DNA of 63,344 nucleotides, the filler included, from Collodictyon triciliatum (lineage: Eukaryota): the NCBI GenBank assembly GCA_043381765.1. It is 7 parts of 7 records of this genome, joined end to end, with 100 filler letters (N's around TTAATTAATTAA, not from the genome) between each part and the next. Parts side by side here need not be neighbours in the genome. Positions count along the whole stretch, not along the records: positions 9,004 to 17,990 come from JBHJMP010003211.1; 6 more parts are not named here. One strand, given 5' to 3'. The notes under the pieces were generated by a model. It saw nothing but the letters and a program-made list of their open reading frames with translations, was not told where the DNA came from and did no database searches. Of this stretch, positions 1 through 63,344 are shown piece by piece. How positions within the stretch are numbered: position 1 is the first letter of the stretch; the number at the start of each line of letters is the position of its first letter. Made by a program: the position numbers and the translations under genes.

Positions 1-802
1 TTTTTTTGTTTTTTTGTTTTTTTGTTTTTTTTGTTTTTTTGTTTTTTTTGTTTTTTGTTTTTTGTTTTTTGTTTGTTTTGTTTGTTTTGTTTTTTGTTTT
101 TTGTTTTTTGTTTTTTGTTTTTTGTTTTTTTGTTAATTAACATGAGCGGAAGTAGCGATGCTAAGCGGCGCAGATTTAAGGGTTTTTGGAAGATCGAGCA
201 GGCCTTTTTCTATGGACATTCGACGAATGCACGGTAATTGAGCGATTACTAAGCAGTTTGGACATTTTAAATTGCGAGTATATTCCACACCTGTCCATAT
301 TCTATGGAAAGTCGGCTTATGCGTCACCAAGATTTATGACGTCACGTTATGACGAAAACGTCGAACTAGCATGTCCATATATCCGCATGATACTGGCAAA
401 TATTCCAATGCAATTTGCGGTCTTTCGCACCTTGACAACCAAGTCTGCGATTCCGATCTGCTTGATCAGTGATCTCAAAGCCACTTATTTCCATCAGACT
501 AAAAACCGGGCGGCTGCGGGTTGTGTGGATCTCGGCACTTAAGTTTAAAGCAAAAGAAGCAGAAACAAAAGCCAGAAAGAAGCAAAAAAAAAACAGTCTG
601 TTTCTCGAGCGAATGTTGGGGAATAATCGGCTTGAATCTGCAAGAGAGTCTGTGCCAAGTCCGATAATTCCTTTGAAACCCCCTTTTTCGATCGTTCGAG
701 TCGGGCTTTGTCCTTTTGATTTTATAGGATCTGTTAACAGGTTCCCTTCCAAATACAAAAAGTAGGTCTCAAGCCAGACAGATCTTAATTACACGCTTCT
801 AA

Positions 803-2640
803 ATGGTTTGTTACCTTCTACAATGCCGCTCGCTGTTGCAACAATGTCACAAACAGACAGACCGCAACCACTCTTAATATACTCTTTCACGAAAAAAAAA
901 GTATGCTGTCTTCTTACAATTATACACTCTTTCATTATTATTTTATACAAAATCACGACAAAATCCCTGTCTGAATCTTTTCATAGGCTCTCTACTCCAT
1001 CCGCAACATATTGATACTCGATGCTGAAGGGAAGCGGGTTCTCTGCAAATACTACTCGCAAGATTTTCCCACGCTCCAGGTACTTACTTATAGGCGTTCG
1101 ACTCAAGACTAACCAAATATTTTGAACTATATATGTGTGTAATATGAACGATTATTTCATTAAAAACAATTGAATTGAAGGCTCAGCAACAATACGAAAA
1201 AAATCTTTTCGCAAAAACACACAAAACACCAGGTGTGTCAATTTCCTTGCCCTCCTTTTTTTCATTTCATTTCCATTTCTTTTTCTTTTATGTTTCTTTT
1301 ATGTTTCTTTTATGTTTCTTTTATGTTTCTTTTATGTTTCTTTTATGTTTCTTTTATGTTTCTTTTATGTTTCTTTTATGTTTCTTTTATGTTTCTTTTA
1401 TGTTTCTTTTATGTTTCTTTTATGTTTCTTTTATGTTTCTTTTATGTTTCTTTTATGTTTCTTTTATGTTTCTTCCTTCATCGACTATACTCATTTTTTT
1501 CATTCGATGTAAAGTCATAATATCACTATCTACTTATTGCGTACTCGACACAAATATAACCTTTTATCAAATAGATGGCGAGGTCATCTTCTTTGAGAAT
1601 CTGGTCTCCGTTTATCGAACCACTGCTGATTTATACATTTACATGTCCGGTGGTAGCGATGAAAACGAAATCCTGTTGATGAATTCTCTCGGCACATTAT
1701 TTGAAGCTCTGACCACTCTTTTGAGGTTCATAACTGTATTTATTGTGTGTGTTTTTTTTTTTCTTTATTTCTTTTTTCACTCGATTTATCTTTCGCTTTT
1801 TTCTTTCAAATCCTCTAATTTTGGCTCCGGGTCTGGTTGAAACAAAAAAATGCATGTTTACTTTCTAACCTAACACGGCTATTTAATGCGCCATAGAGGC
1901 CAAGTGGAAAAACGCGTTGTACTGGACAACTACGAGCTTCTGCTTCTAGCAGTCGATGAATTAATTGATGGCGGGTGCGAACCTCTTTACTTTTTTCATA
2001 CATGCACACATGCTTTTGTTGAGATTGGTTTTTTTTCTTTTTCTTGTTTTTTGTTTTTTTTTGTTTTTTTTTTGTTTTTTTTTGTTTTTGGTTTGTTTTT
2101 TTGTTTGTTTTTTGGCTGGATTTATTTTATTTTATTTTATTTTTGGTAATGTATAAAATAAATCCTTACAAATGAATAAACCAATAAAAGCATCATCGTC
2201 GAGAGTGAAGCGTCCGCACTCGTTCAAAAAGTCACTATGCGGTCCGAGAATGATCCACCCTCGACGGAGCAAACTTTGACCCAAGTAAGAGTATATCATT
2301 CACACGCGATTTCACGTTTGTTGAGAGGAAAATGTTCCGCTATTGTAAATCTGTTTATTCATTTTCTTTGATAAATTCGATTTGATTTTTTGCGCGTGCT
2401 TTTGATTCCTTTTTTCATTTCTCTAATGGTCTATTCATTGTTTGTTTGATTTTTGATTTTTGATTTTTGATTTTTGATTTTTGATTTTTGATTTTTGATT
2501 TTTGATTTTTGCTTTTGATTTTCGCTTTTGATTTTTGCTTTTGATTTTTGGCTGATTGGTTGTTTGGTTGATTGCAATCACAATAGGCTTTGCAAACTGC
2601 AAAGGAGCAGATGACAAGAGCTCTTCGTCAAGGGAACTAA
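803..2640 (+). CDS. COPZ1: Coatomer subunit zeta (spliced, 7 exons)
   Basis: GT-AG exons join in frame: M|ALYSIRNILILDAEGKRVLCKYY..|AQQQYEKNLFAKT..|DGEVIFFENLVSVYR..GGSDENEILL..|GQVEKRVVLDNYELLLLAVDELIDGG|IIVESE..EQTLTQ|ALQTAKEQMTRALRQGN-TAA. Typical zeta-COP motifs. Confidence 0.93.
1285..1475. repeat. Intronic minisatellite (TTTTATGTTTC)n
   Basis: Tandem 11-mer inside a COPZ intron. Confidence 0.9.
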
Positions 2641-3354
2641 AGCAGAAGAGAAAGGAAAGAAAAATAAGGCGATTGAATAAACTTGAAAAGAATGAAAAAA
2701 CGACATCTCCTGAACTGAGAACATACACAACAAAACCATGGACGACACTCTAAAAATAATGATGAATCTTATTTCGCATATATGAGTAAATTGATAAATA
2801 TTATTTCGAGACAATAGAGCCTACCATCACTGTTTAAAGGAGATGAGGATGAGAAAAAAGGCAAAGAAATAGGTCACAACCAGAAAGCAGCATCGCAATA
2901 GGTCTGTCCCGAAGAGTTCCGCCAGCCACTATCAGCAGCGCCTTCAGAGACCATCATTTCCTCAACTTGATTATCTGTTAGCCTTAATCTCAAATGATAG
3001 TTTATTTTTGCTCCATAGCACCATCCACACCCACCGCGTCAAAATCACAACGCAGCGCTGTCAATCTTTCCCCCTGCTTCGTTGCGGCTCCGCACCGGCG
3101 TTCTGATTGCGCGATGACGCTGTCGGGCTTGGTTTGGGGTTGACACTCTTTTCGGACCACACTCGCGCCTGCAAACGCGGGGGATTCGGCTCGGTTGCGT
3201 GTGTGGCGGATTCCTTCATCGCTTCTCTCGTTGTCGCTGCGGACGTGGAAATCTGAATCCGCTGTGTGGTCCACTCTCCGATGCAGCGGCCGAGCGGCTG
3301 GTCTGGAAAGGGTGGTTGAGTGTCGGAAGCAGCAGGAGACTTGCGTATCTTTAC

Positions 3355-3565
3355 TTATGTATTTTTATGTCTTTTTTTTATGTCTTTTTTTATGTCTTTT
3401 TTATGTCTTTTTTTATGTCTTTTTTTTATGTCTTTTTTTTATGTCTTTTTTTTTTGTTTTTTTTTTTTTTTTTTTTTTTTTGTCTTTTTTTTTATGTCTT
3501 TTTTTTTATGTCTTTTTTTTTATGTCTTTTTTTTTATGTCTTTTTTTTTATGTCTTTTTTTTATG

Positions 3566-3628
<63 letters not shown>

Positions 3629-3745
3629 CTTTTTTTATGTCTTTTTTTTTATGTCTTTTTTTATGTCTTTTTTTATGTCTTTTTTTATGTCTTTTTTTAT
3701 GTCTTTTTTTATGTCTTTTTTTTATGTCTTTTTTTATGTCTTTTA
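3355..3745. repeat. T-rich simple repeat (Tn-ATGTC)n with poly-T
   Basis: Directly visible; source of spurious Phe/Lys-rich ORFs. Confidence 0.9.
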
Positions 3746-3814
3746 AATCTTTTAAATCTTTGTTCTCGTTGTTGTTGTTTGGTCTATATGGCGGATGGGC
3801 GCTATGCTGAGGGT

Positions 3815-6177
3815 TCACTGCTTCTTACTGAGTTTCTCGTTTGGTCTCGCTGCATCGGGGCTCTGTTGCAAAAGGGGTGTAAGCGCCGACTGCGTCCGTT
3901 CGGGCCTGTTCAGTGTTCTACCGTCTCGATTTACAGACAAAGTAAACACTGTGGTGATTGTAGCTCCTGTGGTGGTCGACGATGGCTTTGCAATCGCCGG
4001 TGGAGTCGTCATCACCAATGGCAATTGTTTTGTCGTTTTTGTTGGGCTTGGAAATGATGTAGTTGATGATGACGGTGCTGATATGGGTTGTCCAGTGAGC
4101 GAATTCGGCGCACGATGGATAGGCTTCTTTGTTGCTGATGATGTTGCGAGTAGAACGGGGCTATCTGAAGCACTTGATGGCGGTGGTGTGGTTGACTCCT
4201 TCGCGAGCCGAATGGTAACTAACGGGATGGTCTCTTTCACTTTCAAAGTATCTGCAGCTGATACGTGAGTCGATACGTTTGTTTGTGGCTGTGGCTGTTG
4301 TTGTGGTTGTGTTTTCATTTGTGTTTTCTCTGGCTTCAGTTTGATTGTGATGAATGACGAGGGTGCAGTGGGGTTTGTCTCGGATTCAGGCGCGGCTTCT
4401 GCTGATGCTCTGGCTTCACTCGATGAATGATTAGACTCTACGACCTTGGTTTCATCAGTGCTGTTAATTACCTGCTTACGACGATACACAGCGCCATTCG
4501 CAGCATATGTTCTATTTGATCCAGCGGTCTTTGCGTTTGTGTTTGCGTTTGCATTTGTGTTTGCGTTTGCGTTTGCATTTGCGTTTGCGTTTGAGACTAT
4601 TTTGTCTTGTGTAGATTTGGTTCTCTCATCTGCGCTATAATGCTGGTGTACTTTTCCTTGTTCTGTGCTTTGTGGGTGACTCACTCGGTCTTGTGACTCT
4701 GATACACGTTCATTTCCCTGCAGGGGTTTGCGTGAATCGGGCGTTTTGCGTGTGCGCTGTTGAGAGAAAGACTCCTGATCAATATGGCTCGTATGTCTTT
4801 GTTTGTTAGAAATTGATATGGCTGGCTCAGTAGTATCATTTGTCTGGTAGATCTCTTTGGTTTCTGAATGCTCTAGTGTGGTGGCAATCAAAGACGTAGG
4901 GTTTGCATGATGCTCATTCGGATGCAAAGGTAGTGTAACCGTTTCAGTAGTTTCTGTGGAATTCGAGCTTCCTTTCAATATTATAATTACTTCCGGATTG
5001 ATGATGCCCGTTTTTGCACGATGTGCCTCTTGCTTTTTTGGCTTTTCGGTTCTGTGGGATACGACTGAGGTGCCCATCTCGGATGTCTGCTGTTGAGATT
5101 CAGTGGTATTTTTAGGGTCCATTTCTTTGATATTTTCATTTGGTGATTCGTTCTTTTCATTTCGCTGCCCTTTTCGTCTCGATTTTCTCCCAGAAATCTG
5201 TAATATTGGGCTACCTTCTGCCAAAGTTTTTGTGATTTCCTCTGTCTCGATGGATTTAGTTACATCCAGAACTTTGGATTCGAGATTTAGGACAGCTTTA
5301 TCGCTGGAAAGTTGTTTAGTCTCGCCCTTTTTCTCTTCCAGTTTTTTCATTAGTCTTATGCTTACCTGCTTCTGCTCTTCTTTAGCTCTCTCCTCGCGCA
5401 GTCGCATTTCTTCGGCCTTTTTCCGCGCTTGAACAATCATGAATGTCTTTTGGTCTCTTACTGCGTTGAGTTCCTCTTCTGACAGCGACGGGACTTGTAA
5501 GTCATGTAACGTATTGTTACTATCATCGACAGTTTCGAAATTCAGTGTTCTACTCTCGTTCAGATAGTTCAATCCGCTTCTCCTTTCCGTGTTTGTTTGG
5601 CGTGTGGGTGTCAAGCCGACTTTCTGAAGCTCCTTTTCACGAATTTGCCGCGCCTCAAGCTCTAGCCGTTCTCTTTGCTGTCGTTCTAAGTCTGCCTTTC
5701 TTTTCTTTTCTGCCAAGAAATGAAGGGAATGGAGCGATACCGATGATTCATTGAGGTCGCTATGATTATCTCGGCTGATTTATTTATTCAGAAAAAATAA
5801 TCAGTAAAGTGTGAGAGAAAGATGGAAATTATGATAAGTTTAGCTATTCTTACTGGAGTGAAATGTTTCTGGCATCAACAACAAATTATAGGAAGTAAAA
5901 TGAAAGAAATTTGTGTTAAGTATTTTATGGCTTATGATTGCAACGAAAACGGTAATAAAATGCTTTTGAACGGTAAAACCAACCTATCCCTCGACCATCT
6001 ATCGGGGTCAGTGATGGGACTCGCTCTGGTTGCTTTATCCAAATAAGAGTCTGTTGCATCAGGCTTCTTTTTACCATTTCGTCCTCTTCGTTGTCCTTCA
6101 TTCTCCTGTCGGTCACCGGAGCCTGCACCGACAAAAATATAGGGAAATATTCACAACATCATTCACTTATTGAAAAA

Positions 6178-6224
<47 letters not shown>

Positions 6225-6225
6225 T

Positions 6226-6262
<37 letters not shown>

Positions 6263-6981
6263 GGGAGTGATATGAATTACAGGATAATAGACTATATTAG
6301 CCAACTAATGAATTGAATTTGACGATGAATACAACAACGAAATAAGAATTGAATATTAAATAGAGAAAAGAAACGGACATACCGTTTTCGGTATTTGCTT
6401 GAGCGGCGCTAACTCCTGGTGAAGCAACATTTGTACTCGTGGGATTTGAGTACGTCCTTTCATCAACGACCGGCGAACCATCTGGATAGCATTCCTCCAC
6501 AATATTGACCCAGCTGACTGAAGATTAATAAACAGAGAATATAAAAAACTTCATGAATCAAGTATCAAATTGGTAAGTAAATATTGCACTTGTGAACATG
6601 TGTGTATGAGTGAAAAGTTGTTTGAAGGAGCATATTTTGTTATTTAACTATGGTTTCATAAAAGAATTTAATTTACCAGAAAACAACATAGGACTGAAAA
6701 AATTATGTTGGAACATATCCATGAAAATGATAGATAAATAAATAAGTAGATAAAGATACAGCGATAGAAATAAAAAAAATAAAAAAAATTGAAGCATAAT
6801 TTCTTTTTAACGCTGCAAACGCTATTTGAATGAGGCTTTGGTTGAAATATTCTTATCATATGGACCTATGTCATAAAGTAATAAAGACGAATGTAATACT
6901 TTTAGCTGGTGTACTCTTCACTGAGGTATTTTCCTTTAGCTCATGGCTTTCGCCTTCATGATCAGCCTCTTTGGATGCCAT
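3815..6981 (-). CDS. Uncharacterised low-complexity, coiled-coil protein (spliced; a further 3' exon near 3000-3340 is possible)
   Basis: 633-aa open exon 3815-5716 (charged coiled coil, then S/T/P-rich with an NA repeat); three small upstream exons from ATG at 6981 can be joined in frame. Confidence 0.6.
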
Positions 6982-7609
6982 CGTATTGCTCCTTTGTAAT
7001 GGGGTGCGCTTTAATCTATTAGAAGTGAGCATGGTTTCGTTGAATGTCCAGTTGGATACTTTTGGGCATGAAGGCCCTTTCCTTTATTCGTTTTTTCTTT
7101 TTTTCTTTTTTTCTTTTTTTCTTTTTTTCTTTTTTTCTTTTTTTCTTTTTTTCTTTTTTTCTTTTTTTCTTTTTTTCTTTTTTTCTTTTTTGCAGATCTT
7201 CGTTGGTGGATTTAGGGAGCACTTTTGGCATATGGTAACCAGAAGTCGGCAAGAACAACTTAAGAAAGGACGTTAGTTATCATATCATATAATTCAGATT
7301 TTGTACATATATTTTACTTTTTGTATTTAAAAATGAAGCTTACAATGTCATATAGGTATATTCGTTTAAAATCCATTAATGGTATATCTTTTTGGTATGT
7401 TTCAACAAATCCATTTCTGGAACACAGCGCAGCACCAAGCACCAATGGCCTGAGCGGCGGCGAGGATGACTTTCTCCACCAAAAACGAAACTCGGGTTAC
7501 TTTTTTTTATTCCAACACATCGACTGCAGCAGCATTTTTCTTTAAAATCTGAAGTTTGTCTTGCTAAATCATTCTGAATCGCGTGGCGACAAACCCATAC
7601 AAGCTAATC

Positions 7610-8680
7610 TTACAGGTTATGCGGTGATGAATTTGCGCTGTTTGATTCCGAAAGACGCCGCCTGAAGAAAAAAAAGAGAGAGAAAAAGAACAAGTTCACA
7701 ATAAAAACAAACGACTAGGGGAAAATCACATGGGTTATTATTGATTGTCAGTCAGTCTAAACTCACCGTCGTATGACCTCGCCGTTTATCAAGCCAAGAT
7801 TGTCGTAATGCACCTTTTTTTTATTTTATTTTATCATAAATGTTCAAATAAAATAAAATAAAATCAATTTGTCTTCGAAACTAAAACAAAAACTAAAACT
7901 AAGGAGAAAAACAAAACATGGAAGAAATAGTGGAATTCTCTAAACATAGGGACTCACTCTTGTGAATGATGCATAAACGTCACTGTTATTGGCCGTGTCT
8001 GCCTGCTCTTGTTCATTCACATCAGACACAATTTCCTTTAATTCTAAGCTTAAATTCCTTCGACTGGCTGGGTTTGGTCCTTGGTCTGCAATTGTTGGCA
8101 GAATAAGAAAACTTTGTTTGATTTTTTATATTTTGTAAACAATCCGCAGAGCAATCTTTATGCGCTGAATATTGATTGTATTATTTTTTATTTATTTATA
8201 TTTTAATGAGGGAAGATTCCAAGCCCAGATAGAAAGAAAGTTATATCTTAAGTTGTGCAAAAAGAAATAATATTGATATGGGAGAGGTCTGTGTATGAAG
8301 ATATACTAATAAAAAAACAACCTTCAGCCTCAAAATAGCCTGTGTCTTCAGGGTTTGTTGGTTGTGGGACGAAGGGAGGTTCCTGCTCAAGCACTGTGTC
8401 CCATCTCACATCCCTGAAGAACGGATGGTTTTTGATTTCGTCTGGGGCTGCGGTGTTGTAAAGTCAACTTGAACTCCAAAGGAAATAAAAAAAAAGTATA
8501 TTTGTAGGAAAAGTATTAACAAGAACGGAAAACAATTGAAAAGAAAACATGAAAAGTGAAAATATATTAATCGATACATTTCGAACCGAGTCTTTTGGAC
8601 GGGTCAAGAGTCAAGAGGCTAGTTATCAGGTCGGTAGCTTCAAATGAGACATAAACTTCATCCGGCCAAATTAGGTCTTT
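7610..8680 (-). CDS. AGC-family Ser/Thr kinase, C-terminal part (MAST/IRE/Greatwall-like); 5' part lost at contig end
   Basis: Exons DLIWPDEVYVSFEATDLITSLLTLDPSKRLGSK|SPDEIKNHPFFRDVRWDTVLEQEPPFVPQPTNPEDTGYFEAE|..YASFTR|VHYDNLGLIN..: kinase subdomain XI plus AGC tail. Confidence 0.85.
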
Positions 8681-8903
8681 TGTTATTATTGTTATCATAG
8701 TTATCATTAGTAATAGTATTAATAATATTGCTTTTGTTGTTAAAAGAACAGAATAGAGTTTATTTTGCATCATGTCAAATTGACCGATTAAAATATCATC
8801 CAAAAACAAACAAACAAACAAACAAACAAACAAACAAACAAACAAACAAACAAACAAACAAACAAACAAACAAACAAACAAACAAACAAACAAACAAACA
8901 AAC

Positions 8904-9003
8904 NNNNNNNNNNNNNNNNNNNNNNNNNNNNNNNNNNNNNNNNNNNNTTAATTAATTAANNNNNNNNNNNNNNNNNNNNNNNNNNNNNNNNNNNNNNNNN
9001 NNN
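8904..9003. other. Artificial contig spacer (N44-TTAATTAATTAA-N44)
   Basis: Linker with stops in all six frames, flanked by Ns. Confidence 0.98.
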
Positions 9004-9123
9004 TTTTTCTTTTTCTTTTTCTTTTTCTTTTTCTTTTTCTTTTTCTTTTTCTTTTTCTTTTTCTTTTTCTTTTATCCCCTTCTCTTGGGTCTCATTCAGC
9101 CTGTAAATTGATAAACTTCATTA

Positions 9124-9613
9124 CAAGGGTTGAGACGAACTTGGTTTTATCCCTCTCAAGGCACAACACTTTTTAAACAACGAAAGTGTAACCATAAAGA
9201 AAAATCATTTTATTGCACAGACAACCGTCGATTTAAATATGTATTGACAAAAGCAGGAGCTTTGATGAATCCAAGAAAGAACTAGAATAACATAATAGTA
9301 TGATTAGTATATATAATAAGATTAAAATACTAAATAATCTCATTCTATTCTTGTAATCAATTTATATTTTATTTTCCATTTTGTAATATTACCATTAAAA
9401 TTCAAATTACAAACAATCCCTTGCCTTGGCTCAGACAGAACCCACCCTATAAACCTGCCACCAAACACGCATTTCAAAAAAGTATATTATCTTCACTTGC
9501 GACTATAATCATGTTGCTTGGGGCCTATATGTTAACTTTTAGTCGTAATGGCTATACAGCTGTACTTTCGAACTCGCCGAATCGGCTCTCAGCGTTTCGT
9601 CTCAAATCACTTG
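9124..9613. mobile_element. Putative non-autonomous TIR element (Tc1/mariner-like MITE) flanked by TA
   Basis: Left end TA|CAAGGGTTGAGACGAA; right end TTCGTCTCAAATCACTTG|TA (imperfect inverted repeat); no convincing ORF. Confidence 0.5.
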
Positions 9614-9802
9614 TAAAAAAACTTTGTGTGTTTGTTTGTCACAATGCGCATATATTATGAAATTCTCGGTAGATGATTAATTTTACATGAATCGATTATG
9701 CGTAGTTATAATTATTATTATTAAATTGACTGTTTGACTAAAGTTTTATTAAAATTGAAAGCTAGGTTTTTCTCAAGGAAAAAGTAAAACAAAGACTTTC
9801 AG

Positions 9803-11680
9803 ATGAAGAAAAGAAAACGCCTCGAGTCTGATAATCTAAAGTCTGTAAAACCACACTATCGAAATGTGAAAACATATTTAAAGTCGGATGTAAAGAATGC
9901 AGACGACTACGACAAAACCAACGATACGGGTTTATTGTGTCATAATTTGGTTACCAACACTTATCTGTTTGCAAGATGGTATATATTGAAATCGTAACAA
10001 CTCCAATAATCGATGAAAAGTTTTTTTTGTCCTTTAAAGGCAGTCGGAGTGATTTCACAAGATAGACCCGCAATTTAAAAATCCACATATGAGAGATGAC
10101 ATGATGACATTTTATCTCTATGATTTTCGATTCCTTTTGTCCCAAGAAGAACGCTTTCTGTTGGTTGGACTGTCTCATGTATTACCGTAGATGGCGAAGC
10201 AAATGTTAACAGCTTATCATAATAATACTAAGGAGCATTTTGTAAAGAGTTCACTTCACTTTATAAACCAAATAGTTCCTAAAGATGAGGATATTACGGA
10301 AGCTATTAAAAAGGCAGAGTTACGAAAGTTAAAAAAAAGCCATCTTCAAAAAACTCGAAATACAAGAACAATATAAAGAATGGACTATAATGCATTTGCA
10401 TCATATCATTCCCAGCGATATTGTAAATGGTATCGAATATGACGCCAAATTCAATCAAAATAAGTACATTCCATGTATGATTTACATGAATGGCATTTTT
10501 GAAGACATTGGAACCAAACTTTTTCAACCAATCCCTATAAGTACTAACAATATACCATTTCATATTACTCTAGATACTGCATGTTTGATTGGTCTATTAG
10601 TATTGTCTGGAAAAATATTATTGAAGAATATATCAGGATGCAATGAGACCATACGGGATGACTTCTTTGAAATGAAGAAGAGGGTCTTTCATCAAAGAGA
10701 CTACAATTTTAAATACATGATACAAACAGACGGCTTGGCAGTGTCATTATTGTTTGAAAAGAAAGGTATTTCAAATTCAAAATCCAAATATAATCAAACA
10801 ACCCAAGATTATGTTTATATAGATGAACTTTCCGAAGAGCACTTATCTTTATTAGCGAGAAAAAATAGTTGGAGTGGACGCAGGCAAGTTTAATATGGTT
10901 TACATGGTGGATGAGACAGGCAAGAAATTACGTTACACGGCACACCAAACAAGACATGATAGCAAATCTCTTAAAGATCACAAGATACTCTTGCGCGAGA
11001 GAAAAGAAAAATACAAAGCTTTCAGGGATATATGCATGGCAACAGATTTACAAAGTGCTTTTTCTTTTGGGCAAATGTCTTTTGAAGAGAATCAACAGTT
11101 TGAGGCATCAATAGTATCTTTAATCGATTTAGAGATATAACTGATTAAACAAAATTTATGCACGGTTGATTATGAAAAATTTCGAGAATATGCACCTATT
11201 AAATCAAGATAACAGACAGAACTTTCCAGATTTTATGAACAAGTACCTTTTTGAAAGATGAGATGGAGACAGATTGTTAATGCAAAAGGAAGTGAACAAT
11301 TGATTATGGACCGAATTGAAATGACTTTTGGCAAGGACGTTGTACTGGCGTATGGAGACTGGAGCAGAAAATATCCGATGAAACATTTTATGCCTACAAT
11401 CAGAAGAGGATAACGAAAAATACTATCCAAACGTTTTGAAACAGTTAGCGTGAATGAATTTAGAACCTCCAAGATGTGTTGTAACTGAGAAAAAGAACTG
11501 GTTATATGAAACTGAAAGGAAACTCAAAAAAAAAAAAAAAAGGTGCATAGATGTCTCATATGTAAAGGATGCAATCGCTCAGAAAGCAAACAAAGTGTAT
11601 TCTTGACAAGGGACTTTAACAGCGCCCATAATATACTCAATAAAGTTCTTTTAATCCTTCGAAAAATGCCTACCTCTCCT
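9803..11680 (+). pseudogene. Fanzor (eukaryotic TnpB-like RNA-guided RuvC nuclease, Fanzor1-like), frameshifted with premature stops
   Basis: Consecutive fragments: MLTAYHNN, IQTDGLAVSLLF, IVGVDAG (RuvC-I D at 10877), LAYGDWS, VNEFRTSKMCC (RuvC-II E at 11456), CLICKGC zinc ribbon, TRDFNSAHNIL (RuvC-III D at 11612). In-frame TAA at 11411, TGA at 11486 and several frameshifts. Confidence 0.85.
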
Positions 11681-11690
11681 CTAAAAAAAC

Positions 11691-11859
11691 AGGCTGTCGG
11701 GTTCTCTCCTGGCAGCCTTCACCACTACGCGACCTTTGTGAAACAAGCGGTGAGACCTTGGGTACTAGCGCACTAGGTTTACGATTCGAAAGATTGGTAT
11801 GCCCCTTTTAGTATATGTACGAAAATGTTAAGGCATTTCGAGTAATTTCCAGATCAGTG
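11691..11859 (+). ncRNA. Candidate Fanzor omegaRNA scaffold / element right end
   Basis: Stem AGGCTGTCGGG (11691-11701) / CCTGGCAGCCT (11708-11718) with G-U pairs; TCACC/GGTGA enclosing TTGT-GAA-ACAA; CTAG-CGCA-CTAG; all just 3' of RuvC-III. Confidence 0.45.
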
Positions 11860-12271
11860 CGTCGTTGTCTCCTTAATCGGGGCAATCAATTTGTGGCCTT
11901 GTGATTGGCAGCTCCTCATCGCTACCGACCCTCCCATTCCTTGAAACCGATGGAGTCTCTGATCAATCTACCGTTTCCCACACCGGCTCTCCTGTCTGCA
12001 TCCAACCGACCTGGATAACCTGGCAACAACACAGTATTAAGAAAAGTAGAAAAAAGGAAGGAAAAGAAAGGGAAAGGAAGGAAAAGGAAGGGAAAAGAAA
12101 GAAAGAAGGATAAACAAGGAAAAGGAAGGAAAAGGAAAAGGAAGGGAAAAGAAAGAAGGAAAAATAAGGAAAAATAAGGAAAAAAAAGGAAAAAGAAGGC
12201 GGTGGCTGCCCCTGACCTGCCAGAACCGCTCTAAGCAGCACACCTCTCACGCACCCCAACGCAGATAAGTA

Positions 12272-15200
12272 ATGGGCGGCCTTGTCAGCAAACGAGCACC
12301 GGGCGGATCCTCGGTCCACGCGGCAGGGCGACCGACACGAGGGGGCTCCAACGCCTTCCACGGGCACAGCAGCGGCGGTGGCAGCCTCGCAGCAGGGACG
12401 GCACTGGAGGTCCTGCGCACAGCAGACGAGGAACAAGGCCTCGGACACCACCGCAGCATCAGCGACCACACACTGAGCAGCGGAGGCCCTGCAGGGGGAG
12501 CGAGGCGCTCGACGAACGATTTTAGTGATCGTGATCATGACCGTGATCGTGATCATGACCGTGATCGTGATCGTGACCGCCGCGCCAGCGCAGGGATCGG
12601 CTTCATGCCACGCAGCGGCTCACAAGTCCAGCGTGGCAACAACAGCCACAGCCACAGCCACAGCCACAGCCACAGCCACAGCCACAGCCACGCAACGAGC
12701 GAGCAGCGGCGCAACAGCGTCGGAGCGCGGTCGGCCCCGCCCGGGAGTCCGTTTCTGGAAGGGCTTCCGACGCCGCTTTCGCCGGCCATGGGCGCAGACG
12801 CCGGGGCGCCGCTCCATGCTAGCAGCGGCATGATCGAGATGGCCACGGTCGGGTCGTCTGCCCAGCGCCGCAGTTCGGCGGCCGACAAGATCAAATCCTT
12901 CTTTCCCATCCGCTTCAGCCTGCGCAACCATGGGATTTGGGCGGAGCTGCTCGAGACGCTGCATGCAGACTTGACCGACCAAATCCGCACCTTCGACGTG
13001 GACTGGGGCCCTAAGGTTGCAGAGAATGTTGCCCGCCTCGTGGCCCGGGCTTTTCGGCAGCCGTCTGTGGTTGGAGACACGCTCTCCATCTCCTTCCATG
13101 ACATGCGCCTTGGCGACCAGGTTGGTGTCGGCCGCAGTTTGCATCTATTCTCCCAGCAATGGAACCCCTCACGACTCACATGTATATATATATATATATA
13201 TTTATTTGCATCGCCGTCTTTAGATTATCGACGCCTTCTTCCAAGTGCTGGTTGCGCATGAGACTTTTGGCCGAGTCGGCTCCGTCTGTCTCCGCAACAA
13301 CTACCTTTCTGCGCTCTGCATCGAAAGCGCCGTTCATCTGCTCCAGTTCTCCACGTACCTCAACTCTCTGGATTTGAGCTGTAATCCGCTCGGAGATGAC
13401 GGGGTGGTTCGCTTGTCAAATGCTCTCAGGTCCAACATAATTCTGCAACATCTCAACTTGTCGTACGTTGCTGCTACAGATCGTGCTGCTAGTGAGCTTG
13501 CTGAGTTGATTCTAGCGAATAAGGCCCTCCGCAACCTGGATTTGAGCGGAAATGCGTTCCAGAAAGAGGGTGTAACAAACATTCTCAACGCTGCAACTGC
13601 AAACATGAATCTAGTGTCTCTTTCTTTGCACGCCAACCCTGGGCTGGATAGAATGAGCTTCCATCACCTCGAAGAAGTGATATCTCGAAATGTCAGAATT
13701 GGACCCCCAACCTCGCCATCAATCACTCCAATGACTGGGCCCTTAAGTGGGTCGGGGTCTCCTTCTTTATCTTCTGCTTTCTCCACTTCGATTCAAGGGA
13801 GCCCCTCACTGCCATCAGCATCCACCTTTTCCGCTTACGAATGGTTCTGCCACGAGAAAGTTACCCCAACAGTTTGCTGCTCTTCGTTTCGAGATGCACC
13901 GGAGATCTTTACCACTCTCACAAACGCTACCATCACAACTCTACCTCCTGAACATAATGCTCCAATCCCGCCTCCAGAGCGCAAAGGCAGTGTTTTCTCT
14001 CAGAAAGTAATATTTTCCCTTCATTTACATCATCGTCATCATGTCTACAAGGATGCATGCTAAAGTCTTGATATTAAAATTTTCATTTCGTTTCTTGTTT
14101 TATTGCTAAACTTTAAGTTAAGTATATATAAAAAAAAAAAACATATATCGGCAAGTGTGACCATGAATTTTTTTTTCTTGTTTGGTTAGGAGGTCTCTCG
14201 CAGCATTGATGTTCTCTTTGCTACACCTGAAACAATTTCCTTCATGAATTCCCTTCCATTTAACAAAACTTGGAAGAGGGAGGGTCGATTCAATATAGGA
14301 TGTGCTGATACCATCGGACGAAGGTCATCCATGGAAGATGTCATGGTAAATACAATATAGTTTCAAATTAACTACTTAAATCTGAACGGGATAAAATAAA
14401 TTATACATTTTAACTTACAGAAAGCCTTTTCACCAAAAAAAAAAAAAAGAAAATAAAAAAAAGATAAAAATAAAAAAAAAAAAAAAAAAGAAAAAAAAAT
14501 TACAGGTCATATGCGAAAACTTTCAAAATCAGAAGGGAAACTATATTATGGCCTTATTTGACGGACATGGCGGACCAGATGCAGCCAACTATGCAGCTGA
14601 GCAAATCGTTCAAACAATGGCATATATTTACGATACTGAAGGTTCAAAATTAGACCATATCGCTATTATCAGAAAGGTAACAATGATGGCATCGTATTTT
14701 GAACTCTATCCCAGATAATATATGATGTATCCTCTTTCTTGTGTCAAACCAGAAAAGAAATTTTTGAATTAATTTCATGAAACAATAAAAAAAAAAAAAA
14801 TCAATCCAGACATTTATTGAGCTGTACGAATCGATGCAAGGATATCTCTTTTGTGGAACAACTGCAGCCACGTTATCTATTCTGGGAGACAAGTTATATG
14901 TGGCATCTGCTGGTGATTCTAGAATTGTCCTCTGTCGTGGAGGTATGTTGTTTATATTTCTAATTATTTTATGCATGAACTCTGAGTCTTGCTTTTTTTT
15001 TTTTTAAAAAAAAAAAATTGCCGTACGCTTTCACTTACTCATCAACAATATGGGGACAATTGACTCAATATTCATAAAACCTGCTCTCCATTCAAATTTT
15101 TACAAATACTATGTAATAGGAGAGGCAATACGTATGTCTCGTGACCACAAACCAACCCTCCCAGACGAAAGAAAGAGGATAACGGATGAAGGTGGATTTA

Positions 15201-15873
15201 TAAAGGATGGTCGGGTTAACGGGGTATTATCCGGTATTCAGCGCTTCATTTGCCAATATATGCACAAACACAAATGACATCCTTGATAATATGAATAAGT
15301 CAAAAAGTTAATACCCAATTTAAATTCATGCGAACTCAATCTCTTGTAATATTGACATAATTTATGTATTCTCTGCCAGTGTCACGTGTCTTGGGCGATG
15401 GGTTTTTGCACCCTCTCGTAAGCAGTGAGCCCCATATCACAGTCACTGACTTACTCCTTGGAAATCCCTATGTACAAGTCGACACTGAGAATCCTATAGC
15501 AGACATTTTAGATGAATTCATCATTATTGCCTGCGACGGGCTTTGGGATGTCTTGTCCGATTCCGAGGCAGTCTCACTGGTTCATTTCTCCAACTATTGG
15601 GACCATCCTGAGCTCGCTGCACAAAATCTGCGCAATGTGGCCTACGAAATAGGTAGTACAGATAATATCAGTGTCATGGTAGTGTCCCTCCGCCCACCAA
15701 GCACAGCCCCTACAAACTCATCCCTTTCGATTCAAAGTATCAACCAACAATCCAAAGTGCAAACCCCGGCACAAGCCAACCGCTCTCCAAAGAGCATGGA
15801 AGGTATTTCCGATACTCTGGCAAATAAGGCAATATCGGTGGTCACAGAAGTTGAGTCTGGTCAGGAGTCGTAG
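12272..15873 (+). CDS. LRR (RNI-like) plus PP2C protein phosphatase with N-terminal myristoylation motif (spliced)
   Basis: MGGLVSK start; LRRs LNSLDLSCNPLGDDGV, LQHLNLSY, LRNLDLSGN; PP2C motifs GRRSSMED, GLFDGHGG, GTTA, ASAGDSRIVL, SRDHKP, GRVNGVL, SRVLGD, IIACDGLWDV, GSTDNISVMVV. Confidence 0.9.
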
Positions 15874-16685
15874 AGTCGAAACTTGATCAATCTTCTTTGA
15901 ATGTTTTCTGCCTAGTTTTTCTCACTAAACCCTTGATGTAAATATCACCTTGAAATCAAAACCTCAGTAGGATTTGTGTATGAGTTGGCTAGGTTTCACA
16001 TATGATTGCTACGTCCGTGTTCCTCTATCCATGATTCCTCCTTTCTTCTGTGCTTTGCAGCTCTAACCGCTTTATTCATAGAGGCCTGATTACTAGGTCC
16101 AAGTGATATCATTATTGGCGATATAATGCTCATAATGAAATTTATTCCTATCAACCGTCAAATCCAAGGCAACATTCGCCATTGTGCTCTCTTTCCTCTT
16201 TCCCCTAAACTCTTTTTTTTTTTTTTTTTTTTTGAGTTTATTCCTGTCTCTTTTTACCCACCAAAAAATATCAAAAAAAAAAAAAACATATGTAGAACAA
16301 TATAGTAGTCAGAATACCTTCCTCATTGCAAGAATCTGTGTCCAGATGCCGGTTTATTCTTTTATGCATTATCCAGCACTTCACTCGCATCACATTCCAA
16401 GCATATCCCAATAAACTAGACAGCCAAATCTGTTCTTGGTGTGTCTGCCTCATAGGATAAAATGGTACCAGGTGAAGAACTAAACGCAAAGTAACTTAGA
16501 ATAGGTGCTGAAATCATGGTGAAAGAGTTATCCGCATAAATGGGGAACAATTAATCAAATCACAAAAAAAAAAAAAAATAATCAGCAAAGTTCAAGTCAT
16601 TGCTATTGATGTTGTGATGAAGTGTATGTATTGCCATAAATATCCCTGAATATTCCCAGCAACACCGCAGTCCGATCAGATATCA

Positions 16686-17425
16686 CTAGAGTATCCGCAA
16701 AAGTAGATGTTGCATCATCTCGGATGACTTTCCTCTACTGTGGTGAGCTATGACATCATATAATCCCGTAGCTGAAAAAGGAGGACACATCATGTTTTAT
16801 TTTGTTTTTTCTTCTGCATAGATGATACCTTGTAGCACAGCGTGGCACGTGTTAGCCAGAAGGGGTTGCGCAGGATATCTTTTTTTTATTTTATTTTTTA
16901 TTCACAACAAACTTAGCTGTTGGCGCCAAGCGCAGGATATCTTTAAACCAGATTGCGCTCCACATTTTTTGATAATCCCACTGAGAGTGAATAACAGCCA
17001 TAATAGTAGTAGCGATACATAAAAGGAAGCGGATTCCACTCGTCATTTTCAACAGACGCATCCTAACCTTCAATGGTGGATAAGTGGCCAGGACCACATT
17101 CGTCACCCTATTGCCAGCGGCAGAATTGATAGAAAAATATGTATTAATACCTCTATTGATATTGTATTCATCTAACTATATAGATAAATATAATATCATC
17201 TATAATATAGAGGTATTAATACCAAAAAAAAAAAAAATAATGTAAAAGCTTTGCTTAGATACAGGAACGCGGACAACAGAAAAAAGAAACCCGAAATGAG
17301 ATAACCCCAACCCTAGAGCCGTTACACCGAATCCTGTTCAGGCTAAATAACGGATTCCACATATGGAAATCCTTCCTATTTCCACTTTGGTTATTACCTT
17401 TTGAATCTTTTCTTGCCTCCCACAT
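16686..17425 (-). CDS. Small hypothetical spliced protein (~100 aa)
   Basis: Six short GT-AG exons join in frame (MWEARKDSK|GFGVTALG|VTNVVLATYPPLK|WDYQKMWSAIWF..|YPAQPLL..|ATGLYDV..LLLRIL*); no recognisable domain. Confidence 0.35.
17141..17222. repeat. Fold-back inverted repeat (MITE-like)
   Basis: Perfect 16-bp arms GTATTAATACCTCTAT / ATAGAGGTATTAATAC plus imperfect inner arms. Confidence 0.7.
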
Positions 17426-17898
17426 TATTTAAATTTTTGTTAGAAAGGAACCAAAGGCTGGGCGAAAGAAGCGAACGCAATGTGCGCGCGTGTGTGATCC
17501 ACGGCGGATTGGCGGCGCGCGAGGCAGGCACGAACCCTCCGATTGCGCCACGAAGAGGAGGGCGAGAAAACAGCCGGAAAGAAGCATGGCAGAAAAACAA
17601 CAACAATAAGATTAGTTCACATGGTACAATATGCCACCAAACATGTCCGTCTTGAAATGATAACAAGACTGATCATGGGGCTGGCTGTCGGCCGAGGCGT
17701 TTGATCGTCGAGGATCACGCGGCCGTGAAAGGCAGTCCTTTGAAGACTTGGAGAGGGGGTCCAAGTGCTGGGAAAGCCCGCATGACGAGGGATTCCAACT
17801 TTATACCTTACGTCGCAAGAGCCTATGTGTGCTCAATGTAGTCCAATCGTCGGGGAAAGAAGCCTCCCTGAAAGAAACAAAATTGTTGATCGGCCCAA

Positions 17899-17947
<49 letters not shown>

Positions 17948-17990
17948 TTTTTTTTTTTTTATAATTTAAAAAAAAAAAAAAAAAAAAAAA

Positions 17991-18090
17991 NNNNNNNNNN
18001 NNNNNNNNNNNNNNNNNNNNNNNNNNNNNNNNNNTTAATTAATTAANNNNNNNNNNNNNNNNNNNNNNNNNNNNNNNNNNNNNNNNNNNN
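17991..18090. other. Artificial contig spacer
   Basis: N44-TTAATTAATTAA-N44. Confidence 0.98.
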
Positions 18091-18292
18091 TTTTTTATCT
18101 TTTTTATCTTTTTTATCTTTTTTATCTTTTTTATCTTTTTTATCTTTTTTATCTTTTTTATCTTTTTTATCTTTTTTATCTTTTTTATCTATTCGTCTAT
18201 TCTCCTATTCGCCTATTTGTCCTTTTGTTCTTCCCTGTTTTCTTCAAATACTAATTTTTTGGGACGAATCTTTTCTGGCCTTCTGCAGAAAA

Positions 18293-19846
18293 ATGAAGTA
18301 CGGCGTGGCATCCTCGGATAGCCTACCAGAGTTTACCAGTTCCAACTATGAAACCGCAGCCCCATATGCCAGAGGCCTGAATGAAGATGATCACATCACG
18401 GAAGAAACCTCTCTGTTACCCAAGGATGAGGCCGCCCCAAAGCCCCTTGCCTCAACGTCCTCGTCCATCTTCAACTTGACAAACACCACTGTGGGTGCCG
18501 GAGTTCTCACCATCCCTTACGCACTTAACAAGACAGGTCTCTAATCCATACAAACAAAAAACCATCCTAATTGTTCGATTGCCAACCCTGTTTTCATGGG
18601 GAATGTTGATGGCGGATCAAAAATAGGTATTTTTCTGGGCGTCGGCTTGATGCTTCTGGTCTGCTTCATGGCAGGCACTTGCCACTTGCTGCTGATCGAT
18701 TTGGCCAACAAAACCGGCTGTCGTACCTATCGTGAATTGGCTGTGTATACATTTGGTCCGAGAGCTGGGAGATACATGGACTCTATCATTATCTTTTACA
18801 CCACCGGCACATTAATCGCCTATCCTATTATTATCGGTAGGCTCAACCTGACGTTTTTTTTTTCCATTCGTGAAAGAATTGTACAGGAAACAATACCCAA
18901 TTCGTCCGCATTTTGGTTTGAGTATTACTGACATTCAATTTATCTAATAGGTGGCAACTTGCCTGATGTCTTCCGTGAAGTAGTGGAAGGATGGTTTGGT
19001 GGGGATTGGCCATTCACTGAGAACGAAGGACGTGCGTTGCTTATGTGCCTTGTTATGTTTATGGTGATTGTTCCCATTTCCATGCTACCGAATCTTGATG
19101 GGCTAAAGCATACCAGTTTGATGGCTATTCTCTGCATCTTTTACCTCATGATTGTCATCCTGTATACATATGGAGCTGGAACAACAGAGAGCGAGGAAAA
19201 CTCAGTTGTTTATGTCAATGGGGAATTTGAAATGTTCCTTGCCTTCCCACTTATATCAGTGTCGTTTACGGCTCACTATAACGTTCTTCGCATCTACTAC
19301 GAGTACGAAAATCGTAGCCGAGAGCGCATGAAGCGTGTGATTATCTTTTCCATGATGATTATCTTGACCCTTTACTTGCTGATTGGTGTCCCTGGATACT
19401 TGGCTTTCCGAGCAGACGTCGAAGATGACATTTTAAGCAACTTGGATGAGACAAAAGAATGGAACGTGTTGGCCAAACTCGGCCTTGTTCTCACCATCAT
19501 CTTTTCTTATCCTCTTGTTGTCTTTGCCACTCGCAGTTCGCTCCATAGCTTGATTTACCCAGACCAACCCCAGCAATTGAAGCGTCTCAGAATCTTGACG
19601 ATCTGCCTGGCTTCGGTCTCACTACTGGTCGCCATCTTCGTCCCGGACATCAGTGTTGTCTTTTCGTTCACGGGTTCGTCCTTTGGTGTGCTTATTGTCT
19701 ACATCCTTCCTTCGTACATGACTCTGCGTGTCTCTGGCAGGGATTGGAAAGACCCCTTGAACCGCAAGCCTTTGGCAATATTCGTTGCTGGCATTCTGAT
19801 AGGCTTCCTGGCGTTCACTGTGGCCATCTACAACGTTGCTTCTTAA
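18293..19846 (+). CDS. Amino acid transporter, SLC38/AAAP (Aa_trans) family (3 exons)
   Basis: SSIFNLTNTTVGAGVLTIPYAL, LKHTSL, AFPLISVSFTAHYNVLRIYYE, GYLAF, FSYPLV; many hydrophobic segments; acidic dileucine EETSLL near the N-terminus. Confidence 0.93.
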
Positions 19847-22800
19847 AGGATCATACTAGTTTTCGAAATTACGTGATCTCTATGTTTTTGCCTGGATGAT
19901 TCTTCTACCATAAACCCAAATTATAATTACAATCAGAAGCCCTATCATGATATCCGCTCGCATCCCTTTCCTGCATAAAAAAAAACGGGTTAGGAAGAGG
20001 GCGGAAAGAAATACTCGCTCGATGCATATATGTGGAAAATTATTGCATAAACACCTAATATTCTTCTGTAGCTGATGTATGAATAATTTGAATATTTTTA
20101 TGGTGATGAATAATATTTCAGCAGAATTGTATTTCAATTGTCAATGTTGCAGCACAGTTTGTCTGTGGAGCTCAATGTGTGGTGCTTGGAGGGTCAACGA
20201 GCATCATCCTTTAGGAAAAGTGTGTTAATCAGTCTCTACACCCGCAGAATATTCATTGAATTCCACAAGAGTTCGCTATTGAATCGAGCTTCCGAATGAG
20301 GCCACTTTAGGATGTCAACTATCTATTTAAGTACATATTCAACGAAAGCAGACACTTTGTAGAAGAATGCCCCCACCAACAAATCCTCCAATCAAACCAA
20401 ATAGTTGAACGTGGTCTTTCGCTTTGTCCGTCCAAGCCCTCGAAAATTTCCTTATGAAAAACAAAGATAAATAGAAAAAAGAAAAAAAAAACAAAAACAA
20501 AAACAGAGAAACCAACAAACGCAAACAAAAATAAAGTCATGAACTAATGAAAAGGAAAGGGAATCCTAAAATGTACCCGCGCTCGGGCCAGTCCTGCGAT
20601 GTGTTAAATCATCGACACACAAGCAAAACAGAATTATCATTTGTTAGGTTGGTTGGACATGGCGAGAGGAACGACATAGGAAAAGATGGAAAAGCGTTTG
20701 GTAGGGCGATGGGGTGCGTTAAAGGAAAGAAAGGCTGCAAAGGTGATGGGCGCCCAAAAGGCGACATTTTCCATTCCACATCTCCCCTTTCTTTTCCTCC
20801 TGGTTTGTAGGATGACTAGAATATTGATGGAAATGGCAACGAGCTGACGCTCCTCGCCGCACGAAAGGTGGGTCATGTCGCAAATAAAATAAAAAGAGAG
20901 AAAGGACAAATAACTGGAAGTGCTTCTGGTACGTCTCCTTTTGATCAATCGCCAACCTCGCAGATCAAAAACGATACATACCTTCGTTTGAGTTATTCAT
21001 AATTCTATTCAACCGGCCCATTTCAGATGAAGAAGGGTTGCCAATTTTTAAAAGACCGCCTATCGACTTTTGAAAAGCCACCTAAATAACATCAACGAAG
21101 CCACCACCCACCCCGGTTCACTCGCAGAGCTAGTGCTTACACTTCTTTCCGTCAAGCCTGTTCTAATAGACGGCTGCCCATTGAGTTTGTTGTAGCTCTT
21201 CACCGCTCTTTATTGCCTCGCCGCCTTATAATTATCCTCATACTTTTTTTTCCGTCTCATTCGTTCAGTGCCATCTCATTTTTCCAACTGTGGTTTATTC
21301 TGGTCTAATCACAGATCGCGATAGCCTCCTCTGAACTTTGAATAAAAAGAGGGAGACGAAGTTCGGCCTGAGGTAGTTCTGACTATGTTCTTTTGTAAAG
21401 CAGGTTTTGCGCAGGAAGGGCCTATGAAAGACCTCATCTCGCTGATTAATTGAAACTCAGATACATACAACTGGTTTTGTTGGGATTTTTCAACGTCTGT
21501 CCTTCCTTTTTTTTTTTTCCTTTTTCCTTTTTTCTTTTTTCTTTCCCAACGAGAAGGGGTGCACATAGTCCCACAATTATGGCGCATCACAAATACTCCA
21601 TTTATAGCCCACACTTCTGCAAAACGGCCTTATCCTGCACAGGCAGCTAATATCGCTCCAGTTTGTGCTGAAGTCTAGAGATATCACTCCCCTTACTACA
21701 AACTATACAGCCATAATTCATCAGTGTGACTTTCAGCTCCTCACAGTATCCATTCCCTGAGCGCACTCAACCGACCAAGCTACCTTTGACTCTAACATTA
21801 GAGTGCCCACCCGTTTCTCATGCGAGTGCGTTGGAGCACTTGTGCAGCGACGTTATTTGGGATTGAAATGGTTGTTGTGCGCAGTTCGTCCTGCATTCAC
21901 ATGCGATGTCCTAGCAAATACCCCTGCGGATTTAAATTGCGCCCACATTCGGCTCCACCCCATTCAAACTTCCTTCCAAGCCCCATATATGTTTACAGTC
22001 AACCCATAACACTAAAACAAACTGAATTCCTTTCTGCGCCCAATTTATTTCTCCATAATCAACGATTAACACACGAGACACATCCCCAACCCCCGCCCTC
22101 CTTGATTCCCTCTGATGAAAAAAAAAAAGACACCTGGCGCAAAACAGTTCTCTTAACCGTGTCTAAGTCTCTCACTTTTGCAGAATTCTTTGGATAATCT
22201 TCATTTGACAATCCTCTTACACCTTCAAAAGAAATTGAGCTTATTGCTTCCTTTTATTCAAGTTCATACCACCAACCCTCTACACCTCCCACGCTCTGAC
22301 AAACCTCCATGCCTTCATTCGCCACGGAACCTTCTTTTATCCATTGCCATCTCCTTTTTATTTTATTTTTTTGCATGCAATTTGTTGTTTTATTCAAATC
22401 GCTGTTAAGAAATATGTTTGACTGTGTCTCAATCGGGAGTGTTTCGCTATACCATTTTTTCTGTTAAGCTCATTCACAACAGGAATAAGAAAACTTGCCC
22501 ATATTACTCCTTTTAAATTAGCTTATTTTCTACTTTTCCAACTGCCTCCGAAGATATTAGTATTATCGATCACACATATTTATTCCTACTCCTCTCTCCT
22601 TAGGAGAATCTACATAGGTTGGAGTATCTGCCGTAGCGATCGCTCACAGACTGGCAATAAAAGGTCTTCGAAAGCAGAGAGGAGAAGCTTGTTTGGCTCA
22701 GTACTCAGGTCACTTCCTCATCAGTATACGAGCTGTTGCATTAGATTTGTGGATTTGCTTAAGTAAAAAGTGTTATTATGGTTTGTTTTTTTTTGGGCCT

Positions 22801-23336
22801 TGGTGTATTATATTTGTAAATTAACGCTTCCGTCTTCAATTTGCAACAGGGTTTGTTAATATTTGCTTGGTTCATATTGGCAGTCTCACGAAAGCCCCTA
22901 TTGCTATTTTACTACCTCAGGTAGGCACACCTAGTCTCGGAAAATTACTGCATCGTTTTCCTTTTGTCGAGCCCCTTATCCCTTTTCGAAGAACTTGTAT
23001 ACTTCAAAGGACTTCGTTTCATGAAAATTTAACATTTTGTTTTTCTACTCCGCTGTCTCTCTTTTCTCCCCTCGACAACCAAAACAACACAAACCATTTA
23101 TCGATAATTTTGGTATCCATTTTTTTTCCAAACCTAAATTAATCGTGATAACACCCAAGGTTCATCCCACGGCCTTGGCCATTCGCAAGTCTTACAAAGC
23201 CATCTACAACAGGGTGTTTAGCGCCGATAACAGGATTGCTTTCGATATACAGTGCCAAAACAAAAGCAACTATATCGAGTTAGTCGACCCGCATCCCTCT
23301 TTGTCATTCGTGATAATACCTATCGGACCATTTAGA

Positions 23337-24876
23337 ATGGATAAAAGAGACATCCAGCACACCTATATACATAGAGAAGAACGGGAGAGCAGAATAGGCC
23401 CACCACACGAGAAGCAGCAAGCTTCATCATCTTCACCAAAACACACCCAAGTATTGTCTTCTGACAGCACGGTAGAAAGTGGTGCATACCCTGCTGTTGA
23501 TCCTCAAAGTATTTATGGCATCCCAAAAGAAGGGGAAAAGATTCCACGACCTCGCAATTGGATCCCCACAAAGGATCACTTGAATCTGTTTCTCCGCTCT
23601 CATCTCCCGCATCACCTTCGTGGATGCTGGGCCAACCGATTGGCAGCTTTTCTGAATTGTGAGGACGCTCACTTCCCTGCCCGGTGGATTAATTACGGAA
23701 AAGAGTTTGAGATTAACATGACACTCGCTTACCGTTGGCTTTTTATTGCAAAGTCTTCTTTGGAAAAGAACCTCCGTAGCAACGGATTCAATCGGGTCTA
23801 TGTGAGTGAATTCCGGGACGACAATATACGGCGCTATCTCTTTCCAACGTCAAAGACGATACTGGCGTCTCATCACCATCGACATACAGGAATGACCACG
23901 ATAGCCACAGAACCGCGAGCTGATTGGCCTCCAGTTCTTGAAGCTGTGGCGAAGGAACAACCTCAGGAAACAGTGCCCAAAATTGCCGGCCAACCACAGA
24001 TGCAAGTCCACACACAACAAGACTTGCCATCGATTTCCATTGGGCTTATAGGTCAAGCTCCGTTCCATTTGTGTGGACCCCGTAATCTAATAACAGTCCA
24101 CCCTATTAACACTGAAGGTAATATGAAATCACTTCATTCACATGACCTTGCATGCATACAAATAAATTCATTATGTTAAGCAGTATTCATACCACGTATT
24201 GTCAACCTTGCTGAGTATCTTTTTTTCTTTTTCTGCTATAGGCATCGAGAACCCTTCGCTTGAAACCGTTCATGCTATACACACAGAGCGACCTACTGCA
24301 GAGTTTCCTGCGTCTTTAAAACGGTCGCTGAATGAGGAACCTAAAGGAGAGCCAGGCAAGCTGATATTCGTCTCCTCGACATCGTCTGCTTCACCACAAG
24401 GAGCTTCATCGACAGCCCCTCCACCTGTGCCGAGAAAAATTGCAAAGACCAGCACCACTGACGAGTTTTTCTCTCGACATCTTCTCGAAGAACTGGACTC
24501 CTTTCCATCCCCTCAAGATTCTGAGTCGGATGAAGACACGGGAAGAGGAAATGCCCAGAAGCTCCGATGGCATCCACAAAGCCAAAGCCAAAGCCAAAGC
24601 CAAAGCCAAAGCCAAAGCCAAAGCCAAAGCCAATATCAGTCGCATCTACAATTCCAACTGCATCCAGCTCCTTCCATGATGATTCCGAACCTGATACACC
24701 CGAGCCGGCCAGAGCCACACACGCAAGGGAGTACCATCTTCCTGCCTGAATCTTCACGCGTGGGCGTGTCGTTACCTCCGCTGATGCCGCACATCTGTGA
24801 CGAGGAGTCGACTTCTTCAGAATACAGCGACTCCGAAAGAGCCCACCGAGGGCAGCCTGGGAAGGGAGGTGCTTGA
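23337..24876 (+). CDS. Protein with divergent HSF-type DNA-binding domain and low-complexity tail (2 exons)
   Basis: WANRLAAFL..ARWINYGKEFEI..SSLEKNLRSNGFNRV resembles the HSF winged helix; GT-AG intron about 24118-24241; (SQ)n repeat. Confidence 0.55.
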
Positions 24877-25485
24877 GGAAGCCATGTTACTAGCCCCTGG
24901 CTTTTCTCTCTCTCTTTGCTCCTGCCTTGCCATTCTTTGTAACCTCACAGGCCGACGCATCCGTATCTGTCCCTGCAGCGCAAGATATGTATTTTCTGTG
25001 CCCAGAAGAAGGGGCGTTTGGACTGTGTCTATCTGATTCCTCAGTCCGTGTTTATCGCCATACAAAAACAATCATTAAACCGAACAAAAAAAAAAAAAAC
25101 TCAAAAAACAAAAAACATAAAACAAAAAAAAACAAGATGCATCCAGTCAGATGGAAAAGTCCCTGGGTAGTGCTCGCCAATACCACCCATGGGAATCATG
25201 ACAAGAGCAAAGAAAAAAGATTTAGAAAATCCGACTTGACTATGTCGTTTTGCAGGGGCTCGATTCGTGTTTCTTTATGCTCTCTTTTTCCAGAGTACTT
25301 TGGCTACAATGGCCTTTGCAAAGAGAGGGAGAGAGAGAGACAGAGAGGGATGAGGTGAGAAAAAGAGACGGGACGGAGTAGATGATGGCGACGCTTTGCT
25401 TTCGGATGGGATGCGAGTGTGTTCAGTGGGAGATGATTGTGTTTGAGCACCCTGCCACAGAAGCGCCGTCTGTTCGCACGCGGAC

Positions 25486-27070
25486 TTACATGCGGTCGAT
25501 GACGGCCTCGATGGTCTTGTACTTGAGAATCAGCTCGTAATTGCGGTTGACGTCGGTGAAGCCCATCGTGCAGAGAGTCTGAGCCTTTGCCCAAGCCTCT
25601 CTATTATAGTTCTGTATACAAATTCATTTCAGCAACAACAACACCAACTAGAGGAAGGAGAAATTAAAAATTATAATAAAATCCAAGGGAAAGTATGTAA
25701 GGGAAAATACACAATGAGGGTAGAAAACTCTATAGGGAAACTCACCGCAGGTATTTGAGGAGACGGTTGCTGGGCACGGGGCTGCGCGAAGGGAGCAGTG
25801 ACGTTCACTTTGAGCTCGAGACCTGCTCCAAAGAATTCGCCAGAGGGAGCCATCAAGCGGTAGAGGAGGGTGTAGGAGCCTGGAGTGCTGGGTGCGGTGA
25901 ATGAAACATTCACTTGCGTGGTGGCGCCAGGCTCTGCTCCGCTGATTGCAATCGTGTTGGGTGCAGCCTTCACCTCACTATCGTTCGTTCGCTTCAAATT
26001 AAGAGGCGTAGGCCAAGAAATAGTTCCTGTATTCCTGATTTCAAAGGATTGCTGATACGTCCCACCCGGAGCCACTCTCTCACTTCCCCCCAGAAGGTTT
26101 ATCGATGCATTCAAATTCTGCAGGCTATATATCATTTACAAGTTGCTCAAAATAAGCTAAATGATTGTAATATTCGCCTTATCTTATGCAAATAATTCAG
26201 ATGTGTAAGTGTACTGATTGGTCCAATCTGAAACCGAGGATGTTAATCCGATCAGTTAAAAGGTATTGATAAGACGTAATGGCAAAACTTACAATGGAAC
26301 ACTTGAGGCGGTATTCGATGCCATCGCGGGCTCATTCAAAGGTGAGAACATCGAAACATACCCAAACCCTTCTCGGGTGATGGCTTCTGTTGATGTAGAA
26401 GGAGGTAAAGTGTTTCTTGGAGTTGACATGGACGGGGATGCCGCAGGCTTTGCTTGAGGTGCATCAGTCGTAATGCTCACGCTGGCAACTGCACTCGACG
26501 AGTTGGAGGGAACAGCCCAGGAGGCCTGAAACACATTTTCCGCATCTGCACGCGCAACACATCTACTCCCTACTCTCACTGGGGTCACAATTGCATTGAA
26601 GGTGTGGCTTGGGTCATGGAAGCGATCAGTTCCTTGGACTTTCAGACAAGCTTCGCACAGGTCATAGTCCGGGCAAACAGCACATTTATGGCGGATGCCA
26701 ACAATGGGATAGCTCCCACAGTTATCACAGGTTACGCCATAATGAACTATGGAGATGGTCTGTGTCAGTCAGGTTAAATGATATGTGTGATACTAAGACG
26801 CTACGAGAATAAAGATATTGGGATGGAGTGGTTGTTATTTACCTTTCAGGGCCTCATTTGGTTCGTTATCGATTGCTTCCATCCTGCGGACAAACTATAT
26901 AGGGAAGGGAGATATGTGAGAATAGCTTGCACTAAGGCAACTATGAACCCAATAGAGGAAAGAAGAGGCATGAGAACGACATGTACCAGCTGAATGAGGC
27001 AGCGAATATTTTTGGTTAATTTTAGGAAAGGTATTCGCAGGGCGATAGAAAAGACCCACCTCAACAAGGG
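25486..27070 (-). CDS. NBR1-like selective autophagy receptor (ZZ zinc finger, FW domain, UBA); 5' truncated
   Basis: VHYGVTCDNCGSYPIVGIRHKCAVCPDYDLCEAC (ZZ); VAPGGTYQQSFEIRNTGTISWP..GEFFG (FW); LCTMGFTDVNRNYELILKYKTIEAVIDRM* (UBA). Confidence 0.85.
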
Positions 27071-27170
27071 NNNNNNNNNNNNNNNNNNNNNNNNNNNNNN
27101 NNNNNNNNNNNNNNTTAATTAATTAANNNNNNNNNNNNNNNNNNNNNNNNNNNNNNNNNNNNNNNNNNNN
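27071..27170. other. Artificial contig spacer
   Basis: N44-TTAATTAATTAA-N44. Confidence 0.98.
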
Positions 27171-27355
27171 GAAAAAGAGAGAGAAAAAGAGAGAGAAAAA
27201 GAGAGAGAAAAAGAGAGAGAAAAAGAGAGAGAAAAAGAGAGAGAAAAAGAGAGAGAAAAAGAGAGAAAAAGAGAGAGAAAAAGAGAGAGAAAAAGAGAGA
27301 GAAAAAGAATAAATAGAAATAAAATAATTTTGGTGAATATTATCTCTTATCATAC

Positions 27356-28836
27356 CATATGTATCATTCGGTAGGTCTATGCTGTGAATGAGCTTCAGAA
27401 ACCTCAAAACATCCAGATCACCTGTTCCTGCCATCACTACAGCCGCACAGCACGCGATTAAGGCCGATGTTGTTTGAAAAAAGAAAGCATCTTTAGGATG
27501 ACAACTCGTTCTCTTCGCTATATGGCGATGCACTGACGCATTTTCCAATAGTAGAGTGGACAACTTTTTGTCCCCACTATTGATAAAGTCATTTTTTTTT
27601 TAAAAAAAAAACGATGAACATATGCTTCAATTTTTTCCCTTTCTTTAAAAGATGGACGTTAAATCGTTATCGTTAGAAAAAAATCTGAATACTACTTGCC
27701 ATTACTTATACAATGATTCACGCTATAGAAATCAAGTTACCTCCCAGCATAACGAAGTGCCAAAGACAAACATGCGCCTGTAATTATGTATTGCTCAAAA
27801 AACTCGGCCCACTTTGGCATGTTTCCAGAAAAACACAAGGGGATATTTGATTCAATCCATTGCTTAGATGGCTCAATTCTACTCCACAGGACGATATTCG
27901 AGCAAAGTGTTCTTAATATAAACATGTATGGGCTCATTGGCTTCATCCCGAATTCTGAGTTGGGTACGCGCAACATTTGCGCAATACTCTCGTTGTCGGA
28001 TTTCAGATACATCAGACCGAGTGCACAGCAAGCACCTGGGCCAGTTCCATCGATGTAGATCAGGTCTGAATCAGTCATCAAAACAGAAGATGGCACATCA
28101 ACAAGACCGTCCGAGTCATAAGAAGCCTTAGATGGACATCGCCCACCTTTGATGAGCTCTAAAAGTCTTTTTTTAAAAAATTTTTTTTGTTAAGATTATG
28201 TATTAGGATTTGTTTGACGAGGATAATATAAAAGAGAATTAAATGTTAAATAAACATCCAATTTGCTGTGGTTTCAAGACAATCGTATTTAAAATTTTAC
28301 TTGAATATTATTTACCTATCATGTAGGTATTTATGACATCTAACCTTGTTTCAAGATGCAAATTCTGCAGGTTTCTAGGCCCGCCTGCACCTCCCAATGT
28401 AATGAGACCGAGAGCAAGTCCAGCACACAAAGAATGGCATTCTCGTTCAACTCTTTTGTCTCCACGAGGAACAAAGTTGATTTCTGTTTGTTTAAAATAG
28501 AATGCTCGTATAAACGCCCCATGAATCGCTAAACTATCGACTTTATACATATATATATATATATATACGTTGGCAGCTATTGCTAAAAAGAAAATAACTC
28601 GAAAGTATAAAAGAGCATATCAATGGCTTCTCTCTCACACACATTTTTTTTTTTAAAAAAAAAAAAACCGCCCACCCCGAAAATAATAGTGCAATAATTA
28701 CCCAGCAATGCGGTCTCAACCATTCGCTTATTATTCGATTCGGCATAGATTAGGCCGAGCCCAAACAAAGATGCAGACCGAACCAAAAACGGGACCTTTG
28801 TTGTTGGTTGTGTTAATTCCTCTATCGGTTATCAAA

Positions 28837-28935
<99 letters not shown>

Positions 28936-31900
28936 GTGGAAATCTAGAAAGAATACTAAAATTAAATTTGTAAAGAGCATGGAATTCAATTGAGAGTAAA
29001 TTCACATTTTGAAGACTAAAAAAAACCTCTAATTTTTCCGAAGTTATTGTTTGTAAAGACGGAATGTGAAGAGATAACAGCTTGATATAGTCATGATTAA
29101 GAACACCAATCGATGATGACGCCACTCCTTTACAGTTATCATATATTTTTAGTCATAGAATATTCATATTTATCAACATACTAGTGTAAAGTACATTTAA
29201 TTAGCATTTACGAAGTTTAGAAGAAAACGGCTCATATAACAATACCGAGCAAAACTCCAACGCCAATGGCTGAGTTTTTGAGATCCAGATATTTGAGCAA
29301 ATCTTGGTGGGTGAGCTTCAGTCTCTTTGTTAGGCCCAAGGAAAATATAAAGCCAGCATTGGTGACTCTGTGGTTCGTCACATTTGATGTTACATCCTGT
29401 TCCTGAACACCATCATTCTAAGATGACAATTATTAATATTAGTTTTCACTGATGTCATCATTTATATATATATTAATACTAATAAATAAATGATGACAAC
29501 TGAAAAAAAAAAATGGGGGGCAAATCTGCCTCTAAGTATCCACAACATAAACTATGCTCTTGATTCCGAAGAAACCATTTCAATTTTAATTTCATGACGA
29601 GATCATTCGAATATGCTTGATTTTGGTCCAAAAACACTCATCAAACATAAGGTCCGTCTTTTACTGATATTAAAATATTGCTTTTATCAACAAGTCATAG
29701 GAAGTCACCATTTGCAATATTATCCACGAGCGGTCTATCTTACGAAGTCTGGGGTCCAATCTTAATCCAGTGGCAACTCCATTATGGAAATCAGCCCATG
29801 TTCGGGCAACGCCTACAATTAATTGTAATGAGTGTGTGAATGATTTTCATAGCCCTATATACACTGGTTTCATTTCTTGATAAAAATTCAATATTCCAAA
29901 GTTACTTACCAAGTCCTGGATGTTGAACCTCATGCACTCCAGGTTGATGAGGAAACTTCCCTGCTGTACGAATAGGCGGTGACTTTAAAAGTTGTCGGTT
30001 CATGGGGCGAGTACTCTGAAGGGTAAACATTCCCCTTGAAGGTAGAGTAATTATTCAATAATTAATATTTTTGTGTATAACAAATCACTAAAATGTTATT
30101 TTAAATATAGTGCTAATTTATTTATTTGTTTATTCTCTTTCAAGTCACGATAAAAACTTCACGAAGCAGCATTTATTCAAAATAAAACTTAAAGAATTTT
30201 TTTTTTTAAAAAAAAAAAAACCTTCCGATGCAGCTGGCTAAAGATCTCCTTGAGTAGAGGACCAGAGAATCGTGCTTTTTTTGGGTGTCTGGTGGCTCCG
30301 TTTCGATGTATATATCCGGTCTGATGATAAAAGGTATTGAACACCTGTTTATATTATGATTCAGTGATAAGATAAATATTCCTTGGTGGAGATGCTGTAA
30401 TTTTCAACGTGACAAAATTAAGTGAAACCTCCCGACTATACGCGCTCATTATTTTAGTTTTGGATAAGCATAAATTTTCCATCACACATATGTCATATTC
30501 GAAATATTACTGAATCATCTTGGATACTTCAAGCAGTCGCTGGTCGTCACTAAATCGCATGATGCAAGCCGGATTCTCAAGCTCTGTTCCAGGTATTGTA
30601 GGTGAATTGGGAAAGCTGGATTCTGAAAGGTATATATTCTCTGCGGTGATCGTCGGATTCAGCTGTTGCGATAAATCTTTACGGCCAATTATTCGACACA
30701 CATCAGAGTCCCACGACAAATCAGCAGATTTTCTATATGATGGGGGAATGAGATACTAGAACTTTCTTCTTTCTCTAAGAAAAAAAAAATCAACCTTCAA
30801 TATATAATTATCCATCCTCTGCATTTATAAACATTTGATGCAAATAGTTTACAAAAGAATATCTAACTAGTAACCTGCAATCAATTATTGTCTGGAGAAG
30901 CGGTAGTTGCATGCCAAAAGGAATGGTTTCTAGTTCAACACTGGAGATTCCCAACATAGACATACATTTCAAAAGGGCTACTGGAGAGGAAACCTCAATC
31001 CTAAGGTCGTATTCACACATTTTTTTAATAAACGACAATCAATACATTATTTACAAAAATTTATGTAAAGAAGTAAAGTAAATAAATTCTATCGAGCGCG
31101 TTCGAAAACAAACCCTGCTACTTTGAGTTCAGGCTTGAGGTTAGATGTTCTCTTTAAAATCGGCACAAAATTTTGAGAACCAGGAATAAGATGAGGGCTC
31201 ATTCTTTTCCTCTTCAACATTATTCGAGACTGAATACCACACTTTACTTTTAAGGGAAAATTATGGGCCTTTTTTTGATAATAAAAGTGGTAAAATAAAT
31301 ATGTTGTGATAAAATAATCCATAATCGCTTTGTAATTTTATTAAGTAATAAGTATTGGGTTAAATTTGAGAAAAAACATATGTTCAATTTACTTCGCATT
31401 TTAGAAAGTTGGACTTGAATAGGGCTATTAGTTGATTGATTCGAAGAAAGTTATCCAGTATCTTCATTTTTTTTTTGTAGTAATTAAGTAGGGAGATTAA
31501 TTTAATTTCAAAAAAATTATCAGAAATTCCAGCTATATTTGATGTCTGTGAATATATTTTTCGTACAAGTTATGCAACTTAATACATACTGGGTTGTCCA
31601 TATTTGTGGTGCCAGATATGATTGACAGCAAGTGTCTTTTGAACTTGAATGGCTTATCGGTGATAGAAGTCTAGAGAATCACATAATATGGTGTTGTGTT
31701 AATAAATTACCATTACCATTATTATTATTGAAAAGAGTACTCGATGAATATTTACAAGTTCTTGGTCATCTTCCTGAAATGTGTCAATGTCGTTCAGTGG
31801 CAGGTTCTTTGGAAAGTCGCTAATTTTTTTCCAGAAAAAATAATATAACTTTATTTTTGGTTTTATCGGATCAAATTTCTTACGATAAACAATTGGAATA

Positions 31901-34900
31901 TTAGGAAGTTTGCTTAAAAGAATAGATAGATGAGTATCTCATACCAGCAGTATATATTGAAATGCTCTGGAAGTCTAAAGTATTTCGAAATTGCGCAGAG
32001 TAAATCCGATAAAACTTCAGCCTCATTAATCGTGGTATTATTTAATTTGAGATCTTCATACAGAACATGTAAATGTTGAAATATTTCCGACATTTTAGGT
32101 CTGAATATGTTTTTCAGTTTAACAACGAGGCGTTGTTCAGGGGCATCTTTTTTATTTATTTATTTAGAGAAAAAGAGTTTTTTTGTTTAATTACAAAATT
32201 TTATCACCTTTAGACATCTTACACGATAGCAAGATGGGAAAGAACCAATATGTGTATCGAAATGTATTTGATTAAACATAGTTGTTGCATCAACATACCG
32301 CTTTTGAAACGAAACTTTCGCAACATCTTTGTATCAAAGAAGGATGGATAATCATTGAAAGTAGATGTAGCCGCAGATATATCCCTTAATGTTTATTGTT
32401 ATTGAAAAAATTAAAAGATTGATTAACATGGCTTTAGAGATAATCGCTTACATGGCCAAATCTTATAAATTACTATAATGATTAACATAAACCAAAATAC
32501 AATGAAACATTTATGAAGAAATAATTACAACTCGTTCGATAATGATTGCTTGAGAATATCAAATAAACAGTCGATTTTTGGTGAATATTGAAAGGTTTCG
32601 TTGAATCGTATTCCAATGAGACACCTGTACATGAATGGGAAAAAAATAGCTTCATCAAAATAAATCCAATCACAACGCCAAGCCACGCCTTTATTAAGCA
32701 GGTTGACTAAACGGCTTGTTTAAAATAATCAAACAGAGATCTGTAGAAAAATAATGCAATATTTACTGTAGAATCTCTGTCTTTAGGTTATTGGGAAATA
32801 GTCTGAATATTAATTGTGTGCAGGCGAGAAGAAGAGTATCATGAATTTTGAGCGAGAGCGTCGCTCTTATCTCTTCATCTTCCGATTTTAAAGTGAAGGA
32901 CTCATAAATTGGATCTTTCAATATGATATTGCTAATAAAATATACAGTGGATCAATCAATTAAATAGTTGATTATATGCACTTGTGAATAAAAACTTGTG
33001 ATTAAAAACATGTGATACCCCTTTAGTAGCTCCTCTGGTATGAGAACATCAGCCACATTACAACCATCGATGTAAAGACATAAATATGGAGAATTCTGGT
33101 GAAGCACGAGTACATCGTATATATCTGGTAATTTGGTACTTCAATCAAAATCATTATTGATATATGTATGTAATAAGTTAGCTATTATCCTTCAAATATA
33201 CAAGAGTCAAACATTCTCCATCATAATCGGCGTGTGGATGTCTGGATGAGGATATAGGTATAGCCGAAACCACGTCAGCGATGACAAATTTTTGTTTGAA
33301 CCCCCTATTTTCCGCCATCCCAAGACATGATAATGTTGCACCACCCTGGATGTTTTTTTATTTGTATTAGTATTGTGCATAGAAATTTTGGTGAAAATAA
33401 CTACACACCCATTAGAATATCGAGTAAATAAAAATATGATGGCTAAGACAGCTATGTGTTACCGCATTAGATGTTTTTGTTATAATGTAGATATCTGCAT
33501 TTTCATCCCAGTCATGTGCCTGGAACATGTCACACGCCGGCACTAATCGAATATAGTTAGTTCATTAACTACTATGAAAACTGATCGTGCGTATGTTTCA
33601 TAATACAGAATATAAACACCTTGGCATGAGACATGGTCTTGATAGATCTTCTGCAATACGAAGGGAGTTTCTTCGCTAATAAGAGACTATTGAAAAAATC
33701 ATGCATATTTGAGTATCATTTCATATATTGTATATTAATTAAAAAAAAGTATTAATACATCAAAAAATTGAGTTGAAGTCGCTGTATATACATTAGTATC
33801 TTTTTCAATTGCCAAAATTCTCCATAAAGAATGCCTATAAAATTGTTTTAGCTATTAGCTTTCGGTGCATAACTTGATGTAAAATTTTTGATGGGAGGTG
33901 CAGGAGGTATTTTTACCTCTTCAAATTTCTAATTCTATTTCTTTTATGTTTATGTTTTATTTTTAGTTATATATTTAGTTTTAGTTATATTTATATATAT
34001 TTAGTTTTTGTTCATGTTTCTTGCACATGATTCAAACCTCAGAGTTTTAAAGTCGTGCATTAGAATGATGCAGCCATCAGCTTTACATATACTCTCGGAG
34101 GGATTCGGAGTTGAAAAATTTGTGGTGTCGGTCTCAAGATCGCTGCTAATCTCGTTTGGCTGTGGTTTGTTTGTTAAACGCAGAAAATAAAATCGATGAG
34201 AATAAATGAGCACGATCTTGCCTCAAATTATATAACAAAACTTACACAAAGGTCATCAACGACAAACATAGGATGAAATGAGTCCAGTGGACTTGGCAAA
34301 AAGTATAAATGAGACACGTATGCTGCGGAGAGCACTGAATGAATCTTTTTTTTAGAAAAAAATATTGGGGTTTGCAAAGTATTATTATTAGAAGGGGCTA
34401 AAAACGAGCAAAAGTTCATGATTATTATCTCATCTTCTCTATTTATTTCAACAAAACCTTCGGGAGAATCGGAAACATCTGCCTCAAAAATTATGCCGCC
34501 ATCCACAGCCCATCCACTCTTTACGTCAAATGGTATAGGTACATGAAACTCTGCGCCAGTTTTCAAATATGCGCTAAGTTTGTTCGTGGAAATGACGCAT
34601 AAGGCTGATGTTGGTATTTCTGCCGATTGAATGAAGATTAAGTCAAAATTTAGCACTTGGGTTATAATATATTGATGTATTCATAAGGTCGATGTAAAAT
34701 CGGGCTTTATCGTGACTCTTTTTTTTTTTTTTTTGTTACAAGTGCTTAAATTTTGATAATTACACATGACGGTAAGAAGGATTATCACCAAAATACATTT
34801 GCAGTCTTCTCTTTCTTTTCCCTTTTTTCCAAAAAAAGAAAAAGAAAAAAAGGGTAATACTAGATAATCAAGGCTTCGATGAAATAGCTGGAGGGATTAT

Positions 34901-35596
34901 TCTCATTAAACCAATGAAAAAATACCGGGCATTTTCATATCCATGATTTTGATATCATCTTCTCTCTTCAGTCGAACACTTTCTTCGTTTTCGCGTATGG
35001 CTAAATTTGTTTGCCTGCCCGCGAATAGAATGATATTTTGGTATTCTCCTCGAAAACTGTGCTCTGGACTGATGATAGACTGAAAATCGACAAATAGGAC
35101 ATCCAGAACATCCGCCTCGTGATCAATTGAAAGCACTAGGTCATCCCCTTTCATCCACGCAACTTTGGTCCCATGAAAATGGATTGTGTTTTCTGATCCG
35201 TCAGGCGCCAGCAAATGCCTGTTCCTTCTTGGTTTGGCTCCTGGCTCATCTGGATAGCTTGATTCAATTTTCAATTACTTTACAACATAATTTATATATA
35301 TATATCTATTTACTTTGTTATTGGCTTATTTATTGGCTTATGTATTAGCTCATTTGTTCCTTTATTTCCTTATGGGAGTTCCTTGTCCAAAAAAAAAAAA
35401 TAACTCAAGGGACTTCAAGTTATGCCCGCTTATTCGAGCGCCATGGGCATATTTATCTTTGTAGTAAATATATAAATGAGATGACTGGTTAAATGTTTCT
35501 TTACTCGAAAAATAAGAGGGCTGGGTCGGCAAATGGGCTACTGATCTTCGTCACGCTCGTCAGAGGAATCGCCTCTGCGATTCTTGAGTGCTCCAT
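27356..35596 (-). CDS. ANAPC1: Anaphase-promoting complex subunit 1 (many exons; 3' truncated; start tentative)
   Basis: RFSDDQRLLEV, GMFTLQS, WADFHNGVATGL, LLSLHIPSL, GLGLIYAESNNKRMVE, SLCAGLALGLITLG, PGACCALGLMYLKS, GACLSLALRYAG, VVMAGTGDLDVLR (PC-repeat region). Confidence 0.9.
29453..29498. mobile_element. Tiny palindromic TG..CA element with 5-bp TSD (ACTGA) in an APC1 intron
   Basis: ACTGA|TGTCATCATTTA...TAAATGATGACA|ACTGA; second copy at 63028-63069. Confidence 0.65.
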
Positions 35597-35644
35597 TCGC
35601 TCTATGCGGTTGGCCATAAGCGTCCTTTCCCTCCTTTAATTATC

Positions 35645-36144
35645 CTTTCTTTTTTTTCTTTTTCTTTTCCTTTTCCTTTTCTTTTTCCTTTTCCTTTTCT
35701 TTTTTTCTTTTCTTTTTTTGTTTTTTTGTTTTTTTGTTTTTTTGTTTTTTTGTTTTTTCTTTTCTTTCTTTTTCTTTTCTTTCTTTTTTCTTTTTTCTTT
35801 TTTCTTTTCTTTTTCTTTCTTTTTCTTTTCTTTCTTTTTCTTTTTCTTTTTCTTTTCCTTCTTTTTTCTTTTTCCTTTTCCTTTTTTGTTTTTCCTTTTC
35901 TTTTTTCTTTTTAATTCTTTTTCTTTTTTCTTTTTCATTTCTTTTTTGTTTTTGTTTTTTGTTTTTGTTTTTTCTTTTTCTTTTTGTTTTTTCTTTTTCT
36001 TTTTCCTTTTTCTTTTTCTTTTTCATTTCTTTTTTGTTTTTGTTTTTGTTTTTCTTTTTTCTTTTTTCTTTTTTCTTTTTTCTTTTTTCTTTTTTCTTTT
36101 TTCTTTTTTCTTTTTTCTTTTTTCTTTTTTCTTTTTTCTTTTTT
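35645..36144. repeat. Polypyrimidine simple repeats at contig end
   Basis: (TTTTTC)n and (TTTTTG)n. Confidence 0.9.
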
Positions 36145-36244
36145 NNNNNNNNNNNNNNNNNNNNNNNNNNNNNNNNNNNNNNNNNNNNTTAATTAATTAA
36201 NNNNNNNNNNNNNNNNNNNNNNNNNNNNNNNNNNNNNNNNNNNN
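36145..36244. other. Artificial contig spacer
   Basis: N44-TTAATTAATTAA-N44. Confidence 0.98.
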
Positions 36245-36381
36245 CTATTACTTTTACTATTACTATTACTATTACTATTACTATTACTATTACTATTACT
36301 ATTACTATTACTATTACTATTACTATTACTATTACTATTATCACTTTCACAACGCAACTTTTTGAATAGAAACTCCGGGCT

Positions 36382-38455
36382 ATGGACGACTTACGAAGCG
36401 CCATTTATGACTCGCTCCTGCTGGCTGGATTCACATTTGAGGTTGCTGCAAGAGTTGTAGAGCTGGAGACTGTGACAAACTTAGATAGTGCAATTGAAGA
36501 GGCATTTGCTACATTTTATTTTCGCATTTATCCTAGTTCTCTCTTTTTATATATACCATACACTTTCTCATATACATGATGTCCTGCAACCGAGTTTTCT
36601 AAATTATACATTCATCATTTTTTCTACTAGTGCGAACGAATGCAGGAGCGACTTAAGAGTCTGGAACGTCAAGAATCCTCACAGAGTATTATTGCCTCTC
36701 TCAGAGCCATTACCCTGGAAAGAGCGGACAGCTTGTCGGGTAAAAAAATGCGCCCGGTTCTGCTCCGCCGCTCTTCGTCAAAGATGTCTGGTCATTTTTT
36801 GATTTCAAGGGAGCGACCGGTATTGCAAACAAGAATGTTGATGTAATCCCTGTCCATTTCTTTACTATTTGTTCCTTTGTTCCTTTGTTCCTTTGTTCCT
36901 TTGTTCCTTTGTTCCTTTGTTCCTTTGTTCCTTTGTTCCTTTGTTCCTTTGCTATCCGTCTTTTGTGCGATAATACAAATCTCATATCAATAATCCTGGA
37001 TATTGTAGATGCGAGGTGACAGTTTTGTTGGAAGTGATGTAAGTGGCTTGCTCAAGAGAAAGAATGCGCATTCTTCATCCATATCGATTTTCAGTATATT
37101 TGCGTTCCAATTTCGTATTCATATTGCTATGTGCGTGTAGAACTTAAAGTAAATGTGGTGTTTTCATTCGTATTTGTAAATTAAGATAGGAAGTGTGAGG
37201 ACTCAGGACAATCCTGTCGAATTCGGAAGTTTTGAATACTCTGATGATTCTGCAGTTGTTGATGTTTTTACAAATGCTCTATTCAGTGAGCTGGGTGCTA
37301 CTCATATGTCCAAGGTACATGTCATACGTTTCGTGCTCTTGCATTTTTAACGAGAATAGAAGAGAAGAGAACGTATATATCATTATTTGTGTTATTTAGT
37401 ATTGTGTCAAAAATCATTATATTTTAGCCTTCAAAAGATGGGAGCTACTTCAATGTAACTCCCTTCGCTCTATACCATGTCATCAAGGAACAGGTTTTTT
37501 TTTTTTATAAAATATAAAAAAGAATATGTCTTCAGACTTTCTCATATCTGAATATTTACCTTTGCACACTTAGATGGAACAAATTACTGTTCCGTTCTCT
37601 TTGACATTGGCCCAAGGTATGCACATATTCAAGTGCTGTGAATGGGACATCGAGCTGGTCAAAAAGAAATGCACCGACGATCTGGCGTCTATTTTGGACA
37701 TGTAGACATCTTTTTAATTTTTGCAGTTGGCTCCTAATGGATTTATTGTTATGATTTTATTGCGCTATATACTCTTGCATTGAGATGGCGAACAATTTTC
37801 ATTTTATAGTGCGGGAATGTCAGGGGAAATGCATGCAAATTTAGAAGCTGACGAAAATGTAATATATTACATCTTGTTGTTGTGCGCATAGGGATCATTT
37901 GCTTTTAAGTGATAAACTATTGACTGAAATACTGATTTTTAGGGAGAGTTTATGTGCATAATTTGCATGTGTCCGTATCCAAGAGAGGAAATTTGCACCT
38001 TGGAATGTGGTCACATGTAAGTAGCGATTATTAGCTCATCCCTTTGTGATGAATAAAGCTGTCTTTACTATATATTTTTACCTATGATTCAATCATAAAA
38101 AAAATCTTAGAAGACATTCGTATTGAGATATATACATAAATTCCGTTAGCTCCTGCAATTATTGCTGGAAGATGCATATTGAAACCATCGTCAAGGAATT
38201 GAAGTGTGAAATATGGTGTCCGGCTGAGAATGTAACTATACATAGCCTGTAGCTCAATAGCAAATCATCATATTGTATCATGCATCATATCGTTGTGCTG
38301 TCATATTTTATCGTTCTTGGTGGCACAGCTCAATTAAATGACATAGTGTGCCTTGGAGGCAAAAGAGGCCATGATACGCAGGATTGTTGATGACGTTGTA
38401 TTTGAGGTTTAAATAATTATCATATCATACTGCTATTATTTTTAAAGAAATGGGC

Positions 38456-38504
<49 letters not shown>

Positions 38505-39077
38505 ATTTTTTTTTTTTTTTTTTTTTTTTTGGTTTTTTTTAATTGATGAGGAATAGTTTGGTTTATTCAATTTGTCAACTGGTCATTTCAGAAATACATG
38601 ATTGCGTTTATGCGTCAGATAGTGCGCGACCACCCATACATCAAATGGTATGAAAAAGTTGATTATAATAATATAAAAACAATGATAAGAATAAGAATAA
38701 TAATAATGCATTACAAATCATCCAATTTAGGTGTGGTGGTATAGCCTGTGATAAAGCCATCGTATCGGATGGGGATGGTGTCGCCAAATGCGATTGTGGG
38801 TTTGAGATGTGGTGAGATTTGTATTTTTTTTTATAAGACAACTAGGATTCCTTTTTTAATTCATTAGAAATTTTAAAATGATATTAAAAAAAAAACTATT
38901 TTGCATCAGTTTCAAATGCGGCAGACCAAATCACTTGCCTTGCAATTGTGAAATGACACAAAAGTGGATATCTAGGGATCAGGACCAAGACGAGTCACTA
39001 AAATGGATATCCTTTTCTCCCAAACACAATTGAATTTTCATCCCTTTATTCCTTTCTTTTTTAATATCATAAGTATC

Positions 39078-39155
<78 letters not shown>

Positions 39156-40558
39156 TTTTTCCTCTTTTTTTTTTTTTTTTTTTTTTTTTAATATGGTGAA
39201 CCTTTACGATTATCTTTGACCATGATACCTCAAAGCTAACTGTAAACAGTGCCCTAAGTGCAACCTCTACATCCAAAAAAACGATGTAATATATGTCCTT
39301 TATCAGAACTTATTATTTTAATACTCATTTCGCTTGTTTTGTACCATTGAAACACAAACAGGGTTGCAACCATATGACGTGCAAGCAATGGTATCTAAAC
39401 TTGAATGTATTCATTCACATTCAACTTCGAATATGTAACCTTCAAATCCTATGAATTTGCCGCGTTATTGATTCATTCACTTTTTGCCAGCCGCTATGAA
39501 TTCTGCTGGATTTGCATGAAAGATTACAAAGTATATGGCGCCTGCAACAGAGTCCAGGTATGTTTATACACAAGTCTGTCTCCATACTTTAGGGAAGAAG
39601 TGATTACTCATTGGAATTTTTCTTTGTTTGATTCTTAAACCTTGATAGATATAAATAGACATTCCATAATTTCAATAGGACAATGACCTCCCGAACGGTG
39701 ATGAAGAATCCAGAATACGCAAAGATTTGCAGAGGTATTTTTAGGTTTTATCATCAAGAATGCTAATGGGAAAATGCGCTCAGCGTTTCATTTACCCGCA
39801 TACGATTATGCTACTACAAATTGTTGACATTATTTTGTGCTGTCATATATTACTGTTTGGAATTGTTTATTATCTTCATGAGGCTTTGAAAAAATGTGGA
39901 TTTTTTTCGCTGTTATTGGTAGGTATAATACATATTATGGAATATATTCTGGGCATCTTAACAGCAAGAGAATGGCTGAGCAATTCCATAAAGTAATTAT
40001 ACAAAGGTGGGTATATTGGTTGGCTGAGGAAATTAATCATCAATGGTTTCTCCTTTTTTTTTTCTCTTTTTTTCTCTTTTTTTCTCTTTTTTTCTCTTTT
40101 TTTCTCTTTTTTTCTCTTTTTTTCCTTAAGATATTTCTGCTCAAATAATTGCACTGAAATCTTTACTTGTACATTTTCAGGGTCGAAGAACAAGCTCTTT
40201 CAACCGTAAATGGGGAGTTGTATAAGGACATGTCTCACTTGGTGGAAGCAAACACTATGCTGATAAAGGTAAGGAGAAATCGAAACAAAATTAATGATAA
40301 AGATTTTGATTACTCTTTTTTTTTATATATATATTATCTTTTCTACGCTTTAATAAATTTTCGAAAAATAAATTCGATGTTATATCAAACTATGTGACAT
40401 TAGGCTCGTCAAATCATTTGTAATTATTGCGTTTTCCTTTTTTATCATGGAGACAGTCCTCTCAAGCAACTATTTGAGTATTTCCATCATACAATCACAT
40501 CATATTACATATAGACTCCACTCATCATTCAAAAGTATAAATTAAAAAAAGTAAGTAC

Positions 40559-40650
<92 letters not shown>

Positions 40651-40925
40651 GAAGTGGTATATTCAAACTCGTGCAAAATATCAGGTTTCATCAGTCTGAG
40701 CTTATTACCGCAGCTGAAGAACTCAATCGCATCATCTCAGACAACCCAGATTCGTTTGTCCCCTAAAAAATATATAGTAAATCGCATAATATTATTATGA
40801 TATTTTTTCTTTACATAATTATTTTATTATTTTATCTTGACAGGAAGCAAAAGGTCCTCTCGGCGTTGGGCAAAGTTAATGCCATATGCTCGACCATAAA
40901 CGAAATGCAAGAGGATGTAAAGTGA
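36382..40925 (+). CDS. Ariadne-family RBR E3 ubiquitin ligase (spliced)
   Basis: RING1 CIICMC..LECGH..CNYCW..WCP; IBR IKWCGGIAC..CDCG..CFKCGRPNHLPCNC; RING2 [31 protein letters not shown]; Ariadne domain RYNTYY; UBA-like N-terminus. Confidence 0.9.
39007..39228 (+). other. U12-type AT-AC intron
   Basis: 5' ATATCCTTTT, branch-like TATCTTTGAC at 39211-39220, 3' AC; removal gives in-frame ESLKW|LKANCKQCPKC. Confidence 0.88.
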
Positions 40926-41233
40926 TAAATTCATATCGCCGAGCAACAAAAAGGAAGACAACCCTGATATTTACCTACTCAAATATTAAACCACACAGCT
41001 CGACGTCAATTATTGTCCTTGTAGTTTTTTTTTTTTTTTATTCTTGGGGTGTATCTACAAAATCTCAACTTGAGCATTGTCTAATCTTGATTGCCTGTTG
41101 CTTTGTCTGTTGTTTTATGTTATGTGTTTGTCTGTCTTTTGGTTTGTGGATAAATTACGCTATAGTAAAAAAACGCAGGGAAAGCAGTATTTATTTGTCT
41201 ATTTTATTGAAATTGTAACAAAATGTCTTATGT

Positions 41234-41577
41234 CTAATGAAGGTCTCCCTCCACATCGTCTATGATTTCAGAATCGCTATTCTGTTGAGTAGGGCGCACT
41301 TCTAAGGAATCGACTTTTCCCTCTGTTGCTAAATACCCATCTCTGTCTGAATTCCAAGATGGCGCCCATGCAGTGAAAACTTCGGTAAAGCTGCTTTGGT
41401 GGGTGCTAGACCCTGAAAAACTGAAATGTGTTGATGCAGCCCCCAATTTGGCCCCTTCCAGTCCTACAGGGTGAACCATGGTGCATCATTGGGCAGTTCT
41501 GAGTCTTTCTTATATGCGATTCAGAGATGAAATCGTTTTCTGATATTGGTATACCAAAGTGCGCTTGTGACAATTGT

Positions 41578-41671
<94 letters not shown>

Positions 41672-44600
41672 GATTTCAATATTTCATGAATTTAAAAAAC
41701 ATGTAGAAAAATGCCGTGAAATATCTATGAATTATCCACTGACCATTTGAATCGAGTGGCGTTGCGTCAGTGTAAAACGAAATGTTCTCAGATGCTCCAT
41801 CAATGGTCTATTGGAGGTCATCTGTGGTTTAGACCGGGCCACATAAAATACACATTCAGCCATCGATTTGTTATCTCCGAATCATCAAGTTACCCTCTCT
41901 GCATCGATGAGCCCGTGTGGTTTAATGGTAGGTATGTGCCTTTTCGCTTGACTACTGATGAATGTAATTATTGTATGTTATTTCGTACAAGTTGCAGCTT
42001 ATATGCTCAAATTTAAAACTTTTAAAACTGTCTACCAACATAGCTTTTAGAATTAATATGGACAATATATGTATCACGCAAGATATTGAATATGCCTCAC
42101 AATTCAATTTTCCCTCCATCACCACACCCGTCCGTGTATTCTCTAAAATGCAAGCCATTTAAATGCGCCTTCGCAACCGATAAAAAGTATTGAGTAAGTT
42201 GAATTTTTTCCTCAAGGTTTAATTCATCTGCTGATGGGAGATTATACAATCGGTTTTGAGAGGTTGCTGGAATCTGAATTAGCTCCTTTTTTAATGTCTA
42301 ATCGAAAATTGAAGGAAAATTCAGAAAGATATCCACCGCTGAAGGAAAAAAAATGAATGAAAAATAATATTTGTATATTAATTGACTAAACAACACTTGG
42401 CACATGAAAAAAATGTCAACTGGAGCGGAAGTGAGAAAAAACAGAGTTTGAGAAGAGAAACGAATTGCTAGTGATTATATCATAATTTAGACTGTAGAAC
42501 TAGATTTAAGTAAATAAGTGCAATTAAGATATTAAAACCTCTAATGATTCAATGAAGGGTCGAATATTTCCCAGAGCTCCTTCATCAAACGAGTCTTTTC
42601 TCAATTGTATTTCACTGGTGATTTTACGCACATAAAAAAACAATACTTCAGCACTATTTTATGTCACTTCATTTCCATGGAACAACACAAGTAATGACGT
42701 ACTATCAAAACATGAAAGGGAACACTGAATAATCCATTTTATATGTTTAATTTCTCCTGAAATGCACTGACCTCAAATAATATCATATGGATGGATAAAT
42801 TATTACACAACTTCTGGTGACTGTGGTCTTTTCAAGAAATTATATGCCCTTGTTCCCTTGGCGTCAGGTTTAGGATACTGGTGGGTGCCTTGGTGGCTAT
42901 TTCGAGGTAAGCTACGCTAGTTGAGATACAATTATATGTTGCATTTGTGTGCGTAAAAGAGAACAAAAAGGAATTGTATACACAAAATTGCATACGTAGA
43001 GACTTTGACTGTCACCAGTTCTTGTATACTTTCATCTATACATAGAAAAATCTTTAATTAAAGGCGAATATTACATAAACTCCCACTAGTATATAGGATA
43101 TAGGATATATATATATATATGGCTTCCCATACCTTGTGTACAATTCCTTAGAACGAAACACTTTAGAAAAAAATGTACATTAATATTTTGAAAAAAAATA
43201 TTTTATGATTTAAAATATTAATTGGATATTTTAATGAATATAACAACTACATCACCTTCTTATTCCCTACTATTTGTATTTTTACAGCACCAATACCGAG
43301 TAATATATTAGCAACATCGTTGAAAATTTTATCTAATGATAATCGACATGGAAAATTAAAGAATAATCTCGATCTACTTTTCATGATAAGTCATCGATGC
43401 AAATATGGATGTAAACACTTCAATTCAAAAAAACCACTTTTCTTTGAAAAAAAAAAAGGCACTGGATTAGGCCTCATTAAACTCTGAACAATAGTAAAAC
43501 TTACCTGAAGTCTTCGAACATGGCTGTGAATTTCACAAATAATTGTTTGATGCAAACATAACACATAGTTGATAAATATATGAGAAAAACTGCATCTCGG
43601 TAATGTAAATCAAAATATTTAAGGGCGATGTAAAAATCATTCCTACTTAGAATACACAATACTCACATATCCCATAACCCCAAGGAGAAAATTTTCGACA
43701 GCCACCGACAACCTCACTTTGAATTTATTTAATCAGATTTCTTTATAGCATTCTTAGTTTGCTTAAGAAAGTGGATTTCATGAATAAAAGAAAACCTTTA
43801 TTCCCAGAAAATTGCTCGACATCGGTCGTGTTTAGCACTTTTTTCTTTTGCAAATTTAAAAAAATGTAGTTATTTAAATAATGAGTCGATGGAATCTACT
43901 AATTTATGTATTTTTTATGTTGCTTAAAATTTTATATAATAAAAAAGGGAAAGTATGCGCGGATATCAAAATACTTTCAATTCTTTGAGGAAAATTTCTA
44001 TATTCTCTTCTCCTAGATACTCGAAAACGTTTGGACTCCTTTTTCCAATAATGCCCATACAAAGCAGCACATTCTTTATATCGTAAACTCTTCTTACGGG
44101 ATATCCTGTATCAATTACAACATAAAAAAATTACATAATATCACGCTGTGTCTATTCCATGTTAGCTTGAAAGTGTAATGAAATTCACTGAGACATATCT
44201 TAAGACAAAGTTATCATATAAGATAAGTAATTTTTTTTCTAAATGGAATAAATCACAAAAATACCTTTCTTCTCGGTAAAATCTTTCAATCCAATGCTAC
44301 ATTTCGTTTGTTTGCAATAATCTAGAAAGCTTCACAATCATGTGAGCAGAGGTTTTATGAATGAAGCGAAACAGGTTGAAATAGGTGAGGTTCACACTTT
44401 AAGAAAATAATTAGTTTCTTCTTTTCAATTAAGCGTAGAAGGAATTACTCTTGGGCTATATCTTTGAGGCGGAATCTTTGGTTCTCAGCCAGTGTGTTAT
44501 ATTGTTGGAGGTCGTCTTTGTTGCTTTTAGACAGGTGCGGACTCGACTCCGAATTTACTGAAGTTGCATGTCTGTGAGTTTTGAGTGTCAATGCTTGCAG

Positions 44601-44759
44601 GAAATCAGACTTTTCTCCTGTAAGCTCCGAAGATGATAAGTGTATCTCGTGGTCGATGGCAATATCCTCGCCTGAAAGCGGTGCGGATTCGCCTTCTTCA
44701 TGAAAGCTACGCGGTCTGTGCACAATCACATCACTTGGCTCCTTGTCGTCCTCCTCCAT
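41234..44759 (-). CDS. Atypical E2F (E2F7/8-, DEL-like) with two E2F-type DNA-binding motifs (spliced; 3' end approximate)
   Basis: GYPVRRVYDIKNVLLCMGIIGK (about 44040-44105) and a second degenerate motif KIFNDVANILLGIGAVKI (about 43270-43330), preceded by RLSVAVENFL. Confidence 0.65.
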
Positions 44760-45213
44760 CGTCTAATGCAATACAATGTGTGTTTTCTTATGATTTTTAA
44801 TTGGTTGGTTTTTTTTATAATGGTCTAGTTTTTATGTAATCTTCAATTTTTATTTTTTTTCTTCATTTCAATTCATACGGAATGAGGGTGTTTGATATTA
44901 TTCGGTTGTTGTTGTCATTCAAGTTTTTTTTTTATTGTTTTTGTCGTTGATTTTCAGCTTCTTTTTTTTTACGATTCAATTTTTTCAGGGTTTTTACACA
45001 AGGATTTTTGTATGCGGGGTTTTATTTATTTATTTTAGTTTTTGTTTTTCTTTTGTTTTTTGTTTTTTGTTTTTTGTTTTTTTGTTTTTTTGTTTTTTGT
45101 TTTTTGTTTTTTTGTTTTTTGTTTTTTTGTTTTTTTGTTTTTTTGTTTTTTGTTTTTTTGTTTTTTTGTTTTTTTGTTTTTTTGTTTTTTTGTTTTTTTG
45201 TTTTTTTGTTTTT

Positions 45214-45313
45214 NNNNNNNNNNNNNNNNNNNNNNNNNNNNNNNNNNNNNNNNNNNNTTAATTAATTAANNNNNNNNNNNNNNNNNNNNNNNNNNNNNNN
45301 NNNNNNNNNNNNN
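45214..45313. other. Artificial contig spacer
   Basis: N44-TTAATTAATTAA-N44. Confidence 0.98.
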
Positions 45314-48155
45314 GCTCTTGTTGTAAACGACTTGCTCGACCCCGTGCAAAAATACTGTCGCTCAGACAGACTTGCAGGCGGCTTCCTTGCACGGGTCTTC
45401 CTGGACTTACGTGCAACTCGGGGGTTTTTACTGCGTCAGTGTTGGAACCAGAAGAGCTGACTGCAACTTGCGAAGCCTTCGACGGGTCTCGGTTCGTGTT
45501 TTCCATCAGGTGTGGGCATATGTTGACAATACCAGAGTCAGCGCACACACCAACCAGGCGAGACAGGTAATTAACAATGCTAATTATTATTGACAATGAA
45601 TTCCAGTATTGTGACTGAAATTTCTAAACTAATTCACCTCAATTCTAGTAATTATTTTGATATCCAGAAATGTTAGTCATCTATTTCTATTTTAAGAGCA
45701 GTCGTATCTATTTCCTTTTAAACATCAGAAAAGCACACGCGCCATTTAATGGTGCTGCCGCGCGTGTATAATCAGAAACAAGGGCAATTCCATGCACAGC
45801 GAGGCAAGCAAAGCCACCAGCATTAATGGTCGAGAAAGAACATAGAAGAGGCGCGACCTCTGCCGCCAAGAAGGAAGTTTTCATTACGATGAAAGAGAGA
45901 GAGCTACTCACGCAAACATCGACTCATAATGATATCCAATAATCTACAACATGATGGTTCCTAGCATGTGGGATCCACAGACCTTTCCACTCGCCGCCCC
46001 ACTTGTCATTGTTTCTCACTCAACACCAACTATTTACGACCAGAGACTGGAAAATCTGCACCAATTTGATTCTTGGCTAGCTGTGTTGATCTATCTTCCC
46101 TCACTTATCTCGTGAGGATTGCCCAAAGTGCATATAGAAAGAGGAAAAAGACTTTCCAATACTCAAATTTGTAGCTGCTTCGCTTCACTCTTCCTAACCC
46201 AATCATTATAAAAATGTGTATTACTTGTAACGACAACCTATGACGTATCAAAGCTCGCTCGTCTCATGAAAATATACACTCATATATTATTCAATAAGCA
46301 AACAAGTTGCTCCTTTTAATGAAAATACAACAATCAAATTCTGCCCAATATGGGCTCTGATCACCCTGAAGGGCTTTATATCTAGACTAATATATGTTTT
46401 AGCCGCCTCGACCATCCTATTCAAGTATTCTAAATCGCCACATTCGAACGAGGAAGTCCATTTAATTTTAAAAATGCACAACTCTATGAAACCACTGTAT
46501 CTCTCATCACTTAGTTGCATCACAACTGCGATAACTGACGTTTCCACATAAGTAGATGATGAACTTATCTCTATACTCAAAATCTTATCATGGCAAGGAG
46601 TGTAGTGGATGAAGTGATGGTCAGCTCATTTAATTAATGATTAAATATTTAACGCATGCATACAAAAGAGTTTATAAATTGAAATTATGAGAAATTTGAG
46701 AGAACAATTCGGTTAAATTAAATGATAAGCCCATATTGGGAGCACCATATTGCCGAAACTTGACCACGGGATATATCTTTCTATTCATAGCATCGTTAAT
46801 GCATTCTTTCGTAATAACATTTCAAGTAGGGGGTTGGCCTTTTCAATTGCATCATGCTCCACTATTCCCAACCATACGGTGCATAGCGCTCCTGGGTCAT
46901 AGCTATCCTTTCTATAGAATGTAACATAATATAATAACAACTACATAACATGCAAAGATCTCCTGAATTTTCTGATACTATCTTCTTTCTCTTGGTTAAT
47001 GGAGTATCAAGGGGGATTGATTTCACAGCTCCTATGGTAAAATATATCAATAGGAATGTGATCGATGTATATATTGAATAGACAGGCTTTTGAATGTAAT
47101 CTTCATTTTTGGTATAAATATTGCGTTTGTTCAATTGTGAATCACAACATGCAATTTAAGATGCAATTGTATTTATACTACCACGAATTTTTTTCAACCA
47201 CTTTATATCTTAAAAACAACATTTGTAAACCATTTACGTCACGAAGTTGCAATGAACTCTTAATGTCAAGTGGAATATAATTTCTCTTTTCCAATATCGA
47301 AAATATGAGCCTAATGTAAATGCAGATACAAAAATTGGTCACCTTCTCATTTATACGATATATATATATGATAGCGCATATATAATTATCAACGTATGGC
47401 AAAGAATTACGATGATTTGTCTAGTAAACTATAAATAATCTGCAAATTTTTATTACGATGGCTGCATGAAATACCTAATGCAGCCTATTTTATGGAATAG
47501 AGAAATATTATAGTCAAGGCCTGATTTATCTCTAATAATATCATATATCATTCATTGAGTCAAATGTTTATAGATCAAGCAACCAAAATCTATCACTAGG
47601 TCTTATTTTTGGATTCAACCAAGGTGGGAGTTGAAATTCTCGAGGATCCGATGGAGATAGAAGGGGTGAGCTCTTGTACAATCATGAACCTAGAACCCTC
47701 AATAGTCTATTGTAGATAAGTAATGTTGAAAACACTTTTTTGGGGTTCTGTAATGTAAAATCTTTTTGAACTGGTCATTTGGGTACCCTTCAAATACTTG
47801 CATAAATTAGGACAGTATTTGTTCCGATGTATTGGAGCAAAAACAGCCTTCCATGGATTTGTGCTGCATAGAATGTATCTTTTCTAGGTTTGTACAGCTA
47901 TGACAATCAATCATAAGAAAAAAAGTAATTAGAATTATCTTAATTTTTCGTGGATCTTTCATTCTCTTCTTATACGCTGAATAACTAATGAAGATATGCC
48001 AAAAATTATAGGGAGCTTATCAAACATACTGATGGTAACTGAATAGATTTAGAAAAACGGAACATATGTAAAATTAATCCAAGCTAAAATAATTTGTTGA
48101 TAACTTTTTAGGATGCTTTGAATAATATTATTATAGATAACACAATAAATTTCAG

Positions 48156-51100
48156 GTAATTCTGAATGGCACGTTCCTGAATCAAACAAATCAACATCTT
48201 GTGACAACCATGGCATTATATTACAAGCAGGAATTATCATCCCCCCTAATGTGAACCCCAACGTGCTCAATCACATCATATGCGACGATCAACTCCTTAG
48301 CCTTGCGTATCGCAGGAATCACCTGTATGAACTGTGTCCAACACTAAGAGGAGGTGGAAACTCCTCTTCCAGATCGGCTCGATCAAATACCGCTGCTCCT
48401 CCCCATACATCGGGAGCTCAAGTAGAAACAACAGATGAGATTTTAGAAATTTTGTCCAAAATAAACGATGCTTATCGCTCAGCAGCTAACTCATCACCGG
48501 ATTCAAATCACCAATTCTTATCACTACAGCTGATGCAAGTCTTAACATATCAGATACTAAAAAGTGCCAACAAAGAAGAGGACATGAGGGTTGTTGAAAA
48601 GTTAGCATCTCTTCATATCTCAATTGTAGAGAAGTATGGCCAAAATATCCGTGAACAGGCTATTGTTGCAGAAAAACAAGCAGCCATACAGAGAGATACC
48701 ATTCGGGAGCAAGCTTCCTTAATTGAAAAGCAAAGTGAATCAAACCAAAGACTGATTCAGGGCCTTATAGACCAGGTCTCACGATTGCCAGTATCTCAGC
48801 AAACTCCGCAAGTGATTGATTCATTGGTGCGCGTTATTTCACCACAAGTAACACCATCAAGCTCTAGCCAAACAAATGCAGCCATATTTTCAACCGCGCT
48901 GCAATCGCAACTTCATGATAATCTTGTCACCAATGCAAGTCAACAATGCACCGTTAATATTACTCCTACTACTCATTTTTTTCCAACAAATCCTGTTGCT
49001 GTTCAACCAAAACCTCACGATGCTTCGCAAAACCCACCTGAGCAAGTAACAGCACCGACTACACTGGCATCAAATCCGTTCAGAGAAAACCAACTGAAAA
49101 CACAGTCCGGTAGCAGTGCGACAGAGACTCCACAAAGTGCTGGTAATACAAATCTTCAGGCAAATGCAGGAACAAGTAGTCCAACAAATCTCCCAGGAGA
49201 TACTCACGCAAATGCTTCCGAGCTTGCCAAAGCCATATTTGAGCAACGAGACCAACAATTTGGAAAGAATACCGATACAAAAAGAGCTCTTCGCATAATC
49301 AAGCTATTCATGAAGGAACAAACTGCCGATGAGAAGAGCTTGGATGAACTCACTGCACTGGCCCCAGCAGGATCCAAACTCATTTCAGAGAAGCTGATAA
49401 CTGCTATTGGCACAATGATGGATAAAAAAATGGAAAAGCTGGACCGCCTGCTAGATGCTTTGAATATCGTTGTGGGGAACACATTGAAGGAGGATTTCGA
49501 CCACACGCTGCTAGCTCAAGTCCTAGATATTCTGATAGACCGTGTCGGAACTCTCTTTGCTTCGGACGAGGCTTTATGTCAAAGGATATTGGACAGTCTG
49601 ATTTCCATTCTAAATTCGCTCCATCTTTCTGGCGCATCAGGAATTCCTGAAGAAAAATACAAAGCATACAAAGAGACATTTGGACAGAGCTGGATTGACA
49701 AGAAAACTGAGACTCACGGGGAAGAAATCGAAAACAAAATGCAGATTCAATATGTTCAGGCCAAGAAATCTTTGTTTTGTGAGCTACTGAAGCATATTGG
49801 CGATGGTCAGAGTTCTGTCGTGAAGAATCTGAAAATAGCTGGCAGAGTTGGACTCGGTCTATTCAACGCTGCATCTGCTGCTTTCTCTTTCGACATCAGT
49901 GGCACTCTGGCATCATTGCAGGAGGTTGCGACCGCTGTTGGAGAAATCGACATCAAAAAGGATTGGTTTACATTCTATCAAAAATTTCGCGTCAGTTTAT
50001 TCGTCGGTGCCGATGAGGCGAAAAAATCGTGGGATTCTCAATTTTCAGGAAAGAAAGACGAAGTTGGAGAAACCCTGGCATTCCTAATTATTGATACAAT
50101 TTATGAATGCTATCTCCACAAACACAATAGCTCGGAGGGACAAAAAGTCTACAAATTAATCGAGTATATCACACGTCATGAAAAATGGCTGAAAAGTGAG
50201 GTTATTAACCGATTTGTGGAATCAAAAAAGCAAGAAATGGCAGAATATAAGCCAAAAGAGTCAAAATTACCTACTGCACTTTTTGAAAAAGCTGGTAAAG
50301 ACGAAAGAACAATTCAAGACATCATCGAGAACATTAAGGAGGAGACCATTCGAAATGAAGATTTCAATAGTCGTTTTAACACATATATTCCCGGTCAAGC
50401 CGAAAGAATTGCTGAGAAAGGAAAGAAGTTTGATGCCCAAGAACGCATCCTGAATTTCATCACATCTGGAAATGAAAAAGTGCTGCTCATACTTGGCGAT
50501 TCTGGCTCTGGGAAATCATTGTTACAGCAGTTTATTGTGCGATTGCTTTGGAAAAACTATGAATATGGAAAGTCGCATATTCCATTGTATGTTGCGCTTA
50601 CTTCATTGGAAAAGCCCAGAGAAAACGCCATCGAAGAACTGCTTCTTTCTGAGAGTAAAAATAGCTTCTACATCCCAGACTCTGATTTTCGAGTCGAACA
50701 TGTTAAAGAATTGAAAAAGATGAAATTCGTATTTTTCCTGGATGGTTATGATGAGATTGAAGATAGTTGTACATCTTTCTACAAATCAAATATGCTTGAA
50801 GAATGGCCCAACTGCAAGTTTGTGATTGGATGCCGCAAGCAGTTTTTGGACAAAAAATCTCAGTACCAATCACTTTTTGCACCCAAAGCTAGTCATGGAT
50901 ACTCTCTGGATGAAATATATCTGAGACCTTTTGAAACTAAGCAAAGGCTTGATTACTTCAACAAGTATGCTGAGAGAAATCCTATTGAAGGATGGGAAAA
51001 AGGAGAAAAGTATGAGGAAGAGTTGAAGAAAATCAAGGAGCTTGATGAATTGACTGTCACTCCGTTTATGATTTTCATGGCAGCCACCACCCTGCCGTCC

Positions 51101-54100
51101 ATACTGAAGGAAAGAGTTGAGTCGAAGTCAAATTTTAATGCAAAAATTCTGCGAACAGACTTTTTGGACAAGTTTTCGAGGAGATGGTTCGAACGCGAAA
51201 GAGAAAAGCTTGAAAATAATTTGTCATTGAAACAAAAAATGCCAGAGGATTTGGATAGCCTTTTGGGAAGAAAATGCAAAAAAATTGCAAAGTTGATGCA
51301 CGAAATAGAACGAAAACCTTCCCTTCAATATTGCTACGTCGAAGGTGAATTACCAACTAACCCACAATACGGAGAATTTTTCAATCCAAATCATGGCCAT
51401 ACCCTCGATGATGGGAAAACGCCTTCTTATTCCATATTTGTGCTGCGATGTGCACCCATTAAGAAATCTAGTGCCACGACGTATGAGTTCTTCCACAAAT
51501 CGCTCTACGAATTCTTTGCTGCTGAGTACATCAAAGATGAAATCAATAGTGTCGATGCGGGAAATGAAGCTTCTGTCCAACCATCAACTGAAGCTCAAAA
51601 TGTTGCAACTTTCTCTGAATCCGCGAATTCTATGCCTGAAAAATCTGATGCGAAATCACCAAGTTTCAAGCTTTTCAATGCTGTTCATTCTGTGATGAAA
51701 TCGAAAGTGAAGACGAATGTTCTGGATAAAAAGCTTGAGCCTGCCATTCTGCTCAACCTGAGTGAAAAAGTGAACAAAGACAGTGCCTACAAAGATAATC
51801 TCTTTTCAATCATTGAGCAGTCCAAGGCAGATGCAAGCAAAGCGCAAGCTGCGTCGAATGCCATCACAATTCTGAACTATGCTGACGTTTCATTCAGTGG
51901 CGTGGATTTCAGAGGGATTCAAATTCCAAATGCCGACATGTCACAGTCTGTTGCTGATGGTGCTGACTTCACAGGCGCCAACTTGGAGGGTGTTTTGTTC
52001 TATAATGCGTGCATTTCAAACTGTGTTTTTGACAATGCGATTATGAAAGGCGTTAATTTTGGTCGCTTGCCTTTGTTTTTGGGTCATACAAAAGCTATCA
52101 ATAGTGTTTGCAGTATTCAAGGACCGAATGGTGAAAACTGGTTGGCTTCTGGAAGTTATGATAAAACAATACGTATTTGGGATGTAGCCACAGGGAACCA
52201 AATCAAAACATTAGAAGGGCACACAGAGCCAGTCAATAGTGTTTGCAGTGTTCAAGGACCAAATGGTGAAAAATGGCTGGCTTCTGGAAGTAGTTATAAT
52301 ACAATATGTATTTGGGATGTAGCCACAGGAAACCAAATCAAAACATTAAAAGGTCATACAAGCGGTGTCAATAGTGTTTGCAGTATTCAAGGACCGAATG
52401 GTGAAAACTGGTTGGCTTCTGGAAGTAGTGGAGATGAAACAATACGTATTTGGGATGTAGCCACAGGAAACCAAATCAAAACATTAGAAGGTCATACATG
52501 GTCTGTCAATAGTGTTTGCAGTATTCAAGGACCGAATGGTGAAAAGTGGCTGGCTTCTGGAAGTGGTGATAAAACAATACGTATTTGGGATGTAGCCTCA
52601 GGAAACCAAATCAAAACATTAGAAGGACATACAGGAGCTGTCAATAGTGTTTGCGGCATTCAAGGGCCGAATGGCGAAAAGTGGCTGGCTTCTGGAAGTT
52701 GGGATAAAACAATACGTATTTGGGATGTAGCCACAGGAAACCAAATCAAAACATTAGAAGGTCATACAAGTGTTGTCAATAGTGTTTGCAGTATTCAAGG
52801 ACCGAATGGTGAAAGTTGGTTGGCTTCTGGAATTTGGGATAGCACGATACGTATTTGGGATGTAGCCACAGGAAACCAAGTCAAAACATTAGGAGGTCAT
52901 ACAAGAAGTGTCTATGGTGTTTGCAGCATTCAAGGACCGAATGGTGAAAAGTGGCTGGCTTCTGGAAGTGGTGATGAAACAATACGCATTTGGAATGTAG
53001 ACACAGGAAACCAAATACACAGCCTGAAAAAATCAGAAGCGACGTACAATGAAAAGAGCCAATTGGTCATGAATGATAAACCAGAAGTCATCGCAGTATT
53101 CAATAGTACATGTGATGCGATGAATGTGATTGATACGAGCAGAATAATGAACGTGAGAACTGTTCGGATTATCGGTCCAAGAACACTGGAAGCTGCGAAT
53201 ACTCGTATCAACAGAGCTGAATTGGGTGTAATGAACAAGAAACTATTCCTGCAAGAAGGTGCTGCTTCCTTTGATGCGGACTTTGTTGCATATTGTGAGC
53301 AGGGAAAGTTCACCACGTCCCAGGCTGAAATGATGGCTGAATGCTATATTAATGGATGGAGTGTTGAAAAGGACATCGAGAAAGCTATCGAGTGGCTAAG
53401 AAAGGCTGAAAATTTTGATAAATTGAGGCAATTCGCACAACAATGCTCAAAGAAGGCATTCAATGTTTTGAAAGAAATGGCTGAAATGAAATATGAATAT
53501 GGCGGATACATATATACACAGGCTGTCTCTATTGTTGCTGAATGCTATGAGAATGGATGGGGCGTTGAGAAGGATACCGAGAAAGCTATCGAGTGGCTTG
53601 GAACTGCTGAAAATTTTGACAAATTGAAGCAACTCGCACAACAAGACTCAAAGGAGGCATTCAGCGTTTTGAAAGAAATGGCTGAAATGAAGAATAAATA
53701 TCGCGGATACAAATATCCACAGGCCGTTTCTATTGTTGCTGAATGCTATGAGAATGGATGGGGCGTTGAGAAGGACACCGAGAAAGCTATCGAGTGGCTA
53801 AGAAAGGCTGAAAGCTTTGACAAATTGAAGCAACTTGCACAACAAGGCTCAAAGGAGGCATTCAATGTTTTGAAAGAAATGGGTGAAATGAAAACATGGG
53901 ATGAAAAATACAAATATCCACAGGCTATTTCTATTGTTGCTGAATGCTACGAGAATGGATGGGGCGTTGAGAAGGACATCGAGAAAGCTGCTGAATGGAA
54001 TCTATTGGCAATAAAAGCAGCTGAAAACTTTGACAAACTGAAGGAACTCGCACAACAAGGCTCAAAGGAGGCATTCAATGTTTTGAAAGAAATGGGTGAA

Positions 54101-54280
54101 ATCGTAGACGAGGATTATGGTGAATACAAATATCCACAGGCTGTTTCTATTGTTGCTGAATGCTATGAGAATGGATGGGGTGTTGAGAAGGACATCGAGA
54201 AAGCTGCTGAATGGAATCTATTGGCAATAAAAGCAGCTGAAAACTTTGACAAACTGAAGGAACTCGCACAACAAGGCTCA
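48156..54280 (+). CDS. NLR-like STAND NTPase: leader ending LRGG, helical region, NACHT, pentapeptide repeats, 7 WD40 repeats, Sel1-like repeats; 3' truncated, upstream exons likely
   Basis: Uninterrupted >2000-codon frame opening at candidate acceptor TTCAG (48155); Walker A GDSGSGKS (50495-50518), Walker B FVFFLDGYDE, TPFM, YEFFHKSLYEFFAA, pentapeptide ADFTGANLEG, WD40 52082-53020, SLR-like AECYENGWGVEKD. Confidence 0.92.
52082..53020 (+). repeat. Seven near-identical 135-bp WD40-coding tandem repeats
   Basis: Unit GHTxxVNSVCSIQGPNGExWLASGSxDxTIRIWDVATGNQIKTLE (45 aa; one 46-aa copy). Confidence 0.95.
53336..54280 (+). repeat. At least five near-identical 201/216-bp Sel1-like-coding tandem repeats
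   Basis: GCTGAATGC anchor at 53336, 53537, 53738, 53939 and 54155; the contig breaks inside the array. Confidence 0.9.
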
Positions 54281-54380
54281 NNNNNNNNNNNNNNNNNNNN
54301 NNNNNNNNNNNNNNNNNNNNNNNNTTAATTAATTAANNNNNNNNNNNNNNNNNNNNNNNNNNNNNNNNNNNNNNNNNNNN
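54281..54380. other. Artificial contig spacer
   Basis: N44-TTAATTAATTAA-N44. Confidence 0.98.
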
Positions 54381-55007
54381 TTTATTTTGTTTTATTTTGT
54401 TTTATTTTGTTTTATTTTGTTTTATTTTGTTTTATTTTGTTTTATTTTGTTTTATTTTGTTTTATTTTGTTTTATTTTGTTTTATTTAGTTTTGTTTTGT
54501 TTTATTTTGTTTTATTTTGTTTTTTTTAGTTTTGTTTTGCGTCGTTGGGATACGCATTCGTTGCAGATGCGTGACGTCACAGATTGCATCCTGTGACGGA
54601 GCTATTTCTAGTTCATGATGCCAAATTTGCACCAGTTCACGATGTTGGTTACGAATTTTTCTGAATCGGCAAGATTCACGGAATAACCGCGATAAAAAAA
54701 CCCCGATCAGATTAGACCAGATCAAATCAGATCCAATCAGATCCGATCCGATCCGGCCTACAGCGAAGTGGAGGAATCTCCAGACACAATCGTCACAAAC
54801 ACCAAACGCAAATACTTTCCGACTGAACAGAGAGCGGCTAACTGTCTCCTACGCAGTATTTTCGGCAATGAAGCCCAATAACCCTGCACAATTAGAAAGC
54901 TTACGAGGGCCACCGCGCTCTTTGACCTTTTGCCTGTGTGAAAAGCATATGATCACCAAATAAACCCTTTTCCTTTTTTTTTATTTGCAACCGCGATGCA
55001 CAGGACA

Positions 55008-58000
55008 ATGGTCCATTCAGCCGTGTCGTATGCCGCTGCCAAAGTGCGCGAGTCGAGAAACAATCGCCAGGAGACGATTCTTCGACTATTGATCCTCTCG
55101 CTAATCTGCATCATCGGTCTGCTCTGCTTTTTCCATATTATCAACAAAATAGAAAAAAAAAACTAAACTCTTTTACATGATCGACTTGGCCCAGCCTTTT
55201 CTACACGCCTCTTCTCTGTGCTCCGTTACGAAAGCGTCATCCACGAATTCGACCCGTACTTCAACTTCCGCTCCACAAAGTACCTTGTTGAAAACGGCTT
55301 CTACAACTTCCTCAACTGGTTCGACTCGGAGTCGTGGTACCCGCTGGGAAGAATCGTCGGAGGCACCGTCTATCCCGGTTCCTTTTTCACTCATCGCAGC
55401 GCTCATTTGTCGAATACCCTTCCTGTCTCCCAAAGATGTTCTGAGCCATAGCCAACTGTAGGGCTCATGTGGACCGGAGCTTTTCTTCACAGCTTCTTTG
55501 ACGTCATCCACGTTCCCATCGACATCCGCAACATCTGCGTCTTCATCTCCCCGTTCTTTTCGTCTAATACAGTCTGCGTCGCATTCATAGAATCGACTTT
55601 GCGTCGCCACATGCTAGAATTCTTATGACTACATTCTCATGTTCGAGATATACAACACTGGTAAGAACTGATTATTTATTTATTTTTCCTATTACACACT
55701 CTATATCAGGCTCTCTGTGCGTACTACATAACCAAGGAAGTCCGCTCCACATCTGCTGGTCTGCTTGCTGCTGCATTCATTGCCGTTGTCCCGGGTGAGT
55801 TTCCTATTTGTATTTTTTACTAATTAGTCAAGGTTGTACAATTACAATGTCCCCATGAAAGTATAATAAAAAAAAAGTATCACCCCAGGTTACATCTCGC
55901 GTTCTGTCGCAGGCTCATTTGATAATGAGGGAGTTGCGATCTTTGCGCTGATGCTTACTTATGCTTTGTGGTGTGTTTTTCGCTCCTCATGTATATTACA
56001 TTGTGTATTTATATTGTATGCACATGAGTAGAGCCAAAAAAATGTGCGAGGATGCCTTTCTCACCCAAATAATACATAGGGTTAAATCAGTGAAGACGGG
56101 ATCATTGTACTATTCCGCCTTGACAGCGTTGGCATATTTTTACATGGTAAGTTATACGCGGTATAAAATTTTATAACGCACTGTATAAAGTACCCCTATG
56201 AAAATGTCTAGTCCCTTGGTTAAACTCAGACACATTAATATGATCGCTACAGGTATCTGCTTGGGGAGGATATGTCTTTATAATCAATCTCATTCCCCTC
56301 TACGTCTTTGTTATGTTGCTGTGAGTTTTTCCTCGTCACTCTTTTCTCTTTTCCCACTAATTGATGAAGTTCATTTTTGCAAAGAAATTTTTACCGCACA
56401 GTGCAATTCATGCTTAGGTTTTTTTAGTATGATTTTTGGAATCAGTCGTATATGATTACATTCGGTCATAACCCGAGTAAAAACATCTCACAGATCTGGG
56501 CGCTACTCTCATCGCCTTTACATAGCTTACTGCACGTTTTACATCCTCGGAACACTCTTGTCTATGCAGGCATGCGGACTCTATTTTCGTTATTATATTT
56601 ACGTGATTGATCGTCATTTAATTTGCCTATGAATATTGAGGGGTTTGATCAAGTTTCAATATTAATTCTGCTCAAATCCAACGGTCGGACGGTTTAGATT
56701 ACTTTTGTTGGTTTCCAACCCGTTCAGTCATCTGAGCATATGGCAGCCCTTGGAATTTTTGGTCTCTTGCAGGTACATGTTGCTCTATCATGAGCATATT
56801 TCATTTGTTCTTTCTACCTGCACATACCATTAGACAAGATTAAGTGATTTTCTTTTAGGTTCAATTTGCTGTAAAACGTATAATCCTCGCACACGTTTCT
56901 CTAAGAATTTTTTTTCGGTAGATATTCTGCTTCATCAATTGGGTCAAGTCCCTACTGTTAGAGGCGCACTTCAAGGTTTTTTACCAAACCATTCTTTTAG
57001 TGTTTGGAAGCTCAGTGGGCTTACTCATACTAGTTGGTCTTGGAACTGGATGTATCCTAGATAAAGTTTTTGTATTCAGAGGACTTTAATAGATGAATAT
57101 GTTTTTAGTTCAAAGTTTTGTTGCATACACACTCGATTTTTTCATTCTATTTAAAAAAATAATTGAGCTATGCGATATTTGCTTCATGATCTTTAATGTT
57201 CTAAAGACATCACCCCCTGGACTGGTCGCTTCTATAATCTTCTGGACCCAACATACGCCAAAGAGCACATTCCTATCATAGCGTCTGTTTCAGAGCATCA
57301 ACCCACTACATGGTATATTCCCACCCGTCAAATATATTTTAGAATTTTTCGAATGCTGACACTTACATGAATTGCTACATCTTTCTCAAATAAGGGCGTC
57401 ATTCTTCTTTGACCTGCATGTCCTGATGTTCTTCTTCCCTGTCGGTCTCTATTTCTGCTTCCGCGACCTTACAGATGGCAGTATCTTTTTGATCTGCTAC
57501 GCCGTAACGTCAGTTTATTTCGCGGTATTCTTTCCTTACGATTTGAAGCGTCATTCTTGCCCTCCATATCTTCTAAGTGCCCATGCAGCCAACTTCTGCA
57601 ACATTAATCAGGGTATATATGTACCTTACATGCTCAAACGATTGGATATTTGCATACAGGGTGTAATGGTTCGTTTGATGCTTGTTTTGGCACCCATAGC
57701 TTGTGTCATTGCTGCCATCGGGGCATCTGCCACACTGGAAAAGTATACCAAAATTGTTAAGATATTGGAGAAGATGAAAATGAACGATATGCTTCAAATT
57801 TTTCTTTAAATCCCAGCCGTGATTTCATTATATTTCTCTAACATTCTCGTAGGTATTTTTCGTACTTGCGCACCAATTTCACTCGAAAGGAGCGAGAGTT
57901 CCTACTCCCACTCCACCGAGAGATTGCTTTCTTTGTTATAAGTGGAATTACGGTGATGTTTGTGTCGTACGGAATACACAGCACTTGGGTAATTCCTATG

Positions 58001-59344
58001 CATCATATTCCCCTTGCTGTTTTATTCAGTAACGATTGTCTAATCAGCATATTGTCGACATTCTACTTGTATATTTATTTTATTTTATTCGCTCGTCCCA
58101 TTCTCTTCTGTGCTATTCCATTGTCATAAATTTAGCACCATTGAAAACATTTCTTAGGTGACGTCAGAGGCATATTCGTCCCCTTCCATCGTGTTGGCTG
58201 CTCGCCAGGGTGATGGTTCACGCTTAATATTTGACGACTTTCGTGAGTCATACTACTGGCTGCGACACAACACGGCAACCGATGCCCGTGTCATGTCGTG
58301 GTGGGACTATGGATACCAGCTATCCGCCATGGCCAATCGAACTATCCTCGTTGATAATAATACATGGAATAACAGCCACATAGCCCAGGTTGGAAAGGCA
58401 TTTGCCTCTTCAGAGCCAGAGGCATACAAGATATGCAAGTCTCTCGACGTCAACTACGTTTTGATTCTATTTGGCGGTCTGTCGGGATACTCCTCCGATG
58501 ATATTAACAAGTTTCTTTGGATGGTGCGCGAATATACAAACTTATGCGTGCAATAAATAAGAAGCCTCGGACTTGAATTTTCTTTTTTTTTCTTTTTTCT
58601 TTTTCTTCTTTTTCTTTTTCTTTTTCTTTTTCTTTTTCTTTTTCTTTTTCTTTTTCTTTTTCTTTTTCTTTTTCTTTTTCTTTTTCTTTTTCTTTTTCTT
58701 CTCTTTCTTTTTCTTCTCTTTCTTTTTCTTCTCTTTCTTTTTTTCTAGTCTAGGAGGATTTTACATTTAGTGAGCTGACTTACTTAATTACCTCCCTTAT
58801 AACTGTAGGTTAGAATTGCTGGAAGCACGGACCCGAACATCAAAGAAAACGATTACTTCTCAAAGCAGGGTGAATACAGGATGGACAAAGTACGATATTT
58901 GCACGATGTATTAACGGAGCATACTCATTTGTTTGAGCCACTGTTCTCACATCGCTTTGTTAGGGAGCCTCTACCACGATGCTCAACTCTTTGATGTACA
59001 AGCTGTCTTACTACCGTTTCGGAGAGGTCTACACTGACCATTGTACGTACCCTTCAATAGGATATATGCATGTGACTTTGACTCAAACTTACCGGTGAGC
59101 TCATTCCTCACCCCTAATACTCAACCGTTGCAGCTCGTCCATCTGGCTTCGACCGTGTTCGTCATGTGGAAATTGGGAAAAAGGATGTTCATCTCGAATA
59201 CTTTGAGGAGGTATATCTGTGGACTATTCCTCTCTGGTGCGGGTGAACAGTCCACTTACCATCTGCACACCCTCTTAGGTCTTTACGTCAGAGCACTGGC
59301 TAGTCCGCATCTACCGTGTCAAGGAGCCGGTCAACAGAGCCTAA
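55008..59344 (+). CDS. STT3: Oligosaccharyltransferase catalytic subunit STT3 (spliced)
   Basis: [100 protein letters not shown]. Confidence 0.97.
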
Positions 59345-60514
59345 AAGTGGCCTCCCATACTTTTGTCGCCACCGCCGTGGGTTCGTGCGTTTTTTGCCGA
59401 ATAGCTTGCGGGCCTTATTTGCCTCGTCTCTCTAGTTTGGTCCGATTCGTGCAACCTGGTTGGATAAACGGAAAACAAATAAGCAGTATGAGACATGTTT
59501 GGTGAGTTCATACCGGCCATGTCTGTTATGGATGCATGGTCACGTGGGGAATTTCATGCTTGGCTGCAAACACTGCCTCTCTAATTAACGCATTATATCA
59601 TTTTTTTACTTCTTCGTTCTTTTAAATGTGGATATAATCTATCGATTAGAATTTTCTTCATTTTCTTTTTCTTTTCTTTTTTAAACTCCGATAATACGCG
59701 ATGAATCACACAGATTTCCAAGTTGAAGTCTTTCTTTTTTGTTTGCTCCCTATGTCTTTCGTTCAAATCAGATGTTGTCCACTCACGCCCGTGCCTTTGG
59801 AGGCTGCTGGATGCATCTGGGATGCGATGTTTGTCATTCAAGAACATAGGTTTTGTCATCATTAAAATATACCCAAGACGAGTGGTGTCATCGCGTACCG
59901 CTGCCGTCTGCGATGAACTTTGGATGAAAGCCTGTCTCTCTGGTAATGTCGCGAGTCCACTTGTGGCGACCAACCGTCGGGTTTGTTTGCGTTGCTGTCT
60001 GTGGCACATGCACACAACCCTATCGCACAGCAGCCCTGCTAGCATATTCAGGCCCTTAGCCTTTGTGTCTGAGGACGGTTTCGTATCACTAGTGGCTCGG
60101 TTCAGAACAACGGCGGTGCAATCATCATAACCGGCAGGAGCAAGGCGTTTGAAAACACTTTCTCTTGGTGGGCGAGAAGCACATATCCCATGTGCCAAAG
60201 ACTGATACATCTATGTGTATAATCGTATAGCATTCGCTCTTGCTGCTGGCGACGCCAAAGAAAACCACTATCCCTCTCCTTTTTCGTCAAGGTGGTGGAT
60301 ATTTTTTTTTTTTTTTGGCATTCAATATGGTTTTCTTCTTGTGGGAAGAGAGGAACAGCGCTAGTCTCTCCGTCTGGAGGAGGGTTGGTTTATTTCTTAT
60401 TTGGTCATCGAGGAGACAGGCTCTAGACCCGCACAAGCGGTTAGCACGAAGCCAAAAAATAACCAGGGGAGTTATGGACAAAATTCAAACCTGGAGGCTT
60501 CGTGGTAACGGATG

Positions 60515-62870
60515 TTACTTTCCTTCCATGGGGAGCCTATTTGGAGCCACGTTTCCTAGAGTATGGTCGATTTTCTCGACAGGATATGGCAATCTTTGGG
60601 AGCATTTCGAAGATGTGGATGACATCACAAGTGACTCGCTTCCTTGTGCTGGGTTGTAATCAAGTTGCTCCAGCAAATGCTCGACATCTTGTGCACAATT
60701 ATGAATACTGGAGATGGTGCAGAGCTCGTTTGAGCTTTTGAATGCGCTGATGTTTGCTGTGTTGTGAGCTTGTGGTTTTGGTGTGTAGCCAACAGTGTCG
60801 GGTGAATATGCAGGACTGGCCTCTTGAGTGTACAGTTCTGGGGCGCATATGCCAAAGAGGGGTGGCTCTGCAAAGACAGACTCAATCTCTGTTTCCAAGT
60901 CATCCTCCAAGATACCAATACCGTGCGGTTTAATTGCTGGCGGGCTCGGCGAATCTGTAATCTCGACATGCTTACTAAATGAATGTCCTGTGTGTTCTGC
61001 TGGTCGACTTTGAAAGGAAGGGGATACTTGCTGTCTGTATGTCTCTAGGTACTCTGGGCAAGGGGCTGACACATGAGATGATAATTTCGAGTCGATGCCA
61101 AGCGTCTCTGTTATTGTGATTGGACCTTCATCCACTTGGCCTGATATGATTTTGTTTGGTGATCTGCCTTCACTGTCGCGAATCTCTTGTATATCTCTGA
61201 ATGGCGCTGGAATCGCTGCTGTTGAGCCAACAGGGTTGCTTTTGAGCACTGTAAAGTCCTTTGAGTTTTCAAGGAGCTCTGCAAGAAAGTCCTCAAATTC
61301 TTGCAGCTGGCTGTCCTGCGATTCGTAGCATGTGCCTTGAGGATGGTGAGTTGTTTTTGACAGCCTCTCTTTCGAAACCATTAAAGAGTCATTCGAAAAG
61401 TCTAATGAGCACAAGATAATCAATTTATCGTTTAAATGTAAAACCAAGTAGATAAAAATTAATTTAATGATTATAAAAAGAATAAATTTTAAAGGTGGGG
61501 GATTCTGGTATGTGCAGCCCAACAAAAAGAAAATTGACTTGATTATGAATTACTCTTCAAATCTGTGAAATAAAACTATTGGTAGACCTTTTTGCTGACC
61601 TGTTGCGAGCTCGCTGATGGCATGTAAAGCATAATCGGGTACGCTGCAGGTACCTTGCCTCTGGTTGATATTGGCAAAGTCGTTTGTAACCGCACGAGAA
61701 TAATTAATGTCTTGTGTTTGAGCATGTGGTGTATGGTAGGCATCAGAAGCTGAGTTTTCACATTCCGGTTGAATAGGGAAGTGTGAACGATAAGAAGGAT
61801 TGTGTTCATGCCAGAATATTCGAGAGACATTCGCAGCTTCGGGATTTGTATTATTCGAGTCTGAACCTTCTCCGAGCTTCCTTTTCCTTGCGCGCAGATA
61901 GTCCAACCCGGCTGCATCTGATTAACAAGAAGGAGCAGCGAAAGAAAAAAAAAACCATTTTATTGCCATGTCGCATGAGTGAGTGCGAGGCATGAATGAA
62001 AAAAGAAAAAAAAGAGAGACAGTTTGTGTTGGGGATAGAAGAAAAATAATTCAAGAGAGGAGAAGAAGAAAGGGAAGAGTTGACCGCGTATTTTATGGCT
62101 AATTATGCATGCCAAAGACATGACACAAGTGTAGGACACGTACCTGGAAGGAGCAGAAGACGCAGGAAGTGGAGAATGCGGTCGACTCTGCGGTTGGTGT
62201 CAGCGTGGCGGCGTCTCCCTTCGTGGATGTCATCTGCAACGGCCTGAGCGAGCTGCCGAGTCGCACAGCTTTCCTGTCGCAGACGCACAAGCTCCTGGGT
62301 GAGGATGTCGCGGTCTCTACGCAGGCAGGCGATTTCGTCTGTGGGGCCGAAGTTTCCTATTTCCACGGGCCGCTGGGCTGCTGCGTCGGTTGGCATGGGC
62401 ATGGGCACTGACATGGACATTGACAGCTGAGTCTGGGCCTGGGTGGGATGCGGCCTGCGACGGGCAATGGCGCCAAGCAGGTCTGGGCGGCTGCGCACAA
62501 AGGCCGGGTGTGTGAATTCCCAGCGGTCCGGGTCGCGCTTGTGGAAGCCGTATGTGTTGAGCTGCCGCACAAAGGACGAGAAGTTGCTGTGCTTGAAGAA
62601 CTTTGGCAGTACATCGCGCGAAAACTCCAGCGGCTGATGCACGACAAAACTGTGCCCTGTGGCGTCCCACGAGACGGTCTCGCCCGCGGCATTCACAATC
62701 CCGTAGAGTTTGCTCACAAACGGCGCAATCGACGTCTCCTTCCATATCCGCCCCGAAACCGCCCCTCTTTGCTCGCCTTTCGCTCGTGTCTCTGTTGCGC
62801 AGTCGTCTCTCGTGTCGCGTGGTTGGGCCGTTGCGCGTCCTGTGCTCCACGCTAGTGGGTCTGACTGCAT
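60515..62870 (-). CDS. Heat shock transcription factor (3 exons)
   Basis: DBD APFVSKLY..SWDATGHSFVV..LPKFFKHSNFSSFVRQLNTYGFHK..WEFTHPAF; HR-A/B heptads; NLS-like RARKRKL in exon 2; acidic S/P-rich tail. Confidence 0.92.
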
Positions 62871-62934
62871 CGCTCTGTTCTCTTTATTAGTAATGCCTCT
62901 TGTTTGTTTCTGATACCTCTCCTCTCTCTCTCTC

Positions 62935-63027
62935 TCTCCTCTGTTCTCTTCTGTTCTCTTCTGTTCTCTTCTGTTCTCTTCTGTTCTCTTCTGTTCTCTT
63001 CTGTTCTCTTCTGTTCTCTTCTGTTCT
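62935..63027. repeat. Tandem repeat (CTGTTCTCTT)n upstream of HSF
   Basis: About nine copies of a 10-mer. Confidence 0.9.
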
Positions 63028-63069
63028 TGTCATCATTTATATATTAATATTAATATATAAATGATGACA
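63028..63069. mobile_element. Perfect 42-bp palindrome, second copy of the TG..CA mini-element
   Basis: TGTCATCATTTATATATTAAT-ATTAATATATAAATGATGACA; same termini as 29453-29498. Confidence 0.65.
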
Positions 63070-63344
63070 CTTTATTTCTCTCGACCTATTTATACCCCTG
63101 TTTCCTGGTCTTGCATACCATATATGGCGAGTACGGTACCTTTCTAGACCTTTCTAGACGATTCTACTGTCATATATGGAGATACCAAATGTGGAATATA
63201 AATAATTTAAATTAATTTGCTGATACCATATGCGGTATGTTTGTGCTCGCCAACCCTGGCCCCAAAATCCCAAAAAAATTGTGGGAAAATGTTTATTTTC
63301 CATAGCAGAATTTTTACACGATGTACAAAAAATACATACGCGAT

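Follow-up and report, generated by a model that had tools for sequence, protein, structure and literature searches.

A full-length, non-functional Fanzor1 gene copy in the Collodictyon triciliatum genome assembly

The window analysed here, i.e. a stretch of 63,344 nucleotides joined from seven records of the Collodictyon triciliatum assembly GCA_043381765.1, carries at positions 9803-11779 of its plus strand a copy of a Fanzor1 gene that is full-length and colinear but no longer functional, and this assignment is confirmed. Fanzor1 proteins are RNA-guided nucleases encoded by transposable elements of eukaryotes and giant viruses. The pseudogene runs, over three reading frames, from an ATG (encoding MKKRKR...) to a TAG at 11777-11779 that is likely the original stop, giving a relic of ~626 codons up to 11680 and ~659 codons up to that TAG. 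It is very probably best explained as a dead Fanzor1 gene copy left by a mobile element in a eukaryote nuclear genome.

The assignment to Fanzor1 comes from comparisons at several levels. When a protein library was searched with the relic, 1530 proteins were found at E ≤ 0.001, the best being P0004, an intact protein of 634 residues (E 2e-63). By tblastn P0004 matches the window in four colinear segments in three frames, with a joint E of 5e-104, and in a frameshift-aware alignment it covers the whole relic, with 272 identical residues in 591 aligned (46% identity). In phmmer searches of the PDB with the C-terminal half of the relic, written with X at stops (P0001), the Fanzor1 proteins of Parasitella (E 7.3e-11) and Spizellomyces (E 8.4e-8) were retrieved, and no Fanzor2, TnpB, or Cas12 chain was found at E ≤ 10; two relic fragments from further upstream gave weak, colinear Fanzor1 matches (E 0.04-0.33). 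A family profile made from 15 full-length relatives matches three Fanzor1 proteins in the PDB end to end (E 1e-78, 4e-77, and 1e-64), and at E ≤ 0.01 these three are its only matches, with no Fanzor2, TnpB, or Cas12 protein among them. Thus the read-through protein matches Fanzor1, and the family profile matches Fanzor1 only, where the original prediction had named a decayed Fanzor nuclease with the Fanzor/TnpB motif order; the motifs on which it was based all lie on the plus strand, in the order and at the places proposed.

The motifs can be followed along the length of the relic, all features given below being on the plus strand. The basic stretch MKKRKR (9803-9820) resembles, on a reading of the sequence, a nuclear localisation signal and may have served as one; P0004 begins MKRKK, and PMC10530073 describes the acquisition of nuclear localisation signals by Fanzors. 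In the WED/REC half, IQTDGLAV (10720-10743), which contains the 'TDG' motif, aligns with LETDGVGV of Parasitella Fanzor1, its Asp (D319) being invariant across 15 relatives. The RuvC-I motif GVDAGK (10871-10888) aligns with IDPNK of SpuFz1 (chain 8gkh); its catalytic Asp codon is at 10877-10879, and the corresponding column, D372, is invariant in the 15 relatives of alignment A3. At the RuvC-II position, YGDWS (11351-11365) aligns with MGDWS of SpuFz1, with G496 and W498 of this site invariant in the same alignment. We take the Gly of YGDWS to occupy the position of the canonical RuvC-II Glu, in view of TnpB motifs and of the description cited next. In Fanzors the RuvC-II site is described as rearranged, such that Gly or Pro replaces the canonical Glu, with an alternative Glu located 'approximately 45 residues' downstream of the canonical site (PMC10530073). 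In the relic, NEFRTSK (11453-11473) aligns with LDEYKTS of SpuFz1 and supplies the alternative catalytic Glu (codon 11456-11458; column E530, invariant in alignment A3), which in P0001 is 34 residues past the Gly of YGDWS. The RuvC-III motif RDFNSAHNI (11609-11635) aligns with RDLNSA of P0004 and, via the profile, with the Arg-Asp of SpuFz1; its catalytic Asp codon is at 11612-11614 and the column, D581, is invariant. The active site of SpuFz1 consists of D383, E541, and D606 (PMC10432273), and the relic keeps the codons equivalent to all three. The proposal that three RuvC acids are still readable holds, the acids in question being the GVDAG Asp, the NEF Glu, and the RDF Asp; the GDWS Asp does not belong to this set.

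The CCCC zinc finger is recognisable but no longer in working form. Its remains (TNB/NUC, 11474-11572) consist of MCCN plus a stop at 11474-11488 and RCLICKGC at 11549-11572, the two Cys pairs being separated by frame changes at ~11501 and ~11542. In alignment A3 the zinc ligands (C537, C540, C564, and C567) show almost no variation. The zinc ribbon that had been predicted is in the right place and has its second pair intact, but it retains Cys codons at only three of the four ligand positions (11480-82, 11552-54, and 11561-63), the position of the second ligand (11486-11488) now being a TGA stop. Matches to the TnpB-derived zinc ribbon family of Pfam (PF07282) are weak for the window (E 0.11), with E values of 0.009 for P0004 and 1.4e-6 for P0009. 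A further feature is an insertion of ~35-40 codons after RuvC-I (approximate limits 11000-11135), as seen when alignments with P0004 are set against those with P0273, P0006, and P0092; it is specific to the subfamily of the relic, to which the latter three proteins also belong, is carried in open frame by P0273, and is absent from the giant-virus relatives.

The reading frame is interrupted by six nonsense codons, at 10188 (TAG, 10188-10190, the first), 11138 (TAA), 11210 (TAA), 11252 (TGA), 11411 (TAA), and 11486 (TGA), and by at least six frame changes, near 9992/10002, 10063, 10338, 10864, 11501, and 11542. The frame changes in the N-terminal 60% (9992-10864) were placed to within a few bases by the frameshift-aware alignment to P0004, least securely over 9992-10063. 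The relic had been described as frameshifted and intronless, and both descriptions are borne out, the second by a colinear alignment with no intron-sized gap. With its frame broken by six nonsense codons and no fewer than six frame changes, and with one zinc ligand lost, this copy cannot give rise to a nuclease.

It might be argued that the gene is functional and that the breaks are sequencing errors, small introns, programmed frameshifts, or products of a variant genetic code. Three of the frame changes do fall in or beside homopolymers (A8 at 10333, in which the change at 10338 lies, A6 at 10860, and A16 at 11526), and homopolymers are a source of error in some sequencing methods; the remaining frame changes, however, are outside homopolymers, and the six nonsense codons are substitutions rather than indels, one of them destroying a nearly invariant zinc-ligand Cys. 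Since in-frame stops of all three types (TAA, TAG, and TGA) are present, no single codon reassignment would suffice, and long ORFs elsewhere in the window are listed under the standard code. Furthermore, at four of the six stops the copies in other sequencing runs (X1 and X7, described below) disagree with the window, positions 10188, 11138, 11252, and 11411 being sense codons in every compared X1 and X7 contig. A functional gene is therefore extremely improbable, and the copy is regarded as decayed. Comparison of the window with X1 contigs gave 176 transitions and 132 transversions, with 86 C>T plus G>A changes and 90 T>C plus A>G changes, i.e. no directional, RIP-like bias.

The relic does not stand alone. 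Two public runs, X1 and X7, contain 297 and 267 contigs, respectively, that are 85-99% like the relic and are distributed across 9803-11734; these contigs are of uncertain kind (RNA or DNA), and the depth summed over them does not give a copy number. Their identity classes range from 99+% to under 90%, with up to 19 different contigs over one position. No public sequencing run was found to contain at least 50% of the words sampled from the locus, and no RNA run is listed as containing it. In the four runs compared, contig cover thins over 11735-11803 and is nil over 11804-11850, a gap that is not evidence for a right end. The presence of hundreds of contigs of 85-99% similarity in two runs implies that the relic belongs to a multi-copy family. 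In addition, the protein library contains three ORF fragments (P0050, P0061, and P0138) with 70-79% identity to the relic; they partly follow the wrong frames of the window, and hence derive from other decayed copies. The suggestion that this lineage hosts or hosted a Fanzor family is thus supported both by the X1 and X7 contigs and by the decayed ORF fragments.

Within the insertion-bearing subfamily of the relic, the nearest relatives are P0273 and P0278, which are intact-looking and partial, and which come from metagenome contigs of 1.2-1.4 kb. Scans of metagenomes and viral sequences for close subfamily members with DNA context gave only relatives 45-59% identical to P0273. An open frame of at least 594 codons is present at 67 of 85 related loci; given these loci and the intact-looking P0273 and P0278, the rebuilding of a nuclease from a consensus of decayed copies, as was proposed, is not needed to obtain such an enzyme. 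It may be, although we hold this only tentatively and consider it on balance doubtful, that the relic marks a eukaryote-resident, insertion-bearing Fanzor1 lineage, sister to the mariner-borne clade of giant viruses, which has recently been amplified to many copies in at least two organisms and is also present in lake metagenomes. Were this so, and were natural intact copies to persist, they would form an active counterpart, on the host side, to the viral elements, and would provide both a direct case of virus-host traffic and a supply of new natural RNA-guided nucleases.

The contig bearing the relic, which is 9 kb long, also carries eukaryote-type genes with LRR_6 and PP2C domains, as identified with Pfam. 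For the PP2C exon of this contig, the best relative is at 59% over 112 amino acids. The closest full-length intact relatives of the relic (46% identity) sit on giant-virus contigs of 57-254 kb, with many further relatives on contigs of up to 276 kb, and have neighbours of giant-virus type, including a ribonucleotide reductase small chain, an mRNA capping enzyme, and MutS. The location of these relatives raises the alternative that the relic belongs to an endogenous giant viral element, as part of what is left of an integrated giant virus, the Fanzor gene being viral cargo that decayed with the insert. Such an origin would accord with the base composition, the relic being A+T-rich (34.6% G+C) beside LRR_6/PP2C genes at 56.6%, and with the description, in 10.1101/2024.09.03.611062, of Chlamydomonas chromosomal Fanzor fragments that are related to endogenous giant virus copies. 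A+T-rich spacers are, however, general across the window, and no viral hallmark gene was found near the relic in the three ORFs scanned on the 9-kb contig, whose left end is open (Pfam: LRR_6, PP2C, and no family). The hundreds of diverged X1 and X7 contigs are also better accounted for by amplification as a repeat than by one viral insertion, and among the best 80 of 171 viral relatives, which are 45-50% identical to P0273, there is no insertion-bearing member of the subfamily on a viral contig. An origin as integrated viral debris is thus considered quite unlikely, and residence of a mobile element's gene copy in a eukaryote genome remains the preferred explanation.

With respect to the element itself, the relatives are informative. 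Their element is 3.3 kb long: L001 and L003 align over 3354 bases at 73.8% identity, with 33-nt inverted ends at both limits. Some copies have an IS630/Tc1-mariner transposase (DDE_3 plus HTH) that is upstream of, and divergent from, the Fanzor1 gene; it is present in 21 of 85 loci, and of the 51 loci whose upstream sequence extends for 1500 nt or more, 18 have it. Since the transposase is present in some copies of the relatives and absent from many, the family of the relic, too, is likely to have moved by means of a transposase acting in trans. Around the relic neither inverted ends nor a target-site duplication were found, the left side being unjudgeable because the contig starts at 9004, 800 bases upstream. 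Tblastn searches of the window with two viral DDE_3 transposases gave only chance matches (E 0.6 or worse), and a DNA-level search (word size 7) did not reveal the viral 33-nt end in the window. Candidate ends were considered and rejected: the repeats available comprise a low-complexity pairing of (TTTTTC)n at 9004-9073 with a purine-rich stretch at 12042-12199, plus short chance pairs, and AAATGTT-AAGG at ~11825, which resembles part of the viral 33-nt end, is treated as a chance likeness. With no ends, target duplication, or transposase at the relic, its status as a transposon remnant is drawn from its relatives and from the copy number.

The 3' tail of the frame and the bases that follow (11680-11850) are where one would look for an omega-RNA scaffold and for the right terminus of the element. 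In the relatives, conserved non-coding DNA continues past the stop for a median of 47-83 nt, and a covarying structure lies over the ORF end, with 9 pairs, 8 of which show compensatory changes, in 61 sequences. A covariance model built from this structure (R1) found no match at 11600-11900, its best matches elsewhere having E values of 0.12 to 8, which is weak evidence, as the model represents a sister clade at 45-59% protein identity. The short words TTCACC and AGACC are common to the relatives and the 3' region of the window. Folding of 11560-12035 as a single sequence gave a structure no stabler than those of shuffles (z 0.57), and Rfam gave nothing over 8000-14000 at permissive thresholds or over the whole window at gathering scores.

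Homology, family assignment, motif positions, breaks, and the many related copies elsewhere constitute the demonstrated part of the proposed explanation; RNA guidance, a transposase partner, and the mode of movement are inferred for the family of the relic. The intact ancestor would have coded for a protein of ~650 residues, an RNA-guided endonuclease acting on double-strand DNA, in which a WED/REC half was combined with a split RuvC domain and a zinc finger of CCCC type. Its RuvC site was rewired in the Fanzor manner: Gly took the canonical RuvC-II place, and the catalytic Glu lay ~35 residues later, in NEF. Judging from characterised Fanzor1 enzymes, the protein would bind an RNA derived from the element's own 3' end and would cut guide-paired DNA beside a short target-adjacent motif, so aiding persistence or homing of the element. 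Subsequent neutral decay would account for the nonsense codons, the frame changes, and the loss of one zinc ligand.

The relic is a real but ordinary example of its kind, which has been described since 2013 and was widely catalogued in 2023. Alone it carries little weight, given that Fanzor1 genes, multi-copy decay, and virus-host sharing are in print (PMC3627910, PMC10432273, PMC10530073, and 10.1101/2024.09.03.611062). As an annotation the locus is useful, because it avoids the calling of several small genes, and it draws attention to a Fanzor1 subfamily that carries an extra insertion and is apparently abundant; a complete genome could reveal the intact members of this subfamily, the organisms that carry them, and their relation to giant viruses.

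Compared with the Fanzor1 proteins of solved structure, i.e. SpuFz1 (8gkh), Parasitella parasitica Fz1 (9cf0), and Guillardia theta Fz1 (9cer), the relic has the same domain order and length class, and shares the RuvC-I Asp, the RuvC-II Gly, the Glu in (D/N)E(F/Y)xTS, the CCCC positions, and the RuvC-III Arg-Asp. It differs in being a pseudogene of distant sequence (E 7e-11 at best) and in belonging to a subfamily with 35-40 extra residues after RuvC-I. Tc1/mariner elements bearing Fanzor1 have been described in giant viruses and protists, e.g. PGv-1, PUl-1, PUl-4, and SPu-1 (Bao and Jurka 2013, PMC3627910), and a Chlamydomonas endogenous giant virus is reported to have Fanzor1 together with IS630-Tc1-mariner elements (10.1101/2024.09.03.611062). 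The relatives L001-L004, which on giant-virus contigs combine 33-nt inverted ends, a DDE_3 transposase, and Fanzor1, have the architecture so described, whereas the relic has no detected ends, target duplication, or transposase; copies with Fanzor only are common among the loci of the relatives too. The same authors also describe decayed, multi-copy Fanzor1 families from eukaryotes, e.g. one in Cyanidioschyzon with about 150 copies ~80% identical to their consensus (PMC3627910). With Fanzor2 and with TnpB (IS200/IS605 and IS607) the relic shares the RuvC and zinc-ribbon core and, in general terms, RNA guidance; by contrast with these, its protein is of ~650 residues and has the long N-terminal half that is typical of Fanzor1.

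The region 9803-11779 (+) reads as a single long gene in broken pieces: one frame (9803-9997, +), a short stretch in another frame (about 10000-10065, +), a third frame with one TAG inside (10053-10376, +), the second frame (10333-10893, +) and then the first frame, with in-frame stops inside (10856-11779, +); the first, second and fourth pieces have no breaks inside. Read on the + strand with X at stops, it gives MKKRKR (from 9803), IQTDGLAV (from 10720), GVDAGK (from 10871), YGDWS (from 11351), NEFRTSK (from 11453), MCCN-stop (from 11474), RCLICKGC (from 11549) and RDFNSAHNI (from 11609), so that all the motifs listed in the original prediction are present, in the order it gave.

In a PDB search, the C-terminal half of the relic (P0001) matched the solved Fanzor1 proteins of Parasitella parasitica (E 7.3e-11) and Spizellomyces punctatus (E 8.4e-8), and two upstream fragments gave weak matches to the corresponding preceding sections of Fanzor1 chains. 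Among 1.84 billion representatives, searched exhaustively with HMMER, there were 1530 relatives at E <= 0.001, headed by P0004, a protein of 634 residues (E 2e-63; 54% of the matched part identical). Full-length P0004 matches the window as four segments in colinear order (joint E 5e-104), with 272 of 591 aligned residues identical in a frameshift-aware alignment to the relic. At E <= 0.01, the PDB matches of a profile of 15 full-length relatives were confined to the three Fanzor1 proteins of solved structure, aligned end to end (E 1e-78, 4e-77 and 1e-64); no Fanzor2, TnpB or Cas12 chain was matched at this threshold. The proposed Fanzor identity is thus borne out, specifically as Fanzor1: the relic is a genuine, though dead, Fanzor1 gene. 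General Pfam models are nearly blind to its family: PF07282 scored E 0.11 on the window and E 0.009 on P0004, and the newer family PF26935, with which the relatives are tagged in the protein collection, was not reported by the Pfam scan run here.

The active site of SpuFz1, the S. punctatus Fanzor1, is described as D383, N385, E541 and D606 (PMC10432273). The P0001 and profile alignments place these residues at IDPNK, LDEY and R-D in chain 8gkh; opposite them the relic has the GVDAGK Asp (10877-10879), the NEF Glu (11456-11458) and the RDF Asp (11612-11614). Because the residues opposite those of SpuFz1 are kept, and the three catalytic columns (D372, E530 and D581) are invariant in an alignment of 15 relatives, the claim that all three RuvC acidic residues are still readable is right; GDWS is not among them. 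According to PMC10530073, the canonical RuvC-II Glu is replaced in Fanzors by a catalytically inert Gly or Pro, and an alternative Glu lies about 45 residues further along; the arrangement in the relic, YGDWS followed by NEF 34 residues later, fits this rearranged RuvC-II.

The description of the gene as decayed and frameshifted likewise holds. Breaks were counted against P0004 for the first 60% of the gene and, for the rest, against P0273 and P0278, partial proteins that are more similar to it. There are six nonsense codons (10188 TAG, 11138 TAA, 11210 TAA, 11252 TGA, 11411 TAA and 11486 TGA, the last at the second zinc-finger Cys position of relatives) and frame changes near 9992/10002, 10063, 10338, 10864, 11501 and 11542; two additional "stops" in a straight reading are by-products of the 11501/11542 pair. 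Recoding or read errors cannot restore the frame, since the breaks involve all three stop codon types and three of the frame changes lie outside homopolymers. The final frame extends to a TAG at 11777-11779, which is probably the original stop, because the tail is then as long as that of relatives.

The relic locus itself is absent from the public sequencing runs (largest share of sampled words 0.09); contigs from four runs could be placed on the relic at >=85% likeness. Run X1 (organism A, coded) gave 297 contigs, with 33 at 99+%, 57 at 95-99%, 111 at 90-95% and 96 under 90%; X7 (organism B, coded, same study) gave 267, with 12, 55, 109 and 91 in the same classes. A freshwater metagenome (X2) yielded 7 (1, 1, 1 and 4), one of which, over 10000-10140, has zero differing bases and one gap, and a lake-water metagenome (X5) yielded 16, with none at 95% or above, 6 at 90-95% and 10 under 90%. 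X1 and X7, the kind of which (RNA or DNA) is a guess, jointly span 9803-11734, with up to 19 different X1 contigs crossing a single position; summed depth does not give a copy number. All placed X1 and X7 contigs have a sense codon at four of the six nonsense positions; these breaks are therefore private to the relic copy or its near kin. Differences between the relic and X1 show no directional bias of the RIP type (86 C>T or G>A changes, 90 of the reverse kind).

After RuvC-I, the relic has some 35-40 extra coding residues, an insertion also present in P0273, P0006 and P0092 and absent from the viral genes. P0273 is 64% identical to the relic (141/219); P0278, which begins past the insertion, is closest over the remainder (73%, 105/144). 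Both look intact over the part covered, and come from metagenome contigs of 1.2-1.4 kb. Three other proteins (P0050, P0061 and P0138; 70-79% identical) in part follow the out-of-frame readings of the relic, which marks them as ORFs predicted from other decayed copies. Among the matches listed in the metagenome scan and in a viral scan with P0273, nothing closer than 59% was found, and so the insertion-bearing subfamily was unseen on any recognised giant-virus contig, an absence rather than proof. That the relic belongs to a recently amplified lineage resident in hosts, sister to the giant-virus elements and having intact natural members, is a tentative reading, on the doubtful side.

The window consists of contigs of about 9 kb chained by linkers of 44 N + TTAATTAATTAA + 44 N (8904-9003, 17991-18090, 27071-27170, 36145-36244, 45214-45313 and 54281-54380), the spacing of which shrinks slowly (9087, 9080, 9074, 9069, 9067), as though the contigs had been ordered by length; because separate contigs are joined, genes on separate pieces are not genomic neighbours. 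Several contigs have microsatellites at their ends. The relic lies on the contig at 9004-17990, and its true upstream sequence is only 800 bases. Microsatellites flank the relic region, and searches around it for inverted ends, a transposase relic and Rfam RNAs were negative. About 490 bases beyond the relic is the start codon of a G+C-rich gene (12272-14063, +) with LRR_6 repeats, His-Ser and Asp-Arg dipeptide runs, and a putative myristoylation-type start (MGGLVSK); a PP2C exon also lies downstream on this contig. G+C is 56.6% in these downstream genes versus 34.6% in the relic. Other contigs carry eukaryote genes for an HSF-type DNA-binding protein (62103-63029, -), a ZZ zinc-finger protein (26289-26768, -) and an amino-acid transporter (18932-19846, +). 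Elsewhere, an uninterrupted frame of >2040 codons (48149-54280, +) runs to a contig edge, with a long N-terminal part having no family among the matches listed (best 25 of 35), then at least seven WD40 repeats (about residues 1300-1650) and Sel1 repeats (Pfam); its WD40 blades are near-identical among themselves, as are its Sel1 units.

The last ~100 gene bases of 61 distinct relatives contain two nested stems of 9 pairs, 8 with compensatory changes, which is what a Fanzor guide-RNA scaffold that overlaps the end of the ORF should look like. Across the giant-virus Fanzor1 clade (loci L001-L165, on giant-virus and metagenome contigs) an invariant TTGATTTTAC word comes after the stems, and the element end, ...GGTGTAAA, sits 47-83 nt past the stop; the nested-stem region is a candidate guide-RNA scaffold of a very abundant environmental Fanzor1 family. 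The relic has a few of the relatives' words (TTCACC ... AGACC). A covariance model from the relatives gave no match at the relic, with its best hits elsewhere in the window (E 0.12-8), and a single-sequence fold of the relic 3' region was no better than shuffles.

By analogy with characterised relatives, the intact ancestor of the relic would have been an RNA-guided, TAM-dependent double-strand DNA nuclease, the gene of which may have ridden a cut-and-paste element, with Tc1/mariner the likeliest kind. In IMG/VR, P0004-like genes sit on giant-virus contigs of 57-254 kb. Locus L001 and L002-L004 (two versions) have 3354 aligned bases in common (73.8% identity), a block edged by 33-nt inverted ends and containing a divergent DDE_3 + HTH transposase (IS630/Tc1-mariner type) and the Fanzor1 gene; its neighbours are typical giant-virus genes, i.e. 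ribonucleotide reductase small chain, mRNA capping enzyme and MutS. A metagenome scan added 419 stretches encoding relatives, the best 80 of which, with five loci from the viral scan, make a set of 85. An open frame of at least 594 codons is present in 67 of these, a transposase lies upstream in 21 (18/51 among loci with enough upstream DNA), and conserved non-coding DNA stops a median 47-83 nt past the stop codon.

The Fanzor1 kind is already known, and the relic adds one more member. Giant viruses and protists have been described to harbour Fanzor1 genes within Tc1/mariner elements, along with Fanzor-only copies having the same ends, and eukaryote genomes to contain decayed multi-copy Fanzor families (PMC3627910). 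In Chlamydomonas, an endogenous giant virus is reported to carry Fanzor1 plus IS630-Tc1-mariner elements, and the host genome to contain a Fanzor fragment at another place (10.1101/2024.09.03.611062). The context of the viral and metagenome relatives agrees with the elements described in these two sources.

Follow-up and report, generated by a model that had tools for sequence, protein, structure and literature searches.

A candidate masked N-terminal acylation signal behind a ubiquitin-tail-like LRGG-G motif in a NACHT protein of Collodictyon triciliatum

Could a ubiquitin-like tail inside an NLR-like protein of a freshwater protist be a cut site that hides a membrane anchor? The question is raised by a locus of Collodictyon triciliatum (assembly GCA_043381765.1) on record JBHJMP010003215.1, which occupies positions 45,314-54,280 of the window, i.e., of the whole 63,344-nucleotide stretch of DNA that was analysed. 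Direct reading bears out the residues given in a preliminary description of this DNA: on the + strand, CTA AGA GGA GGT at 48344-48355 encodes LRGG, the last four residues of ubiquitin, and GGA AAC TCC TCT TCC AGA at 48356-48373 encodes GNSSSR, which leads into a flexible linker rich in S, T, A, and P. That description proposed a degenerate ubiquitin-like fusion, with cleavage past the second Gly turning GNSSSR into a candidate N-myristoylation signal once its Gly becomes N-terminal.

The LRGG motif is part of a translated protein. The frame of the window protein (P0001) is open from 48149 to a gap of Ns at 54284, a total of 2045 codons, and a 355-nt contig of run X1 links five exons on the + strand via four GT..AG introns, with one base mismatch to the window, at 47315. 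None of the listed sequencing runs is recorded as RNA; X1 is labelled RNA by guess only, its splicing being the argument for RNA. The most upstream exon (47282-47315, 5' end not fixed) is 5' UTR and carries a short upstream ORF from ATG 47305, which the spliced translation shows in its frame 2; through the joint 47315/47574 it is followed by three small coding exons. In the first of these (47574-47665), the frame meets a TAG at 47597-47599 and then its first ATG, at 47651-47653, the proposed start codon, from which the spliced frame continues through LRGG; the second (47811-47887, 77 nt, joints 47665/47811 and 47887/48012) has another in-frame ATG at 47853, and the third (48012-48034) is 23 nt long. 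The contig then joins 48034 to 48156 over a GT..AG intron, which is exactly where the preliminary description had begun its exon, and the large last visible exon (48156-54283) is open to the assembly gap, leaving the C-terminus incomplete. Counted from ATG 47651, the leader ending in LRGG is 105 residues long, with 38 residues encoded by the upstream exons and the remainder by 48156-48355; the earlier placement of LRGG about 65 codons into its exon was thus nearly right (about 63), but the exon with the start codon is farther upstream, beyond that reader's view. A second X1 contig spans 48343-48496, LRGG included, and no splice joint within 48156-48560 was reported by the X1 contigs. With ATG 47651 upstream and no joint removing LRGG, the motif is neither spliced out nor 5' of the translation start. 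Ahead of LRGG the large exon offers no ATG in frame, its first Met in that frame being P0001 residue 129; downstream initiation at that Met is unlikely because 11 other ATGs intervene between it and 47651. An Rfam search at gathering thresholds gave no match in the window.

P0001 is a STAND NTPase, an NLR-like protein of the NACHT clade, as had been suggested. In order, it comprises the leader, the S/T/A linker, a low-complexity region, a helical ARM-like domain (49277-50401, + strand), NACHT (50480-50971), pentapeptide repeats (51890-52000; PF00805, E 2e-6), a WD40 beta-propeller with seven repeats scored (52079-53107; PF00400, E 1.6e-61, seven stretches), and five scored Sel1 repeats that are interrupted by the N gap (53246-54283; PF08238, E 2.9e-34). 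The NACHT assignment (PF05729, residues 778-941) has an E of 2.4e-8 and, at 34.4 bits, clears the cut-off of 26.7, and a P-loop regular expression finds the Walker A motif GDSGSGKS at residue 783 (50495-50518). It is further borne out by 118 relatives that share 24-33% identity with P0001 over the NACHT region. A Pfam scan of residues 1-1284 (E up to 1) found 14 families, and the ARM-like region reached no model at that threshold.

By chance, LRGG is expected 0.019 times in P0001 and was seen in 346 of 20000 residue shuffles, whereas LRGGGxxx[ST] was seen in one of 20000. Translated in all six frames, the window contains LRGG twice, and the other copy is in a frame with a nearby stop. The N-myristoylation pattern was a PROSITE-type one, run as a regular expression. 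GNSSSR does match it, as had been claimed, but so do 18 of the 125 glycines of P0001, and the pattern alone is therefore weak evidence.

The motif recurs. An exhaustive phmmer search with P0001 residues 1-760 against 1.84 billion representative proteins gave three matches, two of which are Diphylleia rotans transcripts, P0002 and P0004, the sole relatives of the region before NACHT. Within that region, only the ARM-like part of P0001 has relatives (P0002 residues 51-436, E 9.5e-19). The third, a 'mucin-2-like' ray protein (P0003), was rejected, its leader match (E 2.7e-14) being inflated by 16 near-identical repeats. P0004 reads LRGG-GCGVSSQRK at residues 169-181, with LRGG ending a leader of 172 residues; a di-glycine tail thus stands directly before the fused protein both there (residues 169-172) and in P0001 (48344-48355). 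GCGVSS likewise matches the N-myristoylation pattern, and the 20 residues after the would-be N-terminus contain two K/R in P0001 and four in P0004, with no D/E in either. When the residues of P0002 and P0004 that precede the P-loop were shuffled, LRGGG arose in 6 of 20000 trials. The leader of P0004 belongs to an ORF called on a transcript and is oddly rich in His, and the only Met of P0004 before residue 191 is its first residue. Whether the motif would prove absent from paralogues, the outcome that the preliminary description had named as damaging, therefore has a divided answer: P0004 has it, whereas P0002, the nearest relative of P0001, has neither leader nor motif and starts MSRQV. Among the 118 other relatives, LRGGG was found upstream of the P-loop in none (shuffle mean 0.037). 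The motif evidence is two sequences, both in one clade; in a FastTree NACHT tree, (P0004,(P0001,P0002)) has SH-like support of 98, with a warning from the program that long branches meet. Measured in changes per column, the terminal branches are 0.92 and 1.76 long, and retention of five identical residues over such distances implies constraint.

The motif alone is retained between the two leaders, which could not be aligned in register; their best local alignment (score 37, equalled or exceeded in 21 of 2000 shuffles) was out of register with LRGG and was not used. Word-indexed protein searches, which cover near-length proteins only, found nothing with P0001 residues 1-480 and only P0004 itself with its residues 1-660, and no relatives came from JGI metagenomes scanned with the leader or with the aligned ARM-like region.

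A second line of evidence comes from native N-termini. Two of the 118 further relatives start with MGCG, namely P0014 (MGCGAS) and the Hexamita inflata protein P0045 (MGCGSA), and both are collinear with P0004 downstream of its Gly-Cys-Gly. P0014 contains ARM_5 (PF23948), and P0004 aligns collinearly with that region. MGCG is a classic myristoyl/palmitoyl start. From these native MGCG[AS] starts, an acylated N-terminus is predicted to exist in NACHT relatives at the position equivalent to the P0004 GCG. Note that eukaryotic proteins in general have native MG-type starts at close to this frequency of two in 118; what makes those of P0014 and P0045 notable is the shared GCG alone, and the comparison was made after the fact.

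Our preferred reading, held tentatively and with slightly less than even confidence, is that P0001 carries a masked N-terminal acylation signal that would be exposed by cleavage after the GG of a conserved LRGG-G. The sensor would be made with its 105-residue leader ending in LRGG, and LRGG-G would be a conserved endoproteolytic site at which a protease that reads ubiquitin-tail-type LxGG, of host or pathogen origin, would cut past the second Gly. The Gly thereby exposed at the N-terminus (of GNSSSR in P0001 and of GCGVSS in P0004) would then be N-myristoylated, the P0004 Cys would probably be palmitoylated as well, and acylation would anchor the sensor to a membrane, where it may act in defence. 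The leader would act as a pro-piece or mask with no recognisable ubiquitin fold.

An alternative that we consider unlikely, though worth serious weight, is that LRGG-G is kept for a role other than cleavage, such as that of a flexible hinge made of glycines, or of a motif for binding, between the leader and the remainder of the protein, in which case the Gly would never be N-terminal nor myristoylated. Three related clade members (P0011, P0015, and P0024) close their own N-terminal module with a conserved L-x-G-G-[SA]-P, in which Ser or Ala, not Gly, follows the GG; this resembles a structural turn rather than an acylation site. Nor is L-x-G-G-[GSA] enriched among the relatives: as a family-wide boundary motif it was rejected, with four occurrences observed and 3.9 expected. 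A hinge, however, leaves unexplained the acylation-consensus match after GG in both proteins, the likeness between the P0004 GCG and the native starts of P0014 and P0045, and the identity of all four tail residues to ubiquitin in both. By eye, P0011, P0015, and P0024 resemble the P0001 leader in their N-terminal module, which likewise has DN(H)G and L-x-G-G, but an HMM of that module gave the spliced leader -0.7 bits (E 12), and the resemblance was discarded; the HMM missed P0004 and P0066 too. P0066 (LKGG-GSVPSK) was considered as a third case of the motif and was not counted, as at least one such match occurred in 87 of 300 shuffles, which is compatible with chance.

An extension of the masked-signal reading, which we regard as doubtful, makes it a protease-gated lipid switch. 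The fast-evolving leader would be a tripwire; a protease of an invader, or a host enzyme activated by infection, would unmask the Gly for myristoylation (with palmitoylation in the Diphylleia copy) and send the NACHT-WD40-Sel1 protein to a membrane, starting defence or cell death. In such a scheme, the invariant LRGG may mimic the tail of ubiquitin, or else the LxGG sites used by viral deubiquitinase-like or adenain-like proteases, and a Gly that escapes acylation could act as a Gly N-degron instead.

Quite improbable is the reading closest to the preliminary description, that the leader is a strongly diverged ubiquitin-like beta-grasp domain removed co-translationally by host deubiquitinases, as in ubiquitin-ribosomal protein fusions, so that the Gly is constitutively exposed for myristoylation. 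In its favour, both P0001 and P0004 have exactly the LRGG tail of ubiquitin, the residues before it are strongly hydrophobic or beta-prone (the low-confidence P0004 model has a strand at 160-169, immediately before LRGG), and diverged ubiquitin-like domains are in general often missed by sequence searches. Pfam, however, found no family, and hence no ubiquitin-family match, for the exon-4 part of the P0001 leader (E up to 1); at E up to 10 it also found none in the first 204 residues of P0004 or the first 169 of P0066. No ubiquitin chain was among the matches when the leaders were searched against the PDB with phmmer (E up to 10), and a protein atlas held no usable match for the P0001 leader or P0066 residues 1-148. 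AlphaFold2 gave no confident fold for the exon-4 part of the leader (91 aa; pLDDT 40.1) or for P0004 residues 1-204 (pLDDT 30.1), single-sequence runs that count only weakly. Ubiquitin has 76 residues; the leaders have 105 and 172, and the two do not align. A constitutive cut, moreover, would gain nothing over the native Met-Gly start of P0014 and P0045. The degenerate ubiquitin-like fusion is thus not supported, and the original proposal as a whole is partly supported, by a motif that is translated and recurs in P0004 and by the native MGCG starts of P0014 and P0045, but not in its ubiquitin-like leader. Ubiquitin-specific proteases normally require the ubiquitin body, and none is detectable in the leader, which also speaks against the masked-signal reading. 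Least probable of all is coincidence, one of many short patterns having been picked after the sequence was read and its recurrence being luck or an artefact of ORF calling in a 5' UTR, for, although there are only two carriers and the P0004 leader is unusual in composition and in its sole early Met, P0004 was tested after the hypothesis had been stated, and the 172 open codons 5' of its motif, like the spliced window frame that is open across three introns, argue for coding sequence.

There is precedent for protease-unmasked myristoylation, for the processing of ubiquitin fusions, and for NLR tripwires, but our full-text literature searches found no STAND or NLR-like receptor with a membrane anchor hidden behind a ubiquitin-tail cleavage site. 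If the masked-signal reading is true, it would show a simple, testable way in which an NLR-like protein is activated or localised in protists of a deep-branching lineage (CRuMs-type relatives) and link ubiquitin-tail proteases to lipid targeting, and leader-LRGG-G... would be a short portable module that is testable in any eukaryotic cell.

BID is a known example of a protein that is cleaved by a caspase and then N-myristoylated. In the passages on post-endoproteolytic N-myristoylation in PMC4200515 and PMC9880554, where other caspase-cleaved proteins such as huntingtin appear, an internal Gly in an NMT consensus becomes N-terminal only after the cut and takes the fragment to membranes, as is proposed here; the P0001 site, however, is a ubiquitin-tail LRGG rather than a caspase Asp, and P0001 is a protist protein known from its sequence alone. 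Passages on FUBI-eS30 processing (PMC8354635) and on ubiquitin-RPS27a/RPL40 fusions (PMC10296562) describe precursors in which an N-terminal piece with a di-glycine tail, LRGG in P0001, abuts the mature protein. The leaders of P0001 and P0004 differ from those precursors in having no detectable ubiquitin sequence or fold, and the P0001 cargo is a 2000-residue STAND NTPase, not a ribosomal protein. The protease 'tripwire' NLRs NLRP1 and CARD8, as portrayed in parts of PMC7857732 and bioRxiv 10.1101/2024.06.24.600508, resemble the scheme proposed here in that a fast-evolving N-terminal region carries a protease site whose cleavage creates a neo-N-terminal Gly that decides the fate of the receptor, but the outcome predicted for P0001 is lipidation, not N-degron degradation. 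Neither FIIND (ZU5-UPA) nor CARD was among the Pfam families of P0001 residues 1-1284 (E up to 1). The core architecture of P0001 is common to NACHT-pentapeptide-WD40 proteins with an ARM-like N-domain from Mortierellaceae fungi, Hexamita, and some bacteria; compared with its 118 relatives of this type, P0001 adds the leader, a long low-complexity spacer, and the C-terminal Sel1 repeats.

The frame encoding the NACHT protein of the window (P0001) is open from 48149 to the assembly gap at 54284, a total of 2045 codons. Pfam places a NACHT domain at residues 778-941 (E 2.4e-8, above the curated cut-off) and pentapeptide repeats at residues 1248-1284, and scores seven WD40 and five Sel1 repeats; with a Walker A motif at residue 783, the label "NLR-like STAND protein" given in the preliminary description is therefore correct. 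The sequence also reads as claimed there: LRGG (48344-48355) is followed by GNSSSR (48356-48373) and then by an S/T/A/P-rich stretch. Long simple repeats, T-rich or phenylalanine-coding, lie beside several N gaps (1148-4057, 35620-36200, 45000-45214, and 54333-54500), and the assembly is thus fragmented around low-complexity DNA; one of these gaps cuts off the NACHT gene before its 3' end.

The big exon (exon 4, from 48156) contains no in-frame ATG ahead of LRGG, and its first in-frame methionine is residue 129. A 355-nt contig from one public sequencing run (X1, labeled as RNA by guess only) maps to the window as five pieces (47282-47315, 47574-47665, 47811-47887, 48012-48034, and 48156-48284) between which lie four + strand gaps of the GT..AG type, the piece lengths summing exactly to that of the contig, which is a spliced transcript. 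Read in the big exon's frame, the transcript passes a TAG at 47597-47599 before reaching its first ATG at 47651. Translation from this ATG stays in frame to LRGG and gives a leader of 105 residues, or of 86 if it begins at the next in-frame ATG (47853). Between this start and the first in-frame methionine past LRGG there are 11 further ATGs, 10 of them out of frame, and initiation downstream of LRGG is thus unlikely. No joint was reported within the leader-coding part of exon 4 when the X1 contigs were mapped on the window, and a second contig spans 48343-48496; the motif therefore appears neither to be spliced out nor to lie ahead of the translation start, either of which the preliminary description had regarded as fatal to its proposal. 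The 5' exon also contains ATG 47305, which opens an upstream ORF of 23 codons (47305-47373, and from 47574 on after splicing); it stops 17 nt ahead of the main start codon in the spliced mRNA and so may regulate translation.

A word-indexed protein search with P0001 residues 1-480 returned nothing among proteins of near length, and three matches came from running phmmer exhaustively with residues 1-760 against 1.84 billion representative proteins. One, a ray "mucin-2-like" protein (P0003), was rejected because its score was due to 16 near-identical repeats; the other two, P0002 and P0004, derive from transcripts of the freshwater CRuMs flagellate Diphylleia rotans and have the same overall architecture. 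Two metagenome scans and one further protein search yielded no additional relatives. In a FastTree of 121 NACHT regions (P0001, P0002, P0004, and all 118 more distant relatives; P0003, P0005, P0006, and P0007, an artefact or cluster duplicates, were excluded), the clade (P0004,(P0001,P0002)) had SH-like support of 98, with long terminal branches (0.92 to 1.76 changes per column) and a FastTree warning that long branches meet. Many Mortierellaceae-type relatives share a conserved N-terminal tag, M-[VL]-F-[GSNK]-x-[IVF]-[VI]-[STP]-S-[PH] (P0037-P0039, P0063, P0076-P0078, P0083, P0089, P0091, and P0097).

P0004 provides a sequence-level test of the proposed arrangement on an independent protein: its residues 169-181 read LRGG-GCGVSSQRK, and residue 1 is its only methionine before residue 191. 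P0002, the nearest relative of P0001, lacks a leader and starts with MSRQV directly ahead of an ARM-like domain, so that the expected recurrence in paralogues held for one of the two. The P0001 and P0004 leaders cannot be aligned in register; their best local score, 37, was equaled in 21 of 2000 shuffles and matches segments at unequal distances from LRGG, and alignments anchored on the last 30 and 45 leader residues were not above shuffles. Because a five-residue string was kept while its surroundings diverged beyond recognition, we read the pattern as selection on the LRGGG motif.

Both post-GG sequences (GNSSSR and GCGVSS) fit the PROSITE-type myristoylation pattern, and the next 20 residues contain two (P0001) or four (P0004) K/R and no D/E. 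The GCG of P0004 is of the dual myristoyl/palmitoyl type found in Src-family kinases and G-alpha subunits. A native MGCG[AS] start occurs in two of the 118 relatives, P0014 (a Logan assembly protein with ARM_5 plus NACHT) and P0045 (from Hexamita inflata); a rate of two MG-type starts in 118 is near what proteins show in general, the shared GCG being the one striking feature. From the GCG point onward, both proteins run collinearly with P0004, which would place the post-LRGG glycine at Gly-2 of acylated family members, a supportive if after-the-fact argument. We tentatively favor a masked acylation signal, built on the two sequences P0001 and P0004: the protein would be synthesized with its leader attached, an LxGG-reading protease would cleave after LRGG, and the newly exposed glycine would be myristoylated and carry the sensor to a membrane. 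That LRGG-G is instead a conserved hinge or binding motif that is never cleaved is rather unlikely.

The preliminary description had taken the leader for a degenerate ubiquitin-like fusion cut by a deubiquitinase, and this part of it found no backing. Pfam assigned zero families to the exon-4 leader, phmmer against the PDB (E up to 10) matched the window leader to a viral penton protein and plant O-methyltransferases and to no ubiquitin chain, and the protein atlas gave no usable match for the exon-4 leader; the P0004 and P0066 leaders likewise had no ubiquitin match in Pfam or the PDB. AlphaFold2 gave a mean pLDDT of 40 for the 91 residues encoded at 48158-48430 (exon 4 only; the upstream exons supply another 38 residues) and 30 for P0004 residues 1-204, levels too low to speak for or against a beta-grasp. 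A true ubiquitin-like fusion, ending in LRGG and otherwise unrecognizable, is improbable. Ubiquitin-specific proteases generally require the ubiquitin body, and as none is detectable in the leader, the cutter predicted under the masked-signal reading is at least as likely to be a sequence-specific protease, of host or pathogen, as a standard deubiquitinase. The nearest functional analogy would therefore be the NLRP1-type tripwire (PMC7857732), and the nearest chemical precedent caspase-dependent post-translational myristoylation (PMC4200515 and PMC9880554). Pfam found neither FIIND nor CARD in P0001 residues 1-1284, which puts the protein outside the NLRP1/CARD8 family. Full-text literature searches on LRGG, ubiquitin fusions, N-terminal glycines, and myristoylation yielded no extract that describes this arrangement.

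By composition, 0.019 LRGG are expected in P0001, and the string was present in 346 of 20000 shuffles and LRGGGxxx[ST] in one of 20000, but since the motif was chosen after the sequence had been read, these figures alone are no proof of function. When the pre-P-loop regions of P0002 and P0004 were shuffled 20000 times, LRGGG arose in 6 trials and, together with the acylation pattern, in three; in the same regions of the 118 distant relatives (53279 residues), LRGGG occurs zero times (shuffle mean 0.037). Coincidence is improbable. LKGG-GSVPSK at residue 145 of another relative, P0066, was rejected as a third case, as at least one such loose match arose in 87 of 300 shuffles, and the family has no excess of L-x-G-G-[GSA] (4 seen, 3.9 expected). 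The clade mates of P0066 share a conserved N-terminal module of ~60 residues (P0011 60-95, P0015 50-85, and P0024 55-90) that ends G-[KE]-F-[YF]-L-T-R-G-L-x-G-G-[SA]-P and precedes an ARM_5 (P0011 and P0015) or TIR (P0024) domain; its HMM did not recognize the window leader, P0004, or P0066.

Beside an assembly gap, 45320-45539 stands out by a very high summed contig depth in every run mapped (969 in X1 and, for two freshwater metagenomes, 31 and 76), with adjoining bins at 0; Rfam has nothing there, and an element present in many copies or expressed at a very high level is the probable explanation. Pieces of the NACHT locus are also present in freshwater metagenome runs, which, taken with the NACHT tree, points to a relative of Diphylleia as the source of the window. 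The neighboring genes are ordinary eukaryotic nuclear genes, encoding an HSF-type DNA-binding domain (62103-63029, - strand), an NBR1-like ZZ plus N_BRCA1_IG pair (25671-26768, - strand), a PP2C (15361-15873, + strand), and an amino-acid transporter (18932-19846, + strand).
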